NCBI GenBank assembly: GCA_028023455.1
Contig: JAQFVV010000003.1
Span: 13,702,001-13,766,000, forward strand
Length of the DNA stretch: 64,000 bases
Origin: Epiperipatus broadwayi
Taxonomy: Eukaryota > Animalia > Onychophora
Direction: 5' to 3'
Below, piece by piece: positions 1 through 64,000 of this stretch. The number at the start of each line of letters is the position of its first letter. Position 1 is the stretch's first letter. Both the position numbers and the translations under genes were made by a program. The notes under the pieces were generated by a model. It was not told where the DNA came from. It searched no databases and saw only the letters and a program-made list of their open reading frames with translations.

Positions 1-276
1 TAAGTAACTATTTATTATTATGAACTTCGGAAGGTGTGTGCAGTGACCCATCAATGACACTAGTGCCTTAAAAAAAAGAAATAAAAGCTATCAGGAGTAT
101 TTTTAATTCAAATAAAATGTTAAATATTAGCACTAGGAGTTTTGATGGTCAAGAAATATAATTGTCTTTTAAGTAATGAATTAGATTATTTGCTGAGGAT
201 ATAAATACTAAACCATAAATGTGTTAAAACTCTTTTAAACACCAGGTATTCTACAGGTAAGTACAAATATACATAT

Positions 277-2537
277 TGTAACGATCCGGAGAAAGTGACT
301 TAACGTAAACTGCACTACGGGGCGATCCAAAGTGGTAGATCGCATCGCACCGCACCGCACTACCAAAGGGCGCCATCTAGGCATTTGAGCCTAGAAAAAT
401 TTATAGAGTAGGCAGATACGCGCTGTTAGGATTCCACTTTATTTACATATTTAGATCGTTAGCCCATTGTCACTAGCTCAGCGGAATAGCAGAGATTTAA
501 TAATATCATTTACTAGTATATAAAAGAATAAAGTAAGCCACTGCCAGTAATTATCATACAAACAGATTTATTTATGCATATATATATAAGGTTTAAAATT
601 ATTTTAGTGATTTACATTTAAACATTTAACATTATTTTTAACTTTGATTTTACTTTAATTTACATTGAGTTACTATTATATTATAAATTTACATTTTTAA
701 TCAAGTTCGCACAGATGGGCTTATAAACCTGTTTAATATGTTGCTATAGATCGGTTACATAGATTTCAACGGTCAAAAACATTTCAAAGTAAACATAAAC
801 GATCAAAATACAAAATTATTGATTACTGACAATTGCATAGGGAATTATAAGAAACCCTCTAGTATTCATCGTAAGATACTTGCATCGTCACCAATAACTT
901 AAAAGACATCCGAATAAATACATTTTTAGATACTCACCATAAGGTATCAGTATTTGTCGAATGTCTATATATTTTGATCAAATATGAAAACGCAAAACAT
1001 AGTTAACCGATAAACAATCCATGCAAGCGTCTATAAACAACTTAAATTTAATGCATTTTTATTTAGGGTCGAGTATGAATACTACATAGATTTGCATTGA
1101 AATTAAAATATTCTATCCCTATTTAACCTTAGGCTAAAATTCGCAGTCAAACTGGCATCAATCCATCTGATACATTCATGTATTCAATGTAGCATGATAC
1201 GACAACACAACAATATTGTCGGGAATGTACATCTGAACAATATGTAGAAATAGAAACGACATTGACTCTCCACCCACAGGGATGTGACATCTGTGGGCAA
1301 GTAGATCAATAAACTAAAAACTCCATAGGAATGGGCTGCGGTATTCTGCCGACTTACAAACCCATCCATAGGCAAACAGAGGGTGTGTGGCGTATATCTA
1401 TAATCCTGCCCGTAGCGGATCTCATATTACACCTACTAATTACATAAATATATCCAATCCATTGAACCAATTCAACTACGAAATGAACAACCCAAGATTA
1501 CCCTCCCTTAATATATCTTTACAAATCGATACAGCCATTCACGCCCGACTTAAGTTTAACATTTTTATAATTAATTTAACGGAAACAACAATCATAATAA
1601 AACTTAAAGAACAAAAAATAAAGAAATGGAAATGATTTTACAAAATAAATAAGAAAAAAAAATACATCAAATAACATTATTAATTTAGTTTGGTCAGATA
1701 GGAAACTAATGCAATTATTTTAAATACGAAAAGTTTTTAACTTAATGTTCATTAATTGTAAAGTTCTTACGGTTTTAAACAGTTCATCTTTATCTGTCGT
1801 TTGTAAGTTTGAACGGGAATTCCCACGCCGTCCTGAAGATATTGGTATACATTTAGCCGATGTTTTATTTATTCATTCGGAGGTTTTTTAATTTGGTTGG
1901 TCCTCAATGTAGGAAACGATAGTTCATTTCTCCTTTCTTTAACAGCTGAAAGAATTGACCGTGCGTCTGTCAATTCCTCCAACTCCGTACTACTACATAT
2001 AGTCACATCGTGATAATCAATTTCCAGTCACTGATTAATAATTTCCAAAATTTTCCTTTTATATTAATGTGAAGGATTGAATTTACATTACGTCACCAAT
2101 GCGATGGTCCTTTCGCTGCGGTCCGATTTCATAGGGATTTCTTCTTATTTGCTAACAGTTTTTATTGTTTTCTTATCTGACCAGTGTTTTTACATTTAAA
2201 TGCCGAAGGCTGGTTTACATTTAACTAATTAACAATCATTTCCATTTCTGATTAATTAACCTGTTTTCCAAATCAAAAATATATTTCAAGACAAATTTAA
2301 AGATATAATTTTATCTCCAAATCTTTTTTAAAATTTAGTTTTAAAAATACCTTTTTCTTTAATAAAAATTTTATTTTAATAATTTTTTCATTATCTGTGC
2401 GACTTAATATATAAGAGTTTAAGACGATATTTTAATTTCAATTTTTAAAGAAAGTTTTTAAATGCGAACTTTTTATTTTAACTTGTTTAATAATATATAT
2501 ATAAAAAACAATGTAACGAACGTCTGTGCTCGTTACA
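277..2537 (-). mobile_element. Solo LTR (2261 bp) of a Ty3/gypsy-like long-LTR family
   Basis: Termini TGTAACGA (277-284) and TCGTTACA (2530-2537) with a 4-bp ATAT duplication on both sides (273-276, 2538-2541). Retains CpGs unlike the flanks. Its reverse complement shares short motifs with the LTR at 2613 (CACTGGTCAGA vs CATTGGTCAGA, then AACTGTTA), which suggests minus orientation. Confidence 0.75.
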
Positions 2538-2612
2538 ATATGGATAAATAATATATAGAAAGAGTAGACCCAGTACAATATATTAAGTAGTATTTAACTT
2601 TTATATACGTAT

Positions 2613-5252
2613 TGTAATATTGTAGGCATTAGCCATACAAATATAAGCTCCTAAAGTTTAAATTTAGATTTCATTAATATGTAATCTTCTATATATTTTT
2701 TATATATTATTATTATAATGGTTTTCATTTGATTAAATGTTTTTTCTTTTCAAATGATATAGAAATTATAAATAATTTTCTTTAATAACAAGATAAATAT
2801 TTTAATAAATTGTAAATGTTTGTAAAAGAGAGAGGGAAAAGTATAAAATTAAATAATTTCTTTTGTTGTCTCTCTTCAATAATTGTTAACTATTTACCGG
2901 ATTTGATTTTAACTTTTGAAAAAAGAAAGATTTCAACATTTTTTAAAATTTTACTTTAATTAATCAGAGCTGTTTTTTTGTTCTTTCTTTTTTTCTATTT
3001 ATCTCTCTCCAAAGAAAAGTAGAATATATCAAATTAGCCTAATTAATCTGATTATCATTTTCACTTTTTGCAAAAATTTTTTAATTAAAAACAGGAATGT
3101 CAAAAATTTTATGATTCTAATTTCAATTTTTGATTTGTTTTTCAATGTCAATGTTGAAAAAGAGAAATAACTGAACCACTGTATTTGTAAAAAAATAACC
3201 TAATTAATTATTACTAATTGTATCATGTTGGAGATTGTGGTTGGTTTAAGGTAGGTTTGTTCCTAAAAATAATCAGGTGTGTGCATTGGTCAGAAGACCT
3301 AAAATCAGCCTTACACCAACTGTTAAAGAGGACAATATAAAAAAACTCTTGATCCAGCTGCTGAAGGTAGTAGGAGAAAAGACATTCCTAACACAACTGC
3401 TAAAAAAGAAAGAGGTCTTATTTAAACTAAGTTTTAATGAAGCTTTTAGCACAATATGAGTCTAGTTATGAAAATGTTTTATGTAATGAAAATCTTGTGC
3501 TAAGTTAGCTAAAAGCTAATATTTTACTCAGTGTAACACACTTCACTGAATAAAACAGAAGAAAAATGCTCCTAAAGTAATCTGCAACCATATCTTCAAT
3601 CAAGACCATGAATCTCTATGTTATCTTCATCAGAGAAATTTTATCAGAAAAAAAATGGATAAATTTTTAATGTTTGTTAACCTGCAAATGCTGCATATAA
3701 AAATAGGACAAATTTAATCATGTACATTGTATAGAAGCTTTCAAGAAAAAAACTTACCTGGAAAGATGGGAAGTTATAACCAGAAAGAACTCTAATAAGA
3801 ATAAAATCATAGTTAAAGGTATTTTTTATGTGCACATTGTATTTGTATTTATAATTACAAAGGATTATTTTAAAGTGATTTTTTAAAAGCAAAAATTGAT
3901 AATTTTGAAAAATTTCAATAACTTAATCTTTTCTTGAAAAACATGTTTTTTTAAATATATTATCTTAATACAAATCCAATAAAATATATTCTTGTTAAAT
4001 TTTTTTACAATTATGCTGATAATAATTTAAACATGTTTTTTAAATCCATTCAATTTTTTTTTTCTTCAAAATTATGAGTTTTTTTGAAAAATTTAATTTT
4101 GTTAAATTTAAAATTTTATTTTGAAACATGTTTTTCTTTTCATTCATTTATTTTTCCCTCCAAAAAGTCAACAAAGGATTAGTTAAGCTAATTTAATGAT
4201 TGTTATCTCTGATTTTAAAAATGTTGTTTTTCCAACTTTTGCTTATTTAAAGAAATAACTTAATGAATTAAAAGTTAATAAAAGTAAATAGAAATCAATT
4301 GGTTAATATAATTTTTTATGAAACTATTTTTTTTTTTGATAAAATGAATGTTTAAAATTCCATATTATATTATTTTTTTTATTTATTGATAAAATTCTTT
4401 AAAAAAGTATTTTTATCTTAATGGTTTTATTTCTCCAGCTATCTGTTATATGAATTGGCAGGGCAGTATATGTGATTTGTTTCAATAGTTTAGGGATTTT
4501 AAAAATATGCCAGTAAAGCTATTTAATTATATCAGATTAAACCAATAAATTATTTTGAATAAGCTTTTATATTCAATATTTATTGCTTGCTCACAGCAAG
4601 TTTAGAGTTCTTGCTTCCTGAGCTAGATTAGAGCAGAATGGTTACTTATGAAGATTAGAAGTTTATATTAGTGTTTTGTCATACAAACGATAACCAAAGA
4701 TGGCACAATGGCATATCCATTAAAATTCATGCACTACATTTTATATATTTTTATTATTAGAAATTAAGTTTATAGTTTGCCACTGCATTAATGGGACTAT
4801 ATGGCCATAATATTAATGATGATCATCATGTTTCTGTATCATTATTTTTTGTCATATTCTAATGAATTAGCATTTAAGTCTGTGCATCCAAATTATTGTT
4901 TATATAATCTTCCCCAAGTTTGATAGTGGCTAGATAAGCAGCCTGTGTATAATGCACCTTTTTTATTCCTAGTGGACCCATTTCAAATCCAGTTACAAGG
5001 CTGACTGTTAATTTTATGATTGTTGACTGTTCTTTGCTTGTATAATGCTGATAATTAATGATTATTTTTGTTGAATGCTGGTTGAACATGTAGTTAGTTT
5101 TATTATTTGCTGATCTCCCATGTTCATTTATTTTGATTAGTCTATGGGGAGGGTGATGGTTTCCCATCTCATAATTCAGCCCTATTATACTGTGTACTGT
5201 TACAAATGGGTCCATATAACTCTTGATGACCCATTCTTTCAGTACCATTATA
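2613..5252 (+). repeat. 5' LTR of element A (~2.64 kb)
   Basis: Colinear with 7794-11606 along its length once two insertions in the latter are removed. TG start, CCATTATA end, followed by the PBS. Confidence 0.75.
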
Positions 5253-5254
5253 AA

Positions 5255-5273
5255 TAGTGACCCAACTGTGGGA
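5255..5273 (+). promoter_or_regulatory. Primer-binding site, tRNA-Lys-like (degenerate)
   Basis: TAGTGACCCAACTGTGGGA lies 2 nt after the LTR end. It resembles the tRNA-Lys(CTT) 3' complement TGGCGCCCAACGTGGGGC with bulges. A near-identical motif occurs at 33383-33402. Confidence 0.55.
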
Positions 5274-6689
5274 ATTAGAACTTGAATCTCAGAAATACTC
5301 CTGAAAAACAAAGCTCTGTATTTTAATGCAGAATAAATTTTAAATGTATTAACTGTGAAATGTGACAAGGGTATAGATGATGATTAAGTTGTAATATGAT
5401 TATAAATTATAAAATAGATATTAACGTATAATTAAAGAGTTCATATTTAAAGTTGAACAAAAAATCAAAGCATGACTTTTAGAGATTGGATTGAGTTTTT
5501 GACTGGTTTGTTTAGCTGTACATTTATTACTGGTGATGAATGGAGGGTTTTGTCAATGGCTTGGGATGCAATGTTATCATGCAATTCTAAGAAGTGTTCT
5601 CTCATGCATTGTTCCAACACTCTCTCAGATTTTCATATTTCCTATTGTTTATCATGGTTCAGATAATTTAGACCTGCCATGATCTCCAGCTTCTAAGACT
5701 CAAAGGAACAGTGCTTTGAAAAGATTTTTGCATTGTTATATTTATTTTGGATTGTAGGTAGCTTATGTATCTAAAGTAATATAAAGTTTTTGCTTTTCAT
5801 GCCACATTGCAGACTTATAGTCCGGTAGCTGGATTCTGTATCTATCCCAGAATTTCAAGTCACTATGCATTCTTTGGATATCAAATGCTCATGAGTTCTC
5901 TGAGAAAAGTTTTGACAAATAATTTGTTACATGATTTTTTTATACATGCATATTGTACTTAAAATAAAAATAAATAATAAAAATATTAGAGATTAAAGCA
6001 CGGGAAATAAATTAAATTAATCATATAAAACCAGGTATTGAGACAATAAGCTTTAAGAAAGGCAGATTAGAGGTAATAATATAGTAATGTTAGGTAGATG
6101 AAAAAGGATTGCATGGAAGAGGTGATGTTAAGCTTATTTTACGAGATATTTTTAAGTTCCCATTTGTATTTCTTGTGTGTAAAAATAATTTCATCATTTT
6201 TCTTCAAGATTAAAAAGTTCTATCATAGAAATATATATGCTGACAAGAGCCAATTGAAAAAGATGCACATAGAACATGATATTGAAAAAGATCAGCAATC
6301 AACTGAGGGAACCCAAAAAATTGAGGATATGATCATGTCAGACCAGTTAGTACAAATTTTTATGGACAATCAAAAAAGATTTTAAATAATATTTAAACAA
6401 ATGAATCAATAAAAAGAAGAGTATAATAAAAAAAGATGAAAAGAGAATAGTAAAAAAAAAAAAAAGAACAAAGAGGATAGTAAAAAGAGAGCAGAAAAAC
6501 TCAAATGCTGCTAATGTAAATAGAAAGCCATCAGCAAAGAGAAGATAATAAAAAAAGATCAGAAGAAATTCAGATGCTTTTAAAAAAAGTAGCAAGTAAT
6601 TAGCATAGTCAGACACTGTTTATAGAGATGGAAGAAATTAATTAGCAAAAATAATAAATGTTGTTAAGGAAAATAGAAGATGACAATCA

Positions 6690-7640
6690 AAAGATGTGGA
6701 TTAAAAATAGAGGAGAGTGATCAAAAAAAAGGCAATAGACAATAAAATAATGAACACGAGCATACAAAAAGCTGTCAAGAATCTTACCCAAATAATGGAA
6801 AAAAGAGCAGGACAAAAAATCAACCACTGTATTTATAAAGAAAACCAAAATATAATCCAAATAAGTGAGGAAAATAGAAAAAATATTGAGGAAACTGCTC
6901 TGAATAAATATAGCATGGATGCTGAAGCCATTAGTAATGATATTGATGTCTCTGATATGAATAATCATTCAGATAAAAAAAAAAACAGAATAAAAAACCA
7001 GATGTTATACATTATGTGTATGATGTAATACAAGATGAAGTTAAAATAATAGCTCATATTATAGATAAACTAGAGGAGTTAGATCAAAAGATAAATGTAA
7101 CAAAAGAATTGCAAAAAAATATTGAAAATGATCAAAAAGATATAAAAATAATAAATCAAAAGATAAAGAATATAAAAGAATTGAAATGAACCAAAAAGTA
7201 CAAATAATAGAAAAAGTGGAGGATGAAGTATCACCAGAGATATACAGAATGGATACTAGAAAGATATATACTTAGTTCTTTCAAGGCCAGATAGTACAAC
7301 CAAAAGCATTGGCAACTAATTCATTAATAAATAGTCTAGTATTAAAAATGATTAGGTATAACCTATCACATAACTTAGGCCAAATGATTATGTATATTGA
7401 TGAAAAAGTGTTGATCTGATAGTTGAATTGCTAAGGCAACAACCTCATGAAAGATTAGAAAGAGATTATGGCTCATCCAACTTTCAAGAAAGATAATTCC
7501 CAAAAATGAAAATAATAGGGCTGTTGAAAGTAATAAAAACAATACAAGGGAGGAGGTCTCATAGAGAAGAAAGATTAATAATAGTTCGTGAAAGTAGGAA
7601 CAATCTGAACATATCACAACCATACTCATATAAAGATTAA
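6690..7640 (+). pseudogene. Degenerate gag-like ORF of element A (coiled-coil N-terminus, capsid CTD-like C-terminus)
   Basis: A-rich frames with stops and frameshifts: ORF 6717-7028, then DVIQDEVKIIAHIIDKLEELDQKINVTKELQKNIEND (coiled coil), then LRPNDYVY..KSVDLIVELLRQQPHERLE resembling a gypsy/Arc-type capsid C-terminal motif. Lies between the PBS and PPT. Confidence 0.45.
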
Positions 7641-9413
7641 CAATTATGCATGGATTAGAATACTTACCTGAAAATTCTTATAATCTTGGGAAGAAACCAG
7701 TAATAAGAAGACCATTAAAATATATAGTTAAAATGATGAAAAATAAAATATGGAATCGCATTTCATTGTTTTATCAATTTAAATGCAGGGGATTGTAATA
7801 TTGTAGGCACTATCCATACCTATATGATAAGCTCATAAATTTTAAATTTAGATTTAATTAAAATTTATTTTCTATGTTTTTTAATATAATAATGGGTTTT
7901 CATTTAATTAAAGGTTCTTTTTCTTCTCAAATAATATGAAAATTCTAAACAATTTTTTTTAATTCTCATACATTTTTTTATTTTTTATTATAAGATATTT
8001 TGATAAATAATAAATGTTTGTAAAAGAGAGAGAAAAATATAAAATTAAATAATTTCTTATGCTCTCTCTTCAATAATTGTTAACTATTTATTAATTTTGA
8101 TTTTGAAAAGTTTATTGAAACTTTTGCTTTTAACTTTTGAAAAAAAAAAATAGATAAAGTTTTATATTTAATAGTATTTAAAAAAAAAAAGAGAGAGAAG
8201 ATTTAACAATTTTTTTTAAAATGTTTAATTTAATTGATCAAAACTGTTTTCTTTACTTCTTTCATGAGTAGTGTTTATCAAATCAGTCTAATTAACCTGA
8301 ATATCTTATTTTCATTTTTTTCAAGATAATTTTAATTAAAAACTGGAATGTCAACAATTTTATGATTCTAATTACTTGTTTTTCAATGTCAATGTTGAAG
8401 GAGAGAAATAACTGAACCAATGTAATTGAAAAAAAAAAAGACCTAATTGAATATTACTAATTGTGTCATGTTGGAGACAGATTGTGATCGTTTTGAGACA
8501 GGTTTGTTAAAAAAAATTAGAGATGTGCATTGGTCAGAAGACCTAAGTGTCTGGTAAGAAGTCAATATTAAACCAGCTGTTGAAGAGCACATTAGGAGAA
8601 AAACTCTTGATCCAGCTGATGAAGAAGACGGTAGAAGACATCCCTGACACAACTGCTAAAAAAGAAAGAAGCAGAAGTCTTATTTAAGCTGTTGAAGTTT
8701 TAACCAAATTGTTAGCACAATATGAGTTTAGTTATGAAAATGTTTTCTACAATGAAAACCATGTGCTAAGTTAGCTAAAAGCTAACATCATCTTCCTCTA
8801 TTTAACCTGCTTCACTGGAACAAAATGTAGAGAAAAAAAATATCCATAGAACATGAATCGCTATGTGTTAGCCTCATCTGGAAAATTTTATCAGAAAATA
8901 ATAGATATATTGTTTGCTGTTTGTTAAACTGAAAATGCTGCATACAAAAATAGGACAAATTAATCATGTACATTGTGTATAAGCCTTCAAGAAAAAAACT
9001 TACCTGGAAAAACTGGAAGTTATAACCTGAAAAAACTCTAAATAAAAATAAAACCATGGTTAAAGGTATGTTTTGGTTTTATGTGCACACTGCATTTCCA
9101 TTTATAATTAAAAATAATTTTTTTAAATTAATAATTATAAAAGCAAAAATTGATAATTTTGAATAATTTCAGTAACTTAATATTTTTTTGTGAAACATGT
9201 TTTTTTAATCCATTCAATGTTTTTCTTTTCATTCATTTATTTTTCACTCCAAAATTCAACAAATGTTAAGTGAATTTAAAGATTACCTCTGATTTTAAAA
9301 ATGTTTTTCCAACTTTTGGTTATTTAAAGAAGTAATAAATTAAAAGTTAATTAATTTAATGAATAGAAATCAATTGGTTAATATAATTTTTTATAAAACT
9401 ATATCTATATTGA

Positions 9414-9864
9414 AAACTTAAGAGCATGCTAATGCTCTAAACAAGCTTTTTTATTATTATGATAAATGCTACTACAAGAGAAGGCATTCAAATCATCTTT
9501 ATCTTAGATTGTCCCCATTCTCAGACTGGTTTCGACCTATGGGTCTCTTCAGTGAGAAGTTGGGACATTAGATTCAAAAAACCAACTCAAGTTAAGCATT
9601 TATCTAAAAGATAATTCTCAAGAAGAAGATCTAAACCTAAGTTGGTTTTCTGAATCTAATGTCCCAACTCCTCATTGAAGAGACCCATAGGTCAATACCG
9701 ATCTGGGGATGGGGACAATCTAAGATAAAGATGATTTGAATGCCTTCTCTTGTAGTAGCATTTATCATAATAAAAAGCTTGTTTAGAGCATTAGCATGCT
9801 CTTAAGTTTACATATTAGTAATTGCAAGCTATATATGTCATGTGACATCTCACTTTTTATTATT
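9414..9864. mobile_element. PLE-derived fold-back insertion with hammerhead motifs and a 16-bp TSD
   Basis: Inverted arms about 9414-9590 and 9637-9809. Direct repeat ACTATATCTATATTGA at 9398-9413 and 9865-9880. Absent from the sister LTR. Confidence 0.8.
9518..9558 (-). ncRNA. Minimal type-I hammerhead ribozyme, core intact
   Basis: Minus strand reads TTCTCA CTGAAGA GACC-CATA-GGTC GAAAC-CA-GTC TGAGAA: 6-bp stem I, CUGANGA and GAAA core, 4-bp stem II, short stem III, GUC cleavage triplet. The mirror copy at about 9668-9708 (plus) has core mutations. Confidence 0.85.
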
Positions 9865-10214
9865 ACTATATCTATATTGATAAAATGAATATTTAAATTA
9901 TCATATTATCAGGTCTTTTTTTTCTATTTAATAATTGTTCAAAAACATTTTTTGTCTTAATAGCTTTATTCCTCTAGCTATTTGTTACATGAATTGGCAG
10001 TGTATGTAACTTGATTTCAATACAGGTTAAAATTTAGATTTTTAAATTATGCCAGTAAAGCTATTTAATTAAAGCATACTAACCTATAAATTATTTAAAA
10101 TTATTTAGAATAAGATGTTATATTTATTTATTTATCTTTGGCCCACAATAATAGTTTATAGAGTTCTTGCTTCCTGAGCTAGATTAGAGTAGAATCGTTA
10201 TTTATAGATATTAA

Positions 10215-11051
10215 CCCTCTAGCATTCTGACAGATTTATTTATTTTCACTTGCTTTAAGCTTTCAACTTTCACTTTAATATCAAACCATTATTACTTATC
10301 AGAATATAATAAATTTAATCTCATTTGACAGATATTTTTGTTTAAAAATTAAATAAATTTTAAGAAATCACATTTGATTTTCAGGATTATTTTAAAAATT
10401 AGATTTTAATCAAAACAAAGCCCTGGCATGTCATCAAATTTCAGGGGAAGCAGATATCTTCTTTGTTTGATGTTTGTTTTAAAAACTTGAATGAATTATT
10501 TTTAATATCTAATAAATCTATCAATTTATGCTTTAAAAGTTTAACATTTTTTCTTAATTTTTACAATATCACTAAAAATTATAACTGTCTATTGACACCA
10601 TTTCTAGACAGTTGTATTTCCCACAACCTTAATCTCTATGGTAATATTACACAGAAGAATATATTCTTTTATATTTAAAAATAAAACACTTCTATAAAAA
10701 ATAAATATGTAATAATTATGATACAAAAATAATCATAAAATTTCCAAAAAATCAAATTTTTAGACCATCGTAATATTTTTTTGAAGTAATCTTGCAAAGT
10801 TTAAGATTGCCAAACATACAATGACTAGGCATTAATGTATGGTTTTGGATACTTTGAAATTCCCATTTATTCAATTATCCTAATGTCTTTTGAATTTTTT
10901 TGATATTAAAATATTAAAAAAATATGTGTGAATTTTAAAGGTGTAAAAAAAATGTTAGCAAAATTTCTCAATAGAAAGCAAAAAACGCAAATTAAATTTC
11001 TAGATTTCTCAGATGTAGGTCCAACACCTGGTAGAAAGCGTCGGTTAAGGG
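10215..11051. mobile_element. Possible non-autonomous piggyBac-like insertion
   Basis: TTAA-CCCT at the left end and AGGG-TTTA at the right end. The segment is missing from the homologous 5' LTR. TIR similarity beyond 4 bp is weak. Confidence 0.4.
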
Positions 11052-13006
11052 TTTATATTAATGTTTTGGACAACCAGATGATAACCATGGATAGCATATC
11101 TTTAAAGTCCATGCACTATATTTTATATTTGTATTATTATTATTAGAAATTAAGCTTATAGTTGGCCAGTACATTAATGGTACTATTTGACCAAAGCATT
11201 GATGATGATCAGTATGTTTTTGTATCCCAGCATTATTTTTTTACTGTTATATTCTGATGGATTAGCACTTACATCTGTGTTTCCAAATTATTTACATCAT
11301 CCGCCCCAAGTTTGGCAGTGGCCAGATAAGTAGCCTGTGCATAATATACCTTTTTTATTCCTAGTGGACTCATTTCAAATGCAGTCACAAGGCTTATTTG
11401 ATTTTATGATTCTTAACTGTCCTTTGCTTTTTGTTGATTGTATAATGCTGATGGTAAATGATTATTATTTTGTCTAATGCTGAATGAACTTGTAGTTAGT
11501 CTTATTCTTTGATCTCTCATGCTCATTCCTTTTGATTAGTCTATGGGGCTGATTTTTTATCTCTCCTTATTTTTACTATGTCACCTCTCTTTTCTATACC
11601 ATTACAACATATATAGACACTTACAATACAATATAATTTGGAAAATGTACACACAAAGACATTGACTTAAAAACAATTAACAAAAGAGTAGAATATTACA
11701 ATTAAAGACAATACAATAATAAATCAAAAAAGAAACCATATTTTCTGAGTGAGTGTTCACTGAAAAAATGACCAAAAGATGATTCAAAATGCATTCATAC
11801 TAGTAGCCATGTTCTTAAAATGTATGAATTCAAATATACAAATTTCTAATTTTTTATTTAATATTTTTTTCAATAGCTAGTCTATGACTACATAAGACTA
11901 CTGCATAAATAGATTTGTCTTTAATGCAAAAATATATACATGATTAATAGAACTACAAATAATAGAGTAATTATTGTATGATTTTCATTATCAGTTTAGC
12001 ATTAAATATAAATGGACTAGTGTGGATTATTTAGTAAAAAAATATTCTGAATGATATAATTATTTACAATTAAAGTTTGTGAGTTTGACAAATCTTGTTT
12101 GCACTTTAGATGCTATCAATAAAATGCAATACATTAATTCAATCATAGCTATTTTCAATAGCTAGATTTGATCCTTTCTTTCTAATACACAGTATAGAAA
12201 AAATGTCCTGTGCAGTTTAATATTGAGGGAGAGTGGCAGATGCAAACGCTAAAAGGTATCTAATCCGATTATTAGCTGAGAAAATTAAAGGAAACAGTTG
12301 GGTTTAATCTGCCACTTGAATAATCAATAGACAAACTTCCAAGCATAAAAAAATATTTCAATTGTATTTATAATCATTTACTCATAATTAACACTACTGA
12401 ATAGCAAATTTCTCTTCATTTATTTAACCGTTTACAAGAGCTTAATATAAATTAAGATTTCAATATATAGTTCTTGTGTGGCTTCTCTCAATGCATTATT
12501 TTTCTTGTTAAAATGGTAGAGTTTTGCTAGACTTTTAAAATTGATACATTATCTAAGGGGGATTATAAAAGAGAAAGAAAAAATAATTTAGGGCAAGAGG
12601 AAATAAATGCATATTTAGTTAGTATGGAATGAGTAGCATTAATACATAATGAAAGATCATTAATATAATTTCTGCATACAATTTTACACAATTATTATTT
12701 TTTTAAATGAATCATCTTATATAAAATTACCTTATTACTTAAAGAACAGTGACCATTAAACAAAACAATGTGCATGTATATTAAATCGAAGATTTTCACG
12801 GGCTACAGATGTAAATTAAATATTATATGGATATATAAACTGACGTTTCAATTAGGTCACACTGATATACAATAATAATGACCATTCTATTAATAGATAA
12901 TAGAAATAATAATTATGAAAAATTATTTTGATTAATGACTTAAAATTTTTTTTAAAAATAGAAGGTAATTTGCATGTACCATCACGTTTGTTGATACATT
13001 CTAGCC

Positions 13007-13404
13007 CAGGGATCCCCAGCCCTATATCCGAGGGCACCATGGCGCCCGCAGACAATTTTACGTATGCCCGCCGCTATTCGAACACGATAAAAAATTATTT
13101 ATCTGATACAAATAAATTTAATTTTTAAAATTTCTTATAAATTATTGTATTATATTGTAATCAAATTGTAGGGTATACTATACTTTTACAGCATAAAAAT
13201 ATAAACATTAATTATATGTTAAAATTTTATTTTTGAAATAAATATTTTTTTGTACATTATGTGTATTATTAACAATATCCAACTATAAATTTACATTAAA
13301 AAAATAAATAGTGCCTGCCATCTGGTTGAAAAAATAAATGGTGCCCGCCACCTGGCCGGTATTATAGAATGTGCTCATAAGTGCAAAAAGGTTGGGGACA
13401 CCTG
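13007..13404. mobile_element. hAT-type MITE (398 bp)
   Basis: TIRs CAGGGATCCCCAGCCT and AGGTTGGGGACACCTG. Perfect 8-bp TSD TTCTAGCC (12999-13006, 13405-13412). Confidence 0.9.
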
Positions 13405-13412
13405 TTCTAGCC

Positions 13413-13674
13413 TTTTAAAGATCTCAATGGTTCCTCTGATCTGACATTTTTGGAAAATGTCACATCTTAATAGTATTCTTGTTTTAGAAAAATCAATACT
13501 ATGATCTGTATCTATAATATGAAGAGATAATGCTGCTGGTGTTGAGTGTTTTTTAATTGCCTTAATATGTTTATCTCTTCTAGCATTGATGCGACGATTA
13601 CTCATGCTTATATAGAAAGTTTTACAAATGTTACATGGATTTTCATAAACTATGTAACATTTATAAAGCTTCAT
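13413..13674 (-). pseudogene. Penelope GIY-YIG endonuclease fragment
   Basis: IVYENPCNICKTFYISMSNRRINARRDKH...AALSLHIIDTDHSIDFSKTRIL...RGTIEI matches the PLE pattern VYxIPCxxCxxxYIGxTxRxLxxRxxEH...SALxxH...H..F....E.I. It continues as ECINKRDGTCKLPSI beyond the MITE. Confidence 0.85.
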
Positions 13675-13778
13675 ATATAGGCATGAGTAATTGGCATATC
13701 AATACTAGAAGAGATGAAAATATTAATGCAGTTAAAAACTGCTCATCATCAGCAGCATTATCTCTTCATGTTATAAAT

Positions 13779-14553
13779 CAGTGGTCTTCAACCTTTTCAC
13801 ATGGACCGGAGTAAGGATAAGATTTCATGAACCAGTAGAAGTCTACAGATAAATTTTCTTAAAGATGTAAACTGCTTAGCCTTAGATGAGCATAATTGTT
13901 ATAACTGACCAAAACAACACACTAGTTACTGTGTATTGTAATGGTGTTGCTTATCTTCACATGCTGAACACTCTTTCTCAAGTTGTGCAGTCATACTGCT
14001 ACAGAAAACAGTACAATAACAATCATTCTCATTAATGTGTCTGCATTGCTACATTTATTATTTCATTGTTAAAACATGCAAGAAAAAAATGTTATTCACC
14101 TGAATGTTGGGAAATATCATAACTAGCATAATTACATGACAATGATTATGATAAATGTAATATATATATTTAATGTTAAATATACAAGATGAAGTTATGT
14201 ATATATGGCTGTATTTTTATATTGGACTAGTTTGTATAATAAAAAACTTTTTTTAAAATTTTTTTTAGAAAAATAATAAAAAATTTAATTCTACCCCCCA
14301 ATAAACATCTGTGATAACTAGAAAAACAAATTAATTTATGTATGATTGACTAGATTTTGTTTTTGTTCTGTTTCTTTTTTTTTTTAATCGGGTAAAAATG
14401 AGATGAAAAAATAAATAAAAATTGTTTATATTAATTAAAAGTTTAAAATCTTATTATTTTGTTATTACAAACTTTCCTGCCAGTCTAGTGTAACCGGCAG
14501 AAAACTTCTGCGGCCTAGCGCCAGTCCGCAGACCAAGGGTTGAAGATCAACTG
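13779..14553. mobile_element. hAT-type MITE (775 bp)
   Basis: TIRs CAGTGGTCTTCAACC and GGTTGAAGATCAACTG. 8-bp TSD TTATAAAT/CTATAAAT. Splits the Penelope GIY-YIG sequence. Confidence 0.85.
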
Positions 14554-15558
14554 CTATAAATACAGATCATAGTACTGATTTTTCTAATATGAGAATACTA
14601 CCCAGATGTGATACTCTAACAATGTCAGATTAGAGAAGCCATTGAAATCTTTAAAAGGCCAGAATGTATCAACAAATGTGATGATATATACAAATTACCT
14701 TCTATTTAAATTTTTTTTTAAAAAAGTCATTAATCTAAAATGATTTCTCATAATTATTATTTATATTAAGAGAATGTTCATTATTGTTATATGCGTTTAC
14801 AGTCCCTCTACAATTATTTTATATTTATTATCCAGTTGCTGACCAATATGACCTAGTTGAAACATCACTTTATATATATATTAATAAATTATACACGGAC
14901 GGATGTACCTGGATATTTCATATAAATAAATACTTAATAAAGAGACAGGCAGTAAATGTAAAAATCATGGAATTATGGTAAGATTAGTCTTTGAAAGTGT
15001 TAGTTGACAAAAACTACGAAGGCAGTCGAAAGTGCTCCTAAGTGGATAAAAGTTTTTTAAAGTTGTACTTTACATATATTTGGTTACTACAAGATTACAT
15101 ATATAACTTTGAAGAAATGCAGATATCGAATAATATCATTATACATATATATATATATATATATATTATAACGGCATCTGGGTAATTCCTTTAGAATGCA
15201 CGAGGACTTACATGCTGTTGTTAATGGGTATTAGAAAAAACGAGATTGAGTATATTTAGAATAAATGTCCTAATAAACTAAGAAGATCAGACTGGATCTC
15301 AGTTAATTTTATTTATTCTCAACAGTAATATCAGCCATATTTTGTGACTATCATTTCCATAAAATAGGTTCAATCAAAGAAAGGATTCATCCCCAGTCAG
15401 TATAAACATTCTTTATTTATAAAAGGTCTGTCATATTGCAGATTAAGTTGCCACTGAGTTCAAACCCTTCACTACCTTTTTGACAATAGACTCTTTGTTC
15501 AATCATAACTGGATAAAGTGAAAATGGCAATACTTCACAGAGTAATCACTTTTGCTGA

Positions 15559-15684
15559 TACAGTTAGTATCAATAATTATCTCCAATCAATATTATATAT
15601 AAATAAAACTAACATTACTTCTACAGTTAGTATCAATAATTATCTCCAATCAATATTATATATAAATAAAACTAACATTACTTC
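15559..15684. repeat. 63-bp tandem duplication inside the 3' LTR of B
   Basis: TACAGTTAGTATCAATAATTATCTCCAATCAATATTATATATAAATAAAACTAACATTACTTC occurs twice (15559, 15622). It accounts for the repeated ORF 15518-15706. Confidence 0.9.
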
Positions 15685-15817
15685 TATTACATACATAACG
15701 ATATGAGAACGGACTAGAGATTACTACTAAATTAATAAATCAAATTTATTTTATTATTACAATGAGATTAGCCCTGAATATTTACATAATAAGTATGCAA
15801 TATAATATTTCAACTCA

Positions 15818-15818
15818 T

Positions 15819-15859
<41 letters not shown>

Positions 15860-15872
15860 AATAATAATAATA
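15818..15872. repeat. (ATC)n/(ATA)n microsatellite
   Basis: Run of ATC repeats followed by ATA repeats. A (TA)n run also lies at about 15145-15166. Confidence 0.9.
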
Positions 15873-17829
15873 AAAACCCATTAAAACAAAAGTAATGATA
15901 CACATTTGTAAAATATAGATGGATATAATTTAGTATTGACAGAAATATACTATCCTTTGATTCTAGTGGAATCTAATATTTTATATTTATTTTTCGTACA
16001 ATAATTTATTTTAGACCTACTAATAAAATGGAATAACAAAGTCTTAATTATTTTGTGATTAGTTTCCTTCGGGGTTCTTATTTTGAGCTCATGTATTGGA
16101 GACTTGATTTCATGCATGACTTTAAATTTATGAAATCGTTCAGTTCAGCTGGTTTCTGGGTTAATATTAATTCATGAGGATATTAGAAAATATATGGTTA
16201 TGATGATTCTTGATTTCATGTAGCTTCAGCTGTTCAGTTTGGTTGTGTTCCTGGACTACCTTCGGTTCATACACTTTGGAAGATTTAATGGCTACTCTCT
16301 TATTTTTCTGGTTTTACACACACATTTACCATATTAGTCTTTGGTAAATGGTTGTCAGGATAACAGCAAATATCCTTCAAAAGTAAAGGGCTTATTTTCA
16401 GATTCTTGTTACATTTCAGGGCCGATTAATATATTTCTCTTTACAACTTGATCACTGTCATGGATGGATCAGAATAAACACACACTGGAGACTTAGCCAA
16501 CTATGATAAAGATAATTACAGGATATTAACATTTTTTCCAGTAAATGTATCAGCATTATGTCTGTATGTTTCAGCCTTTGGCAAATTTATATCGGTATAC
16601 TAATTTTCCAGACTTCGCTGAATGTTTTCGCCCCGACTTAAAAAAAAAAGATGGCAAAGACAAGTAAAAGAATACTTTATACAAATTTTTTTTTAGTTAT
16701 TTTATACTTTTTTTCTCCTTACTGATTTTTGTAAAGTATTTTCTAATCAGACATCTATTTGGCACATACATTTTTGGCTTATCTGGGTTTATTTTCTTAC
16801 TTTATTTAATTAGTTTTATTTCCTTAATTACCATGATAATTACATTTTAGTCATTAATCCCATCATCTAAAATTTATATAGTTAATCAAATTTTAACAGA
16901 GTGTCAAGATATTCAGTAAATTCTTATATATATTTTCTATTTCCTTAATTAAATAAATCTGTATTTCCTGCTTCAAATTCATTTTATGTCTTTACTTTTA
17001 CCTTGACCAATTTTATTTCTTTATGCTTTTTAAAATTTGTCATACTCAGTCACCATTATTAAATTATTTGCTGCTGCTGGACTTACAAACTATGCTCATT
17101 TAAATTAAATAAATACTATTTGTTTATAATGAAAAAATGAAACAAAACAATAACAAATTAATATGGTTCTTCATTTTAAAGAATTGACTGGTACATAACA
17201 ATTAGACAGCAACTCATAATTCTGAGATAAAGAATCCAATCACTGGGAAATGAGTTTACAACACATCATGAACATTAAGAGGATTCTAGCATTATAAGCA
17301 ACTTACTATCATTCATATAAAATAATAACACCGTGCAAATTGCTACCTTGTGTTAAATTCTGAGGCTTACAGTTTAGAGGCTCATGTTACAGGACCAATT
17401 TAACTGTTCATGTTCATGAATAGTAACCACAAAACTATGCATTGTTCTTTCAAGGTCTAGAGGCTAATAAAAGTAAAACATAAAAGTTAGGTTTACTAAC
17501 TTTTGAGACTTGAGAAAATATAAAATGGGTGGGTGCAGTGCTGAAATAGAAATACACCATAAAATTTCATGAAAACATTGCATTTTCAAATCAATGACAG
17601 AATCTTTCATCCATCATCAGTACTAAAAACATATCTTTCAAATCTCAACAATTAAAAACTCCCCCCCATCTCTGCAAAAATCTTTTTTCTATTGCATTTT
17701 TATTATTACCCCTTTTTATATTTATATCAGGAGGATAACTACACACCATTTTAAGTGACTGAGGTTCAGTCAGATCAATGATAGTATTGATTTTTATCTT
17801 ACACATGATCCAATTCTGGTTCATCATGA

Positions 17830-18560
17830 CTCTTATCTTATCAGAACTGTCAGTAGATCTCCTTTGTTTATATCTCCATGTTAACCAGTATACCATAGTT
17901 ATGTGATTCATTTTCTCTTTTATATATTTCCTTTAGTTGGTGTCTAAATCTCCTTTCCTTACCACCCTTTGCAGTTTACTGCTGTTGAATACATTTAAGA
18001 GTTGCTCCAGTTTTCCTGCCCATTCCAATAAGCATTTGCTGTATATAATTTGGAAAATTATGCCTCATTGTGATCATGATTTGATTTTTGGATACTGGGT
18101 TAGCTGTCAAAGTCTTTAGCTTTTCCACATGTCTTCTAAAAAATAGTAGTTACTCTTCTCTAGGTCAGCATTTTTCTTGTGATAAGGTGTTTAACCCATC
18201 CAGATTGCTCCAGTAATATTTTAATATAGCCTGTTTAAATTCATAAAGCTCTGAGGCTGCCTACCAGGCTTGGGATGCACATTGTAGGTATCTTATGTTA
18301 TGGCTATTTTTGCTTCCCCTGCTAAATAATTCATGCTGAAGTAGCTCTCTAAACTGCTGAGATACTTTATAGAAACTTCATCTACTTGCCCTGAAAACAT
18401 CTTTATCTTTAAAAACTGATTAACTATAATAGAATTGTTGTGGAGGGTGTGTGTGATCAAGTTAACCCTTTCTAGCTCTACTTCATGTAAAACTCTATTA
18501 ATAATTTTTTTCTCTGTTGTTAAGACATCCATATATTATTTTTGATTGGCTTCTATTCTC
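17830..18560 (-). pseudogene. Degenerate Ty3/gypsy gag (capsid domain) of element B
   Basis: Joined frames give IKMFSGQVDEVSIKYLSSLESYF...KIAI-RYLQCASQAW*AASELYEFKQAILKYYWS and YFLEDMWKKLKTLTANPVSKNQIMITMRHNFPNYIQQML. This is the retrotransposon-gag pattern FSG..LE.YF..A..W..FK..YWS..YF..L.P..FP. Confidence 0.8.
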
Positions 18561-18705
18561 TGGAATGTCTTATCATCTCTAGCTATATTTTATTACCTGA
18601 TTTAGAACAATAAATTATTCCCTGCATGAATTATATTTTCCAGGGATTATTAAATTGATCACATTAACTATATCAAGAATAAATGGATAATAGTTATTTT
18701 ATCAA

Positions 18706-18723
18706 GTCCCAAGTTGGGCGTAA
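18706..18723 (-). promoter_or_regulatory. Primer-binding site, tRNA-Lys(CTT) type
   Basis: TTACGCCCAACTTGGGAC, 2 nt after the LTR end, matches TGGCGCCCAACGTGGGGC at 14 of 18 positions. Confidence 0.7.
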
Positions 18724-20411
18724 AATGTTATGGCATCCAGGTAACTCCTTTATCCACATTTATTAAATTGTACAAGGACTTACACCCATGGGTTAATGGG
18801 TATTAGGAACAATCATGCTGAGTATATTTAGACTGAACATGTTAACAAACTATAATGATCAGAATGTGTCTCAGGATTACTTATTCTCAATACTAACACC
18901 AGTTATATTTCCTGACTATCATTCCAAAAAATAGGTTCATTAAAGAGAGGGTTGATTTCTTGACACAATAGAACTTTAGAACATTTATAGGATGGTTCAA
19001 TTCCCTTCCTCATTTTTTTTGCATATGTCTCTACACTCATCCACAGCTGATTTGAGTGAACATGCAATACTACACAGGGTAATTAATCTCTCTGTTGATA
19101 CAGCTAGCATGAATAATCATTTATTTTCAATCAAAAATATAAAAATCTAACATCTATCTCTGTATTGCAGTTACACAAATATTGATGTAAGAACAAAGAT
19201 TTAGAAACTAATTATTAATAAATCAAATGTATTTTACTATCATAATCAGATTAGTCCCATATACTTATATAATATTTATACAATATAATACTTCAACCCT
19301 TGACATAATAAAAAAAAATAATTAAAAATGTACAAAAATATTGACTGATGCACATTTATGAAATATAGAAGAAAAAATATTAAATATCCTATCATTGGAT
19401 TTTAATACTTTAGGTATATTTTATTTTAGGCTTACTAATAAAATGGAATAATAAAGTCTTATCCATTTTTAATTATTTTGTGATCACATTTTGTGTCCTT
19501 TGGGATTCTTCAAGTGCATGTATTTGTAGACTTGATTTCACATAGTTTTAAATTTATAAAATCGTTCAGCCAGCAGGTTTTCAGGTGAACTTTAATTCAA
19601 GAGGATATTAGAATATGTGTGTGATTATGATGTAGCTTCAAATAATTATTCAGTTTGATCAGCTTTCTAGTCTATCTTTGGAACATTGGGTTGGAATGAT
19701 TTAAAATACTGTTCCAATGTTAATTGGTCAGATATCCAATATTATTCTCTTATTTTTCTGGTTTTACACACACATATATTTATCATATTATTTTAACAGA
19801 ATAGCCTTTGGTAAATGTATGTCAGATCAATAACAAATATCTTTCAAAAGTGATGGGCTTACTTTCAGATTCTTCTAATATAATAGGACAGACTTGGGAC
19901 ATTCTCTTTACAAGTTGATCACTACATCATTGAACCAGTCAGAACAAACACACATTGGAGACTTAGCCCATGATGACAAAGATATTTATAAAAGAGATAT
20001 TTATCATCTTCATGGATATATTACCATTCCTTGGTGGCTAATATATTAACATTATGTCTACGTTTCAACTTTTGGCAACTTCACATCAGCATACCAGTTT
20101 CTTCAGACTTCATTGGTATTTTTGTTCCTGACTTTAAAAAAAGATGGCAAAGACAAGCAAGAGAAAACCCTATCAATTGATTTTGAACTCATTTATACTT
20201 TTTCTTGTCACTGATTTTTGAAAGATATTTTTTTTTAATCCAACATGTCTGGTATATACATTTTTGGTTTATTTAAGATTTTTTCTTACTTTATTTAATT
20301 AATTTTATTTCCTTAATTACATTGTAATTACACTTCCATATTTATCAATCCTATTATCTAAAATTTAGACAATTCATCAAATTTTAATGAAACATCAAAT
20401 TATCCTGTCAA

Positions 20412-20483
20412 GCATTGGTGGCCTAATGGTTAGCATAGCTGTCTTCCAAGCAGCTGGCCCAGGTTTGTTTCCCGGTCAACGCA
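20412..20483 (+). tRNA. tRNA-Gly(TCC)-derived retrocopy / short SINE (probable pseudogene)
   Basis: GCATTGGTGGCCTAATGGTTAGCATAGCTGTCTTCCAAGCAGCTGGCCCAGGTTTGTTTCCCGGTCAACGCA closely follows metazoan tRNA-Gly(TCC), with a damaged T-arm. Leader TGTCAA, trailer TTTGACATATGG, A-run, TSD ATCAAA(T/G)TATCC. Absent from the sister LTR. Confidence 0.85.
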
Positions 20484-21059
20484 TTTGACATATGGAAAAA
20501 AAAAATCAAAGTATCCATGACTACTTAATTCCCTCCCCCCCTTTTTTAAATATATATACTCTATTTATTTAATTAAATAAATTTGTATTCCCTCTTTTAA
20601 ATTTATTTCATTTTAGAAATTTTTATTTAATTTAATTTAACTAAAATAAAATGGTACTTACATATTAATCCTGCTATGTAAAAGAGATGGTATACCTTTT
20701 CATATTCATGATAAATATCTAACTTTGCGATCCTGTCAAATAAACCCTGCAATCTCATCCAATAACATCATAAATTTACACACTTTCATGTATTGTTCAG
20801 GTTTTGTTTGGACAAGTTCTTCTCAAAGAATTTTTTTACTTCAGTGCTGATTTATTTTTTCCAATTTTCTGATTAATACTACAATTTTTTTATTTTTTTT
20901 TAAAACAGTACAAAATGTTGAACATTTGGAGTTTACCCACTAATGAGATCAATGCGATCAAATACATCCGCACTTCGGACAAGCAATAGTATTGTAATGT
21001 TTGAGGATATAATAATAAAATAGGCCTTCATAAGGAAACATGGTTGAAAGGTTCCAGAA

Positions 21060-21480
21060 TTCCATTTTTGATGGCATTCTAATTTATTTACAGCTGGGCT
21101 CACAAATTAACATCCATAGAATGGGGGAAAACAGAGCTTGGTTTAGCAGAGAAAAACGTAAAATTGGAGGCCCTAACAAAATCACTGAAATTGATGAGAG
21201 CCTTTTGCACAAAAAGAAAAAAAAACAAGCTGGATGAATTCTTCTGGAACAAAGAGATCAATGAGCACTTCATCATGAATATATTCATGGTAGAATAGTG
21301 GCAACTCTGATAGAAGCCATCAAACAAAATGTGGAAGACGAATTGATAATTTATTTGGAATGTTGGAAAGCCTATATAAAACTTCTGAATTAAGAGCTGC
21401 TGGTAACTGATCATTTTCGTATGAATCATACTGGAAGACATAAAAAAAAATTAGTCCAATACACTGAAGAAATAATGAAA
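21060..21480 (+). pseudogene. Merlin / IS1595-like (ISXO2 domain) transposase fragment
   Basis: KRKIGGPNKITEIDESLLHKKK...TLIEAIKQNV...IYLECWKAY...HF.MNH matches the Merlin pattern IGG.G..VEIDES...TL...I...I.SD.W..Y..H..VNH. Confidence 0.8.
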
Positions 21481-21916
21481 GTATAGTAATTTAAATTTTT
21501 TGGTTTTTTTTTTAAAAAAATATTATTAATATTTCTGATGAAGATCCTGTGCAGGCATTATATTGCACAATCATGTATTAAGTAAGTCTCCATTTTGGGA
21601 AAATAAAAATTTTTTACTTTTAGTCTCCATTTTAAAACAAAATTTTATCCACTTAAAATAAAATAGAACAGACGAATTGATTGTTTCATCATGACAATTC
21701 CTGTTATATATTACACGGTAAGTACTATATATGTACATTTTAACTCTTTTGTAATTTAGTAATTGTTTTGTCCATATTTAAATTAATATTTGGGAATTGC
21801 ATAAAACTTTTTCAGATTTATTTTTGTGTGAAATTCATATTTTTAGTATTGTTAGAAATTATTATTTTTAGTGTTATTAGATTTAGTCTGGTGCAATTAC
21901 TGTCACATATTAGAAT

Positions 21917-22116
21917 TGCTATGCCTTTTCACATATGTATTCAAGCCGCCGATAACTTTGTAAATCTTGCAAAAATATTGTATACACGTGGTTTGGTCCA
22001 TTTTGACAAATTTATCATTTTTAGTTTGTACAAGATCCAAGTGTATATGTTATTTGGTCATATCACAAGATTAAAAAGTTATCAGCGGATTGATACGAAT
22101 GTGAAAAGGCATGGCA
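21917..22116. mobile_element. MITE-like element with ~50-bp terminal inverted repeats
   Basis: ATGCCTTTTCACAT...GCCGCCGATAACTTTGTAAATCTTG is mirrored by CAAGATTAAAAAGTTATCAGCGG...ATGTGAAAAGGCAT. The GCCTTTTCACAT terminus is Harbinger-like, but the family is uncertain. Confidence 0.6.
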
Positions 22117-22699
22117 GGTCTAATACATAAGTACCAATAAAATTTATCTATCAATTATAAAAAGAAATCAATACTACAAAATCTTCCTTGGCTTTTTTCT
22201 TTTTCCTTTCTTTCTTTTTTTTATACATACATATCTTTAAAATAAAAATTCATTATAATATTACAATACCAGCCAAAAAAATTAACTTCACTAAAATTCT
22301 TCCACAACCATGATTTCATCTATTAACAAATAGATGAAACCATGGTTGTGTTATATGAATTTTTATTTTATTGATTATTGCCAGTACAGTGTTAGGCAGT
22401 ATTCAATACAGATATTTATATTTGTGGCCAACTTTATTGCATGTTATTATATATGTATATAATCAAATGGTTAGTTTCTTGAACAGTCATGCATTAAGTA
22501 CCAGAAGTGACAGATTAAAGTTCTATATAAAATCTTTTAATCATCAAGTCCAACATTTTAGCACTGCACTAAACCATACAGAAAACATTAATGATGATTT
22601 AACATTAAAAAATTAATAGATAAAGAATTCCTTATATGAGGTATGCATAAAATAGGGTAAGTAAAACTGGAAAATTTGTTCTGTATTAGTGTAACTGTC

Positions 22700-23480
22700 A
22701 TTTATATAATTTATAATACAAAAGAACTCAGGAGTTTTAATAGAAAAGATCTTCTCCAAAACTAGTATGGTAAGTTATGTACTCTTATAGTTCATAATTC
22801 AGAGGTTGAATATTATTTACATCAACTAAAATCTTTTTTCACAATGAACTCAGTACAAAGTGCAATGTTGTAATATGAAAAAAGTAAAGTTGAGTATATG
22901 TTTAGAAGTTGAAACTTCCAATGAAGAAAGTTCTGTGATAATATTATATTTATAACAAAGATCATTCATGACTGTAATAACATTTTTAAAAAACACAAGT
23001 TCATCTTCTTTGAAGAAGTAGTCTTTAAAATCCTCATGCTGGCTGAAGAAACAAATTTTACTACCATGTTACAGTTTCATTAATTTTGAATCTAAAATTT
23101 CTTGGATAAATCTAAATCATGAAAAAAGTCATTCAGATCTCATTGCTTAAAATTAATAGATTGAACAATTTGATTTTGAAAATTTAGCATTTCAAGAAAC
23201 TGCTTTTACTGCTCATATTAATTGGGGCATTCTCCCTAAACTCTTTGCTTTTGAAGCAATCCCTTTTGTACTAATAAAGCAGAAATAACATTCTACTGTG
23301 TAATTTTTGGATTCCTTCCAAATTATTGAAATAGGAAATAACATCAGTTAACTCTCCTATTGCATGGTTACTCACTCATTTTACATCTGAAATTATTAAA
23401 GTTGATAGCATTTTTTTTCAAATTTTTTGTGTCAAGTTATATTACCAGTGTTTAAATGTTATCAAAAAGAATAGAGATGA
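22700..23480 (-). pseudogene. DNA transposon transposase remnant, Sola3-like (family label tentative)
   Basis: Frameshifted PISIIWKESKNYTVECYFCFISTKG, DLNDF.HDLDLSK and KICFFSQHEDFKDYFFKEDELVF correspond to the known motif series P.VWREP.NH..DCYFC, ELNDLVRDL.LSK and ISFYR.RE..F..YF...D.LVFC. Confidence 0.7.
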
Positions 23481-26400
23481 TTAAGACAATTCCATGGCAT
23501 TACAAAACATCTAGATAATAAAAGATTTGTATAAAAATTAAAAAAACACAATATTATGAAAGTAGCAACATATTACAGCTGCTAAGACTGCATCACATAT
23601 AATTATATGGACTTTGATCTGCTCCACATATAGGATATAGGCCCACAAATAAACAGATTGATCTCATTAAATTTATTCTGCCAGTATTATCTGATCTTTC
23701 TTCTTAAATAAAATTAATTAAATTAACTGAATTAATTTTTTCAGAAAAAAGTTTCCCTTTAATATTCTTAATTGTTTATCCTATGATTATGCTAATGACA
23801 CCACCAAAAAGGTAAATCAGATTTTTAAAAAATCTGAATTCATATTTACATTTACCACTGGAATAAAATATTGTTGACCAACAATTTTATCATTACAAGA
23901 AGGAGCGCAGCATGGAGAGAATTAACATTCTTGTTCCCCCTCCCCCCCCCCTCTAATGCAATTTGTATGAATTCTCGTTTTTCTATTAAAAAAAGTATTT
24001 TATTATTAAAATAATGTTTTTTTTTTGCTTTTCCTCAAGCAATTATTAATGAAACTGATTATAAAGTAACCTTTTATGAATGTAATTTTATTACTTTTAA
24101 TAGGAAAGAAAAATCCTAAACATTTTGTACTGATTCTATAGATATAATTAGAAAAACGATTTTTATAGGTTAAAAACACTTTGATGTCGCTTTATTAAAT
24201 TAAAAGCTTTAGATGAATTACTATGGTTCCCATTTACAATTACATATATATGAAAAAAAGATCATAAAATCAAAATGAGTACAAGTGTATATTTCTAATT
24301 ATAATATTCAATGTTACTGTTACACTTGTCCCAGTACTAAGCAGTGCCTCAAATCAGGAAGAGATAAGTATTGTTGTCTCAGTCATAATATGCATTTCCA
24401 TGATTTTTGGGAATTTTATAATTCCTGCCTCAGTAATAAATGTCTTTCTATTACAAACATTTCTCACAATAAATGTTATTTATAAGAAGTACTTTTGTCT
24501 ATAATAGTACCATTCTAGACTGCAGTCACCATTTTAATTACTAAAACCAACTGCTAAACAGGTATATAGGTCTATTACCAAAAGGGTGATGTAATTACAT
24601 TATACTGCTACCTAATGATACATGCAGAAAACCTGTCAAGATGATCTATTTTATTCAAAATTTATTTATTAATCAGGTCAAACTGTTCTGCCACATAAAA
24701 AATCTGTTACCCCTGTTTTATTTTCACTTAAAATCAATCTACCAATTTCATTGTATATGAATTTTCTAATCAAAGATAAATAAAATTGTTTTAAAGAAAT
24801 GTCTTTTAAATAAACTATCATCACAGCACCCAAACAAATTTAAAACAAAAATATTCAGTCAAATATAAAAAAGAATAAAATTTGAGGCATCAAGTGATAT
24901 ATATATATATATGTAAAATATCAATAACCTGTCAAAAATGAAATGTTTAGATTAACTATTTAATATAGGTAGTTCTCATATAAAGCAATTAATAAATAAA
25001 TACATCATATAAAAGTACCAGTTTATAAAGAAAATGGTATTAGATGCAAATAAAAAGTTAATAATTAATACATATACAATAATTAAACTCAATAAAATGG
25101 TATTAAATATAATTAATATAATATTACTAAATCAAATTTATTAAAAAATAATATACTTATTTTGCAGTTCAACTATAATATTTTGTCATCAGAAATGTGT
25201 CCACAATTCATTACATCATATTGAAGAATTAATAAAAACATAAAGATTAATGTTTGAAAAATAATGTACTACAATATATAAAATTATTAAATGAAATATA
25301 TAAAATTAATTAAACTATTTCGATATATTATTTATTTTAAAAAAGGAAAACAATACACAAATTTTTAGGCTAGTTTTGATGAAAACTACCTGAAACTGAT
25401 ATAGATTTGAACGTAACACTATCAATTAGTATCCACTGACTATTCAAGTTACTCCTGATGCAGACATTGAAAAAAAACTAAGAGGGGCATGCGATTCATT
25501 CGTTGATTACAAAACTATAATATAAAACAAATTTCATGGTTGACATTAAGAGCTAAGTACAAGCAGAGTTTACAGTTTTTTATAATAAACATCTTTGTAT
25601 TTTTAATCATTATATAATATACAGACAAGTAATTTTATGCAGATTCTCTTACATTAAAAATATTTCATTTTTCAGAGCATTGTATATAAGCTTTAATTAA
25701 AATTAAGCATTTGTTTAGTTTGGTATCTTAATTAATAAATTATATAATTTAAAGCAATATTAAAATAATTATTGATACCTGCTGACTCTAGTTGTTTATT
25801 TTAAAAATTTAAGAAAAAGCCGACAGCATTCTGATGAATAGTGTTTAAAAATATTAGAATGCTCAGTTGATTAAGAAATGGCATGATAATCGAAGTGGTA
25901 GATTGAGCATAATAGTTTTTCATTCAAATAACCAAACCTAGATTTTATATTATTTACCTCAAATGGGAAACAAGCCAGGAATTTTTATCTCTACTGACAA
26001 TTAGCATATAATGATTTTATTACTATTTCAAAAAGAAAGAAAAATTTGTGAAGTAACTAAACAGTTATTATTTTTATGCTCATAGTATAATTAATCCTAA
26101 ACTAAATCAATGAGAATTTTTTCAGATTGCAGTAGTTCCAAAAGATTATTCATTATTTTATTCATTTGTTGTAATTTATATTTACTTAAAATTAATCTTG
26201 TTCAAATATACAAGCCAAGAGCAAATTACCACCCATAGTAACTTTTTAAACAGGAATAATATAATACAAAATCAAAAATATAAATGTAAAAGTACATATA
26301 AATTTAATTGTAGTACATATAGTACATTTTAATTTCAGTGAAGATAAAAATAAACTTTTAAAAGCATAAAATAAAAATGTAAACAAACTTACCCTTACAA

Positions 26401-28184
26401 AAATCCACACACTGTAGATTCATCCATATATTTGCAATTTTTTTACTTGGAAATTATTTTTTTCTTGATGCCATATTCTAACTTTGTTTTCTGTCTCATA
26501 GTGAAAATTAAAATTGTTCTAAAAACAAAATCAAACTTACAGTAGTAGAAAAGTCACTTTCTTCAATTTTCTCATTTAGATTTTTTTTTTTTTTTTTGAT
26601 AGCATTAATCAGCTTTTCAAAAAGATCTTGAAATGTTTTGGGCACATGTAGCCTATATCAAGCAATAATGTTTATAATAGCATTGTTGTTAGCAGTTTTA
26701 CAGCCTTATTGTTAACAATTTTTCTTCTTCTAGCTAATGATAATTAAAATTGATCTCTTAAAAATAAAAACAAACTAATGCTAATAATAAAAGTCACTTT
26801 ATTTCTGCTTTCTCATTAAAAAAAATATTTTTTTGATGACTGACTTTAAATCAGCTTACTAATTCTGATTTTTTAAAAAAACCTGAAATGCCTTGCAAAT
26901 GTGCATCCTATATCAATTATGGGATTCTTTATAACATTTTTTGTCTGCTGACAGTCTTATAACTATTTTGTTTGGATTTTTTTTTATGGCAATACTAATC
27001 GGTTTTCTAACTCCGTTTTTCTGGTTTATGACTAAAATTATTATATATATGCAGCAGAATTAAAATTAATAATAAATATATTTTTATTATTAAAGACACA
27101 AATAAAAAGATTAATTAAACTTAAGTCTTATAATACATAATAAAAGTAATCTTCATTGTACAAATCTTAATTTAGTGAAAAAAAAAAGTTCATTGAACAA
27201 TTTGTTAAAAGTATATGCCTTCATTATAAATATGTTATTATAGATTAATATAAAGAATTTTGAAAAGAAATAAATGCAAACTTCACTAAAGATGACCTTA
27301 GTTGTGATCGACAAGACTATACCACAAGCATTTGGACATCATATTTTTGACCGTTTTTCTTGTTTTTTTTTCTATATCTGTTATAGACTCATGAAAAAAC
27401 ATTAGTAAATGGCATTGGTATATAAGTTTAAATTCACTGATCATTGCAAGTTTGAAAAAATATGGATAAAAATATCCCTCCCTCCTAATCGACCAAATGT
27501 AAGTTGAAAATCAATTTCATTTATAACATAGTCTTAAAGCCTTTCATTGGTTTTTTTTTTTTTTTTAATAATGATTGAATAATTAGGATTTGCACCACTT
27601 ACTAACAAAGTTAATAAACATTTAATGGTATATTCAAAAGATAATGAGACTATAAAAATAAAGAGGCTATTCCAGCCACAAATACGATATGTATTTATAT
27701 ACTCACACATATGTACATATTTCAGAAAACAAAAAACACGAAGCATTTACAAACTATTAAAATAAACATAAAACTTCATAAGGATTATCTTTGGCAGTCT
27801 GCTCACATCTGCATTCATTTAATTTCACTTGGTTGATAACATTTTCCAGGTGCATATATATAGATGAGTTTAAAACGCAAGTATTTATAACAGTGGCAAT
27901 TTAATACGGTTTCTCACTACTTGGTAATCGAGGAGAGTAAAAAAAAAAACAAGTTGAATATTAATTAAAATTTGCAATTAAAAGATTTATACTTTTTTTT
28001 TTCACTTTTTCCAATGAAATAGCGCAAATGACTAGCTCTTTAATTACAACAATAGCAACAAAAATAAATACGTTAAATAAAGTCCCAATATACATAACAA
28101 TTTAAGACAAAAATAAATAAATAAATTTTAAGCTTAATGTACTGCATACATATACCAATATATATGGGTGATTGAATAAACAAG

Positions 28185-28320
28185 TATCATGGACATCATT
28201 GAAACAATTAAGAAGCTGAAATGAAGTTGGGCTGGATAAGTTGCTAAAAAATGAGATATAGACTGTCAAAGACTTAAAACTGGCTTCCAAGAGATTACAA
28301 TGACCTTGAAAGAAAATCAT
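28185..28320 (+). pseudogene. RTE-type LINE C-terminal fragment
   Basis: DIIETIKKLK*SWAG*VAK resembles DII..I..LKW.WAGHVAR. Confidence 0.55.
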
Positions 28321-30149
28321 ATAGATAAATGGGGGTGGGGGGTGGAAAAGTTTGTTGAAGTGATGTAAACAAAAAGAAGAAAATGAATTAAACTTGACGA
28401 AAACTTCATCTTATAGGGAATGGATAACAGTTCAAAACGATAATAATATATATTAAAAAAAATCTCATAGTTCAGTACTTTGTTGAATTTTCCTACTACA
28501 TCCATGGGCTAAAATTTAAACCTGACTGAATTTTGATAATTTTCAAATATCTGGCATATAAGTAACCTAACCATCTGTCTACTATTAATCTTTAAATCTA
28601 AGGTATTAAAGTTAAGTATAATCATTTCATTTATTGATTACACTTTCAATCTTGTATGGAAATCTAGTGATTTTTACTTCTCCTTTAATAGTGATTCAAA
28701 GAGTCTGCATAAATTATCTTCATTGCTTTTCTATTTTTTATAATATTTTATTATTAATAATAGTAATACAATGATGTAAGATCTGCTGCAATGAATACTC
28801 TTTAAACATTTCATTAAATTTTTTACAATAAACACAAATGTTCTATCAAGCACTATAGAAACAGGCATCTTTATCATATTTTGTAAGATTTAGTTACGAA
28901 TTTAATTCACTTATTTGTTTATTTATATCTCTGGCAGTGAAAATACAGTATATATATATGTAATTTTTCTGCTATGAACATTTAATAATTTTAAAAAACA
29001 ATTAGGAAGCTATTTGTTGACATAAAAATAATAATTTTCAAATGAGAAATTATGAATATGGATGGAATGGTTAAATCAATAAATGCAAATGCTACATTGT
29101 TTAACATAGCACAAGTGTACCAAAATATTTCAATGCATTTTTATTTCAACATAATGATTGAAATTTACTATAATTTGTTTACATTAAGCCCATGCATGTT
29201 TTTAAAAGTTTAAAAAAAAACCTGAAGTTTTTACAAGTGATTACAGTTTTAACTAGAAAAAGACTGAATTTATGTTTTTCAAGTTTATATGTAAAGTTAT
29301 AAAATAAATTTTTTTCATAGTATAGTGATCAAAGAAATAATGGAAAACAAACACGTTTCCTGCACTATGGATGAAGGCTACATACCTTCAATTTGTTTAT
29401 ATTAAAGGAGATTGCATATTTTTTGTAGGCATAAAACTTTTTATGCTAACATTATGATTTGTAGTTTTCAGTAGAGAAAGATTACTTATGCATTTCAAAT
29501 TTATATGTATAATATAAAAGTTAAATTACATTAATTTTATATTATTTTTATACATATTTTTTTGATTTATTATTATATTTTTTCTGTTTAAATAACTGTG
29601 TTAATGGTAATTTTAATATAGGCTGTGATCTTGAACAGATTATCCTTGAATACATGTATTTTATTGTATGCTAGAATGAATGGAACCTATAATTAATGAG
29701 TTTCTGGAATCAATAAAGTTTGTTCTAGCAGACTTCTTTTTATAAGACATAATTTATAATTAATTATGGTTATTTTAATGGAAAAACATTTCAAACTGAG
29801 CAAGTATAAACAGTCAAATTATTTTCATAAACTATGCTAAAATTTTAATAAAAATATTGTCATTCACTAGCTATAATTCTACTCCATATACTATTATAGT
29901 CTGTATTGGAATTCTATATATTATTTTCTTTTGTTTCTTTTTTTATCCCATAAAACTAGTTTTCATAATACTTTATCTCTTAACTACCTTATCTGAAATT
30001 TTATCATTGCTTTTATCATTTTCATTTACTAATAACTTTGAAAAACATTTTTTACTATTTTGTGATTTACTTGTTTTTGCAATATCAGTCTTAATTCTCT
30101 CATTTTTTTTACCAATAACTCTATTTTAAGATCTGCATGATTCTATTCT

Positions 30150-30900
30150 CTTACAATTTATTAATTATATAAAGTTTAAATCTTTCTTAGCTTTTATGAT
30201 CTCTAGCATAATGTTAAAATTTTATTAACTCTCACCAGTGTTCTGTTATTTTAACCTTATATCTCTTGAATAAAATTAAAGATAAACCAATCTTTATGTA
30301 TATATGACCCAATGTAATTCTTAATCACTAAAAAAATTAAATTGTTTTTTTTTCTTCTCTACTTTATTCTATCTGTATTATTTTCACATAAGTTGACAAT
30401 ACTTTTAATAGATGCAGACTTATTACCATCTTTATTAATTATTTCAATAAACACTTTTTTAAGGATATTCTCATATGCTTTTTTAAAATTATAACTATAA
30501 TATGAGGAATCTCTTTCAGTCTTTTCTCTGACAATATTTTCAAAGGAAAAGTATCATCTACTGGTGACCTTGTAGTTCTTACTGTAATGTTCACCACACC
30601 CAGAAATTATTATCAACTTATAATGCTAAGTGATATATACTTAAGATTACTTTGTTAACCTTATCTGCTAACACTTTCATGAACAAATTAGTTTCTATGA
30701 GGATTTGGTTATATGTATATTATAATTTAACTTGTCTGTTAAAGTCTTTTGTTTCTTATAATTCAAAGTTTTTCTCCTTCCATTCTTGTATTTCTTTAGT
30801 ACAGTCCAATTGATAATTATTTCTAAGTATTGTAGCAATTTATTCATTTGTGAAAGAGATGATGTCTCACTACCACAAAGATAGCTATGGAATATACTTC
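30150..30900 (-). pseudogene. LINE reverse-transcriptase fragment (RTE-like)
   Basis: RSPVDDTFPLKILSEKRLKE...KKAYEN-like, matching RS..D.IF.L..L.EK..E...FID..KAYD. Confidence 0.55.
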
Positions 30901-31264
30901 TAATTATTCTAATCTTTTATTATACCTTTATCAAATAAATTCTACACTCTTCACTTGATTCTAGTACTTTTATTTTTATTATTGCTAAATATTTTGACTA
31001 CTAGAAAAGAATCATTTCAGTTTATGTTAAAGATAATTAATTTTTAAAATTTTCAAAATATTAATAATTTTTATAAAAATAAGCTTTAATGACGTGATGC
31101 AATAAAACAGGAATTTCTAGGCAATAAGACCCCCCCCCCCAAAAAAAAAAAACCCAATAACTCCTATTAACCAACATAGTTCTCTTTAATCAATATAGCC
31201 ATTAAAAACAGTTTTCACTCTTATAACTAATGCCACCTACTACAATTCTGATAAATCAAAGGAC

Positions 31265-31665
31265 AGATGACAGTATAGTGTTATAAAATCCTTGTCTCCA
31301 GAGTGGTATCTAGCTTTTGCTTTCATCATTGAAGATTGCAATTCAAGACTGAAACTAATGCACTTATGTATTCTTCAAGATATCCTGAAATTGAAAAAAA
31401 AATGTTTGTGTTGTTAAATCTAAGTTAACTAACTCATTATAGTCCATTGATTACTCACCCTTATAGTAGCTGGGTTTAGAATAGATAAAATTTATCGCTC
31501 TTGAAAGCACGAGAGGGTCATGTAGTGTTAATATTTATATTCCTTGACAAGAATAAAAGATAGCTACTAGATACAAAAGTGTAGAAGTTACAATTTAAAT
31601 CCTGGTTTTCACTGAGGAAAGCAAAATCCCAAAACTCGTTTAGAGATTTTATAACACTATATAAT
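31265..31665. mobile_element. Old PLE-derived inverted structure with two decayed hammerhead motifs
   Basis: TATAGTGTTATAAAATC (about 31275-31291) is mirrored by GATTTTATAACACTATA (about 31645-31661). Decayed cores: minus ATGATGA AAGC-AAAA-GCT at about 31295-31335, plus CTGAGGA AAGC...AAAACTCGTT at about 31611-31640. Confidence 0.5.
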
Positions 31666-32959
31666 TTAATGCCCATTGATTACTCAAACTCACAATAGAT
31701 GACTTTAGAGTAGGCTAAAAACAACTATCTTGGTATTTAATTTTCTTACCAAAGGATAGACTGAGTTCTCTAAACCTAATATTAAATCTATATAACTATA
31801 TAAATGAACTAGTTTGGGTTGAAAACCTTATTTTTTATTTATTTCAGGTTAATATCTTGAATAGTTTATGGGAGTAAAAAATGATCAATAAATGGATGAG
31901 GATATCAGCTCCAAATATGAATCACAGTCTTCAAGGATGGAGGCAAGTAGCCATGATGTCCATGTGTGCCATATAGTTTTTCATAAATAAAAATACAACT
32001 TTTGATATCTGGTTACTCAAGTTGTGCTCTTAGTAGTTTCATAATATTCAAAACAAAAGTATTGTGTTGCCTGCCTAGAAAAAAGACATTAAAGTTTATT
32101 GACTAGACTGCTGATTAAAAACAAACCAAATATTCAGAGGGATTGCTTTATTGTTTATCCACAGAAATTGAAATAGGTAATGTACTTCTACTAACTTCAC
32201 CTCATATAGTGTTATTTAGTAGTTATCTTAAAAGCTAGTTCCTGCAACATCTGCCTACATTGTTGCTTTGACTTTGTGATCAGATGAGGAATCATGAATA
32301 GTTATAAGTTACATCAACATTTTTATGTTTATTCTTTTGCTGTATAGTTGCAATAACATTTAATTACTTGTAAACAATCATTTTACAGTAATCACTTGAT
32401 TTTATACTCTTTTTCATTAGATGAAAAGTAAGACAGATATAAAAATAGCATTATTATTTTTAATATTCTACATTGCACTAAATCTTAACTTTTGTTTTTT
32501 TTCTGTTTACCTTCACATGTATTATATCAGTTATTTACAACCTAAAGACTATTTTTCTTCTCTATTACTTTCTCTTCATTGATTATACTGATACCTAACA
32601 AGGAAGGAATAGGTATGGGATTTCTAGAAAAATATCAATGTCTTTATTTTATTTTGGAATGATGGATTATTTTAAGAAAGTCATATGGTACACCATTTTA
32701 TTAAGAAATTTTAAAGAAATTTAATGAACCTATTATTAAAAATAATTTTTAAAAGTATAAATTTTTTATTTTTTTACTACTTTGAATATATAATGTCTAT
32801 ATTTTTTTCAGTTTTATTACATTCTTGGGTATATTACTTTGCTGATAATATATACTACTTGACTCTTGCATAATGCAAAATAAAGTTATTATAAAAAGTA
32901 TGTATTAATTCAGTTTCCAAAAAGTCAATATGGCTGCCAAAACCATGAAAAGGTTAAAG

Positions 32960-33402
32960 CCCATTCTCAATATTTCATTTATTTATTATTTCTTTAGAAA
33001 TTTAGTTTATACTTGGCCAGTACATTAATGGTACTAAGTGAGACAGAGCATTGATGATGGTCAGGATGTTTAGTATCTAAGCATTATTTGACTCATTGTT
33101 GTATTTTGATGGAGTAGCACATAAGTATGGCACATGCTAAATAATTAGCCTGGTCTATAGTGGACCACTTTCAAATACAGTCACAAGATGGACTGTTGAT
33201 TTATTTTTTATCATTGATCATTCATGATGACAAATGATTATTACTTTTGTGTAATGCTGATGAACTTATAGTTAGTTCTGTGATCTCTCATGCACATTCC
33301 TTTGATATTTAATTTTATATGGGTATGATTATGGTTTCCTATCTCCTCATAATTCAGTCCTAATGTGATCTATTGTTATAGATGGCTACCCAATTGTGGG
33401 AC
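32960..33402 (+). repeat. 3' end of an LTR of the element-A family plus PBS
   Basis: Aligns by eye to 4740-5273 and 11130-11560 (GGCCAGTACATTAATGGTACT...CAGTCACAAG...GATCTCTCATGC). Ends GTTATA at 33380, followed by TGGCTACCCAATTGTGGGAC. Confidence 0.7.
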
Positions 33403-34591
33403 ACTGTAACCACAGATTCTCTATAATTAATCCTATTTTCCATACTGTTACAATATATTCTAACATAGAAAGTCAGATACACTAAAAAACTTTAGAAATG
33501 CATAAACATAAGTGTAAATATTGCTTTGCTATCTTTAATGAAACATTATTTACACATGATATGCTTAATAAATAGCACATTTGTAGCATCTTTCACATTT
33601 TAATACAAAGTACACCAATGAAACAAAGGCTTATACAAGCTGTACAGTTTTTTTTTATGATCATAAGAGTGGTTTATAATGCAACTTTTCAGCACGAATT
33701 TAATCAATATTGCTTTAAAAATGCTTCTCTAAATACCTATTATTAACTAAAAAATAATAATCCCAGGTTAATCTTTAATATGAGTGATCTTAACCAAAGA
33801 TGGAGGAAAGTATCACATTCCTGTGAGCATAACACTGTGTTTAGTGAATATCACATATTTCAAATCTTATATAAACACTAACATATATTTTAACAATTAT
33901 GTATGATGTATGTGTGTATAATTTTAAAACAAAATAATTAAAGGGAATTTCTGACTAAAGTTTGGGCAAGATCAAATTATATCTGCTTATTTTAAACTTA
34001 ACATTAAATATTTTTCTTCAAATAAAATATCTAAATAATTATAACTTTGAAATAAAAAACAAGAGATTTCAAACATTTTATTGAATGTATTTTTTAGTAA
34101 TGTTTCTCATTGAAATATAAAACTAACTATCATATTGGCAGATTATCATATGTACTAATCAATTATTTTGGAAAACTAATTCAACCAAATAAAGATTTGA
34201 AAAAAAAAAAATCTATTGCTTGACAGATTAAATGTTTGTCAAGTAAATTATGAAAGGCAGAACTGATTTACTGTAGTTACAGTTTTCAGTCAGTTCTATT
34301 AAAATTGTAAACAACATTAAAGTTGAGACATTACATTGGTACAGCTAAGCTAAGCAATCTTATACCCTCAAAACAATTCAAAGTTGAAGGATAATTAATT
34401 CATCATATTTTTATTTAGTATTAGCCTATCTGCATTAGTAAAGCAACCATTGAAAATCCACGTGAGCTGGGAAATTATTGAATTCCTTTTTAGAAAATAG
34501 TTAACTTTAAAATTAAATTCTAAATGGATTTTTAAAAAAAAATTTTTTATGACTTATTGAAGTAAATCTGCCATTACAATACTTATAGCTG

Positions 34592-35325
34592 GGGTTTGAA
34601 CTCAGACTTTCACACGACCCACCACTCTCAGTGCCATCTCATATTGCTGACCCACCTGATCACACACATGTTGAAAAGATAAATAATCACCAATATACGT
34701 ATTTCATGCTAAACCAGCAATCATCAGTTGGTCCAGATTACTATCCTCACACACATATATAATCAGTACTCAGCTTTATATTAAGATAGCCAATCTTTAT
34801 ACTTTAATGGACAGGCTTCAAACCATTCCAACTCACAACTCTTTAGCCTTCCATTTCATTGAAAATCTGATGATGGAACGTTCAAAGCCCTTGTTAGTGC
34901 CAAGGTTGTCATCCTACCCATGTTGACATATTAGTCATTCTGACCCCTCATGTACAGGAGAATAATCCATTTATACGTACATATGCGAGGGATGGGCAGA
35001 CCTTTTACACACTATTTGTAAAGAGTTGTGAGTTGGAATAGTTTGAAGCCTGTCCATTAAAGTATAAAGATTGGTTATCTTAATATAAAGCTGAGTACTG
35101 ATTATATATATGTGTGAGGATAGTAATTTAGACCAACTGATGATTGCTGGTTTAGCACGAAATACGTTTATTGGTGATTATTTAGCTTTTCAACATGTGT
35201 GTGATCAGGTGGGTCAGCAATATGAGATGGCACTGAGAGTGGTGGGTCGTGTGAAAGTCTGAGTTCAAACCCGCATATAATACATATATAAATGCAGGTT
35301 TAAGTCTGTACAATGTATTAATAGT
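34592..35325. mobile_element. PLE-derived fold-back (arms 34592-34845 and 35019-35272) with a hammerhead motif in each arm
   Basis: Near-perfect ~250-bp inverted arms. Minus 34689-34732 reads ACCAA CTGATGA TTGCTGGTTTAGCAT GAAA TACGTATA TTGGT; plus 35132-35175 is the same motif. Same family as 56711-57215. Confidence 0.85.
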
Positions 35326-38020
35326 TATAGCTGTAATTTCATTTAAATACAGGTGCCCAATCTGCAGCCCAGGATGGTTAAATGCAAAATCGTAAAGTAA
35401 TTTATAACATTATGAAATTTTTTGTATGTTAATATATGTAACGATGTGATTAAAATAAATGTATATATATATATACTTATATACAATGTCAAATATCCAA
35501 TTAGATTTATGTTTCCCTTTTTTACTTTTATGATTAAAAAAGTATAAAAAAAAACACCAATGTTCTTTATTTCTTAGATATGTATATTTTCTATATTAGT
35601 TATTACAAATTTGGAACTTGCTAGATAATTTTAAAAGACTTTCCGAATGAGTGGCTGCATAATTAAGATTATTATTTAAGGACTTTTTTGCTTATTTGTG
35701 GGAGTGGATCACAAACATTATGTACAGATCTTTTTTTTTTTTGTTTGCCTATCAGCTTTCAGTAATATTTGTATGATAATGTGTAGCCTAAGACAACTCT
35801 TCTTTTTCTAATGTTGCCTAGAAACGTCAAAAGATTTGACATCTCTGATTTAAATAGACCATTATAAAAATGTTTATTTTCTAGAAATTATCAAAATTGT
35901 AATATTTTCATGTTATATATCTTTTTTACACGAGTACTATGTGAAATCAATATATGTATATATGTAGTGCATTGAAACGGTAGCAGTTGTTTGTATTCTA
36001 TTAATATATATATATATCTAGACAAAGTCAATAATAAGTTTCTAAAATGTGAAGTTACTTTTACCAGTTTGACAATAAAAGCTTCAAAAGCAAAAATATT
36101 TATTCAAAATAAAATCTTTTTTTTTTTTTTTAAATCATTTTTATTTTTTAATTATTTACAAAAAATAAAAAGAGTAAAAAAGAGAAAATACTATAGTATA
36201 AAGTAAAATTTCATGTCAACTTGACCTTGCTAATATAACTTATTGAGTTATATTATTTGCCATTTAATAGTAAAAATCTAGCTATATAGCAAATACATAT
36301 TTGTTTTGCTCGTTTTGATTACTTAAATCAATAAGTGAATCACAAATATATTAGCATTAATTTCAATTAAATATTTAAAGTGTCTTAGTATGTGCTGCTA
36401 AATCAATTAGTGCAATATCCTTTCTTTTTTTGACCATCTATTTTTTCATGTAATTTAGAATGTGATTTTCTTACTGTTAAGACTTCATGAATAAGCTAAT
36501 TTTTTTTAGAAAATATTCTATATCACTAATGAAACACAGGTTAATATGTAAAAAACTTAATTTCATTTATTCTTTCTTTTAATGGAGTCATACTCAGTCT
36601 GAGAGCTATTGGGCCTCCTAAAGGCTTAAACTTGAAAATTACAATTTATTTTCAAAGAGCAGTGAAAGTTATTCTTGCAAAGTGAAATTCTGTTAAAAGG
36701 CTCAAAGGTTTCCAAATACCAAACCTCGCATTCCATAATAATATAGAATGTGTGCTTAAAAAATACTTAATAAGAGCAAATTTAGATATCTGAATAGCTT
36801 TTTTTAAATAAACAGACTGACATAATGAAAAGCAACACAGATTTCAATGTGCTGCTGCAGTTTTTAACAAATTATCAGAATATTTCACTCTAGTGATATA
36901 ATTATTGCAACTAAAGCAGTTGCATATAGAGTTAAAACTTGTTTTTATTAATATAATATAAAGGCAGTAGAAAAATTTCATTTAAAGGTGTTTTGTAAAA
37001 TTCTATAATGGAAAGATCATAATATCAACCACTGTTTTTTATGTGATACTAAAGAGTCCAATATTAATCTTTAAAAATTTTGTTTCTAATATAAATTTAA
37101 GCATATTCTAGATTCTAAAGTGTTCTATTGTTATTAACATTTACATGTTATAAAAAAAATATTTTAATGCATCCAAATTATAAATAATAAAATTAACATT
37201 TATTAAAAATTTCAGTAGAGTTTAAACTTATAATGGAGGCGGGAATGATTTTTATAGTTCCATAAATAAAATAAAAAAATCTGACATGGAACCTGAGATT
37301 TTAGATTAATGGTAAAGACTGTATTATAATTACTTAAGGTCCTTGGTGCCATATTGAATTTAAAAAAAAAACTGACTTGAGACATAATTTTTACAATAAC
37401 TTCAGTTTTAATAATGTTAGAATAAAAAGCTTTTCATTGATAAAAACTAGAAAAACTAAGGAAATCAATAAGGCTAAGACAAATAGTGATTACCATTAAA
37501 AAAAAATTAAGGAAAAAAAAATTTCAACATACAGAATAATTATTATTTTATTGTTTGGCATAATTTTATCATTAATTAGTTTAAATTACATCTTCATTGA
37601 TAATTTCTTTATATTCCTCACAAAATTCTCATTCAAACCATATATAATACTTCTTACCTGAGATAATCCATAGCTTCAGAACTTACAAAAGTAGTAGCAT
37701 AAGAATTCTTCATTTTTATCTTGTATCCCAAAAGTTAACAAATCTCAAGGCATCTATAAAAAGAAGATTCATCCTAATAAAAGATATAAAACAAATCATT
37801 TTCAGAAGGTGGATATGCATTTGTCATCATAGCAATTGACTTCTTGTCTATCTAAAACTAGAAATTATAGACTACTGTCTATATCAATGATAAAATGAGT
37901 TCCATCTCTTCATTTTATATTTTTTGTAAACACCACTGATGTTTGTATTCTTTATTCACACCAGTAATGCTATCTTCTTATATTTATTGTCCCACAGAGA
38001 TATAATTTATTTGCATATAG

Positions 38021-38112
38021 CTCATTTGCTAGCTATAGACTTGAAAATAATATGATGCAAGATGTGGCAAAACGACTAACTCCACAGCATGAGTATCACT
38101 ACCAAGGCAAAG
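38021..38112 (+). CDS. Candidate isolated internal exon of an unidentified host gene
   Basis: TTATTTGCATATAG acceptor and CAAAG/GTAAGA donor. Open frame SFASYRLENNMMQDVAKRLTPQHEYHYQGK with no transposon motif. No partner exons were confidently found. Confidence 0.25.
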
Positions 38113-38744
38113 GTAAGAATCAAAATTTGATTCTTTGCCTGCATACAATTGCATGAGGTATATACACAATCACTGTGGCTATCACCACACACATACCACT
38201 TGAAATCTCTCTTTATTGGTTTTAAGTGTTTATATTTTCACATGATACTATGCCCAGTAAATTTTGTGATTGCTTTATCAACTGCAACCTTTCTGTACAT
38301 CTGATAATCAATCTTAAAATTTACATTTCACTACTCTTTAATTATTATATATAAAAATTATTACTTGTTATACAAACACAGACATGCACGTGCAAACAAA
38401 CACATTAATATAAATATAAACACACTAATAAATTATTAAACTTTTTGAGAATCATTATGTCTGTAAAATAAGATTGCCTCAAACTTGGATCAGAGCTGCA
38501 AATTACATTGTACATAAATCACTTTTGTTATATTTGAATACAATTATATTGTATAATAAAGAGCATAACTGATTTAATATTATATAATTTATATACTACA
38601 CAGACACACCAATACAAATGCAAACACATTAATAAATTATACCATTTATCAAATAATTAAAAAAAATTAAAATACTATTCAAATAGTTAAAAAATTAAAA
38701 TTGAATACTTATGACCTGATATTTTGATTATGTTTTTATCAGGA

Positions 38745-39230
38745 TAAAGACCTTGAAATGCGAATCATCACCGCATTTTTAATCCATTTTAGTAACAAGT
38801 CTGGCTGATAAAGAAATTTGGCCTTTGTCTTCTTCATGCAATCTAGTAAACTGAGCAGAAAAAAAAAATAAATGAACCTATTAATAAAAAATTCAAATTT
38901 TGTCTGATTTCAACTTGCGATATGTCATTTTAAAGAGGAAGTCAAGGAATAGCGACTTATGGGATTTTTATAAATATCATGCATATAGTTTTCCTACAAT
39001 TTTAAAAAAAAAACAAAATTTCATTGAATCAGATGCCATTAATGGCTATCACTCTACAACCGCTCAACCCAATAAAATCATATCTTCATTGGATTAGTCA
39101 TGTAAAATGAATGAATGATGTCAGACTTCCTAAAAAATTAATTTATGATGAACATCATAGAAAAGATAAATCCTCATTGATCTCAAAGACACTCTAAAAA
39201 AGTGCAATGGTAATCATTTAATAGGCACTC
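38745..39230 (+). pseudogene. RTE-type LINE 3' fragment
   Basis: DKDLEMRII.A...QVW and HLHWISHVK*MNDVRLPKKLIYDE match the RTE C-terminal pattern LRW.GHV.RM.D.RLPK.L.Y.E. Confidence 0.6.
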
Positions 39231-40124
39231 TGAGATGTTTTTACATATCTGGAGAAATAACCAAACAGCAATCGAACCCTATTGAAAATACTAAGTGATA
39301 AATGTGATGTATAGATATTGTTTTGCAGATTTAGATTAAAGAACAATCAGAAAGAAATAGTAATAATTTACTTTGTGATTTTTATTTCCTGCTAAAATCT
39401 CAAGACTCTAATACTCAACACCTGTGTAAGCACAAAAAATCTAACACAAACTTGATCTGAAATTGTTGATAAATCCTAAAAAGAAAAGTAGATGCTTCAC
39501 TTAATCAAAAATAGTGCTAAATCCTAAAAGAAAACAAAATCAAGAAAATTGATCTAAAAAGAGAGGTAAACCCAAACAAGAACATTTTTACAAACTAACA
39601 AACACTGCTCATAACTTTGCTACCTACATTACTTATCAATAATATGTTTCTCAAAAAATTGCACAGGCAAGCCATCGTCAGTGAGGACAACATTGTGACA
39701 TTTCTATGACAGCATGATCTCAATGATGTTTGTCAAGAAAATGAAAAGCACAGTCTCTGAATTATTATAGATGCACTTGGACTATTGAAAAATGTGGTGT
39801 CAAAATAGTAAAAGCCATCTGAACCTCTTTGTAATTTTCCTTCAGAACCATTCACTCTATCTGCTAATAAAAAAAGATTCACTTTTTGTCTCCTTTGTTG
39901 TTCATAGTCTTTTTTAAAATTGTGTTTTCTTTTTTATAATCAACAACAAAAAAAAAAAAAATAGTTTTTTGTTGGCTAAAATTCTGTAAAGTTTTTTTAC
40001 TATCTGTTCAATGGAGTGTGTGTTTTTTTTTATTTAACAAAAAATACTATTGTTCTTTAAAACTGTCTAGTCTTCTATCACCTGTCCAATGTAGTATTAT
40101 TTCAATAGTATACAGTAAATAATT

Positions 40125-40240
40125 ATTTTTTATCCATATGTTTTAGCATTGGCTGGGAAGCAAACCATGACAATCATCTGCAAGCAACTGCTTACTTGCA
40201 AGACAGCTGCGCTGACCTCTCGGCTACCAAATGCTTGACT
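40125..40240 (-). mobile_element. tRNA-derived short SINE copy
   Basis: Minus strand reads GTCAA-GCATTTGGTAGCCGAGAGGTCAGCGCAGCTGTCTTGCAAG...CCCAGCCAATGC-TAAAACATATGG-A-rich, with an imperfect flanking direct repeat AAAAATA(G/A)T(C/T)ATTTA. Confidence 0.7.
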
Positions 40241-40324
40241 AAATGACTATTTTTACTTTATTTGGTTTCAAAAAATAAAATAAAAAATCACATGACATCT
40301 ATTATATATGTTTTTAAATTTTCT

Positions 40325-40483
40325 TTTGTAAACTCAAAACAGGGGCAAAAAATAACATTTATCATTTCAAAATGGTGGGATATATTTGAAATCAAAAACT
40401 TTAGATAATATTCTTTCAAAATATATATCCCACCATTTTGAAATGATAAATGCTATTTTTTGCCCCTGTTTTGAGTTTACAAA
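40325..40483. repeat. Inverted repeat with ~70-bp arms
   Basis: TTTGTAAACTCAAAACAGGGGCAAAAAATAACATTTATCATTTCAAAATGGTGGGATATAT is mirrored almost perfectly at 40414-40483. Confidence 0.85.
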
Positions 40484-41529
40484 TAAATAAAAACATTAGC
40501 TTTAAAGTTTTTAATAGTTTATTTTTTGCTAGTTTCCAATGTAATATTGTTTTAATAACATATACAATAAAATTATTTTAACTTCATTTGTCCCCCCCCC
40601 CCCAAATACATAGAACACATTATTTCTATTTACTGGGGAGGGGTCATTTATTGCTTAGTATTTCAATAGTGTTTGGTAGTTCCCCTAGCTTTATAAAAAA
40701 TCCCAGAATGCATATTAAATAATTAAGAATTGCAATTTTGATTGCTTTCATCAGGAAAATATGACTGAAGATAGAATATAATGGAGATCACAAGGTACTG
40801 AAGTCTCTCAGAAAGAAAAATTGTTGCAGAAGTTAGAAGAGAGCCTCACAATATATCAAAACCAGAATAATGAACGAGGTTGCTCTATAAGTCATGTTTG
40901 TGGTCCACAAATTGGTTTGTATTTTTATTGCAAAACTCATCTCTAGTGAATTATTGTTATTATTTGTAGCCTGAATGATTTAATGTAGTAATAGAGTGAT
41001 GAAGTCTGGAGTTCAAGACTCCATACATTGTGGCTCCAGTTCTGTCTCAATTCAGTGACAGAATTTCTTATGATCTCCAGAGCAGTAGACCATTAGATTT
41101 ACTGACATTATTATGATTTGCCTGAGTTTTTATCATTTCTTTTCCTTCCTGGAATTGGAATGAATATTAATTGATTTTTAACTCACTTTTGAGAAAATTA
41201 AATAAATGACATTTTAAACAAGAAATATGATTTAATATAATATAAAGGGACTGAAATAGGATGTTGCCTCTCAACCTACATTATTTAAATTAAATTTAGA
41301 AAAAGCTCCTTAATATACGAAATTTGTAAGAAAATGTATATTCTTCTACATAATAATAAAATGCTATACATTGTGTTAGGCTGATGACCAAATAATTATA
41401 CCTCTGAATCATGAAGTTTTGAGCTGTATGAAACTAAAAAATTAATAGAGAAATATAGATAAAGGGGCATGTAAATAAATATAACAAAAACAAAAAAAAA
41501 CATGTTTATTGGAGATTTACAATAGAATA

Positions 41530-42190
41530 TATCAGAGGATGGAATGTGAGGAATATAAGTATCTAGGCATGAAAATCACATAAAAGAAAACAACAGTTAA
41601 AGCTATAAAAAATGTACTAAGAAAGAACAGCCACAGAGATATTAAGTGGAATAAGAAGAATATATCAAAAATCCAAAAAAAAAAAAAGCTGAATATAAGA
41701 TATAATAGTAAAAAATATCATTCAAACAAGGCAAACCTCTCCATACAGTGTATAAGAGAGATGGTGATCATGTGATGTTTATGGGTTTAAAAAATATCAT
41801 TACATATGGAAGTGAAGTTTGTCAATTGAAGGAAAGAGAATACTGAAATGGATTATTGGTGAAAATCTGCAAGAAGGTTAAAGAGAGCTGCACAAGCCAT
41901 AAAAAAAAAAAATGAAATGATTATTGAACACACACTATAATAAATGATATCAAAACAAGATAACTGGAATGGTATGGACACATACAGATGATGTCTCACT
42001 ATAATTTATCAAAACAAATATTAAACTGGATATCACAAAGTAAAACAGAGTGTGTCCAAAAAAGAATTGGAAAGACGGAATGGAATAGATGAAGAAATTA
42101 GATATAGAAATTTGCAAGATTTATGGATGAACAGAGACACGATAATTGCGAATCGGAAGAAATCATAGGTCGATAAAGAGAAGACATTCT
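41530..42190 (+). pseudogene. RTE-type LINE 3' fragment
   Basis: CEEYKYLG, ITYGSEV, TEMDYW and LEWYGHIQMM...KQILNW...PKKNWKD motifs in shifted frames. Confidence 0.75.
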
Positions 42191-43769
42191 AAAAATATTG
42201 CTTAGACAGATTTTTTTTTTTGTAATTTCTAACATTAACTATGTGTTCTTTCATTAAGTATAAAACATAAAAATTCATTTTTTATTTTCCTTTATATGAA
42301 AACAAACCGGGAGAAAATCTGACCCCCCCCCCCATATCCAAACAAACTTATGAGTTTTCTCTTCACTAGGTATTTTGTAATTTTTTTGTAAAATTAGATT
42401 ATGCCATGCCAGTTATACACATATAGATATAAAATAATTACTGATAAACTAATAATTTGAAGTATTAAATTTTAAATCTCGGTAACTTTGAAATATAAAT
42501 AACAAAAAAAAAACACAATTCTGTTTACATGATATATATATAAAAAAAAGTCATTTTTTTTAAAAAAATGTGTGGGTTAAAAATTCAACTTCATTTATTA
42601 ATTAATACCGCTGGAGGGCGGCTACATTTCATAAATATAATAATGGCATGCAGTAGTTAAAGTTAACTTTGACATTTTTCTCGACTAAGTTAAAATACTG
42701 GTTCACCAACAACTTAATGTTTTATTAAAACTGATAATTAGAAGGCCAGACAATATCATCTCAGGTAAAGTGGGGGTGGACAATGTAGGAAGAATGGACT
42801 TTTCCAATCTAATAATAAGTGCATATCATTGCATCATATCTGGCTGGTTGTTGGAGTGAAAAAAATCTATCAGTTGAATTATGGGATTGTTAAGGTGGGA
42901 GTAATCATTAATGATGACATTAAACATTTAAAAAAGAAGTACCTCACCCAACATATATCATGAATTCCTGCCACTAACATCAGTTAGCCACACCTTTTTA
43001 AGACGGCTAGGAGTGGAAGGAAATGGTTTGGTCAGAATGGACAGGTGTGGCCAGATCACAAATGTCCAAGCCCGTTTTTAAGAGAAAGATATTTTGAGGT
43101 CACTTTTAAACAACTTCATTCTCGTACATAGTTAAAAAAAAAAAAAATGTTTTCCTCATTCAAATCCCAGAATGCATCATTAGAAGAGACTAGTGATTCT
43201 TTCATAAAATTAAAAGATTAAAACATAATAATGAACTAGAAAAATAAATACTTAATATACGTTTAATTTTTTATTTATTTGGCACATATTGGAAACATTT
43301 GAATACACACACACAGAAAGATGAGCAAAATAGTGTCACTACAAATTAATCAAATTTTTATTTTTTTGAGAGTTTATAAGTTTGCTACTTTCAATACAGA
43401 GCAATAACGCTTTGAACAATTGCAGTAGCAGAAGAATGCAAATTATTGAGTAGCACCATATTTATCTATAGAAAATACATATGCAAAGATTAATCAATAT
43501 TCATTACAAATACTATGAAAATTATTCGCTAATTATAGATTATTTATTAGTCACTACCTCCGATACCAAACTACTAAAAAGAATTGAATTTCACAATTAC
43601 TAAAAGTAAACGGCCAATACATAAAAAATAATTCCTCGTTATTTTCATTAGAAATTAAATACGGATATACATATTAGCATACCTCAATGGCTTTAGATAA
43701 TGCTACTAATGTTATACTTTGTTTTTCTAATGCAGCAATCATTTTTTTAACATCAAATAGTATCTAGAG

Positions 43770-44641
43770 CAGTGGTGCCCAACCTTTAACTTGACGCGAG
43801 CCAGTTGAGAATTTAAAAACATTTGGGGAGCCACAATTATATATTACATTTTTCATATTACATTTATAAACATGGTACTTGGGTACTAAACCTGCAATGT
43901 AGGGAGATAGGTGGGGGAGGGGGGGCTATTCACATTGGTATCAATCCGCCGTTTCTAATGTGGCCAAAATAACGTGTACACGGATCTTTCTCGATGAAAA
44001 CATCAATATATACAGCAAAATATATATGTGTACACGAATCTATCTCGATAAAAACAACTATTTACAGCACTAAACATCAATATATATATATACAGCAAAA
44101 TATATACGTGTACACGGATAAAAACAACTGTTTACAGCACTAAACATCGATATATACAGCAAAATATATACGTGTACATGGATCTATCTCGATAAAAACT
44201 ATTTCCAGCACTAAACACAATATATATACAGCACCAAACCAAACGTCTACAAGGATCTTTCTCGATAAAAACAACAATATATACAAGAGCACTAAACACA
44301 ATATATATATAGCACCAAACCAAACGTGTACAGCAAAAAAAAAAAAAAAATGGTGTAATATGTTAAAAAGAAAAAAAAATGTAAATACATTTTATTTATT
44401 AAAAATTTGGTAACATACATATAAATTACAATTACAGGAAAAATATATTTTATTTAATGTGAAACCTGACACTGCATATCGTTATTGTTTGTATTGTAAA
44501 AATGTTTATTTTTTAGTGTGTGCATGTGCCATCAAGGAACATAAAATATTTTATCAATTTTTTTGAAGAGTGCAATTCGAGCCACATTAAACAGTTACGC
44601 GAGCCACATGTGACTCGCGAGCTACGGGTTGGGCATCCCTG
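43770..44641. mobile_element. hAT-type MITE (872 bp) with an internal minisatellite (about 43970-44335)
   Basis: TIRs CAGTGGTGCCCAACC and GGTTGGGCATCCCTG. Perfect 8-bp TSD ATCTAGAG (43762-43769, 44642-44649). Internal degenerate repeats of ACGTGTACACGGATCT.TCTCGAT(A/G)AAAAC and TACAGCACTAAACA. Confidence 0.9.
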
Positions 44642-46420
44642 ATCTAGAGCATAAGTATTTGGATTTCTTTATCAAAATCAATCTCGAGATGTTTACCACT
44701 AATAATTTCCTGGCTAAAAGGATGCCAATAAATATTTGTAGGACATCTGGGTTATATATATAAAAGAAAAAGTTATCGAGCATCTATCTATTTCACTGAC
44801 TTCAAATTAATAACAATTACAAGAAAAAACTTTCTTCTTGTATGAGAATAATGATTTTCCTAGTCTACACTGTATATTGTGTAGGAGAGCATTTAGTTTA
44901 ATTTTACCTCAAGCTTTTCATAATCTCTTTTTTTTTTTTTTGTCTCAACAAAATCAAAACAAGGGACAAAACCCTAACTTCCCTAACATCAACCTACTTT
45001 GCCTGTTCTCTTATAAATTCAAATTTAAAGTTTTATTGTTATAAAATTCTGAAATTTATTATAACCACTATGTAATTAATTGAAGTCATTCATCTAGATA
45101 CATATACATTTCTATTTTACGTAAATTTCATGCTTAACTATGTACTTTCATGTAAATAATTCATATAGTTAAAATTAAAACAAAAACACACATACATTTA
45201 CCCAAACGAAAATCATGGGCTCAGTGCTCAAAGCACTATGAAAGCTTATCAGTGGTAAATCATAATCCTATTTTTTGTTATTGTTGTTTTAGTCAGCATA
45301 TAGACACTTATTTGCTAAATGGAGTCTTTATTTCCTAGCTAATAGTAATTTATATAGCTATTTACTCTTTAATAATAATAGAGCTAACTGGACTGATTAC
45401 AAACGGACTACTTGGTAAGAGATGGAGGGAGGAAATTTTAAATCTGCTTGGGGCTGAAAAAACTGTATGATATTACATAGGGCTATTTGTGTTTAGAGAA
45501 ATCAATATATATATTTAAAAATATTTTTATAGATTCAAAGAATTATTATTTAGAATTTAATTGGCTGCAATATTTAATATACTTAGCTTTCCACATTTTA
45601 ATCAAAATGTTTATAACACTAGATGCAAAAAAAAAGTTATCTCAATAACAGAAATCAAGATTTACATATAAATAACAATAGCTCACTAAGTTTTCAAAAT
45701 ATTGTCTTAGAAAAAATTCTTAATCAGTGTAAAGAGTACATGTATCACATTTTTTGACTATTTTCATCTTTTCCTGTGTCCATTAAAAGTGGTACTTGTC
45801 ATCATTGTCATTAGCAATCACTCCTAAATGAGTATAGGCATTCATCTCCAGAAAAAAAAAAAACTACCAGAAAGAAAGTCAAAACAAAAAGGGCAGAAAA
45901 AAAAGAGTGTGTGGAGGAGAAATTGAAGTCGCAACTGCTACGTGTATAGTTAAAAGATAACTGCTGTACAAACTCATAATTGCATTATCACAGTTAATAC
46001 ATAGACATGAACAATAGCATACTAGACTCGCAATGACCGGGCTTACTTAAATGACTACAGACAATATGAAAAAATAAAATAAAATCAGAGAAAAAAATAA
46101 AGATGATTAATTTAGCTATAAATATTAGTAATAGGTAATACTTGAATTCTCCAAGATCTAAATTAAATAATCCCACATAGAATTTATTTATTTAGTATAT
46201 AATTTTTAAAAAAAAAGATTTCTGGACATTCACAATCAGTATAAAGAAATTTATAGAGATTCCAATCAAGAGATAAGTTTTAGTTATTTGAGAGGGATAG
46301 CTGGGTTTGAAGACATGTAGATGTCTGAAAATTTCTCATTTTCCACTCAATAGATAACTTTTAGTTAAATGCTGGCTTTGGATTGGTATTTTTAGATCTA
46401 GTGTTTGAACCTACCCTGAC

Positions 46421-46463
46421 ACCTCTCTGAGGAGTGCCAAAGCATGAAACCATGGTCAGGGGT
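46421..46463 (+). ncRNA. Minimal type-I hammerhead ribozyme, core intact (PLE type)
   Basis: ACCTCT CTGAGGA GTGC-CAAA-GCAT GAAAC-CATG-GTC AGGGGT: 6-bp stem I with one G-U, stem II, palindromic stem III ACCATGGT, GUC triplet (predicted cut after 46457). Confidence 0.85.
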
Positions 46464-46982
46464 TTGGGGAGGGGTTCCTGACAGAGATATTTTAAGTGTT
46501 GGCTCTGGCTAAGCATTTAACACAAAGCTTGTAGAGGAATTGGCAATCCTCATTGTTTTATAACTTACAAGCTTAAGAGATAGGGTCATGTGATCTATGA
46601 CTCTTATTTTGACTATTAAGAGATAGGTTTATTTATGGTTCTATTTAATTTCTCAATTAAATAGAAATTAATTTACAAGTAAATTGGATAGATCATTTAC
46701 CAAATAAATACTCGATCAGATTAAATTTCAACTTTGCTGGAAACAATGAATGATAAGTTTGAAATAGTCTTATTTTAGCCTCATTATGAGATGATTTATT
46801 CATTAGAAAAGTTTGTAGTGCACAGACAGGGAAGAAAAAGATGAATAGTCATTGATAAGATTGAAAAATCAGATACAATTATTCCAAAGAAATGCCACTA
46901 ATATCATTAGATAAATCAAGAATCTTAACAGTGGCTAATAATTTACTTCAAGTACATGACTTATAGTAAACAAGCTATCTAT

Positions 46983-47091
46983 GTCTTGCATTGGTGGTCG
47001 AGAGGTCAGCGTGACTGCCTTGCACTTGCAGGCAGTTGACCGGGTTGCGGGTTCGCGTCCCGGCCGATGCTATGACACTTAAAAAAAAAAA
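46983..47091 (+). mobile_element. tRNA-derived short SINE copy (CpG-rich, young)
   Basis: tRNA-like body 46988-47070 (GCATTGG...CCGATGC acceptor stem, GGTTCG B-box, expanded anticodon arm CTTGCACTTGCAG). Trailer TATGACACTT, 11-nt A-run, TSD CA(A/C)GCTATCTAT. Confidence 0.85.
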
Positions 47092-48847
47092 CACGCTATC
47101 TATCCAATAATGGTCAGTAAATGGGTAGCCATCTATTCTTAGATATTCTAGAATGTGTTGGTTTGGTCAAATGATTATCAATGCACTAAATAAAAAAATG
47201 TGATGCAACCTTTAGAGATTGCTTGACAAAGAAGTGTAATAATCTGATAGATACTAAGCCCATGATTATCATTTTAATAATATTAAAATAAGTTTTGATC
47301 AAACATTTTCAATAAAACTTATTGCTATTATATTTCTCTAAAATAACTACTGTTATAATAATTTCTTTAAAAAAAAATCTCATAAATTAGCAAAAGTAAT
47401 TCTAGCAAGATTATATAGTATTTACTTTTGAATAATAACACTATAACATGTATTTTATTTTTAATGGGTAAAAAGCATAATATTTAATTTCTCTTTTTAA
47501 ACTTTTGTCAACAAGAATTATATATAGCAAAGCTAATTAGCAGAAATTCCAAATTAAAAATAAAAATAATATATTGATTCACAGCATGTAATATATTTAA
47601 AATTTAAGCCATATAAAAAAACGTGTCATATACAGAACTATGCTCAAAATAACACAACACTTGAATCAATGGCCTTGTTTGAAATATCAAAATGTCAACC
47701 TACATTCCTTTATAATATATAGACACATATTCATGTTATAAACAAAAGTCATTCTCTACTATAGCACCATCTATAATAAATTGAAGCAATCAATGATTAT
47801 CAGATGGTAGTACAGTTAAAGTCCCATACCTATTGTGGGTTTTTTGGTCATTATCAATGGCAACTTGGGATTCAAAACTACTATGTCTCTGGAAAATATT
47901 TTGAACTTTCTTTATATGAAAAGTATATATATTTGTGTATGTGTATTGATATATATTAGCAATAGGATTATCAATTAGAATATGTGCCCACATTTTAATT
48001 AAAAAAGAAACAAAAGGATAGCTTCTGAATTTATATAAAATAAAAAACACCTTAAGGAAAATGAATAATAAAGATTGTGGTATTTCTTCTTTCTTACTTT
48101 ATTTAACTTCAAGCAAAAATAACTAGATATTTATTTATTAAGCAAAAGCTAGATTGACTTCCCTCACACAAAATATTTCCATCTTATAATGTACACATTT
48201 TCAGTCGTATATAAGAACACAATCTTTAAGATAGATTTTATATACTACTGCAAAAAATTATAAGGTTTGAAATTTGAAAACAAAGAACTTGAAGTTTAAC
48301 ATACAAGAAGCATTGTCATAGTTAAAATATTCTTTAAATATATATTTATTCAATAGTGAAATTTTACCTTAAATGATATCCATGTAAGTGGCCAACAAAC
48401 AATTTATTTTAAACACAATGTATCAGATGAATATCATACAAATAAAAACAGATAAATATTTCTAATAATTTAAAAATATTTTTGTAAACCAACAAAATAA
48501 CTTCTGGTTAATAAAATTTTTTGAATGACTAATGAAAGCTGCATTTCTAGATATTTAGAAATAAGCACTCCCTCAAAACTGATTTGGATCAAGTCTTCAT
48601 AAGTGAAGGGTAAATATTATGATAGACGAAGTAATGATTGATTAATATTGTGTATGTTATGACTTCTGCTTACTTAATTATCAGCAAGGATGACCTTGTA
48701 TTTCCTTTTGCAAAAAAAAACAAAACAAAACAACAACTTCATTGAATGCATTAAAAAACAAACAAACAAAGGATAAAAAACAAAACAAAACAACCAAGTT
48801 ATTCATTTTCCTGAGTTAGATACTATAAAAAATATAATGGTAAGTTT

Positions 48848-50860
48848 ATATATATACCAGCCATTATCAATCCACTGCAGGATGAAGATGTCTCCAAATT
48901 TAATATGCTATCTCAAATCTTTAACTTCTGTCCTCCACATCATCCCAGTGCAATTCTTTATTTCATCCATCCATTTCACATGTTGTCTCTTTCTAGGTCT
49001 TTTACAATCTCTTGGAATTCAGTTTAAGATTTCAACTACCCACCTATAAATCATATCTTCCAGCAATAGGTCCAGCCCAATTCCACTTCAGTCTCTTTAA
49101 CTTTCAATGATATCAGTAACATATTTATTCTCTCACCATGTATTTCATTTTCAATATCTTCTTGTTACTCCTAATATGTATCTTTCTATACTTCGTCAAA
49201 TGATCTGATGTCTTGGAATTGCCTTTCTGTTAAGTGTCCAAGTCTCAGATTCATAAGTAAGAACTGATAAAATACATTTATTAAAAACCTTCCTTTTCAA
49301 ATACATAGGCATATTACTTTTTAATATTAAATTATTTCTACCAAAAGTACTCCAACCAAGTTTAATTCTATGAATAATTTCATTCATTATGTTTCCATCA
49401 ATTGTAATAATCTAATCAAGATATTTATAATTGTTAACTTCTTTTAATTCATCATTATCAATCTTTATTGACTTCTTTTAAGAAAATCCATTGAACATTG
49501 CTTTAGTCTTTTTAATCTTTACCTTTAATTCTATTTTCTTACTTTCATCTGATAACTGTTGCAATTTCCTGAAGCTCTAAAACATTATTTGCAAAAATAA
49601 TTACATCATATGCAAAATCTAGATGACTTAAATAATTTACATTTATTTTTATTCCCTTAGCTTCCCATTTTAATCCATAAAATATTTCTTATAAAACTGC
49701 TACAAAATGTTTTCAAGATATGGAGTTACTGTGTCGTACACTTCTCAATGTTAATCTTCCTATTATTATTATACAAGCTAATTGTTGCTGTTGCATTTTT
49801 GTAAATATCCTTCAGACTATGACTATATCCTGAGTATATACCTTGATGAGCCAATGTTTAATCACTGAAGAAATGTTTATAGAATTAAATGCCTTTTCAT
49901 AATCTATAAATACAAAGCTTAATAGCAACTTATATTCATTGATCCTTTCTATAAGTTCTCTCACTACTTGGATATGATCTATTGTACTAAAATCATTTTT
50001 AAATCCAGCTTGTTTTTTGGGTTGGTTAAAATCCAAAGTTCATTGCAGACGAGTTGTAATTATCTTGGTAAAAATTTTGTATAGAACTGATACATTTGTA
50101 ATTTCTAATATCTTTTTTTTCTTCCAATCATCTGGTACATGTTTATTATTTAATCATTTGGTATATATCTTTGTCTAAAAAATTTTCTATTTCTTCACCT
50201 GCTTTTTTTAAAATATCGATTACAATTCCATAATTACCTGGGACTGTTACCTTCTTCATAGATTTAATTGCATTTCTCATTTCTTCAATTAAAATTCTGG
50301 ACAATTCAGAAGATGTAGTAGTTATAGAAGATACTTTTCTTTGTTCTTTATTGCTACATAATTTTTGACAGAACTTTGCTACATACTTCATGATGTCATC
50401 TCTTTTTAATAATAGTTCCATCTTTTTTCTTATTGCAGAAATAAATTTCCTATTAATAGCAAAATGTTGTTAATCATGAAACTTTTATTTTCTTCTACAG
50501 CTTTCCTTGTTAGTTCACAATTATACTTTCTTATATCATTATAAATTCTTTTTCCCCACCATTTTACAAAATTCAAAGATATTCAATCTTTCTTAATGCA
50601 TTATTTTTATATATTTTCATATTCCTTCTTCATAAATTATCTCTTCTCTTTGTTGCAGTTTTTAAAAATATATAAGTTATCTTCCTATTGGTGTCCTTTA
50701 AATCTACATCATGTTCAAAATCTGTTAATATTTGAAAATAATTTGTAAGTTCTAATTTAAATTCATATAAGGTTCTCTGGTTGAAAGCGAGTTGATTAAC
50801 TAGGCAGTGTAGATTATAGTTGAATAATAATGCAATTTGTTCAAGCACCTTATATATTTA
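48848..50860 (-). mobile_element. RTE-clade LINE, 5'-truncated, degenerate ORF2 (RT)
   Basis: ORF fragments EEMRNAIKSMKKVTVPGNYGIVIDILK, QPKKQAGFKNDFSTIDHI...FVFIDYEKAFNSI and EIIHRIKLGWSTFG...KRKVFNKCILSVLTYESETWTL occur in RT order. TA-rich 3' tail at about 48848. Confidence 0.92.
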
Positions 50861-50871
50861 GAAATAAATTA

Positions 50872-51751
50872 TATGTGGAGGGGGGGGGGCTAAAATAACA
50901 GGAATTTTACAATAAAAAATTGTTTATTCATTTTTAAGTATTATAAATGTAATTTCTTTCAAATTATTATCCATTTGATGAAATACACGGATCTAAACAT
51001 GTTTTTCATTTTTCAAAGTAGTCCAGAAATACTTGCAAAGTGATGCCTTTTAACGCCTCCATCAATTTTTCTACCACTTCTAAGTTGTGGGAAAAAAATT
51101 GACATATTTTTCCTTTGGAAAGATAAAAAAAAAAATTCATTAAGCAAGATCAAGCAAATATGGCTCATAGATAAGCTGAGTCATGCTGAATTTAATTAAA
51201 AAGTGTTTCACACTCAAGTCTTTGAAAGATAACACTGCTTGCATTATTTTATTTGTCTTAAAATGGGATGTTTACATTTTACTGCATCACATAAATGTTT
51301 TAGATTTTGCAAATAAAATGTCCGGTTGTTACAAACCAAATCTGAGAGAAAAATGTTGTTTGTGCCAAAAAAAATCAGCATTCTTTTGACTTTGGAAACT
51401 TTTTAGGGAAATGGTGAATTTAACATTTCAATTAAACCATTCATACATTTGTGTTTTTATGAGATCAGCTTGCATATAATCTGTTTCAAGCATTATAACT
51501 GTTTTCTTTGCTCTTTTATGTGAATGAAACAAGAATTTTACACTTCAAATATTTTAGTCATTATAAAAAAATCAACAAATATGAGAAACACACTTTATAA
51601 AAAAATGAGCTACATGGTCCCATAATTTCACATGGCAATACAGATTGATGAAAAAGGGTTTCTGCAAAAAGTATGTAATAGCAGAAATACATACTACAAC
51701 AGGTGCACAAACCAGAGAATGATTCCAGTTATTTATGGGTCCCCCCTCATA
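50872..51751 (-). mobile_element. Mariner element, internally deleted, both TIRs present
   Basis: Left TATGTGGAGGGGGGGGGCTAAAATAACAGGAAT; the right end reverse-complemented reads TATGAGGGGGGACCCATAAATAACTGGAAT. Internal sequence is homologous to the transposase 3' part at 51900-52400. Confidence 0.75.
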
Positions 51752-51894
51752 ATTATTAGAATAATCAATCATAAACGAATATAGCTAATAAACTCCAGAG
51801 AAAGAAAAAGGGATAGCAAAAATGATAAAATAAAAAGAGCCAGAATTGTTGTGAAGATAAATAAAGTATGAAAATATACCATTATATATAATTT

Positions 51895-52655
51895 AAAAAC
51901 TTTCTAAATTTAATGAAATTTCTGTGTATATACTAATGATTTTTAAGCAGTTCAGAAACTCTTGCAAAGTGATGACTTTTAATGACTCCATCATTTTGTA
52001 ATTCACCTCTTCTAAATCTGCTAAGCAATTTATTTTGAGGCATTTTTTCATTTGGGAATAAAAAGAAATTGCACAGAGCGAGATCAAGTGAATATGGAGC
52101 ATGGATAAGCTTAGTCATGCTGTTTTTAGTTAAAAATTGTTTCACATTCAAGCCTTTGTACATTGCGTATTGTTGTGGTAGTTACCACTCCCCACTTTGC
52201 TACTAACTGGGATGTCTTCAGTTCACTGCAACACACAAATGTTTCAGAACTTCTACATAAAAAACATCTGATTGTTACAAATGAATTCTGAGTGAATAAT
52301 GCTGTTTGCATTACCCCCCCCCCATATCTTTTTGACATTGGACTTCCCCACAATAGTTGCTTATAGGCTGTTTCAAATATTATAAGTTATTTCAAGTAAT
52401 ATAACTGTTTCCTTTGCCATTTTCCTAACAGAAAAGAGAATTTAATGTTGTCCTAATTTTTCAACTAATATAAAAATTGACAAACGAGATGCACTTAACA
52501 AAAAAAATTTACATGCACCATGACTATACTCGATGACATTGTTCAGGAACTGATGCAGAAGAGTCTCTGCAAGAGGTATCTAAATGCGGAAGCATGTATT
52601 ACAATGGGCCCACTTACCAAAGAATGATTCCAAGATATTTGGGTACCCCTAGTAT
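51895..52655 (-). mobile_element. Second mariner copy, truncated
   Basis: HAPYSLDLALCNFFLFP is the mariner HPPYSPDLAP.DF.LF motif. A TIR-like GATTCCAAGATATTTGGGTACCCCTAGTA lies at about 52626-52654. Confidence 0.8.
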
Positions 52656-53833
52656 GTATTTATTAAAAGAGTAAAAATCAATAACAAATTATCACTAATA
52701 ATGAATAAATGTTATCAATCAGATACAGTGCTAAATGCAGACTATTGATCAAGTCTACATTTGCCAGATAATTAGAGGTATTCAGATATAAATTATTAAT
52801 AACAAGTGTCTTACTATGAGCATTTCCCACCACCTAGATATGATCTTTCTGATCTCTTCTCTTATTCTTTTTCCATTTTATCTCATTATCATAAATCATT
52901 TTAGATTATATAGATACAACTAATTTGAGCTTCTCATGTCTCAGCATATAAATTATATGGATAGCCACAATTTCATCATTAAATTATATGCATAGCAATA
53001 TATTCTCCATTGCTCTTTTTTATTATATGCAAATAAGTGTAGATACACAAAATATGAAAAAACTTTGCAATGGTAAATTAGTGACAGAGATAACCTTATC
53101 AGTGCTTAATTGCAATGTTGCACAAGACAATACAATAAATAAGTTGCTTTGGAATTACATATACATTGATAGAAGTTTCAACCAGTAAAATGCTCTCACT
53201 TTTACAAATGTTTAAAGATCTAAAAATGTTGACTTAAAATGGACAATTTCAGAACATTTGTTAAGTTGCCATTCCCAGTAGATCATTCATTTAAGTAGCA
53301 GAAATAAGTTGTAATGTAAGTAGTGGACAACAAGTACTAGGTACTGATGACAATATAAATATTTCCATTTGTGTTTAAATACAGATATATAAAATGTGAA
53401 AAATTTGTTTCAAAATCTTGATATAATTAGTCTTAATGAATCTTGATTTCTAAATAAAAATTTAACTAAACATATAGATGGATATAAGTTTTTTGAAAGA
53501 ATACTTCATTAAATAAAAGGTGATTGATTGACACTAGATTCACTGTGAGGATTAACTTAATAATTTCTACTCTAAATGCTACTAATATTAAAAATTTGTG
53601 CAATGATTCCTATTCATTTAATCAGTGATTATTCAGAAAAATGTAAAAAAACAACAACTTTTATTTCTTATTGAGTAGTATTATTTCATTAATATTTCTT
53701 CTTGGAGATTTTAATGCATGTTTATAATAAACTATGGCCATAGAGTTATTGAAAATAATGATATTGTTTTTGTAAACTCAATCAATCTGTTGTTAAATTT
53801 TTGCACCTGTCCAATGACAAACAATATTTGATA

Positions 53834-53873
53834 ATCACTGACAAAGGCCAATAAGCCAGAAACTAGTCTGGGG
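53834..53873 (+). ncRNA. Decayed PLE-type hammerhead motif
   Basis: ATCA CTGACAA AGGC-CAATAA-GCCA GAAAC-TA-GTC TGGGG. G8 to A is consistent with CpG decay; palindrome ACTAGT in stem III. Confidence 0.55.
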
Positions 53874-54180
53874 ATATTGGATAAGTAGGTGGGGATTTTA
53901 TGCACAAGCCTTCTGGCATGCATTGATTACTCTGGTTGGCACAGGTGGCACTACTGTATGGAGAGTTTTGCCTGTTTAATATATGAAAGCTTATTTATGT
54001 TGAGAGTTAATAATCAGAATGTGAAAGACATCATTATAGGCATAGATTATTAATGAAATCAAAAATTAGTTCTCTCCAAGGTTAAAATAGTAAATTTAAC
54101 ATTTGTTCCTAAGAAGCTATTGTTACTAATACTACAGTTGTTAACATCTAAATATACTGATTTTTCAAGATAAGTTATGT

Positions 54181-54320
54181 TACTGAGATATGGAATTCTC
54201 TTAAGGAATATAGTGTGGATATGAGTAAGTTTATTCTCGGATTTCTAAAATACTGAGATATGGAATTTTCATAAAAAACATAGTGTGGATATGAATAAAT
54301 CTATTTTTCAATTCCCTAAA
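54181..54320. repeat. 70-bp tandem duplication
   Basis: TACTGAGATATGGAATT...TAGTGTGGATATGA occurs at 54181 and 54251. Confidence 0.8.
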
Positions 54321-54689
54321 AAACCCAAACAAACAAGAAAAAAAATCTTGGATCTCTAGCAATAATTAGATTATTTGCCAATTTGATTTGATTAAAAAGA
54401 AACATGGCATTTTCTGCTTTGGCTAAGTAATAAAATTAACTAGGAGCTTCATAATTAGTACATGGCTTTCAATTCTATGAATGCTAAAAACACACAATAA
54501 CTTTTTATTTGAATAATAAGTTATAGTCTATTAAATAAATGAATGGTACAAAGAAAATATTTTAATCTTTTTTTGATAGTACATGATTCAGATGATATTT
54601 AATATATATCTAGCCTATGAACTCATTAATTTGAACCTTGATGAAATTCAAATAAAATCTCTTTGAGTTTGTAAAACGCTAAAGACTAT

Positions 54690-55020
54690 AAGCCTGATAA
54701 GATGCTCTGATAAGTTTTAAAATATGATGGAAGTATGTTTGCTTTAAAATTTTTGTAATTTTTTAGGAACATATGGACATATAAAAATTGATTCACCTGA
54801 TCTTAAAAATGTTTCCATTTATGGGATTAATAAAAATGAAGAGAACAAAAAAGACAGCATACAATAAATACCATTGTTATCAACTTCAGCAAAAGTGCAC
54901 TAAAATTTTTTATTAAATAGATTGTTTTCATTAGATGACTGTTTACAGAGTTTTGTTTGGTTTTAAAAAATCAAAAGGCAATAGGGATATGGTTATTGTT
55001 ATCCAATTAATCAATAAAGC
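54690..55020 (+). pseudogene. LINE RT N-terminal fragment
   Basis: PDKM..VLKYDG...NIW...DLKNVSI...PLLSTSAKV..LNRL...FGF.K.KG.RDM pattern. Confidence 0.55.
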
Positions 55021-56099
55021 TTGCTATAATCTTTAAAAGCAACTGTTTTAATAGCTTATTAATAAATGAAATCAATAACCGACAAACACAGTCTTCTATT
55101 TTAAAAATAGCCCATTAATTTCAATATATAAAAAAACACATTATTTTTCTTTATAAATCTTGTTTTATTATATTAACTATTATAAAACAAATAAATAACA
55201 CTCCAATGTTTAGATTATATTCTTTTATAGTCTTTATCAAGGAACAAACTAAAAAATACATAAAAAACAATAAATATAAATATTCCACAATTGTTATTTG
55301 TACTTGGATTACTGTGGCATTTATATTTATTGTTTTTTAAGTATTTTTCAGACTATAAAAAAATATAGTTAAAACATTGAAACGTTATTTATTTTATAAT
55401 AGTTCATATAATAAAACAAGATTTATAAAGAAGAGCATGCATTTTATTTATATATTAGCTTATTAATACTAAATAACAATTACACAGTGTTATCGGAGAT
55501 AGCACTATAATGGAAAATGTGAAGCACTAGAATGGCTTATTGCATCAAAAAATGATATATATTGACTCCAAAATTTATTTTCCATTATTATGCTAGTGTT
55601 TTTTGAAAAATTGGCTTCAGATCTATTTCTAATAATAAAATCAATTAAGAGAAAAAGCAAATATTTATTTTCTTGGCTGCAATACATAATTATAATATGC
55701 TAATATTGTCTATTGTTACAATTCAGAGAGATAATCTAACAATATGAATGTAGCCAACAACAAAAATAATTGTTTAATAATATTTATGTAAAAAAAAATA
55801 GATCATTTATCAATTAATGAATGGTACAAAATTCTCAGAAACTTTGGCTTGAATGTGGATTATTTTAAATATTTGGCAAAGAACCAAATATTGTGGGACA
55901 AACTCCAATATATTGCTGCTGCATTTAACAAATTAAAAGATAAAGCTATTTAATAATGATATAATTATTAAAGATAAAAATGTGATACATGTCTAAACAT
56001 TTATGATTCAGATTGGTCTGTGTAGTTCACTGCAAAAACATCTCTAAATTTTGTGTTTTTTTTTGTCTCTAGTTCACTGTTTTATTTTTCTGGAGTTAG

Positions 56100-56420
56100 G
56101 ATGGCTATATTTATTTACGAGTCAATGATAATGCATGTAGATGGGTACGACAAACTATCACTGATATTTGATGTCATCATCATCCATTTTTCAGCAGAGA
56201 ACTTAACATAGTGTGTAACGTAATATGTATATTTCAGTTTTATTTCATCACAATTTTTTCTGCAGCATTATCAACTTCTTTCTTATATGATGCTTTAATG
56301 AAATTTTAATTACCTGTTTTTCCTTTCTGTATTAATAAAGCTTTCTAAATCAACAGCAATCAGTATTTCATGGAATTCTCTAGTTTTCATCTCTTCATAG
56401 TAGTTAAAATTCTTTTTATA
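56100..56420 (-). pseudogene. LINE RT fragment
   Basis: KTREFHEILIAVDLE and SDSLS..IIID resemble FIDL.KAFD and QGD.LSP.LF. Confidence 0.4.
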
Positions 56421-56710
56421 ATATATCATATCCCTAGATTATTTATGTACCCAGACAACTGAGTTAGATTCTATTATATATGCACACAGACATATTAATA
56501 TATCTTTAACAAAAGAAATATATAATATCCTCATAAATAGTCTTCAAATCAGATAAAACTGAGATAAATTTCTATACATATAAATTATACTGGCAAAACA
56601 GTTATTATTAGATGATAAAAGATTTATTAGATAATGTGAAAATACATTCTGAATAAAACTGAAATTCTTATTAAACAAAAAAAGTTTTCATTGTTTAAAT
56701 AATATGCTTA

Positions 56711-57215
56711 TATATAAGGGATTCAAACTCAGATTTTCACATGACCCTAAATTCTCCATGCCATTTCATATCGCTGACCCGCCTGATCACACACATATTG
56801 AAAAGATAAATAATCATCAATACATGTATTTCATGCTAAACAAGCAATCATCAGTTGGTCCAGATTACTATCTCCACACATATATACAATCAATGCTCAG
56901 CTTTATATTAAGATAGCCAATCTTCATACTTTAATGGACAAGCTTGAAGATTGGCTATCTTAATATAAAGCTGAGCACTGATTGTATATATGTGTGGAAA
57001 TAGTAATCTGGATCAACTGATGATTGCTGGTTTAGCATGAAATATGTATATTGGTGATTATTTATCTTTTCAACATGTGTGTGGTCAGATGGGTCAGCAA
57101 AATGAGATGGCATGGAGAGTTGAGAGTTGTGTGAAAATCTGAGTTTGAATCCCTTATATATTAAAGTATATATGTGCAGGTGTGTGTAAGCCTGTACAGT
57201 GTATTAAATAACATA
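56711..57215. mobile_element. PLE-derived fold-back (arms 56711-56926 and 56945-57160) with a hammerhead motif in each arm
   Basis: ~215-bp inverted arms around an 18-nt spacer. CTGATGATTGCTGGTTTAGCATGAAATATGTATATTGGT at 57017-57055 with its mirror at 56816-56859. The 3' tail matches the one at 35280-35325. Confidence 0.85.
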
Positions 57216-57309
57216 CTTATAGAAAATGTATACAGGCTACAATAAACTTCTATATTATTTTCATTAATTTAATGATATAAAAAAAAAAAAGATTAAAATA
57301 AAAAAATAA

Positions 57310-57900
57310 GCATTAATTCAAGTGCTCAAAAATTATCTTCCATTGCATTCAGAAATTGTTGATATTGGCAAGAAACTGAAATGCAAGTTGAATTAAAATA
57401 TGTAGGTTGATATTGTTGCACATTCTGTTTCAAAAATCCAGCAATATTTGATGCTTTATGCCACTGACGTTAATCTTTTAAGTGCCATCACAAAATAAAG
57501 TCCATCAGCATTAAATCAGGAGAATATGAAGGATATTCAAGACCTTCTTTATCCAATCTAATCTTTGGAAAAGAGTTATCCAGATGAGCATTAATGGATA
57601 GGTGACTTAAGTTGCATCATCTTCTGCAAATAACTTAGTAATGTATAGAATAATTGATTCTTAAAATAAGTTGAGATATATGGCATTAGTTACATTTTTC
57701 CAGACATCCTTTATATATTCAATTGCAAAGATTGTCGAGGTCATTCAAATTATGATTTCAACTAATTTAATATTATTTAATCTGATATTATACATTCATA
57801 TTGTGCCAATGGTGAATTGGATCATACTGCTGATATAAATTTAAAACTAAAATAGCACAAAAATTTGCAGGGATTTATGTTAGGAAAATAAATTAAAAAT
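57310..57900 (-). pseudogene. Tc1/mariner-superfamily (Tc3-like) transposase remnant
   Basis: Shifted frames give F.EDDAT, YPSYSPDLMLMDFIL.WHLKD and C.NG..FEHL, matching FQQDGA..H, WP..SPDL.P.DFFLWG.LK and C....G..FEHL. Confidence 0.65.
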
Positions 57901-58259
57901 AGAAGTTTCAATGATTACACCATAATCACAAAAGCTTCATAAAAAGGTATGTATCCTCAAATACATATGTGTTAGGAATAAATTTACAGCAATGAATAAT
58001 TTTCATTGCTAATTTATTTAATTATGTAAAGCATTTTGATTTTGTAAAAAAAAAAAAAATTGAAAAGAGAGTTGTGTAAGCAACTTTCAGAATAATTCAA
58101 AGCTGAAAATTGAAATAATTTTCATATTTAATAAGCACTACAAAATATAGAAATTTTGTATTGTGTTTTAAATAAAAACATATTCTTTTTATTTCATTAT
58201 TACGTAATCTTTAGTAACTAATAGGTGCCAAAATGTTAGTGTTTATTAATTTCCTAGTT

Positions 58260-59190
58260 TTTAACTTAAGGTTATCACTAGAGAGAAGCTTTGGATCTTT
58301 GAATATTGTACCCGATCCTTCAAAATCTGATGTATCCTCCTTCTAGCAGCCATTTTTACTTCTCTGTTTTCTACTATCAAGTTATCAGCCCAAACTGAAA
58401 AGCACACATGCTTTCAATCTTAGCCAATATGCTTGTATAGTCATGTAAATCTAAAACAAGTTCAGTATCTACATTTTATATATCCTCAATTTTTTAAACA
58501 ACCATATGCATCTCTTTCCTATGACCAGGACTAGCATATCATATGAATCCAACTTTCACATGGCTGTTGAGCAGCATACTCTTTTTTTTCCACCATTATT
58601 ATGAACTGGTTTCAGATTTATATAACTATATAAGCAAATTAGCTTAGATTAAAAACATATTTTTTATCTGGGCTGATAACTTGCTAGTAAAATAAAAAAC
58701 CCAGTAAAAATGGCTACTAATAGAAGGGCACTTTAGAGGTCTAAAATCTAGAACTCCTCATTGATGAAAGCCATAAGCTCAAAACTAGTCTGAGGGTATT
58801 GGATAGGACAGGGGTTTAATAAGCACCATCATCTAGTATCTAATAGTTACTAAAGATTACATTAAGTGGCATAGCAATAGTTAAAAAAAGATTATGTTAC
58901 TGAATATCAATGGATGACATTTTATTGGTTTTATACCAATCCTGATAACAGAATACAGGTACCTATAGTTATTAAAAAAACTGAGGACCCATAATTTGGT
59001 TTCAAATCTATATAAAATATACAGGCAAGTTGGCTTAGATTGAATAGCGGAAAAAAATTTAATAAAAGATGATAACCAGAAATAGGATTATTAGATCCTA
59101 AAGATCCAATCCACTGTTCAAAAAATCCAAAGCTCCTCACAGATGAAAGCCATAAACTAAAAACTAGTTTGAGGATACTGGATAAGAAAG
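58260..59190. mobile_element. Old PLE pLTR array: inverted segment plus two tandem decayed hammerheads
   Basis: Inverted repeat about 58335-58395 vs 58670-58730. CCTCA TTGATGA AAGCCATAAGCTC AAAACTAGTC TGAGG (58756-58795) and CCTCA CAGATGA AAGCCATAAACT AAAACTAGTT TGAGG (59135-59173). Confidence 0.6.
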
Positions 59191-62100
59191 CACTGGATAG
59201 AAATCATTTGGTATCTATTTGTTATTAAAGCTTACACTAAATGGCAAAAAAAAGTATAGTGCTAAATAGCAATGTGTAAACTAAAGTCAGAAGATAGAAT
59301 TATGTGATATTTTATTAGTTTTTATAAATACGATGGAACTGTATGTTTTATCAGTTAAAAAATATAATTCCCAAAGATATATATTTAAAAGCATTTAATT
59401 GACAATAAAAATAATAATTTATGGACAATTTCCAGAAAATTCTATTTACAAAGTTGTAACATAAAAAAAAAAAAAAACCTAACAAAAATAAATATCTTTA
59501 CAAATTTGAAGTTATTCGCATTTTTAAAATTTGTGTAAAGGTGAAAATATTAAAAGCTACAATTGGAAAAATAATTAATTATCCATGAAAGTCACAAGTA
59601 ATTAAGACTTGAAAACAAGGTAAAAATGCTTTTGAATAACACTCTTGCAGAAGGGCATATTAGCTTCTGAGCTTTGGTCATAAAATGCATGTTAGATTTC
59701 AAACTTCAAAGTTCAGATTTAAAAGATAATTCAATCAGGTCAGAGGTTAAGCAATTAGTCATCTAGTATTTGTTGCAGATAGCAAAATCAGCTGAGTAAA
59801 AAAGATACTATTCACAAGAATACCAAGTTAGTGAAATTGATAGATAATTCGCATATGGATTTAGAGAGAATGATATTAAGAAAGATAAATTTATTGCAAA
59901 TTAATAATAAACTTTCAGATTCGAGATTTAATCTATACACAAAAAAATTAATAATAATATGTGTGCAGACTGTCTTTCAGTAAATAATACTGCTAAAAAA
60001 AATAATTATTTAAAATTGAAAAAAAAATGTAGTTTTGAAATATAGACTATAAATTTATAAGAGATTTATTCTTTTACAAATATAATGTAGTTTTTTTTTT
60101 TCTACTTGAAAATTTTGGAGAGAATATAATTCTCTCTTGCACATAAAAATAAAATTCATTGATTTTTTTTCTTTGCACTTTTTCGTCTTTTCTTTTTTCA
60201 TATGTTAATAATTATATTATAAGATGAATAAATTCAAAACATTAATCATTAATTAAACATTAATTCCTGGACACTGGTGGATAATAATGAAAGAATAAAA
60301 TAAACAAAACTTACGTTTAACTAAAGATATGATATATATCTAATGAAAATATGCATTTCATTGTCCACATTTATAACTGTAATATATTTATATTGACTTC
60401 TTTATTTTATTTACAGTAATAAATATATTATTAATATTTTAACTCGATCTGTTTTCATTCTCATTATATCTACATTTCCCCTCAATTAATTAGTTAGTGA
60501 GTGCAATCATCAGTGCATGCTTTATGCTAGCTAGAACTCAAAATCAATAACAGGAAAGTGTTAATTAAAAAATGCATAACTATTAGGATCAAGTCTGTAG
60601 AATAGTCCATTTTGAGGTGGAGTTGAGTTTCAGGATCCTTTCTAGAGTCACATATAAATAAAAAGCTATCTCTAGCAAGATTATATTATATCTTTTATCA
60701 ATCATTTAGGGTTACATAATAATGCAGAATGTTTGATTTCATCATTACCAGTAATTTGAAAGTTAGTTACTATAATATTATATATGTCTGCAAACTACCA
60801 TATGGCTGACTCGATATTTTATTATATTTGACTGACCAATGTGAAGCATTATACTGATTACTATCAGATATCATCTTTCTGGCACAATGTATACTTGTTT
60901 TATATTATTTCTGCATCAAATATAATTTTTTTAGTAATTTAAAAATTAGAGTAATACTTATACACAACAAATTGTGTTTAACATAAAAAAAGAAGCTTAA
61001 ATAGCTATTTGAACAATGGTAAATATTTCTTCAGCATCTCTCCTCCCACACACATAAAGATGAAAAGGCATCATTCATTCATTAGTCAACGATTAATTCC
61101 AAATGGTTTTATATTTTCTCTTCCATCTTTTGCGCTGCCCATTTACAGATCATAAGATGGCTTTTAAAAATTCTCCAAGTTTCAGTCCAGTTGAATTCCA
61201 CGTTATGAATATGGAAAACAGATCTACTAGATATAAACATTCTAATTAATGAAAAGATCAAAATTACGAATTGTGCAAATATATATATGAACAAGTAGCG
61301 TGTGTAAATATAAGCATATAAATTGACATTTGAACATTGAAGCTAAATTATAGTCATAATGATTACATATACAAATAAGATATCTTCCATATGAATAGTG
61401 AAGGCTGCAACATAACATATTTTTTAATTTTACAGTCAGCTCATTGATACTCATCTGCTAACACAGATTAAGTTGAAGGATACATTTTCTAATTAAATTA
61501 AGATACCCATTTACTGACCATTATTGGTTGGATAGGATATAATTTTTTTGCATGAAAAAGATCCTAAATTTATTTGTAACCACCCAAAAAATTGCGAGGT
61601 TCATTTGGCCTGAACGCAAATTTCTAACTCGTGGACATAATAAGTGAATACTCTAATATTTATGTCATGACTAAATCTATTAAAAATTCATCTGAATAAC
61701 TCAGATTAAATAGAGATCTATCCTTTTAGCTAAGAATAGTTATAATCACTTATTATAATATATTGGCTGACAATCTGGATTGGTTATGGACTATATAATG
61801 GGGGAAGGGGTATCTTAAAACTGTTTGTGATCTGAGAAAAAAAAGATTTAGCTAGCCCAAACTCGAGTAACAGGATCAAGGATATTATGACTGATACATA
61901 ATTTAACAATTATGCCATGACTAGGTCCCTTCAAATGTAAATAAAGACACTCGTATATATATTTTTGTGTGTGTGGAATATAATTATATTTTCGTATAAG
62001 ATTAACAATATTTAGTTATATATCATAATAAAAAAGATAAATTAGTTTTTAGTGAGATTGCTAAAAGACAGAAGTTCTGGATGATAGATCAGTAGTAAAA

Positions 62101-63177
62101 AGTATAAATAAAAGCAAACGATTCATATGAAATCAAAACAACATTCATCACCCCTCTAAAAACAACATCATTTTATCGCGACTGAAAGAAATATCTTTAT
62201 TTTTTTTAAAAAAAATCTACTACGAGAAGAGTTCACAGAATGGAAAAGAAAGTTACAAAATGAAAGAAAAACAATGTATAGTGTATATTTAAAAAAAAAA
62301 AGCTTCAACTTTATTCAACAAACAAAACATCCTCTTTATTTCCTTAAGGATTAGGGTTGGACAGGAAATCATTTATGGAATTTCCTGCTAATCTAAATCA
62401 AGATTAAGCTAGTTCCAGAGGAACTCCTGTAACTACCTGACCACCACTCCTGTTAATACTAAATAGGATAATTCAAAACAAATTGTCAGTTAAGCAAAAT
62501 AAATAACACATTTATATATGTTGAGTGCGTATGTGTGAGTGTAAATATAAACAAATCTTTACCTATATGAATAACCAACTTATAAAATGGTTTCGTGTTG
62601 TAACGATTAGTCTATTCTCCTGACAAGTCCAGGAAGTGTGTGTTCAAATCCAGAGAAAGTTTATTTTATATAATTGTATATTTCCAATTTTTCCGAGAGC
62701 GGTTCCATAGCCAATTCAATTTGTCATTCAATTATTGGTTGTTTTTGTATCATAAAATGTATCAAGTTTACAAATTTCAATGTTTTTTTTTTTTTTGTTT
62801 ATTTACACTTTTTTTGGATAGCATATAATTGAAGTAGTGTGTATTACAACTTTATCGTAGTTTTCCTTTTAATTTTTTTCTTATAATTTTAATTCTAGCT
62901 TAAAAACTTAAAATAAAACAATTTATCTAGACATTTTCATTATTCAGTTTATTTTTTTATTACAATATTTTTCAAAACAAGGTTAACTACAAGATTATTA
63001 AGATTAACAATGATTTGGAATCTGGAAATGAAAATAACAAAAATTTGGTTTGATTTGTTATATAATATATTAATTAATTCTAGTATAAGATTACAAATAG
63101 TAAAAAAATATAAAGTCTAGCTAGATGTTGTGATAGTTGTTAATTATAAATCAGATTATTTTTTTTCATATGTCAAA

Positions 63178-63249
63178 TGCGTTGACCAGGAAGCAAACCC
63201 GGGACAGCTGCTTAGAAGGCTGCTATGCTAACCACTAAGACATCAACGC
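63178..63249 (-). tRNA. tRNA-Gly-derived retrocopy / short SINE (anticodon position reads TCT; probable pseudogene)
   Basis: Minus strand reads GTCAA-GCGTTGATGTCTTAGTGGTTAGCATAGCAGCCTTCTAAGCAGCTGTCCCGGGTTTGCTTCCTGGTCAACGCA-TTTGACATATG-A8, with a perfect 9-bp TSD ATCTGATTT. Confidence 0.85.
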
Positions 63250-64000
63250 TTGACAAATCAGATGATTTTGCCTCATTAATTATTATAAAAAAAATTTTTT
63301 TTTTGTTTAGTTAATGGTACTGTGTGATAAGTTAGTGATTATTTCCAAGTTGATTGTGTATAGTTATTTTTCATGGAACCAGTTATTAAAAAAAGAGGAC
63401 TGATTAAGTATTTGATTCAAAGTTTTTGTGAAGTGCTAAATTGTGGAAAACCAAATGATAATTACAATATTGTCTGATTAAGATAAAAATCATGGATAAG
63501 TAATTAAAAAATTAATGATTATATGCTCCAAATTCTGAATGGTATCTGGTATATCCCTTCACCTGCTTAGTGAATATTTTAGATATTATTATAGACATAT
63601 TTACAAAGTAACTTAGTTTCATTATTGAAAAATAATAAGTCTATCTTAAGCTTGTTTAAGTTATAATTCAGTATTTTCCAATAATAACATAAAAGGGGGT
63701 ATCAAAGTTTCCAAAACATTTAAAAACATTTTAAATTTTGCATTAAACAGTGCATGTAAGAAACTCACTGCAAAAATTATTGAGAAAATGTAAACTATTT
63801 TCATGGTTCAGAAGGACTTTTTAAATTATTACTTTACTAGTCACTTGAAAAACTCATTCATAATTAGAAGCTATATTGATAACTTATAAAAAGCTTATAT
63901 TTCAAGAGAAAAACTAAGTTGTTCATTTTATATAAATCTTTACTTTATGAAAACTTTTTTAAGAGAAAAAAATGAGTCAAATATTTAATTGTGTAATATG

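Follow-up and report, generated by a model that had tools for sequence, protein, structure and literature searches.

Non-autonomous LTR retroelements lying along a continuum from LARDs to TR-GAG elements have already been described, animals included. LARDs (large retrotransposon derivatives; Kalendar et al. 2004, as cited in PMC13570524 and PMC2997562) are non-autonomous LTR elements that exceed 4 kb; their LTRs are long, no gag or pol is recognisable between them, and one has been reported from an animal, a chaetognath (PMC2997562). TR-GAG elements, found in Coffea, Arabidopsis and Triticeae, keep a GAG open reading frame (ORF) without the enzymes and are termed 'semi-autonomous'; the size range proposed for them is exceeded by the GAG-only families of the same report (PMC13570524).

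Here we describe two neighbouring elements, A and B, in a 64,000-nt stretch of DNA (the window). Decayed transposons crowd this part of an AT-rich genome, among them remains of mariner, LINE and Penelope-like elements. In size and layout both elements resemble LARDs: A measures 9.0 kb, with LTRs of 2.5-2.6 kb and an interior of 2.5 kb; B, at about 5.5 kb, is smaller, and its LTRs are about 1.85 kb long; both exceed the 4 kb of that class. Unlike the non-coding interiors of LARDs, theirs carry a detectable decayed reading frame, significant in A and modest in B, and whereas LARDs are defined by conservation across a family, A and B are each known from one full copy. With TR-GAG elements they share the order LTR, primer-binding site (PBS), single ORF, purine tract (in A), LTR, and the absence of pol; they differ in an ORF without a demonstrable gag domain, in LTRs and a total size far larger than those of classical TR-GAGs, and in their host, whose genome is AT-rich and apparently that of an animal rather than a plant. 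Likeness to Ty3/gypsy elements and tRNA-Lys1,2-primed retroviruses lies in a PBS near TGGCGCCCAACGTGGGGC, the tRNA-Lys1,2 PBS sequence (PMC8775094) and, for A, in TG...CA ends, a short target duplication and a purine tract ending in a G-run. A and B differ from these in having no reverse transcriptase (RT) or integrase for superfamily placement. Their LTRs are several times longer than is typical. The TRIM of Echinococcus (PMC4558846) offers a further parallel, as a non-autonomous invertebrate LTR element that keeps PBS and purine tract, but TRIMs measure under ~1-1.5 kb and have short LTRs, against 5-9 kb for A and B. We consider, with a probability of roughly 0.55, that A and B are the dead remains of pol-less LTR retrotransposons from two separate families, and that they most likely had no protease, RT, RNase H or integrase at the time of insertion.

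Element A and a third fragment of its family

Element A occupies 2613-11606 (+; 8994 nt), with the LTR layout at the coordinates given in the original prediction. Its repeats and junctions are these:

2607-2612 (+): 5' target-site duplication ACGTAT, read directly in the sequence
2613-5252 (+): 5' LTR, 2640 nt, starting TGTAAT and ending ATTATA; from self-blastn and alignment of the ends with the 3' LTR and the third copy
5255-5274 (+): decayed tRNA-Lys-like PBS (20-mer), TAGTGACCCAACTGTGGGAA, 2 nt past the LTR end
7781-7792 (+): polypurine-like tract, AAATGCAGGGGA, 1 nt before the 3' LTR, read directly
7794-11606 (+): 3' LTR, 3813 nt including two nested inserts, ending ATTACA; from self-blastn
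9414-9853 (no strand): nested palindromic element in the 3' LTR (palindrome 9411-9812, 88% self-complementary), flanked by a duplication of ~27 bp
10214-11050 (no strand): 837 nt present in the 3' LTR only, the gap between blastn blocks 4336-4657/9877-10213 and 4661-5176/11051-11571
11607-11612 (+): 3' target-site duplication ACATAT, read directly in the sequence

The LTR pair forms four collinear blastn blocks (E down to 0.0) and is 82.1% identical over 2286 ungapped columns, with K2P 0.205 and 50 gap events (aligned block by block; a global MAFFT alignment misplaced the 3' end). The termini TGTAAT...ATTACA make up a TG...CA short inverted repeat, and the two target duplications agree at 5 of 6 positions, the sole difference being a G/A transition in a CpG. 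The element as first delimited is thus borne out by its LTR pair, termini, target duplication, PBS and purine tract. Once 9414-9853 and 10214-11050 are removed, the 3' LTR comes to about 2536 nt. The uninterrupted 5' LTR is the reference for the ~27 bp duplicated target of the palindromic insert, which also contains a type I hammerhead ribozyme at 9518-9558 (-) (Rfam RF00163, 36.1 bits; gathering score 34). The 837-nt block is either an insertion into the 3' LTR or a deletion from the 5' LTR, and no second copy of it was found within the window.

One other copy of the family is present in the window:

32935-33402 (+): third family-A fragment, the last ~450 nt of an LTR plus PBS; from nhmmer (E 1.7e-26) and alignment

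Its PBS, TGGCTACCCAATTGTGGGAC at 33383-33402, matches that of element A at 15 of 20 positions. Both 20-mers resemble the tRNA-Lys1,2 PBS and have two 1-nt insertions in common; in element A the initial TGG of the Lys PBS has changed to TAG. Since this independent copy repeats the junction of LTR end and PBS, family A was mobile. An nhmmer search of the sequence downstream of this PBS found nothing A-like, so that no interior junction common to both copies can be demonstrated. Of two scans of metagenomes with motifs conserved in LTR-A, one gave no match and the other 5 unrelated ones.

Element B and its relation to element A

Element B runs on the minus strand from 15167 to about 20640-20770, a total of about 5.5 kb, and comprises:

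15167-17018 (-): 3' LTR by homology, ~1.85 kb, from blastn; its true start is placed between about 17018 and 17200
18706-18723 (-): decayed tRNA-Lys-like PBS, TTACGCCCAACTTGGGAC, 2 nt after the LTR end (18726)
18726-20638 (-): 5' LTR by homology, from blastn, containing a nested SINE of ~130 nt
20389-20517 (+): tRNA-derived SINE inside the 5' LTR, with nhmmer matches at 63152-63271, 40125-40246 and 46971-47102

Blastn supports direct repeats only over 15191-17018 and 18763-20638 (E 1.5e-176), which are 73.8% identical over 1629 columns (K2P 0.328, 37 gap events), and no similarity was found past 17018/20638. The additional LTR sequence of the original prediction, 17020-17700 against 20640-20900, scored 14.5 against 15.1 +/- 2.1 for shuffled sequence; the LTRs therefore measure ~1.85-1.9 kb and the interior ~1.7 kb. 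B thus holds up as an LTR element in its direct repeats and PBS, with LTRs of ~1.85 kb at 74% identity instead of 2.2-2.5 kb and without the interior of ~1.05 kb once ascribed to it. A candidate LTR start, TGTTATTG (17155 and 20767), was rejected, the alignment after it giving no support. The 3' end, ...ATAACA, is defined and is flanked by a (TA)n run; the 5' terminus has no definable boundary. The SINE, which scores 30.4 bits as tRNA in Rfam at 20412-20483, breaks the LTR alignment at 20411-20550.

The PBS of B equals that of tRNA-Lys1,2 at 14 of 18 positions, the initial TGG having become TTA, and no other site in the window has five or fewer mismatches to it; none occurred in 10 shuffles. 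Together with the 20-mer that A shares with the third copy, this supports the claim that both elements possess a tRNA-Lys-like PBS.

A single stretch, block X, is common to the two elements:

5417-5864, core 5463-5716 (+): block X in A, the only stretch common with element B
17208-17728 (-): block X in B, homologous to A 5417-5864 and containing the G-run 17673-17659

The match is found by blastn (E 6e-15) and nhmmer (E 2.5e-10 and 2.6e-10); its mismatches have no period-3 pattern and no sign of coding, and tblastx gave no match. Block X lies upstream of the reading frame in A and downstream of it in B. The purine tract and LTR start that had been proposed for B at 17660, and with them the junction of gag and purine tract, are misplaced, as this block matches the internal leader of A and the G-run aligns to A interior 5481-5495. 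At the homology-supported LTR boundary of B only A-rich sequence is found, ~640 nt from the G-run. Of the purine tracts originally envisaged in both elements, that of A is seen beside its 3' LTR.

The LTRs of A do not align with those of B (blastn, nhmmer), and the two frames have no detectable homology (p about 0.06 in a read-through comparison; tblastx also not significant). A and B share only the type of primer site and a non-coding block of 250-450 nt. With unalignable LTRs and frames of no detectable homology they do not form one TR-GAG-like lineage, as had been suggested; judged by their sequences, they are different families.

Decayed reading frames and the search for pol and gag

Between PBS and 3' LTR the following stretches were distinguished:

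5290-6097 (+): non-coding leader of A, without reading-frame signal (cost 12 against a shuffle mean of 11.7)
6098-7790 (+): decayed sense-strand reading frame of A, ~560 codons in 10 frame segments, K/E/N-rich
17730-18700 (-): decayed sense-strand reading frame of B, ~320 codons in 5 frame segments, with 4 in-frame stops

Costs come from a frameshift-tolerant test of stop avoidance against shuffled sequences (n = 300). The A frame had a cost of 13 against 27.5 +/- 2.7, with none of 300 shuffles as low, and was the second strongest signal in a scan of the whole window; the antisense strand of the same region was not significant. As the total of stop trinucleotides is about equal to that of the shuffles, the effect is one of phasing. 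The signal of the B frame (18700-17730) is weaker, with a cost of 9 against 13.8 +/- 2.0 and 4 of 300 shuffles as low, and it appeared in the window scan at z -3.1 and -2.8 on the minus strand. The controls for the stop-avoidance signals of both elements came out clean. A codon-position chi-square test was rejected, an LTR negative control having also scored 'significant'. The A frame, of ~1.7 kb, reaches up to the purine tract, and the B frame, of ~1 kb, lies next to the PBS.

When 91 stop-to-stop pieces of at least 24 aa, from both strands of both interiors, were searched against Pfam (E <= 0.1 and <= 10), no protease, RT, RNase H or integrase and no gag family was found in either interior, even at E <= 10. 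The same search with 123 pieces across the window gave one LINE RVT_1 only (E 5e-4), an RT piece of comparable decay that was nevertheless detectable; piecewise Pfam is of low power, as mariner-transposase-like and GIY-YIG-nuclease-like pieces recognised by eye also went without a match. Interiors of 2.5 kb and 1.7 kb leave no room for a pol. The absence of recognisable pol asserted in the original prediction accordingly stands, and the HMM search for pol remnants that the prediction named as a possible refutation found none.

By position, gag is the likeliest identity of each frame. Segments of the B frame at 18400-18066 recall by eye the gag pattern F-G-x...W/Y-L...L-x-x-A-x-x-W...F-K. No homologue or family was found for either frame in Pfam or in word searches (with B 18296-18535 and A 6711-7025), nor for B by HMMER, PDB or Foldseek searches. 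The best piece of B, of 80 aa, had 0 matches in a full HMMER search of 1.84 billion protein representatives; PDB sequence searches gave nothing relevant; and its AlphaFold model, a helical hairpin (pLDDT 82), matched only generic hairpins and no capsid in Foldseek against PDB (E >= 1). No CCHC knuckle occurs anywhere in the window. With query pieces of only 30-100 aa, these tests for gag are weak. Of the decayed gag first proposed there is thus a statistical trace of a reading frame, which these searches linked neither to gag nor to any other sequence.

Accounts of the pol-less state

The absence of pol, the frame traces and the difference between A and B support the description 'pol-less, one ORF', while gag identity and a replicating lineage are unproven. 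If the elements were pol-less at insertion, each would have been transcribed from its own 5' LTR, and an autonomous partner, probably Ty3/gypsy-like, would have supplied the proteins that package and reverse-transcribe its RNA. Minus-strand synthesis would be primed at the PBS by tRNA-Lys of the host, and plus-strand synthesis by the purine tract, after which the partner's integrase would join the TG...CA ends to the chromosome, producing the short target duplication. The order of block X, upstream in A and downstream in B, does not follow from a simple shared architecture and counts against this account, as does the lack of any interior sequence common to A and the third copy.

That the repeats arose by local duplication, segmental or tandem, of AT-rich DNA and resemble LTRs by chance is close to refuted: their low identity (74-82%) and the lack of definition in the 5' LTR boundary, purine tract and target duplication of B speak for it, but A has inverted TG...CA termini and a target duplication that agrees at 5 of 6 positions, its PBS and purine tract lie exactly at the expected junctions, the unlinked third copy repeats the junction of LTR end and PBS, and the one good tRNA-Lys PBS match of the 64 kb lies 2 nt beyond the end of the B repeat. 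A possible though doubtful alternative is that both elements were autonomous, Ty3/gypsy-like (or BEL/Pao-like), at insertion, and that later deletions removed pol and most of gag, so that only a leader and the ends of the former ORFs were left; under this account there was never a non-autonomous lineage. It accords with the great age of the elements (K2P 0.205 and 0.328), with their many indels (50 and 37 gap events) and with a region full of decayed transposons. The A frame extends to the purine tract, where pol or env would end in an intact element, which is also evidence against the pol-less account; what follows the PBS of the third A copy differs from the interior of A, and no kinship between the A and B frames was detected. 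Yet each copy has gained only ~0.10 (A) or ~0.16 (B) substitutions per site since insertion, half of K2P, and the LINE RT piece of comparable decay is still detected. Gag-pol makes up more than 90% of an autonomous interior, and at this level of decay a remainder of 1.7-2.5 kb should hold recognisable pieces, of which none was found; 5 kb of A LTRs underwent no comparable deletion over the same time; and two neighbouring elements would each have had to lose pol while keeping both LTRs, PBS and block X. The A LTRs have at most one or two indels of more than 100 nt besides clear insertions, so that pol is unlikely to have been lost entirely through many separate deletions, whereas a single large deletion after insertion is compatible with the one full copy available per family.

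A tentative reading of the TR-GAG type holds that the single ORF is a true gag (capsid) under selection, the element supplying its own capsid and borrowing enzymes only. The sense-strand frame traces between PBS and purine tract, the by-eye gag pattern in B and a tRNA-Lys PBS, which fits gypsy-like elements, favour it. The lack of any Pfam gag at E <= 10, of a zinc knuckle and of word-search matches weighs on the other side, as do the empty protein search and generic hairpin model of the best B piece and the frames of A and B, which are not significantly alike; the tests themselves, run on pieces of 30-100 aa, are of limited power. Further still, it is conceivable, if improbable, that diverged gag-only LTR families with LTRs of 2-2.6 kb are long-lived and semi-autonomous in this animal genome, keeping the Lys PBS and block X as a candidate packaging or dimerisation signal with which to hijack one autonomous partner; at least two families, with LTRs and ORFs diverged beyond recognition, may then exist.

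As they stand, A and B, which we take to have been pol-less at insertion, are two old, inactive relics in a transposon graveyard, and their practical use lies in repeat annotation, where long LTRs without pol are easily missed or misclassified. If confirmed genome-wide, they would be large non-autonomous LTR elements of an animal that keep one ORF, a class catalogued almost entirely in plants, and block X, common to two unalignable families, would be a candidate cis signal for borrowing the machinery of a partner.

Structure of elements A and B

Elements A and B are real LTR structures without pol, each with one trace of an open reading frame (ORF), and in this the layout of the original prediction was broadly right; its boundaries for B were wrong. 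Self-comparison of element A (2613-11606, +) gives four collinear blocks, 2611-5176 against 7792-11571 (E 0.0 to 1e-110), and the following parts.

2613-5252 (+): element A 5' LTR, beginning TGTAATATTGTAGG and ending ATTATA
7794-11606 (+): element A 3' LTR, beginning TGTAATATTGTAGG and ending ATTACA
9414-9853: nested insert 1 in the A 3' LTR, 440 nt, bounded by a ~27 bp target duplication
10214-11050: nested insert 2 in the A 3' LTR, an 837-nt block

The LTR pair is 82.1% identical over 2286 ungapped columns (K2P 0.205, 50 gap events), and the element is flanked by ACGTAT on one side and ACATAT on the other. AAATGCAGGGGA stands 1 nt ahead of the 3' LTR, and a site resembling a primer-binding site (PBS), TAGTGACCCAACTGTGGGAA, begins 2 nt past the 5' LTR. 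The 3' LTR owes its greater length to the two nested inserts, so that the ancestral LTR measured about 2.5-2.6 kb, in agreement with the ~2.5 kb originally proposed. A truncated third copy of family A (32935-33402, +) comprises the last ~450 nt of the LTR, a 2-nt gap and then TGGCTACCCAATTGTGGGAC; this junction fixes the end of the A LTR and shows that the family was mobile. The primer sites of the two A-family copies are similar to the tRNA-Lys1,2 PBS TGGCGCCCAACGTGGGGC (PMC8775094), with two single-base insertions common to both.

In the A 5' LTR, an apparent tandem duplication of ~50 nt (5195-5257) spans the LTR-end/PBS junction (ACTGTTACAAATGGGTCC... then ACCATTATAAATAGTGACCC...), which is single in the third copy. 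The longest open frame of the whole window, 169 codons at 4877-5383 (-), runs antisense over the A 5' LTR end and PBS. Although chance alone would yield only about 0.04 frames of such length in 64 kb, it is probably fortuitous, since the corresponding stretches of the 3' LTR and of the third copy are interrupted and show no more conservation at the protein level than at the DNA level.

Inside the A 3' LTR, at 9411-9853, lies a near-perfect palindrome of 400 nt (88% self-complementary), which carries a type I hammerhead ribozyme at 9518-9558 (-) (Rfam RF00163, 36.1 bits, above the gathering score) and, in its mirror arm, a mutated hammerhead copy. The length of the ~27 bp duplication points to target-primed insertion, of the sort seen in Penelope-like or retrozyme-like elements, rather than cut-and-paste.

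The direct repeats of element B (15167 to about 20640-20770, -), 15191-16920 against 18763-20411 (E 1.5e-176) and 16926-17018 against 20550-20638, are real and older than those of A, with 73.8% identity and a K2P of 0.328; a nested SINE accounts for the alignment break at 20411-20550. The 5' LTR copy, on the minus strand, ends ...GCCATAACA at 18726, and 2 nt past it TTACGCCCAACTTGGGAC (18723-18706) agrees with the Lys1,2 PBS in 14 of 18 positions; no other site in the window, and none in 10 shuffles, comes within 5 mismatches of that PBS. Beyond 17018/20638 the two copies score 14.5 against 15.1 +/- 2.1 for shuffled sequence, while a neighbouring control scores 41.5 against 17.4. With similarity past these points at shuffle level, the lengths of 2.5 and 2.2 kb given to the B LTRs in the original prediction, and its LTR start near 17660, are unsupported; the supposed purine tract plus LTR start falls in a stretch homologous to the internal leader of A. 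This stretch, block X, occupies 17208-17728 (-) in B and 5417-5864 in A (blastn E 6e-15; nhmmer 2.5e-10 and 2.6e-10), and the G-run AGAGATGGGGGGGAG (B 17673-17659) aligns within it with AGAGATTGGATTGAG (A 5481-5495, leader). On the simplest reading of the sequence, B would have LTRs of about 1.85 kb enclosing about 1.7 kb of interior. A possible alternative is that the B 5' LTR shed its first ~640 nt and that the A leader holds a B-like U3 fragment.

Neighbouring mobile elements

The window is eukaryotic and AT-rich (G+C about 24-32% per 2-kb bin) and crowded with decayed mobile elements; long open frames are nearly absent, only 3 ORFs in 64 kb reaching at least 110 aa.

49150-50800 (-): decayed LINE reverse transcriptase (RT; RVT_1, E 5e-4), the sole Pfam RT match in the window and its strongest reading-frame trace
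51500-52400 (-): mariner-like transposase remnant adjoining the LINE, by eye only
12800-14900: Penelope-like inverted fragments between elements A and B, by eye
20389-20517, 63152-63271, 40125-40246 and 46971-47102: four copies of a tRNA-derived SINE family, about 120-130 nt

The first SINE copy, 20389-20517, sits inside the B 5' LTR, and the 'tRNA-Cys' called by ARAGORN at 46988-47071 is probably a SINE copy rather than a working tRNA gene. The inverted duplications of 12800-14900 pair 13510-13641 with 13647-13778, 12867-13006 with 14792-14657, and 13405-13516 with 14664-14555; open pieces there resemble by eye the end of Penelope-like elements that carries the GIY-YIG nuclease, and Pfam returned no match for them. 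An unrelated repeat family of ~250 nt forms two inverted pairs (34591-35321 and 56711-57207); the arms 34592-34845/35272-35019 are 97% identical, and elements A and B are far older than this pair.

Reading-frame traces and the search for pol and gag

A homology-free test compared the cost of reading each sense strand with that of shuffled sequence.

Reading cost (stops plus frame switches) against 300 dinucleotide-preserving shuffles
Segment; cost; shuffles; shuffles reaching the cost
A 6098-7790 sense; 13; 27.5 +/- 2.7; 0/300
A 6098-7790 antisense; 13; 16.1 +/- 2.3; 34/300, not significant
A leader 5290-6097 sense; 12; 11.7 +/- 1.9; 205/300, no signal
B 18700-17730 sense; 9; 13.8 +/- 2.0; 4/300
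B 17730-17030 sense; 11; 9.9 +/- 1.6; 258/300, no signal
LINE, positive control, sense; 10; 22.5 +/- 2.5; 0/300
A 5' LTR, negative control, sense; 37; 38.2 +/- 3.2; 136/300, no signal

The total of stop trinucleotides is near the shuffle level (150 vs 159), and the effect is therefore one of phasing, not composition. An unbiased window-wide scan likewise picked out A 6401-7800 (+) at z = -4.3, exceeded only by the LINE (z = -4.8), and B 17401-18200 (-) at z = -3.1. Together, test and scan show that A and B each hold one decayed sense-strand ORF. That of A is K/E/N-rich and extends to the purine tract; in that of B, the aromatic and leucine residues are spaced, by eye only, in the usual manner of retrotransposon gag. 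The scan gave further traces at 28001-28600 (-) (z -3.7) and 43801-44600 (+) (z -3.3), the latter overlapping a tandem-repeat array (43965-44344) and directly preceded by a weak PBS-like TGGTGCCCAACC at 43773.

The 'decayed gag' originally proposed stands as an ORF trace in each element, a putative gag, and the searches for gag were all blank: the best-looking pieces had no match by word search, in the PDB or in a full HMMER search of 1.84 billion representatives, and AlphaFold with Foldseek gave only a generic helical hairpin. The proposed absence of pol was borne out. A Pfam scan covered every stop-to-stop piece of 24 aa or more, 91 in total, on either strand of the two interiors (the DNA between the LTRs), and even at E <= 10 it matched no retroelement family, whether gag, protease, RT, RNase H, integrase or any other. 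Such piece-wise scanning has limited power, the LTR gap density implying a frame break roughly every 90 nt, and it missed the by-eye mariner and GIY-YIG pieces yet detected the LINE RT piece. The whole window lacks a CX2CX4HX4C knuckle. A pol would not fit into either interior, and with some 0.10-0.16 substitutions accumulated per site after insertion, RT or integrase should still have left detectable remnants.

Relationship and origin of the two elements

Neither the LTRs of A and B nor their interiors outside block X can be aligned, and their frames, read through with X at the breaks, show no significant likeness (31/500 shuffles). Block X has no period-3 mismatch pattern (34/86, 45/87, 29/87) and gives no tblastx signal, so it behaves as non-coding sequence; it lies in A 180 nt past the PBS, before the reading frame, and in B about 1 kb past the PBS, after the frame. 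A and B are two families that have in common a primer type and a single non-coding block, and they do not represent separate insertions of one lineage. The replicating lineage that had been proposed from two insertions does not follow, as A and B belong to different families.

We favor, at a probability of roughly 55%, the reading that A and B were already pol-less when inserted. Were pol instead lost by deletion after insertion, which we regard as less likely, an autonomous interior would have left no surviving coding remnant in either element, with no comparable deletions in the LTRs and with both LTRs, the PBS and block X kept in each; it is these same observations that argue for insertion in a pol-less state. 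Non-autonomous LTR elements form a known continuum of TRIM, LARD and TR-GAG (PMC13570524), and there are reports of LARD-like elements from animals as well (PMC2997562); A and B fall within this already known kind.
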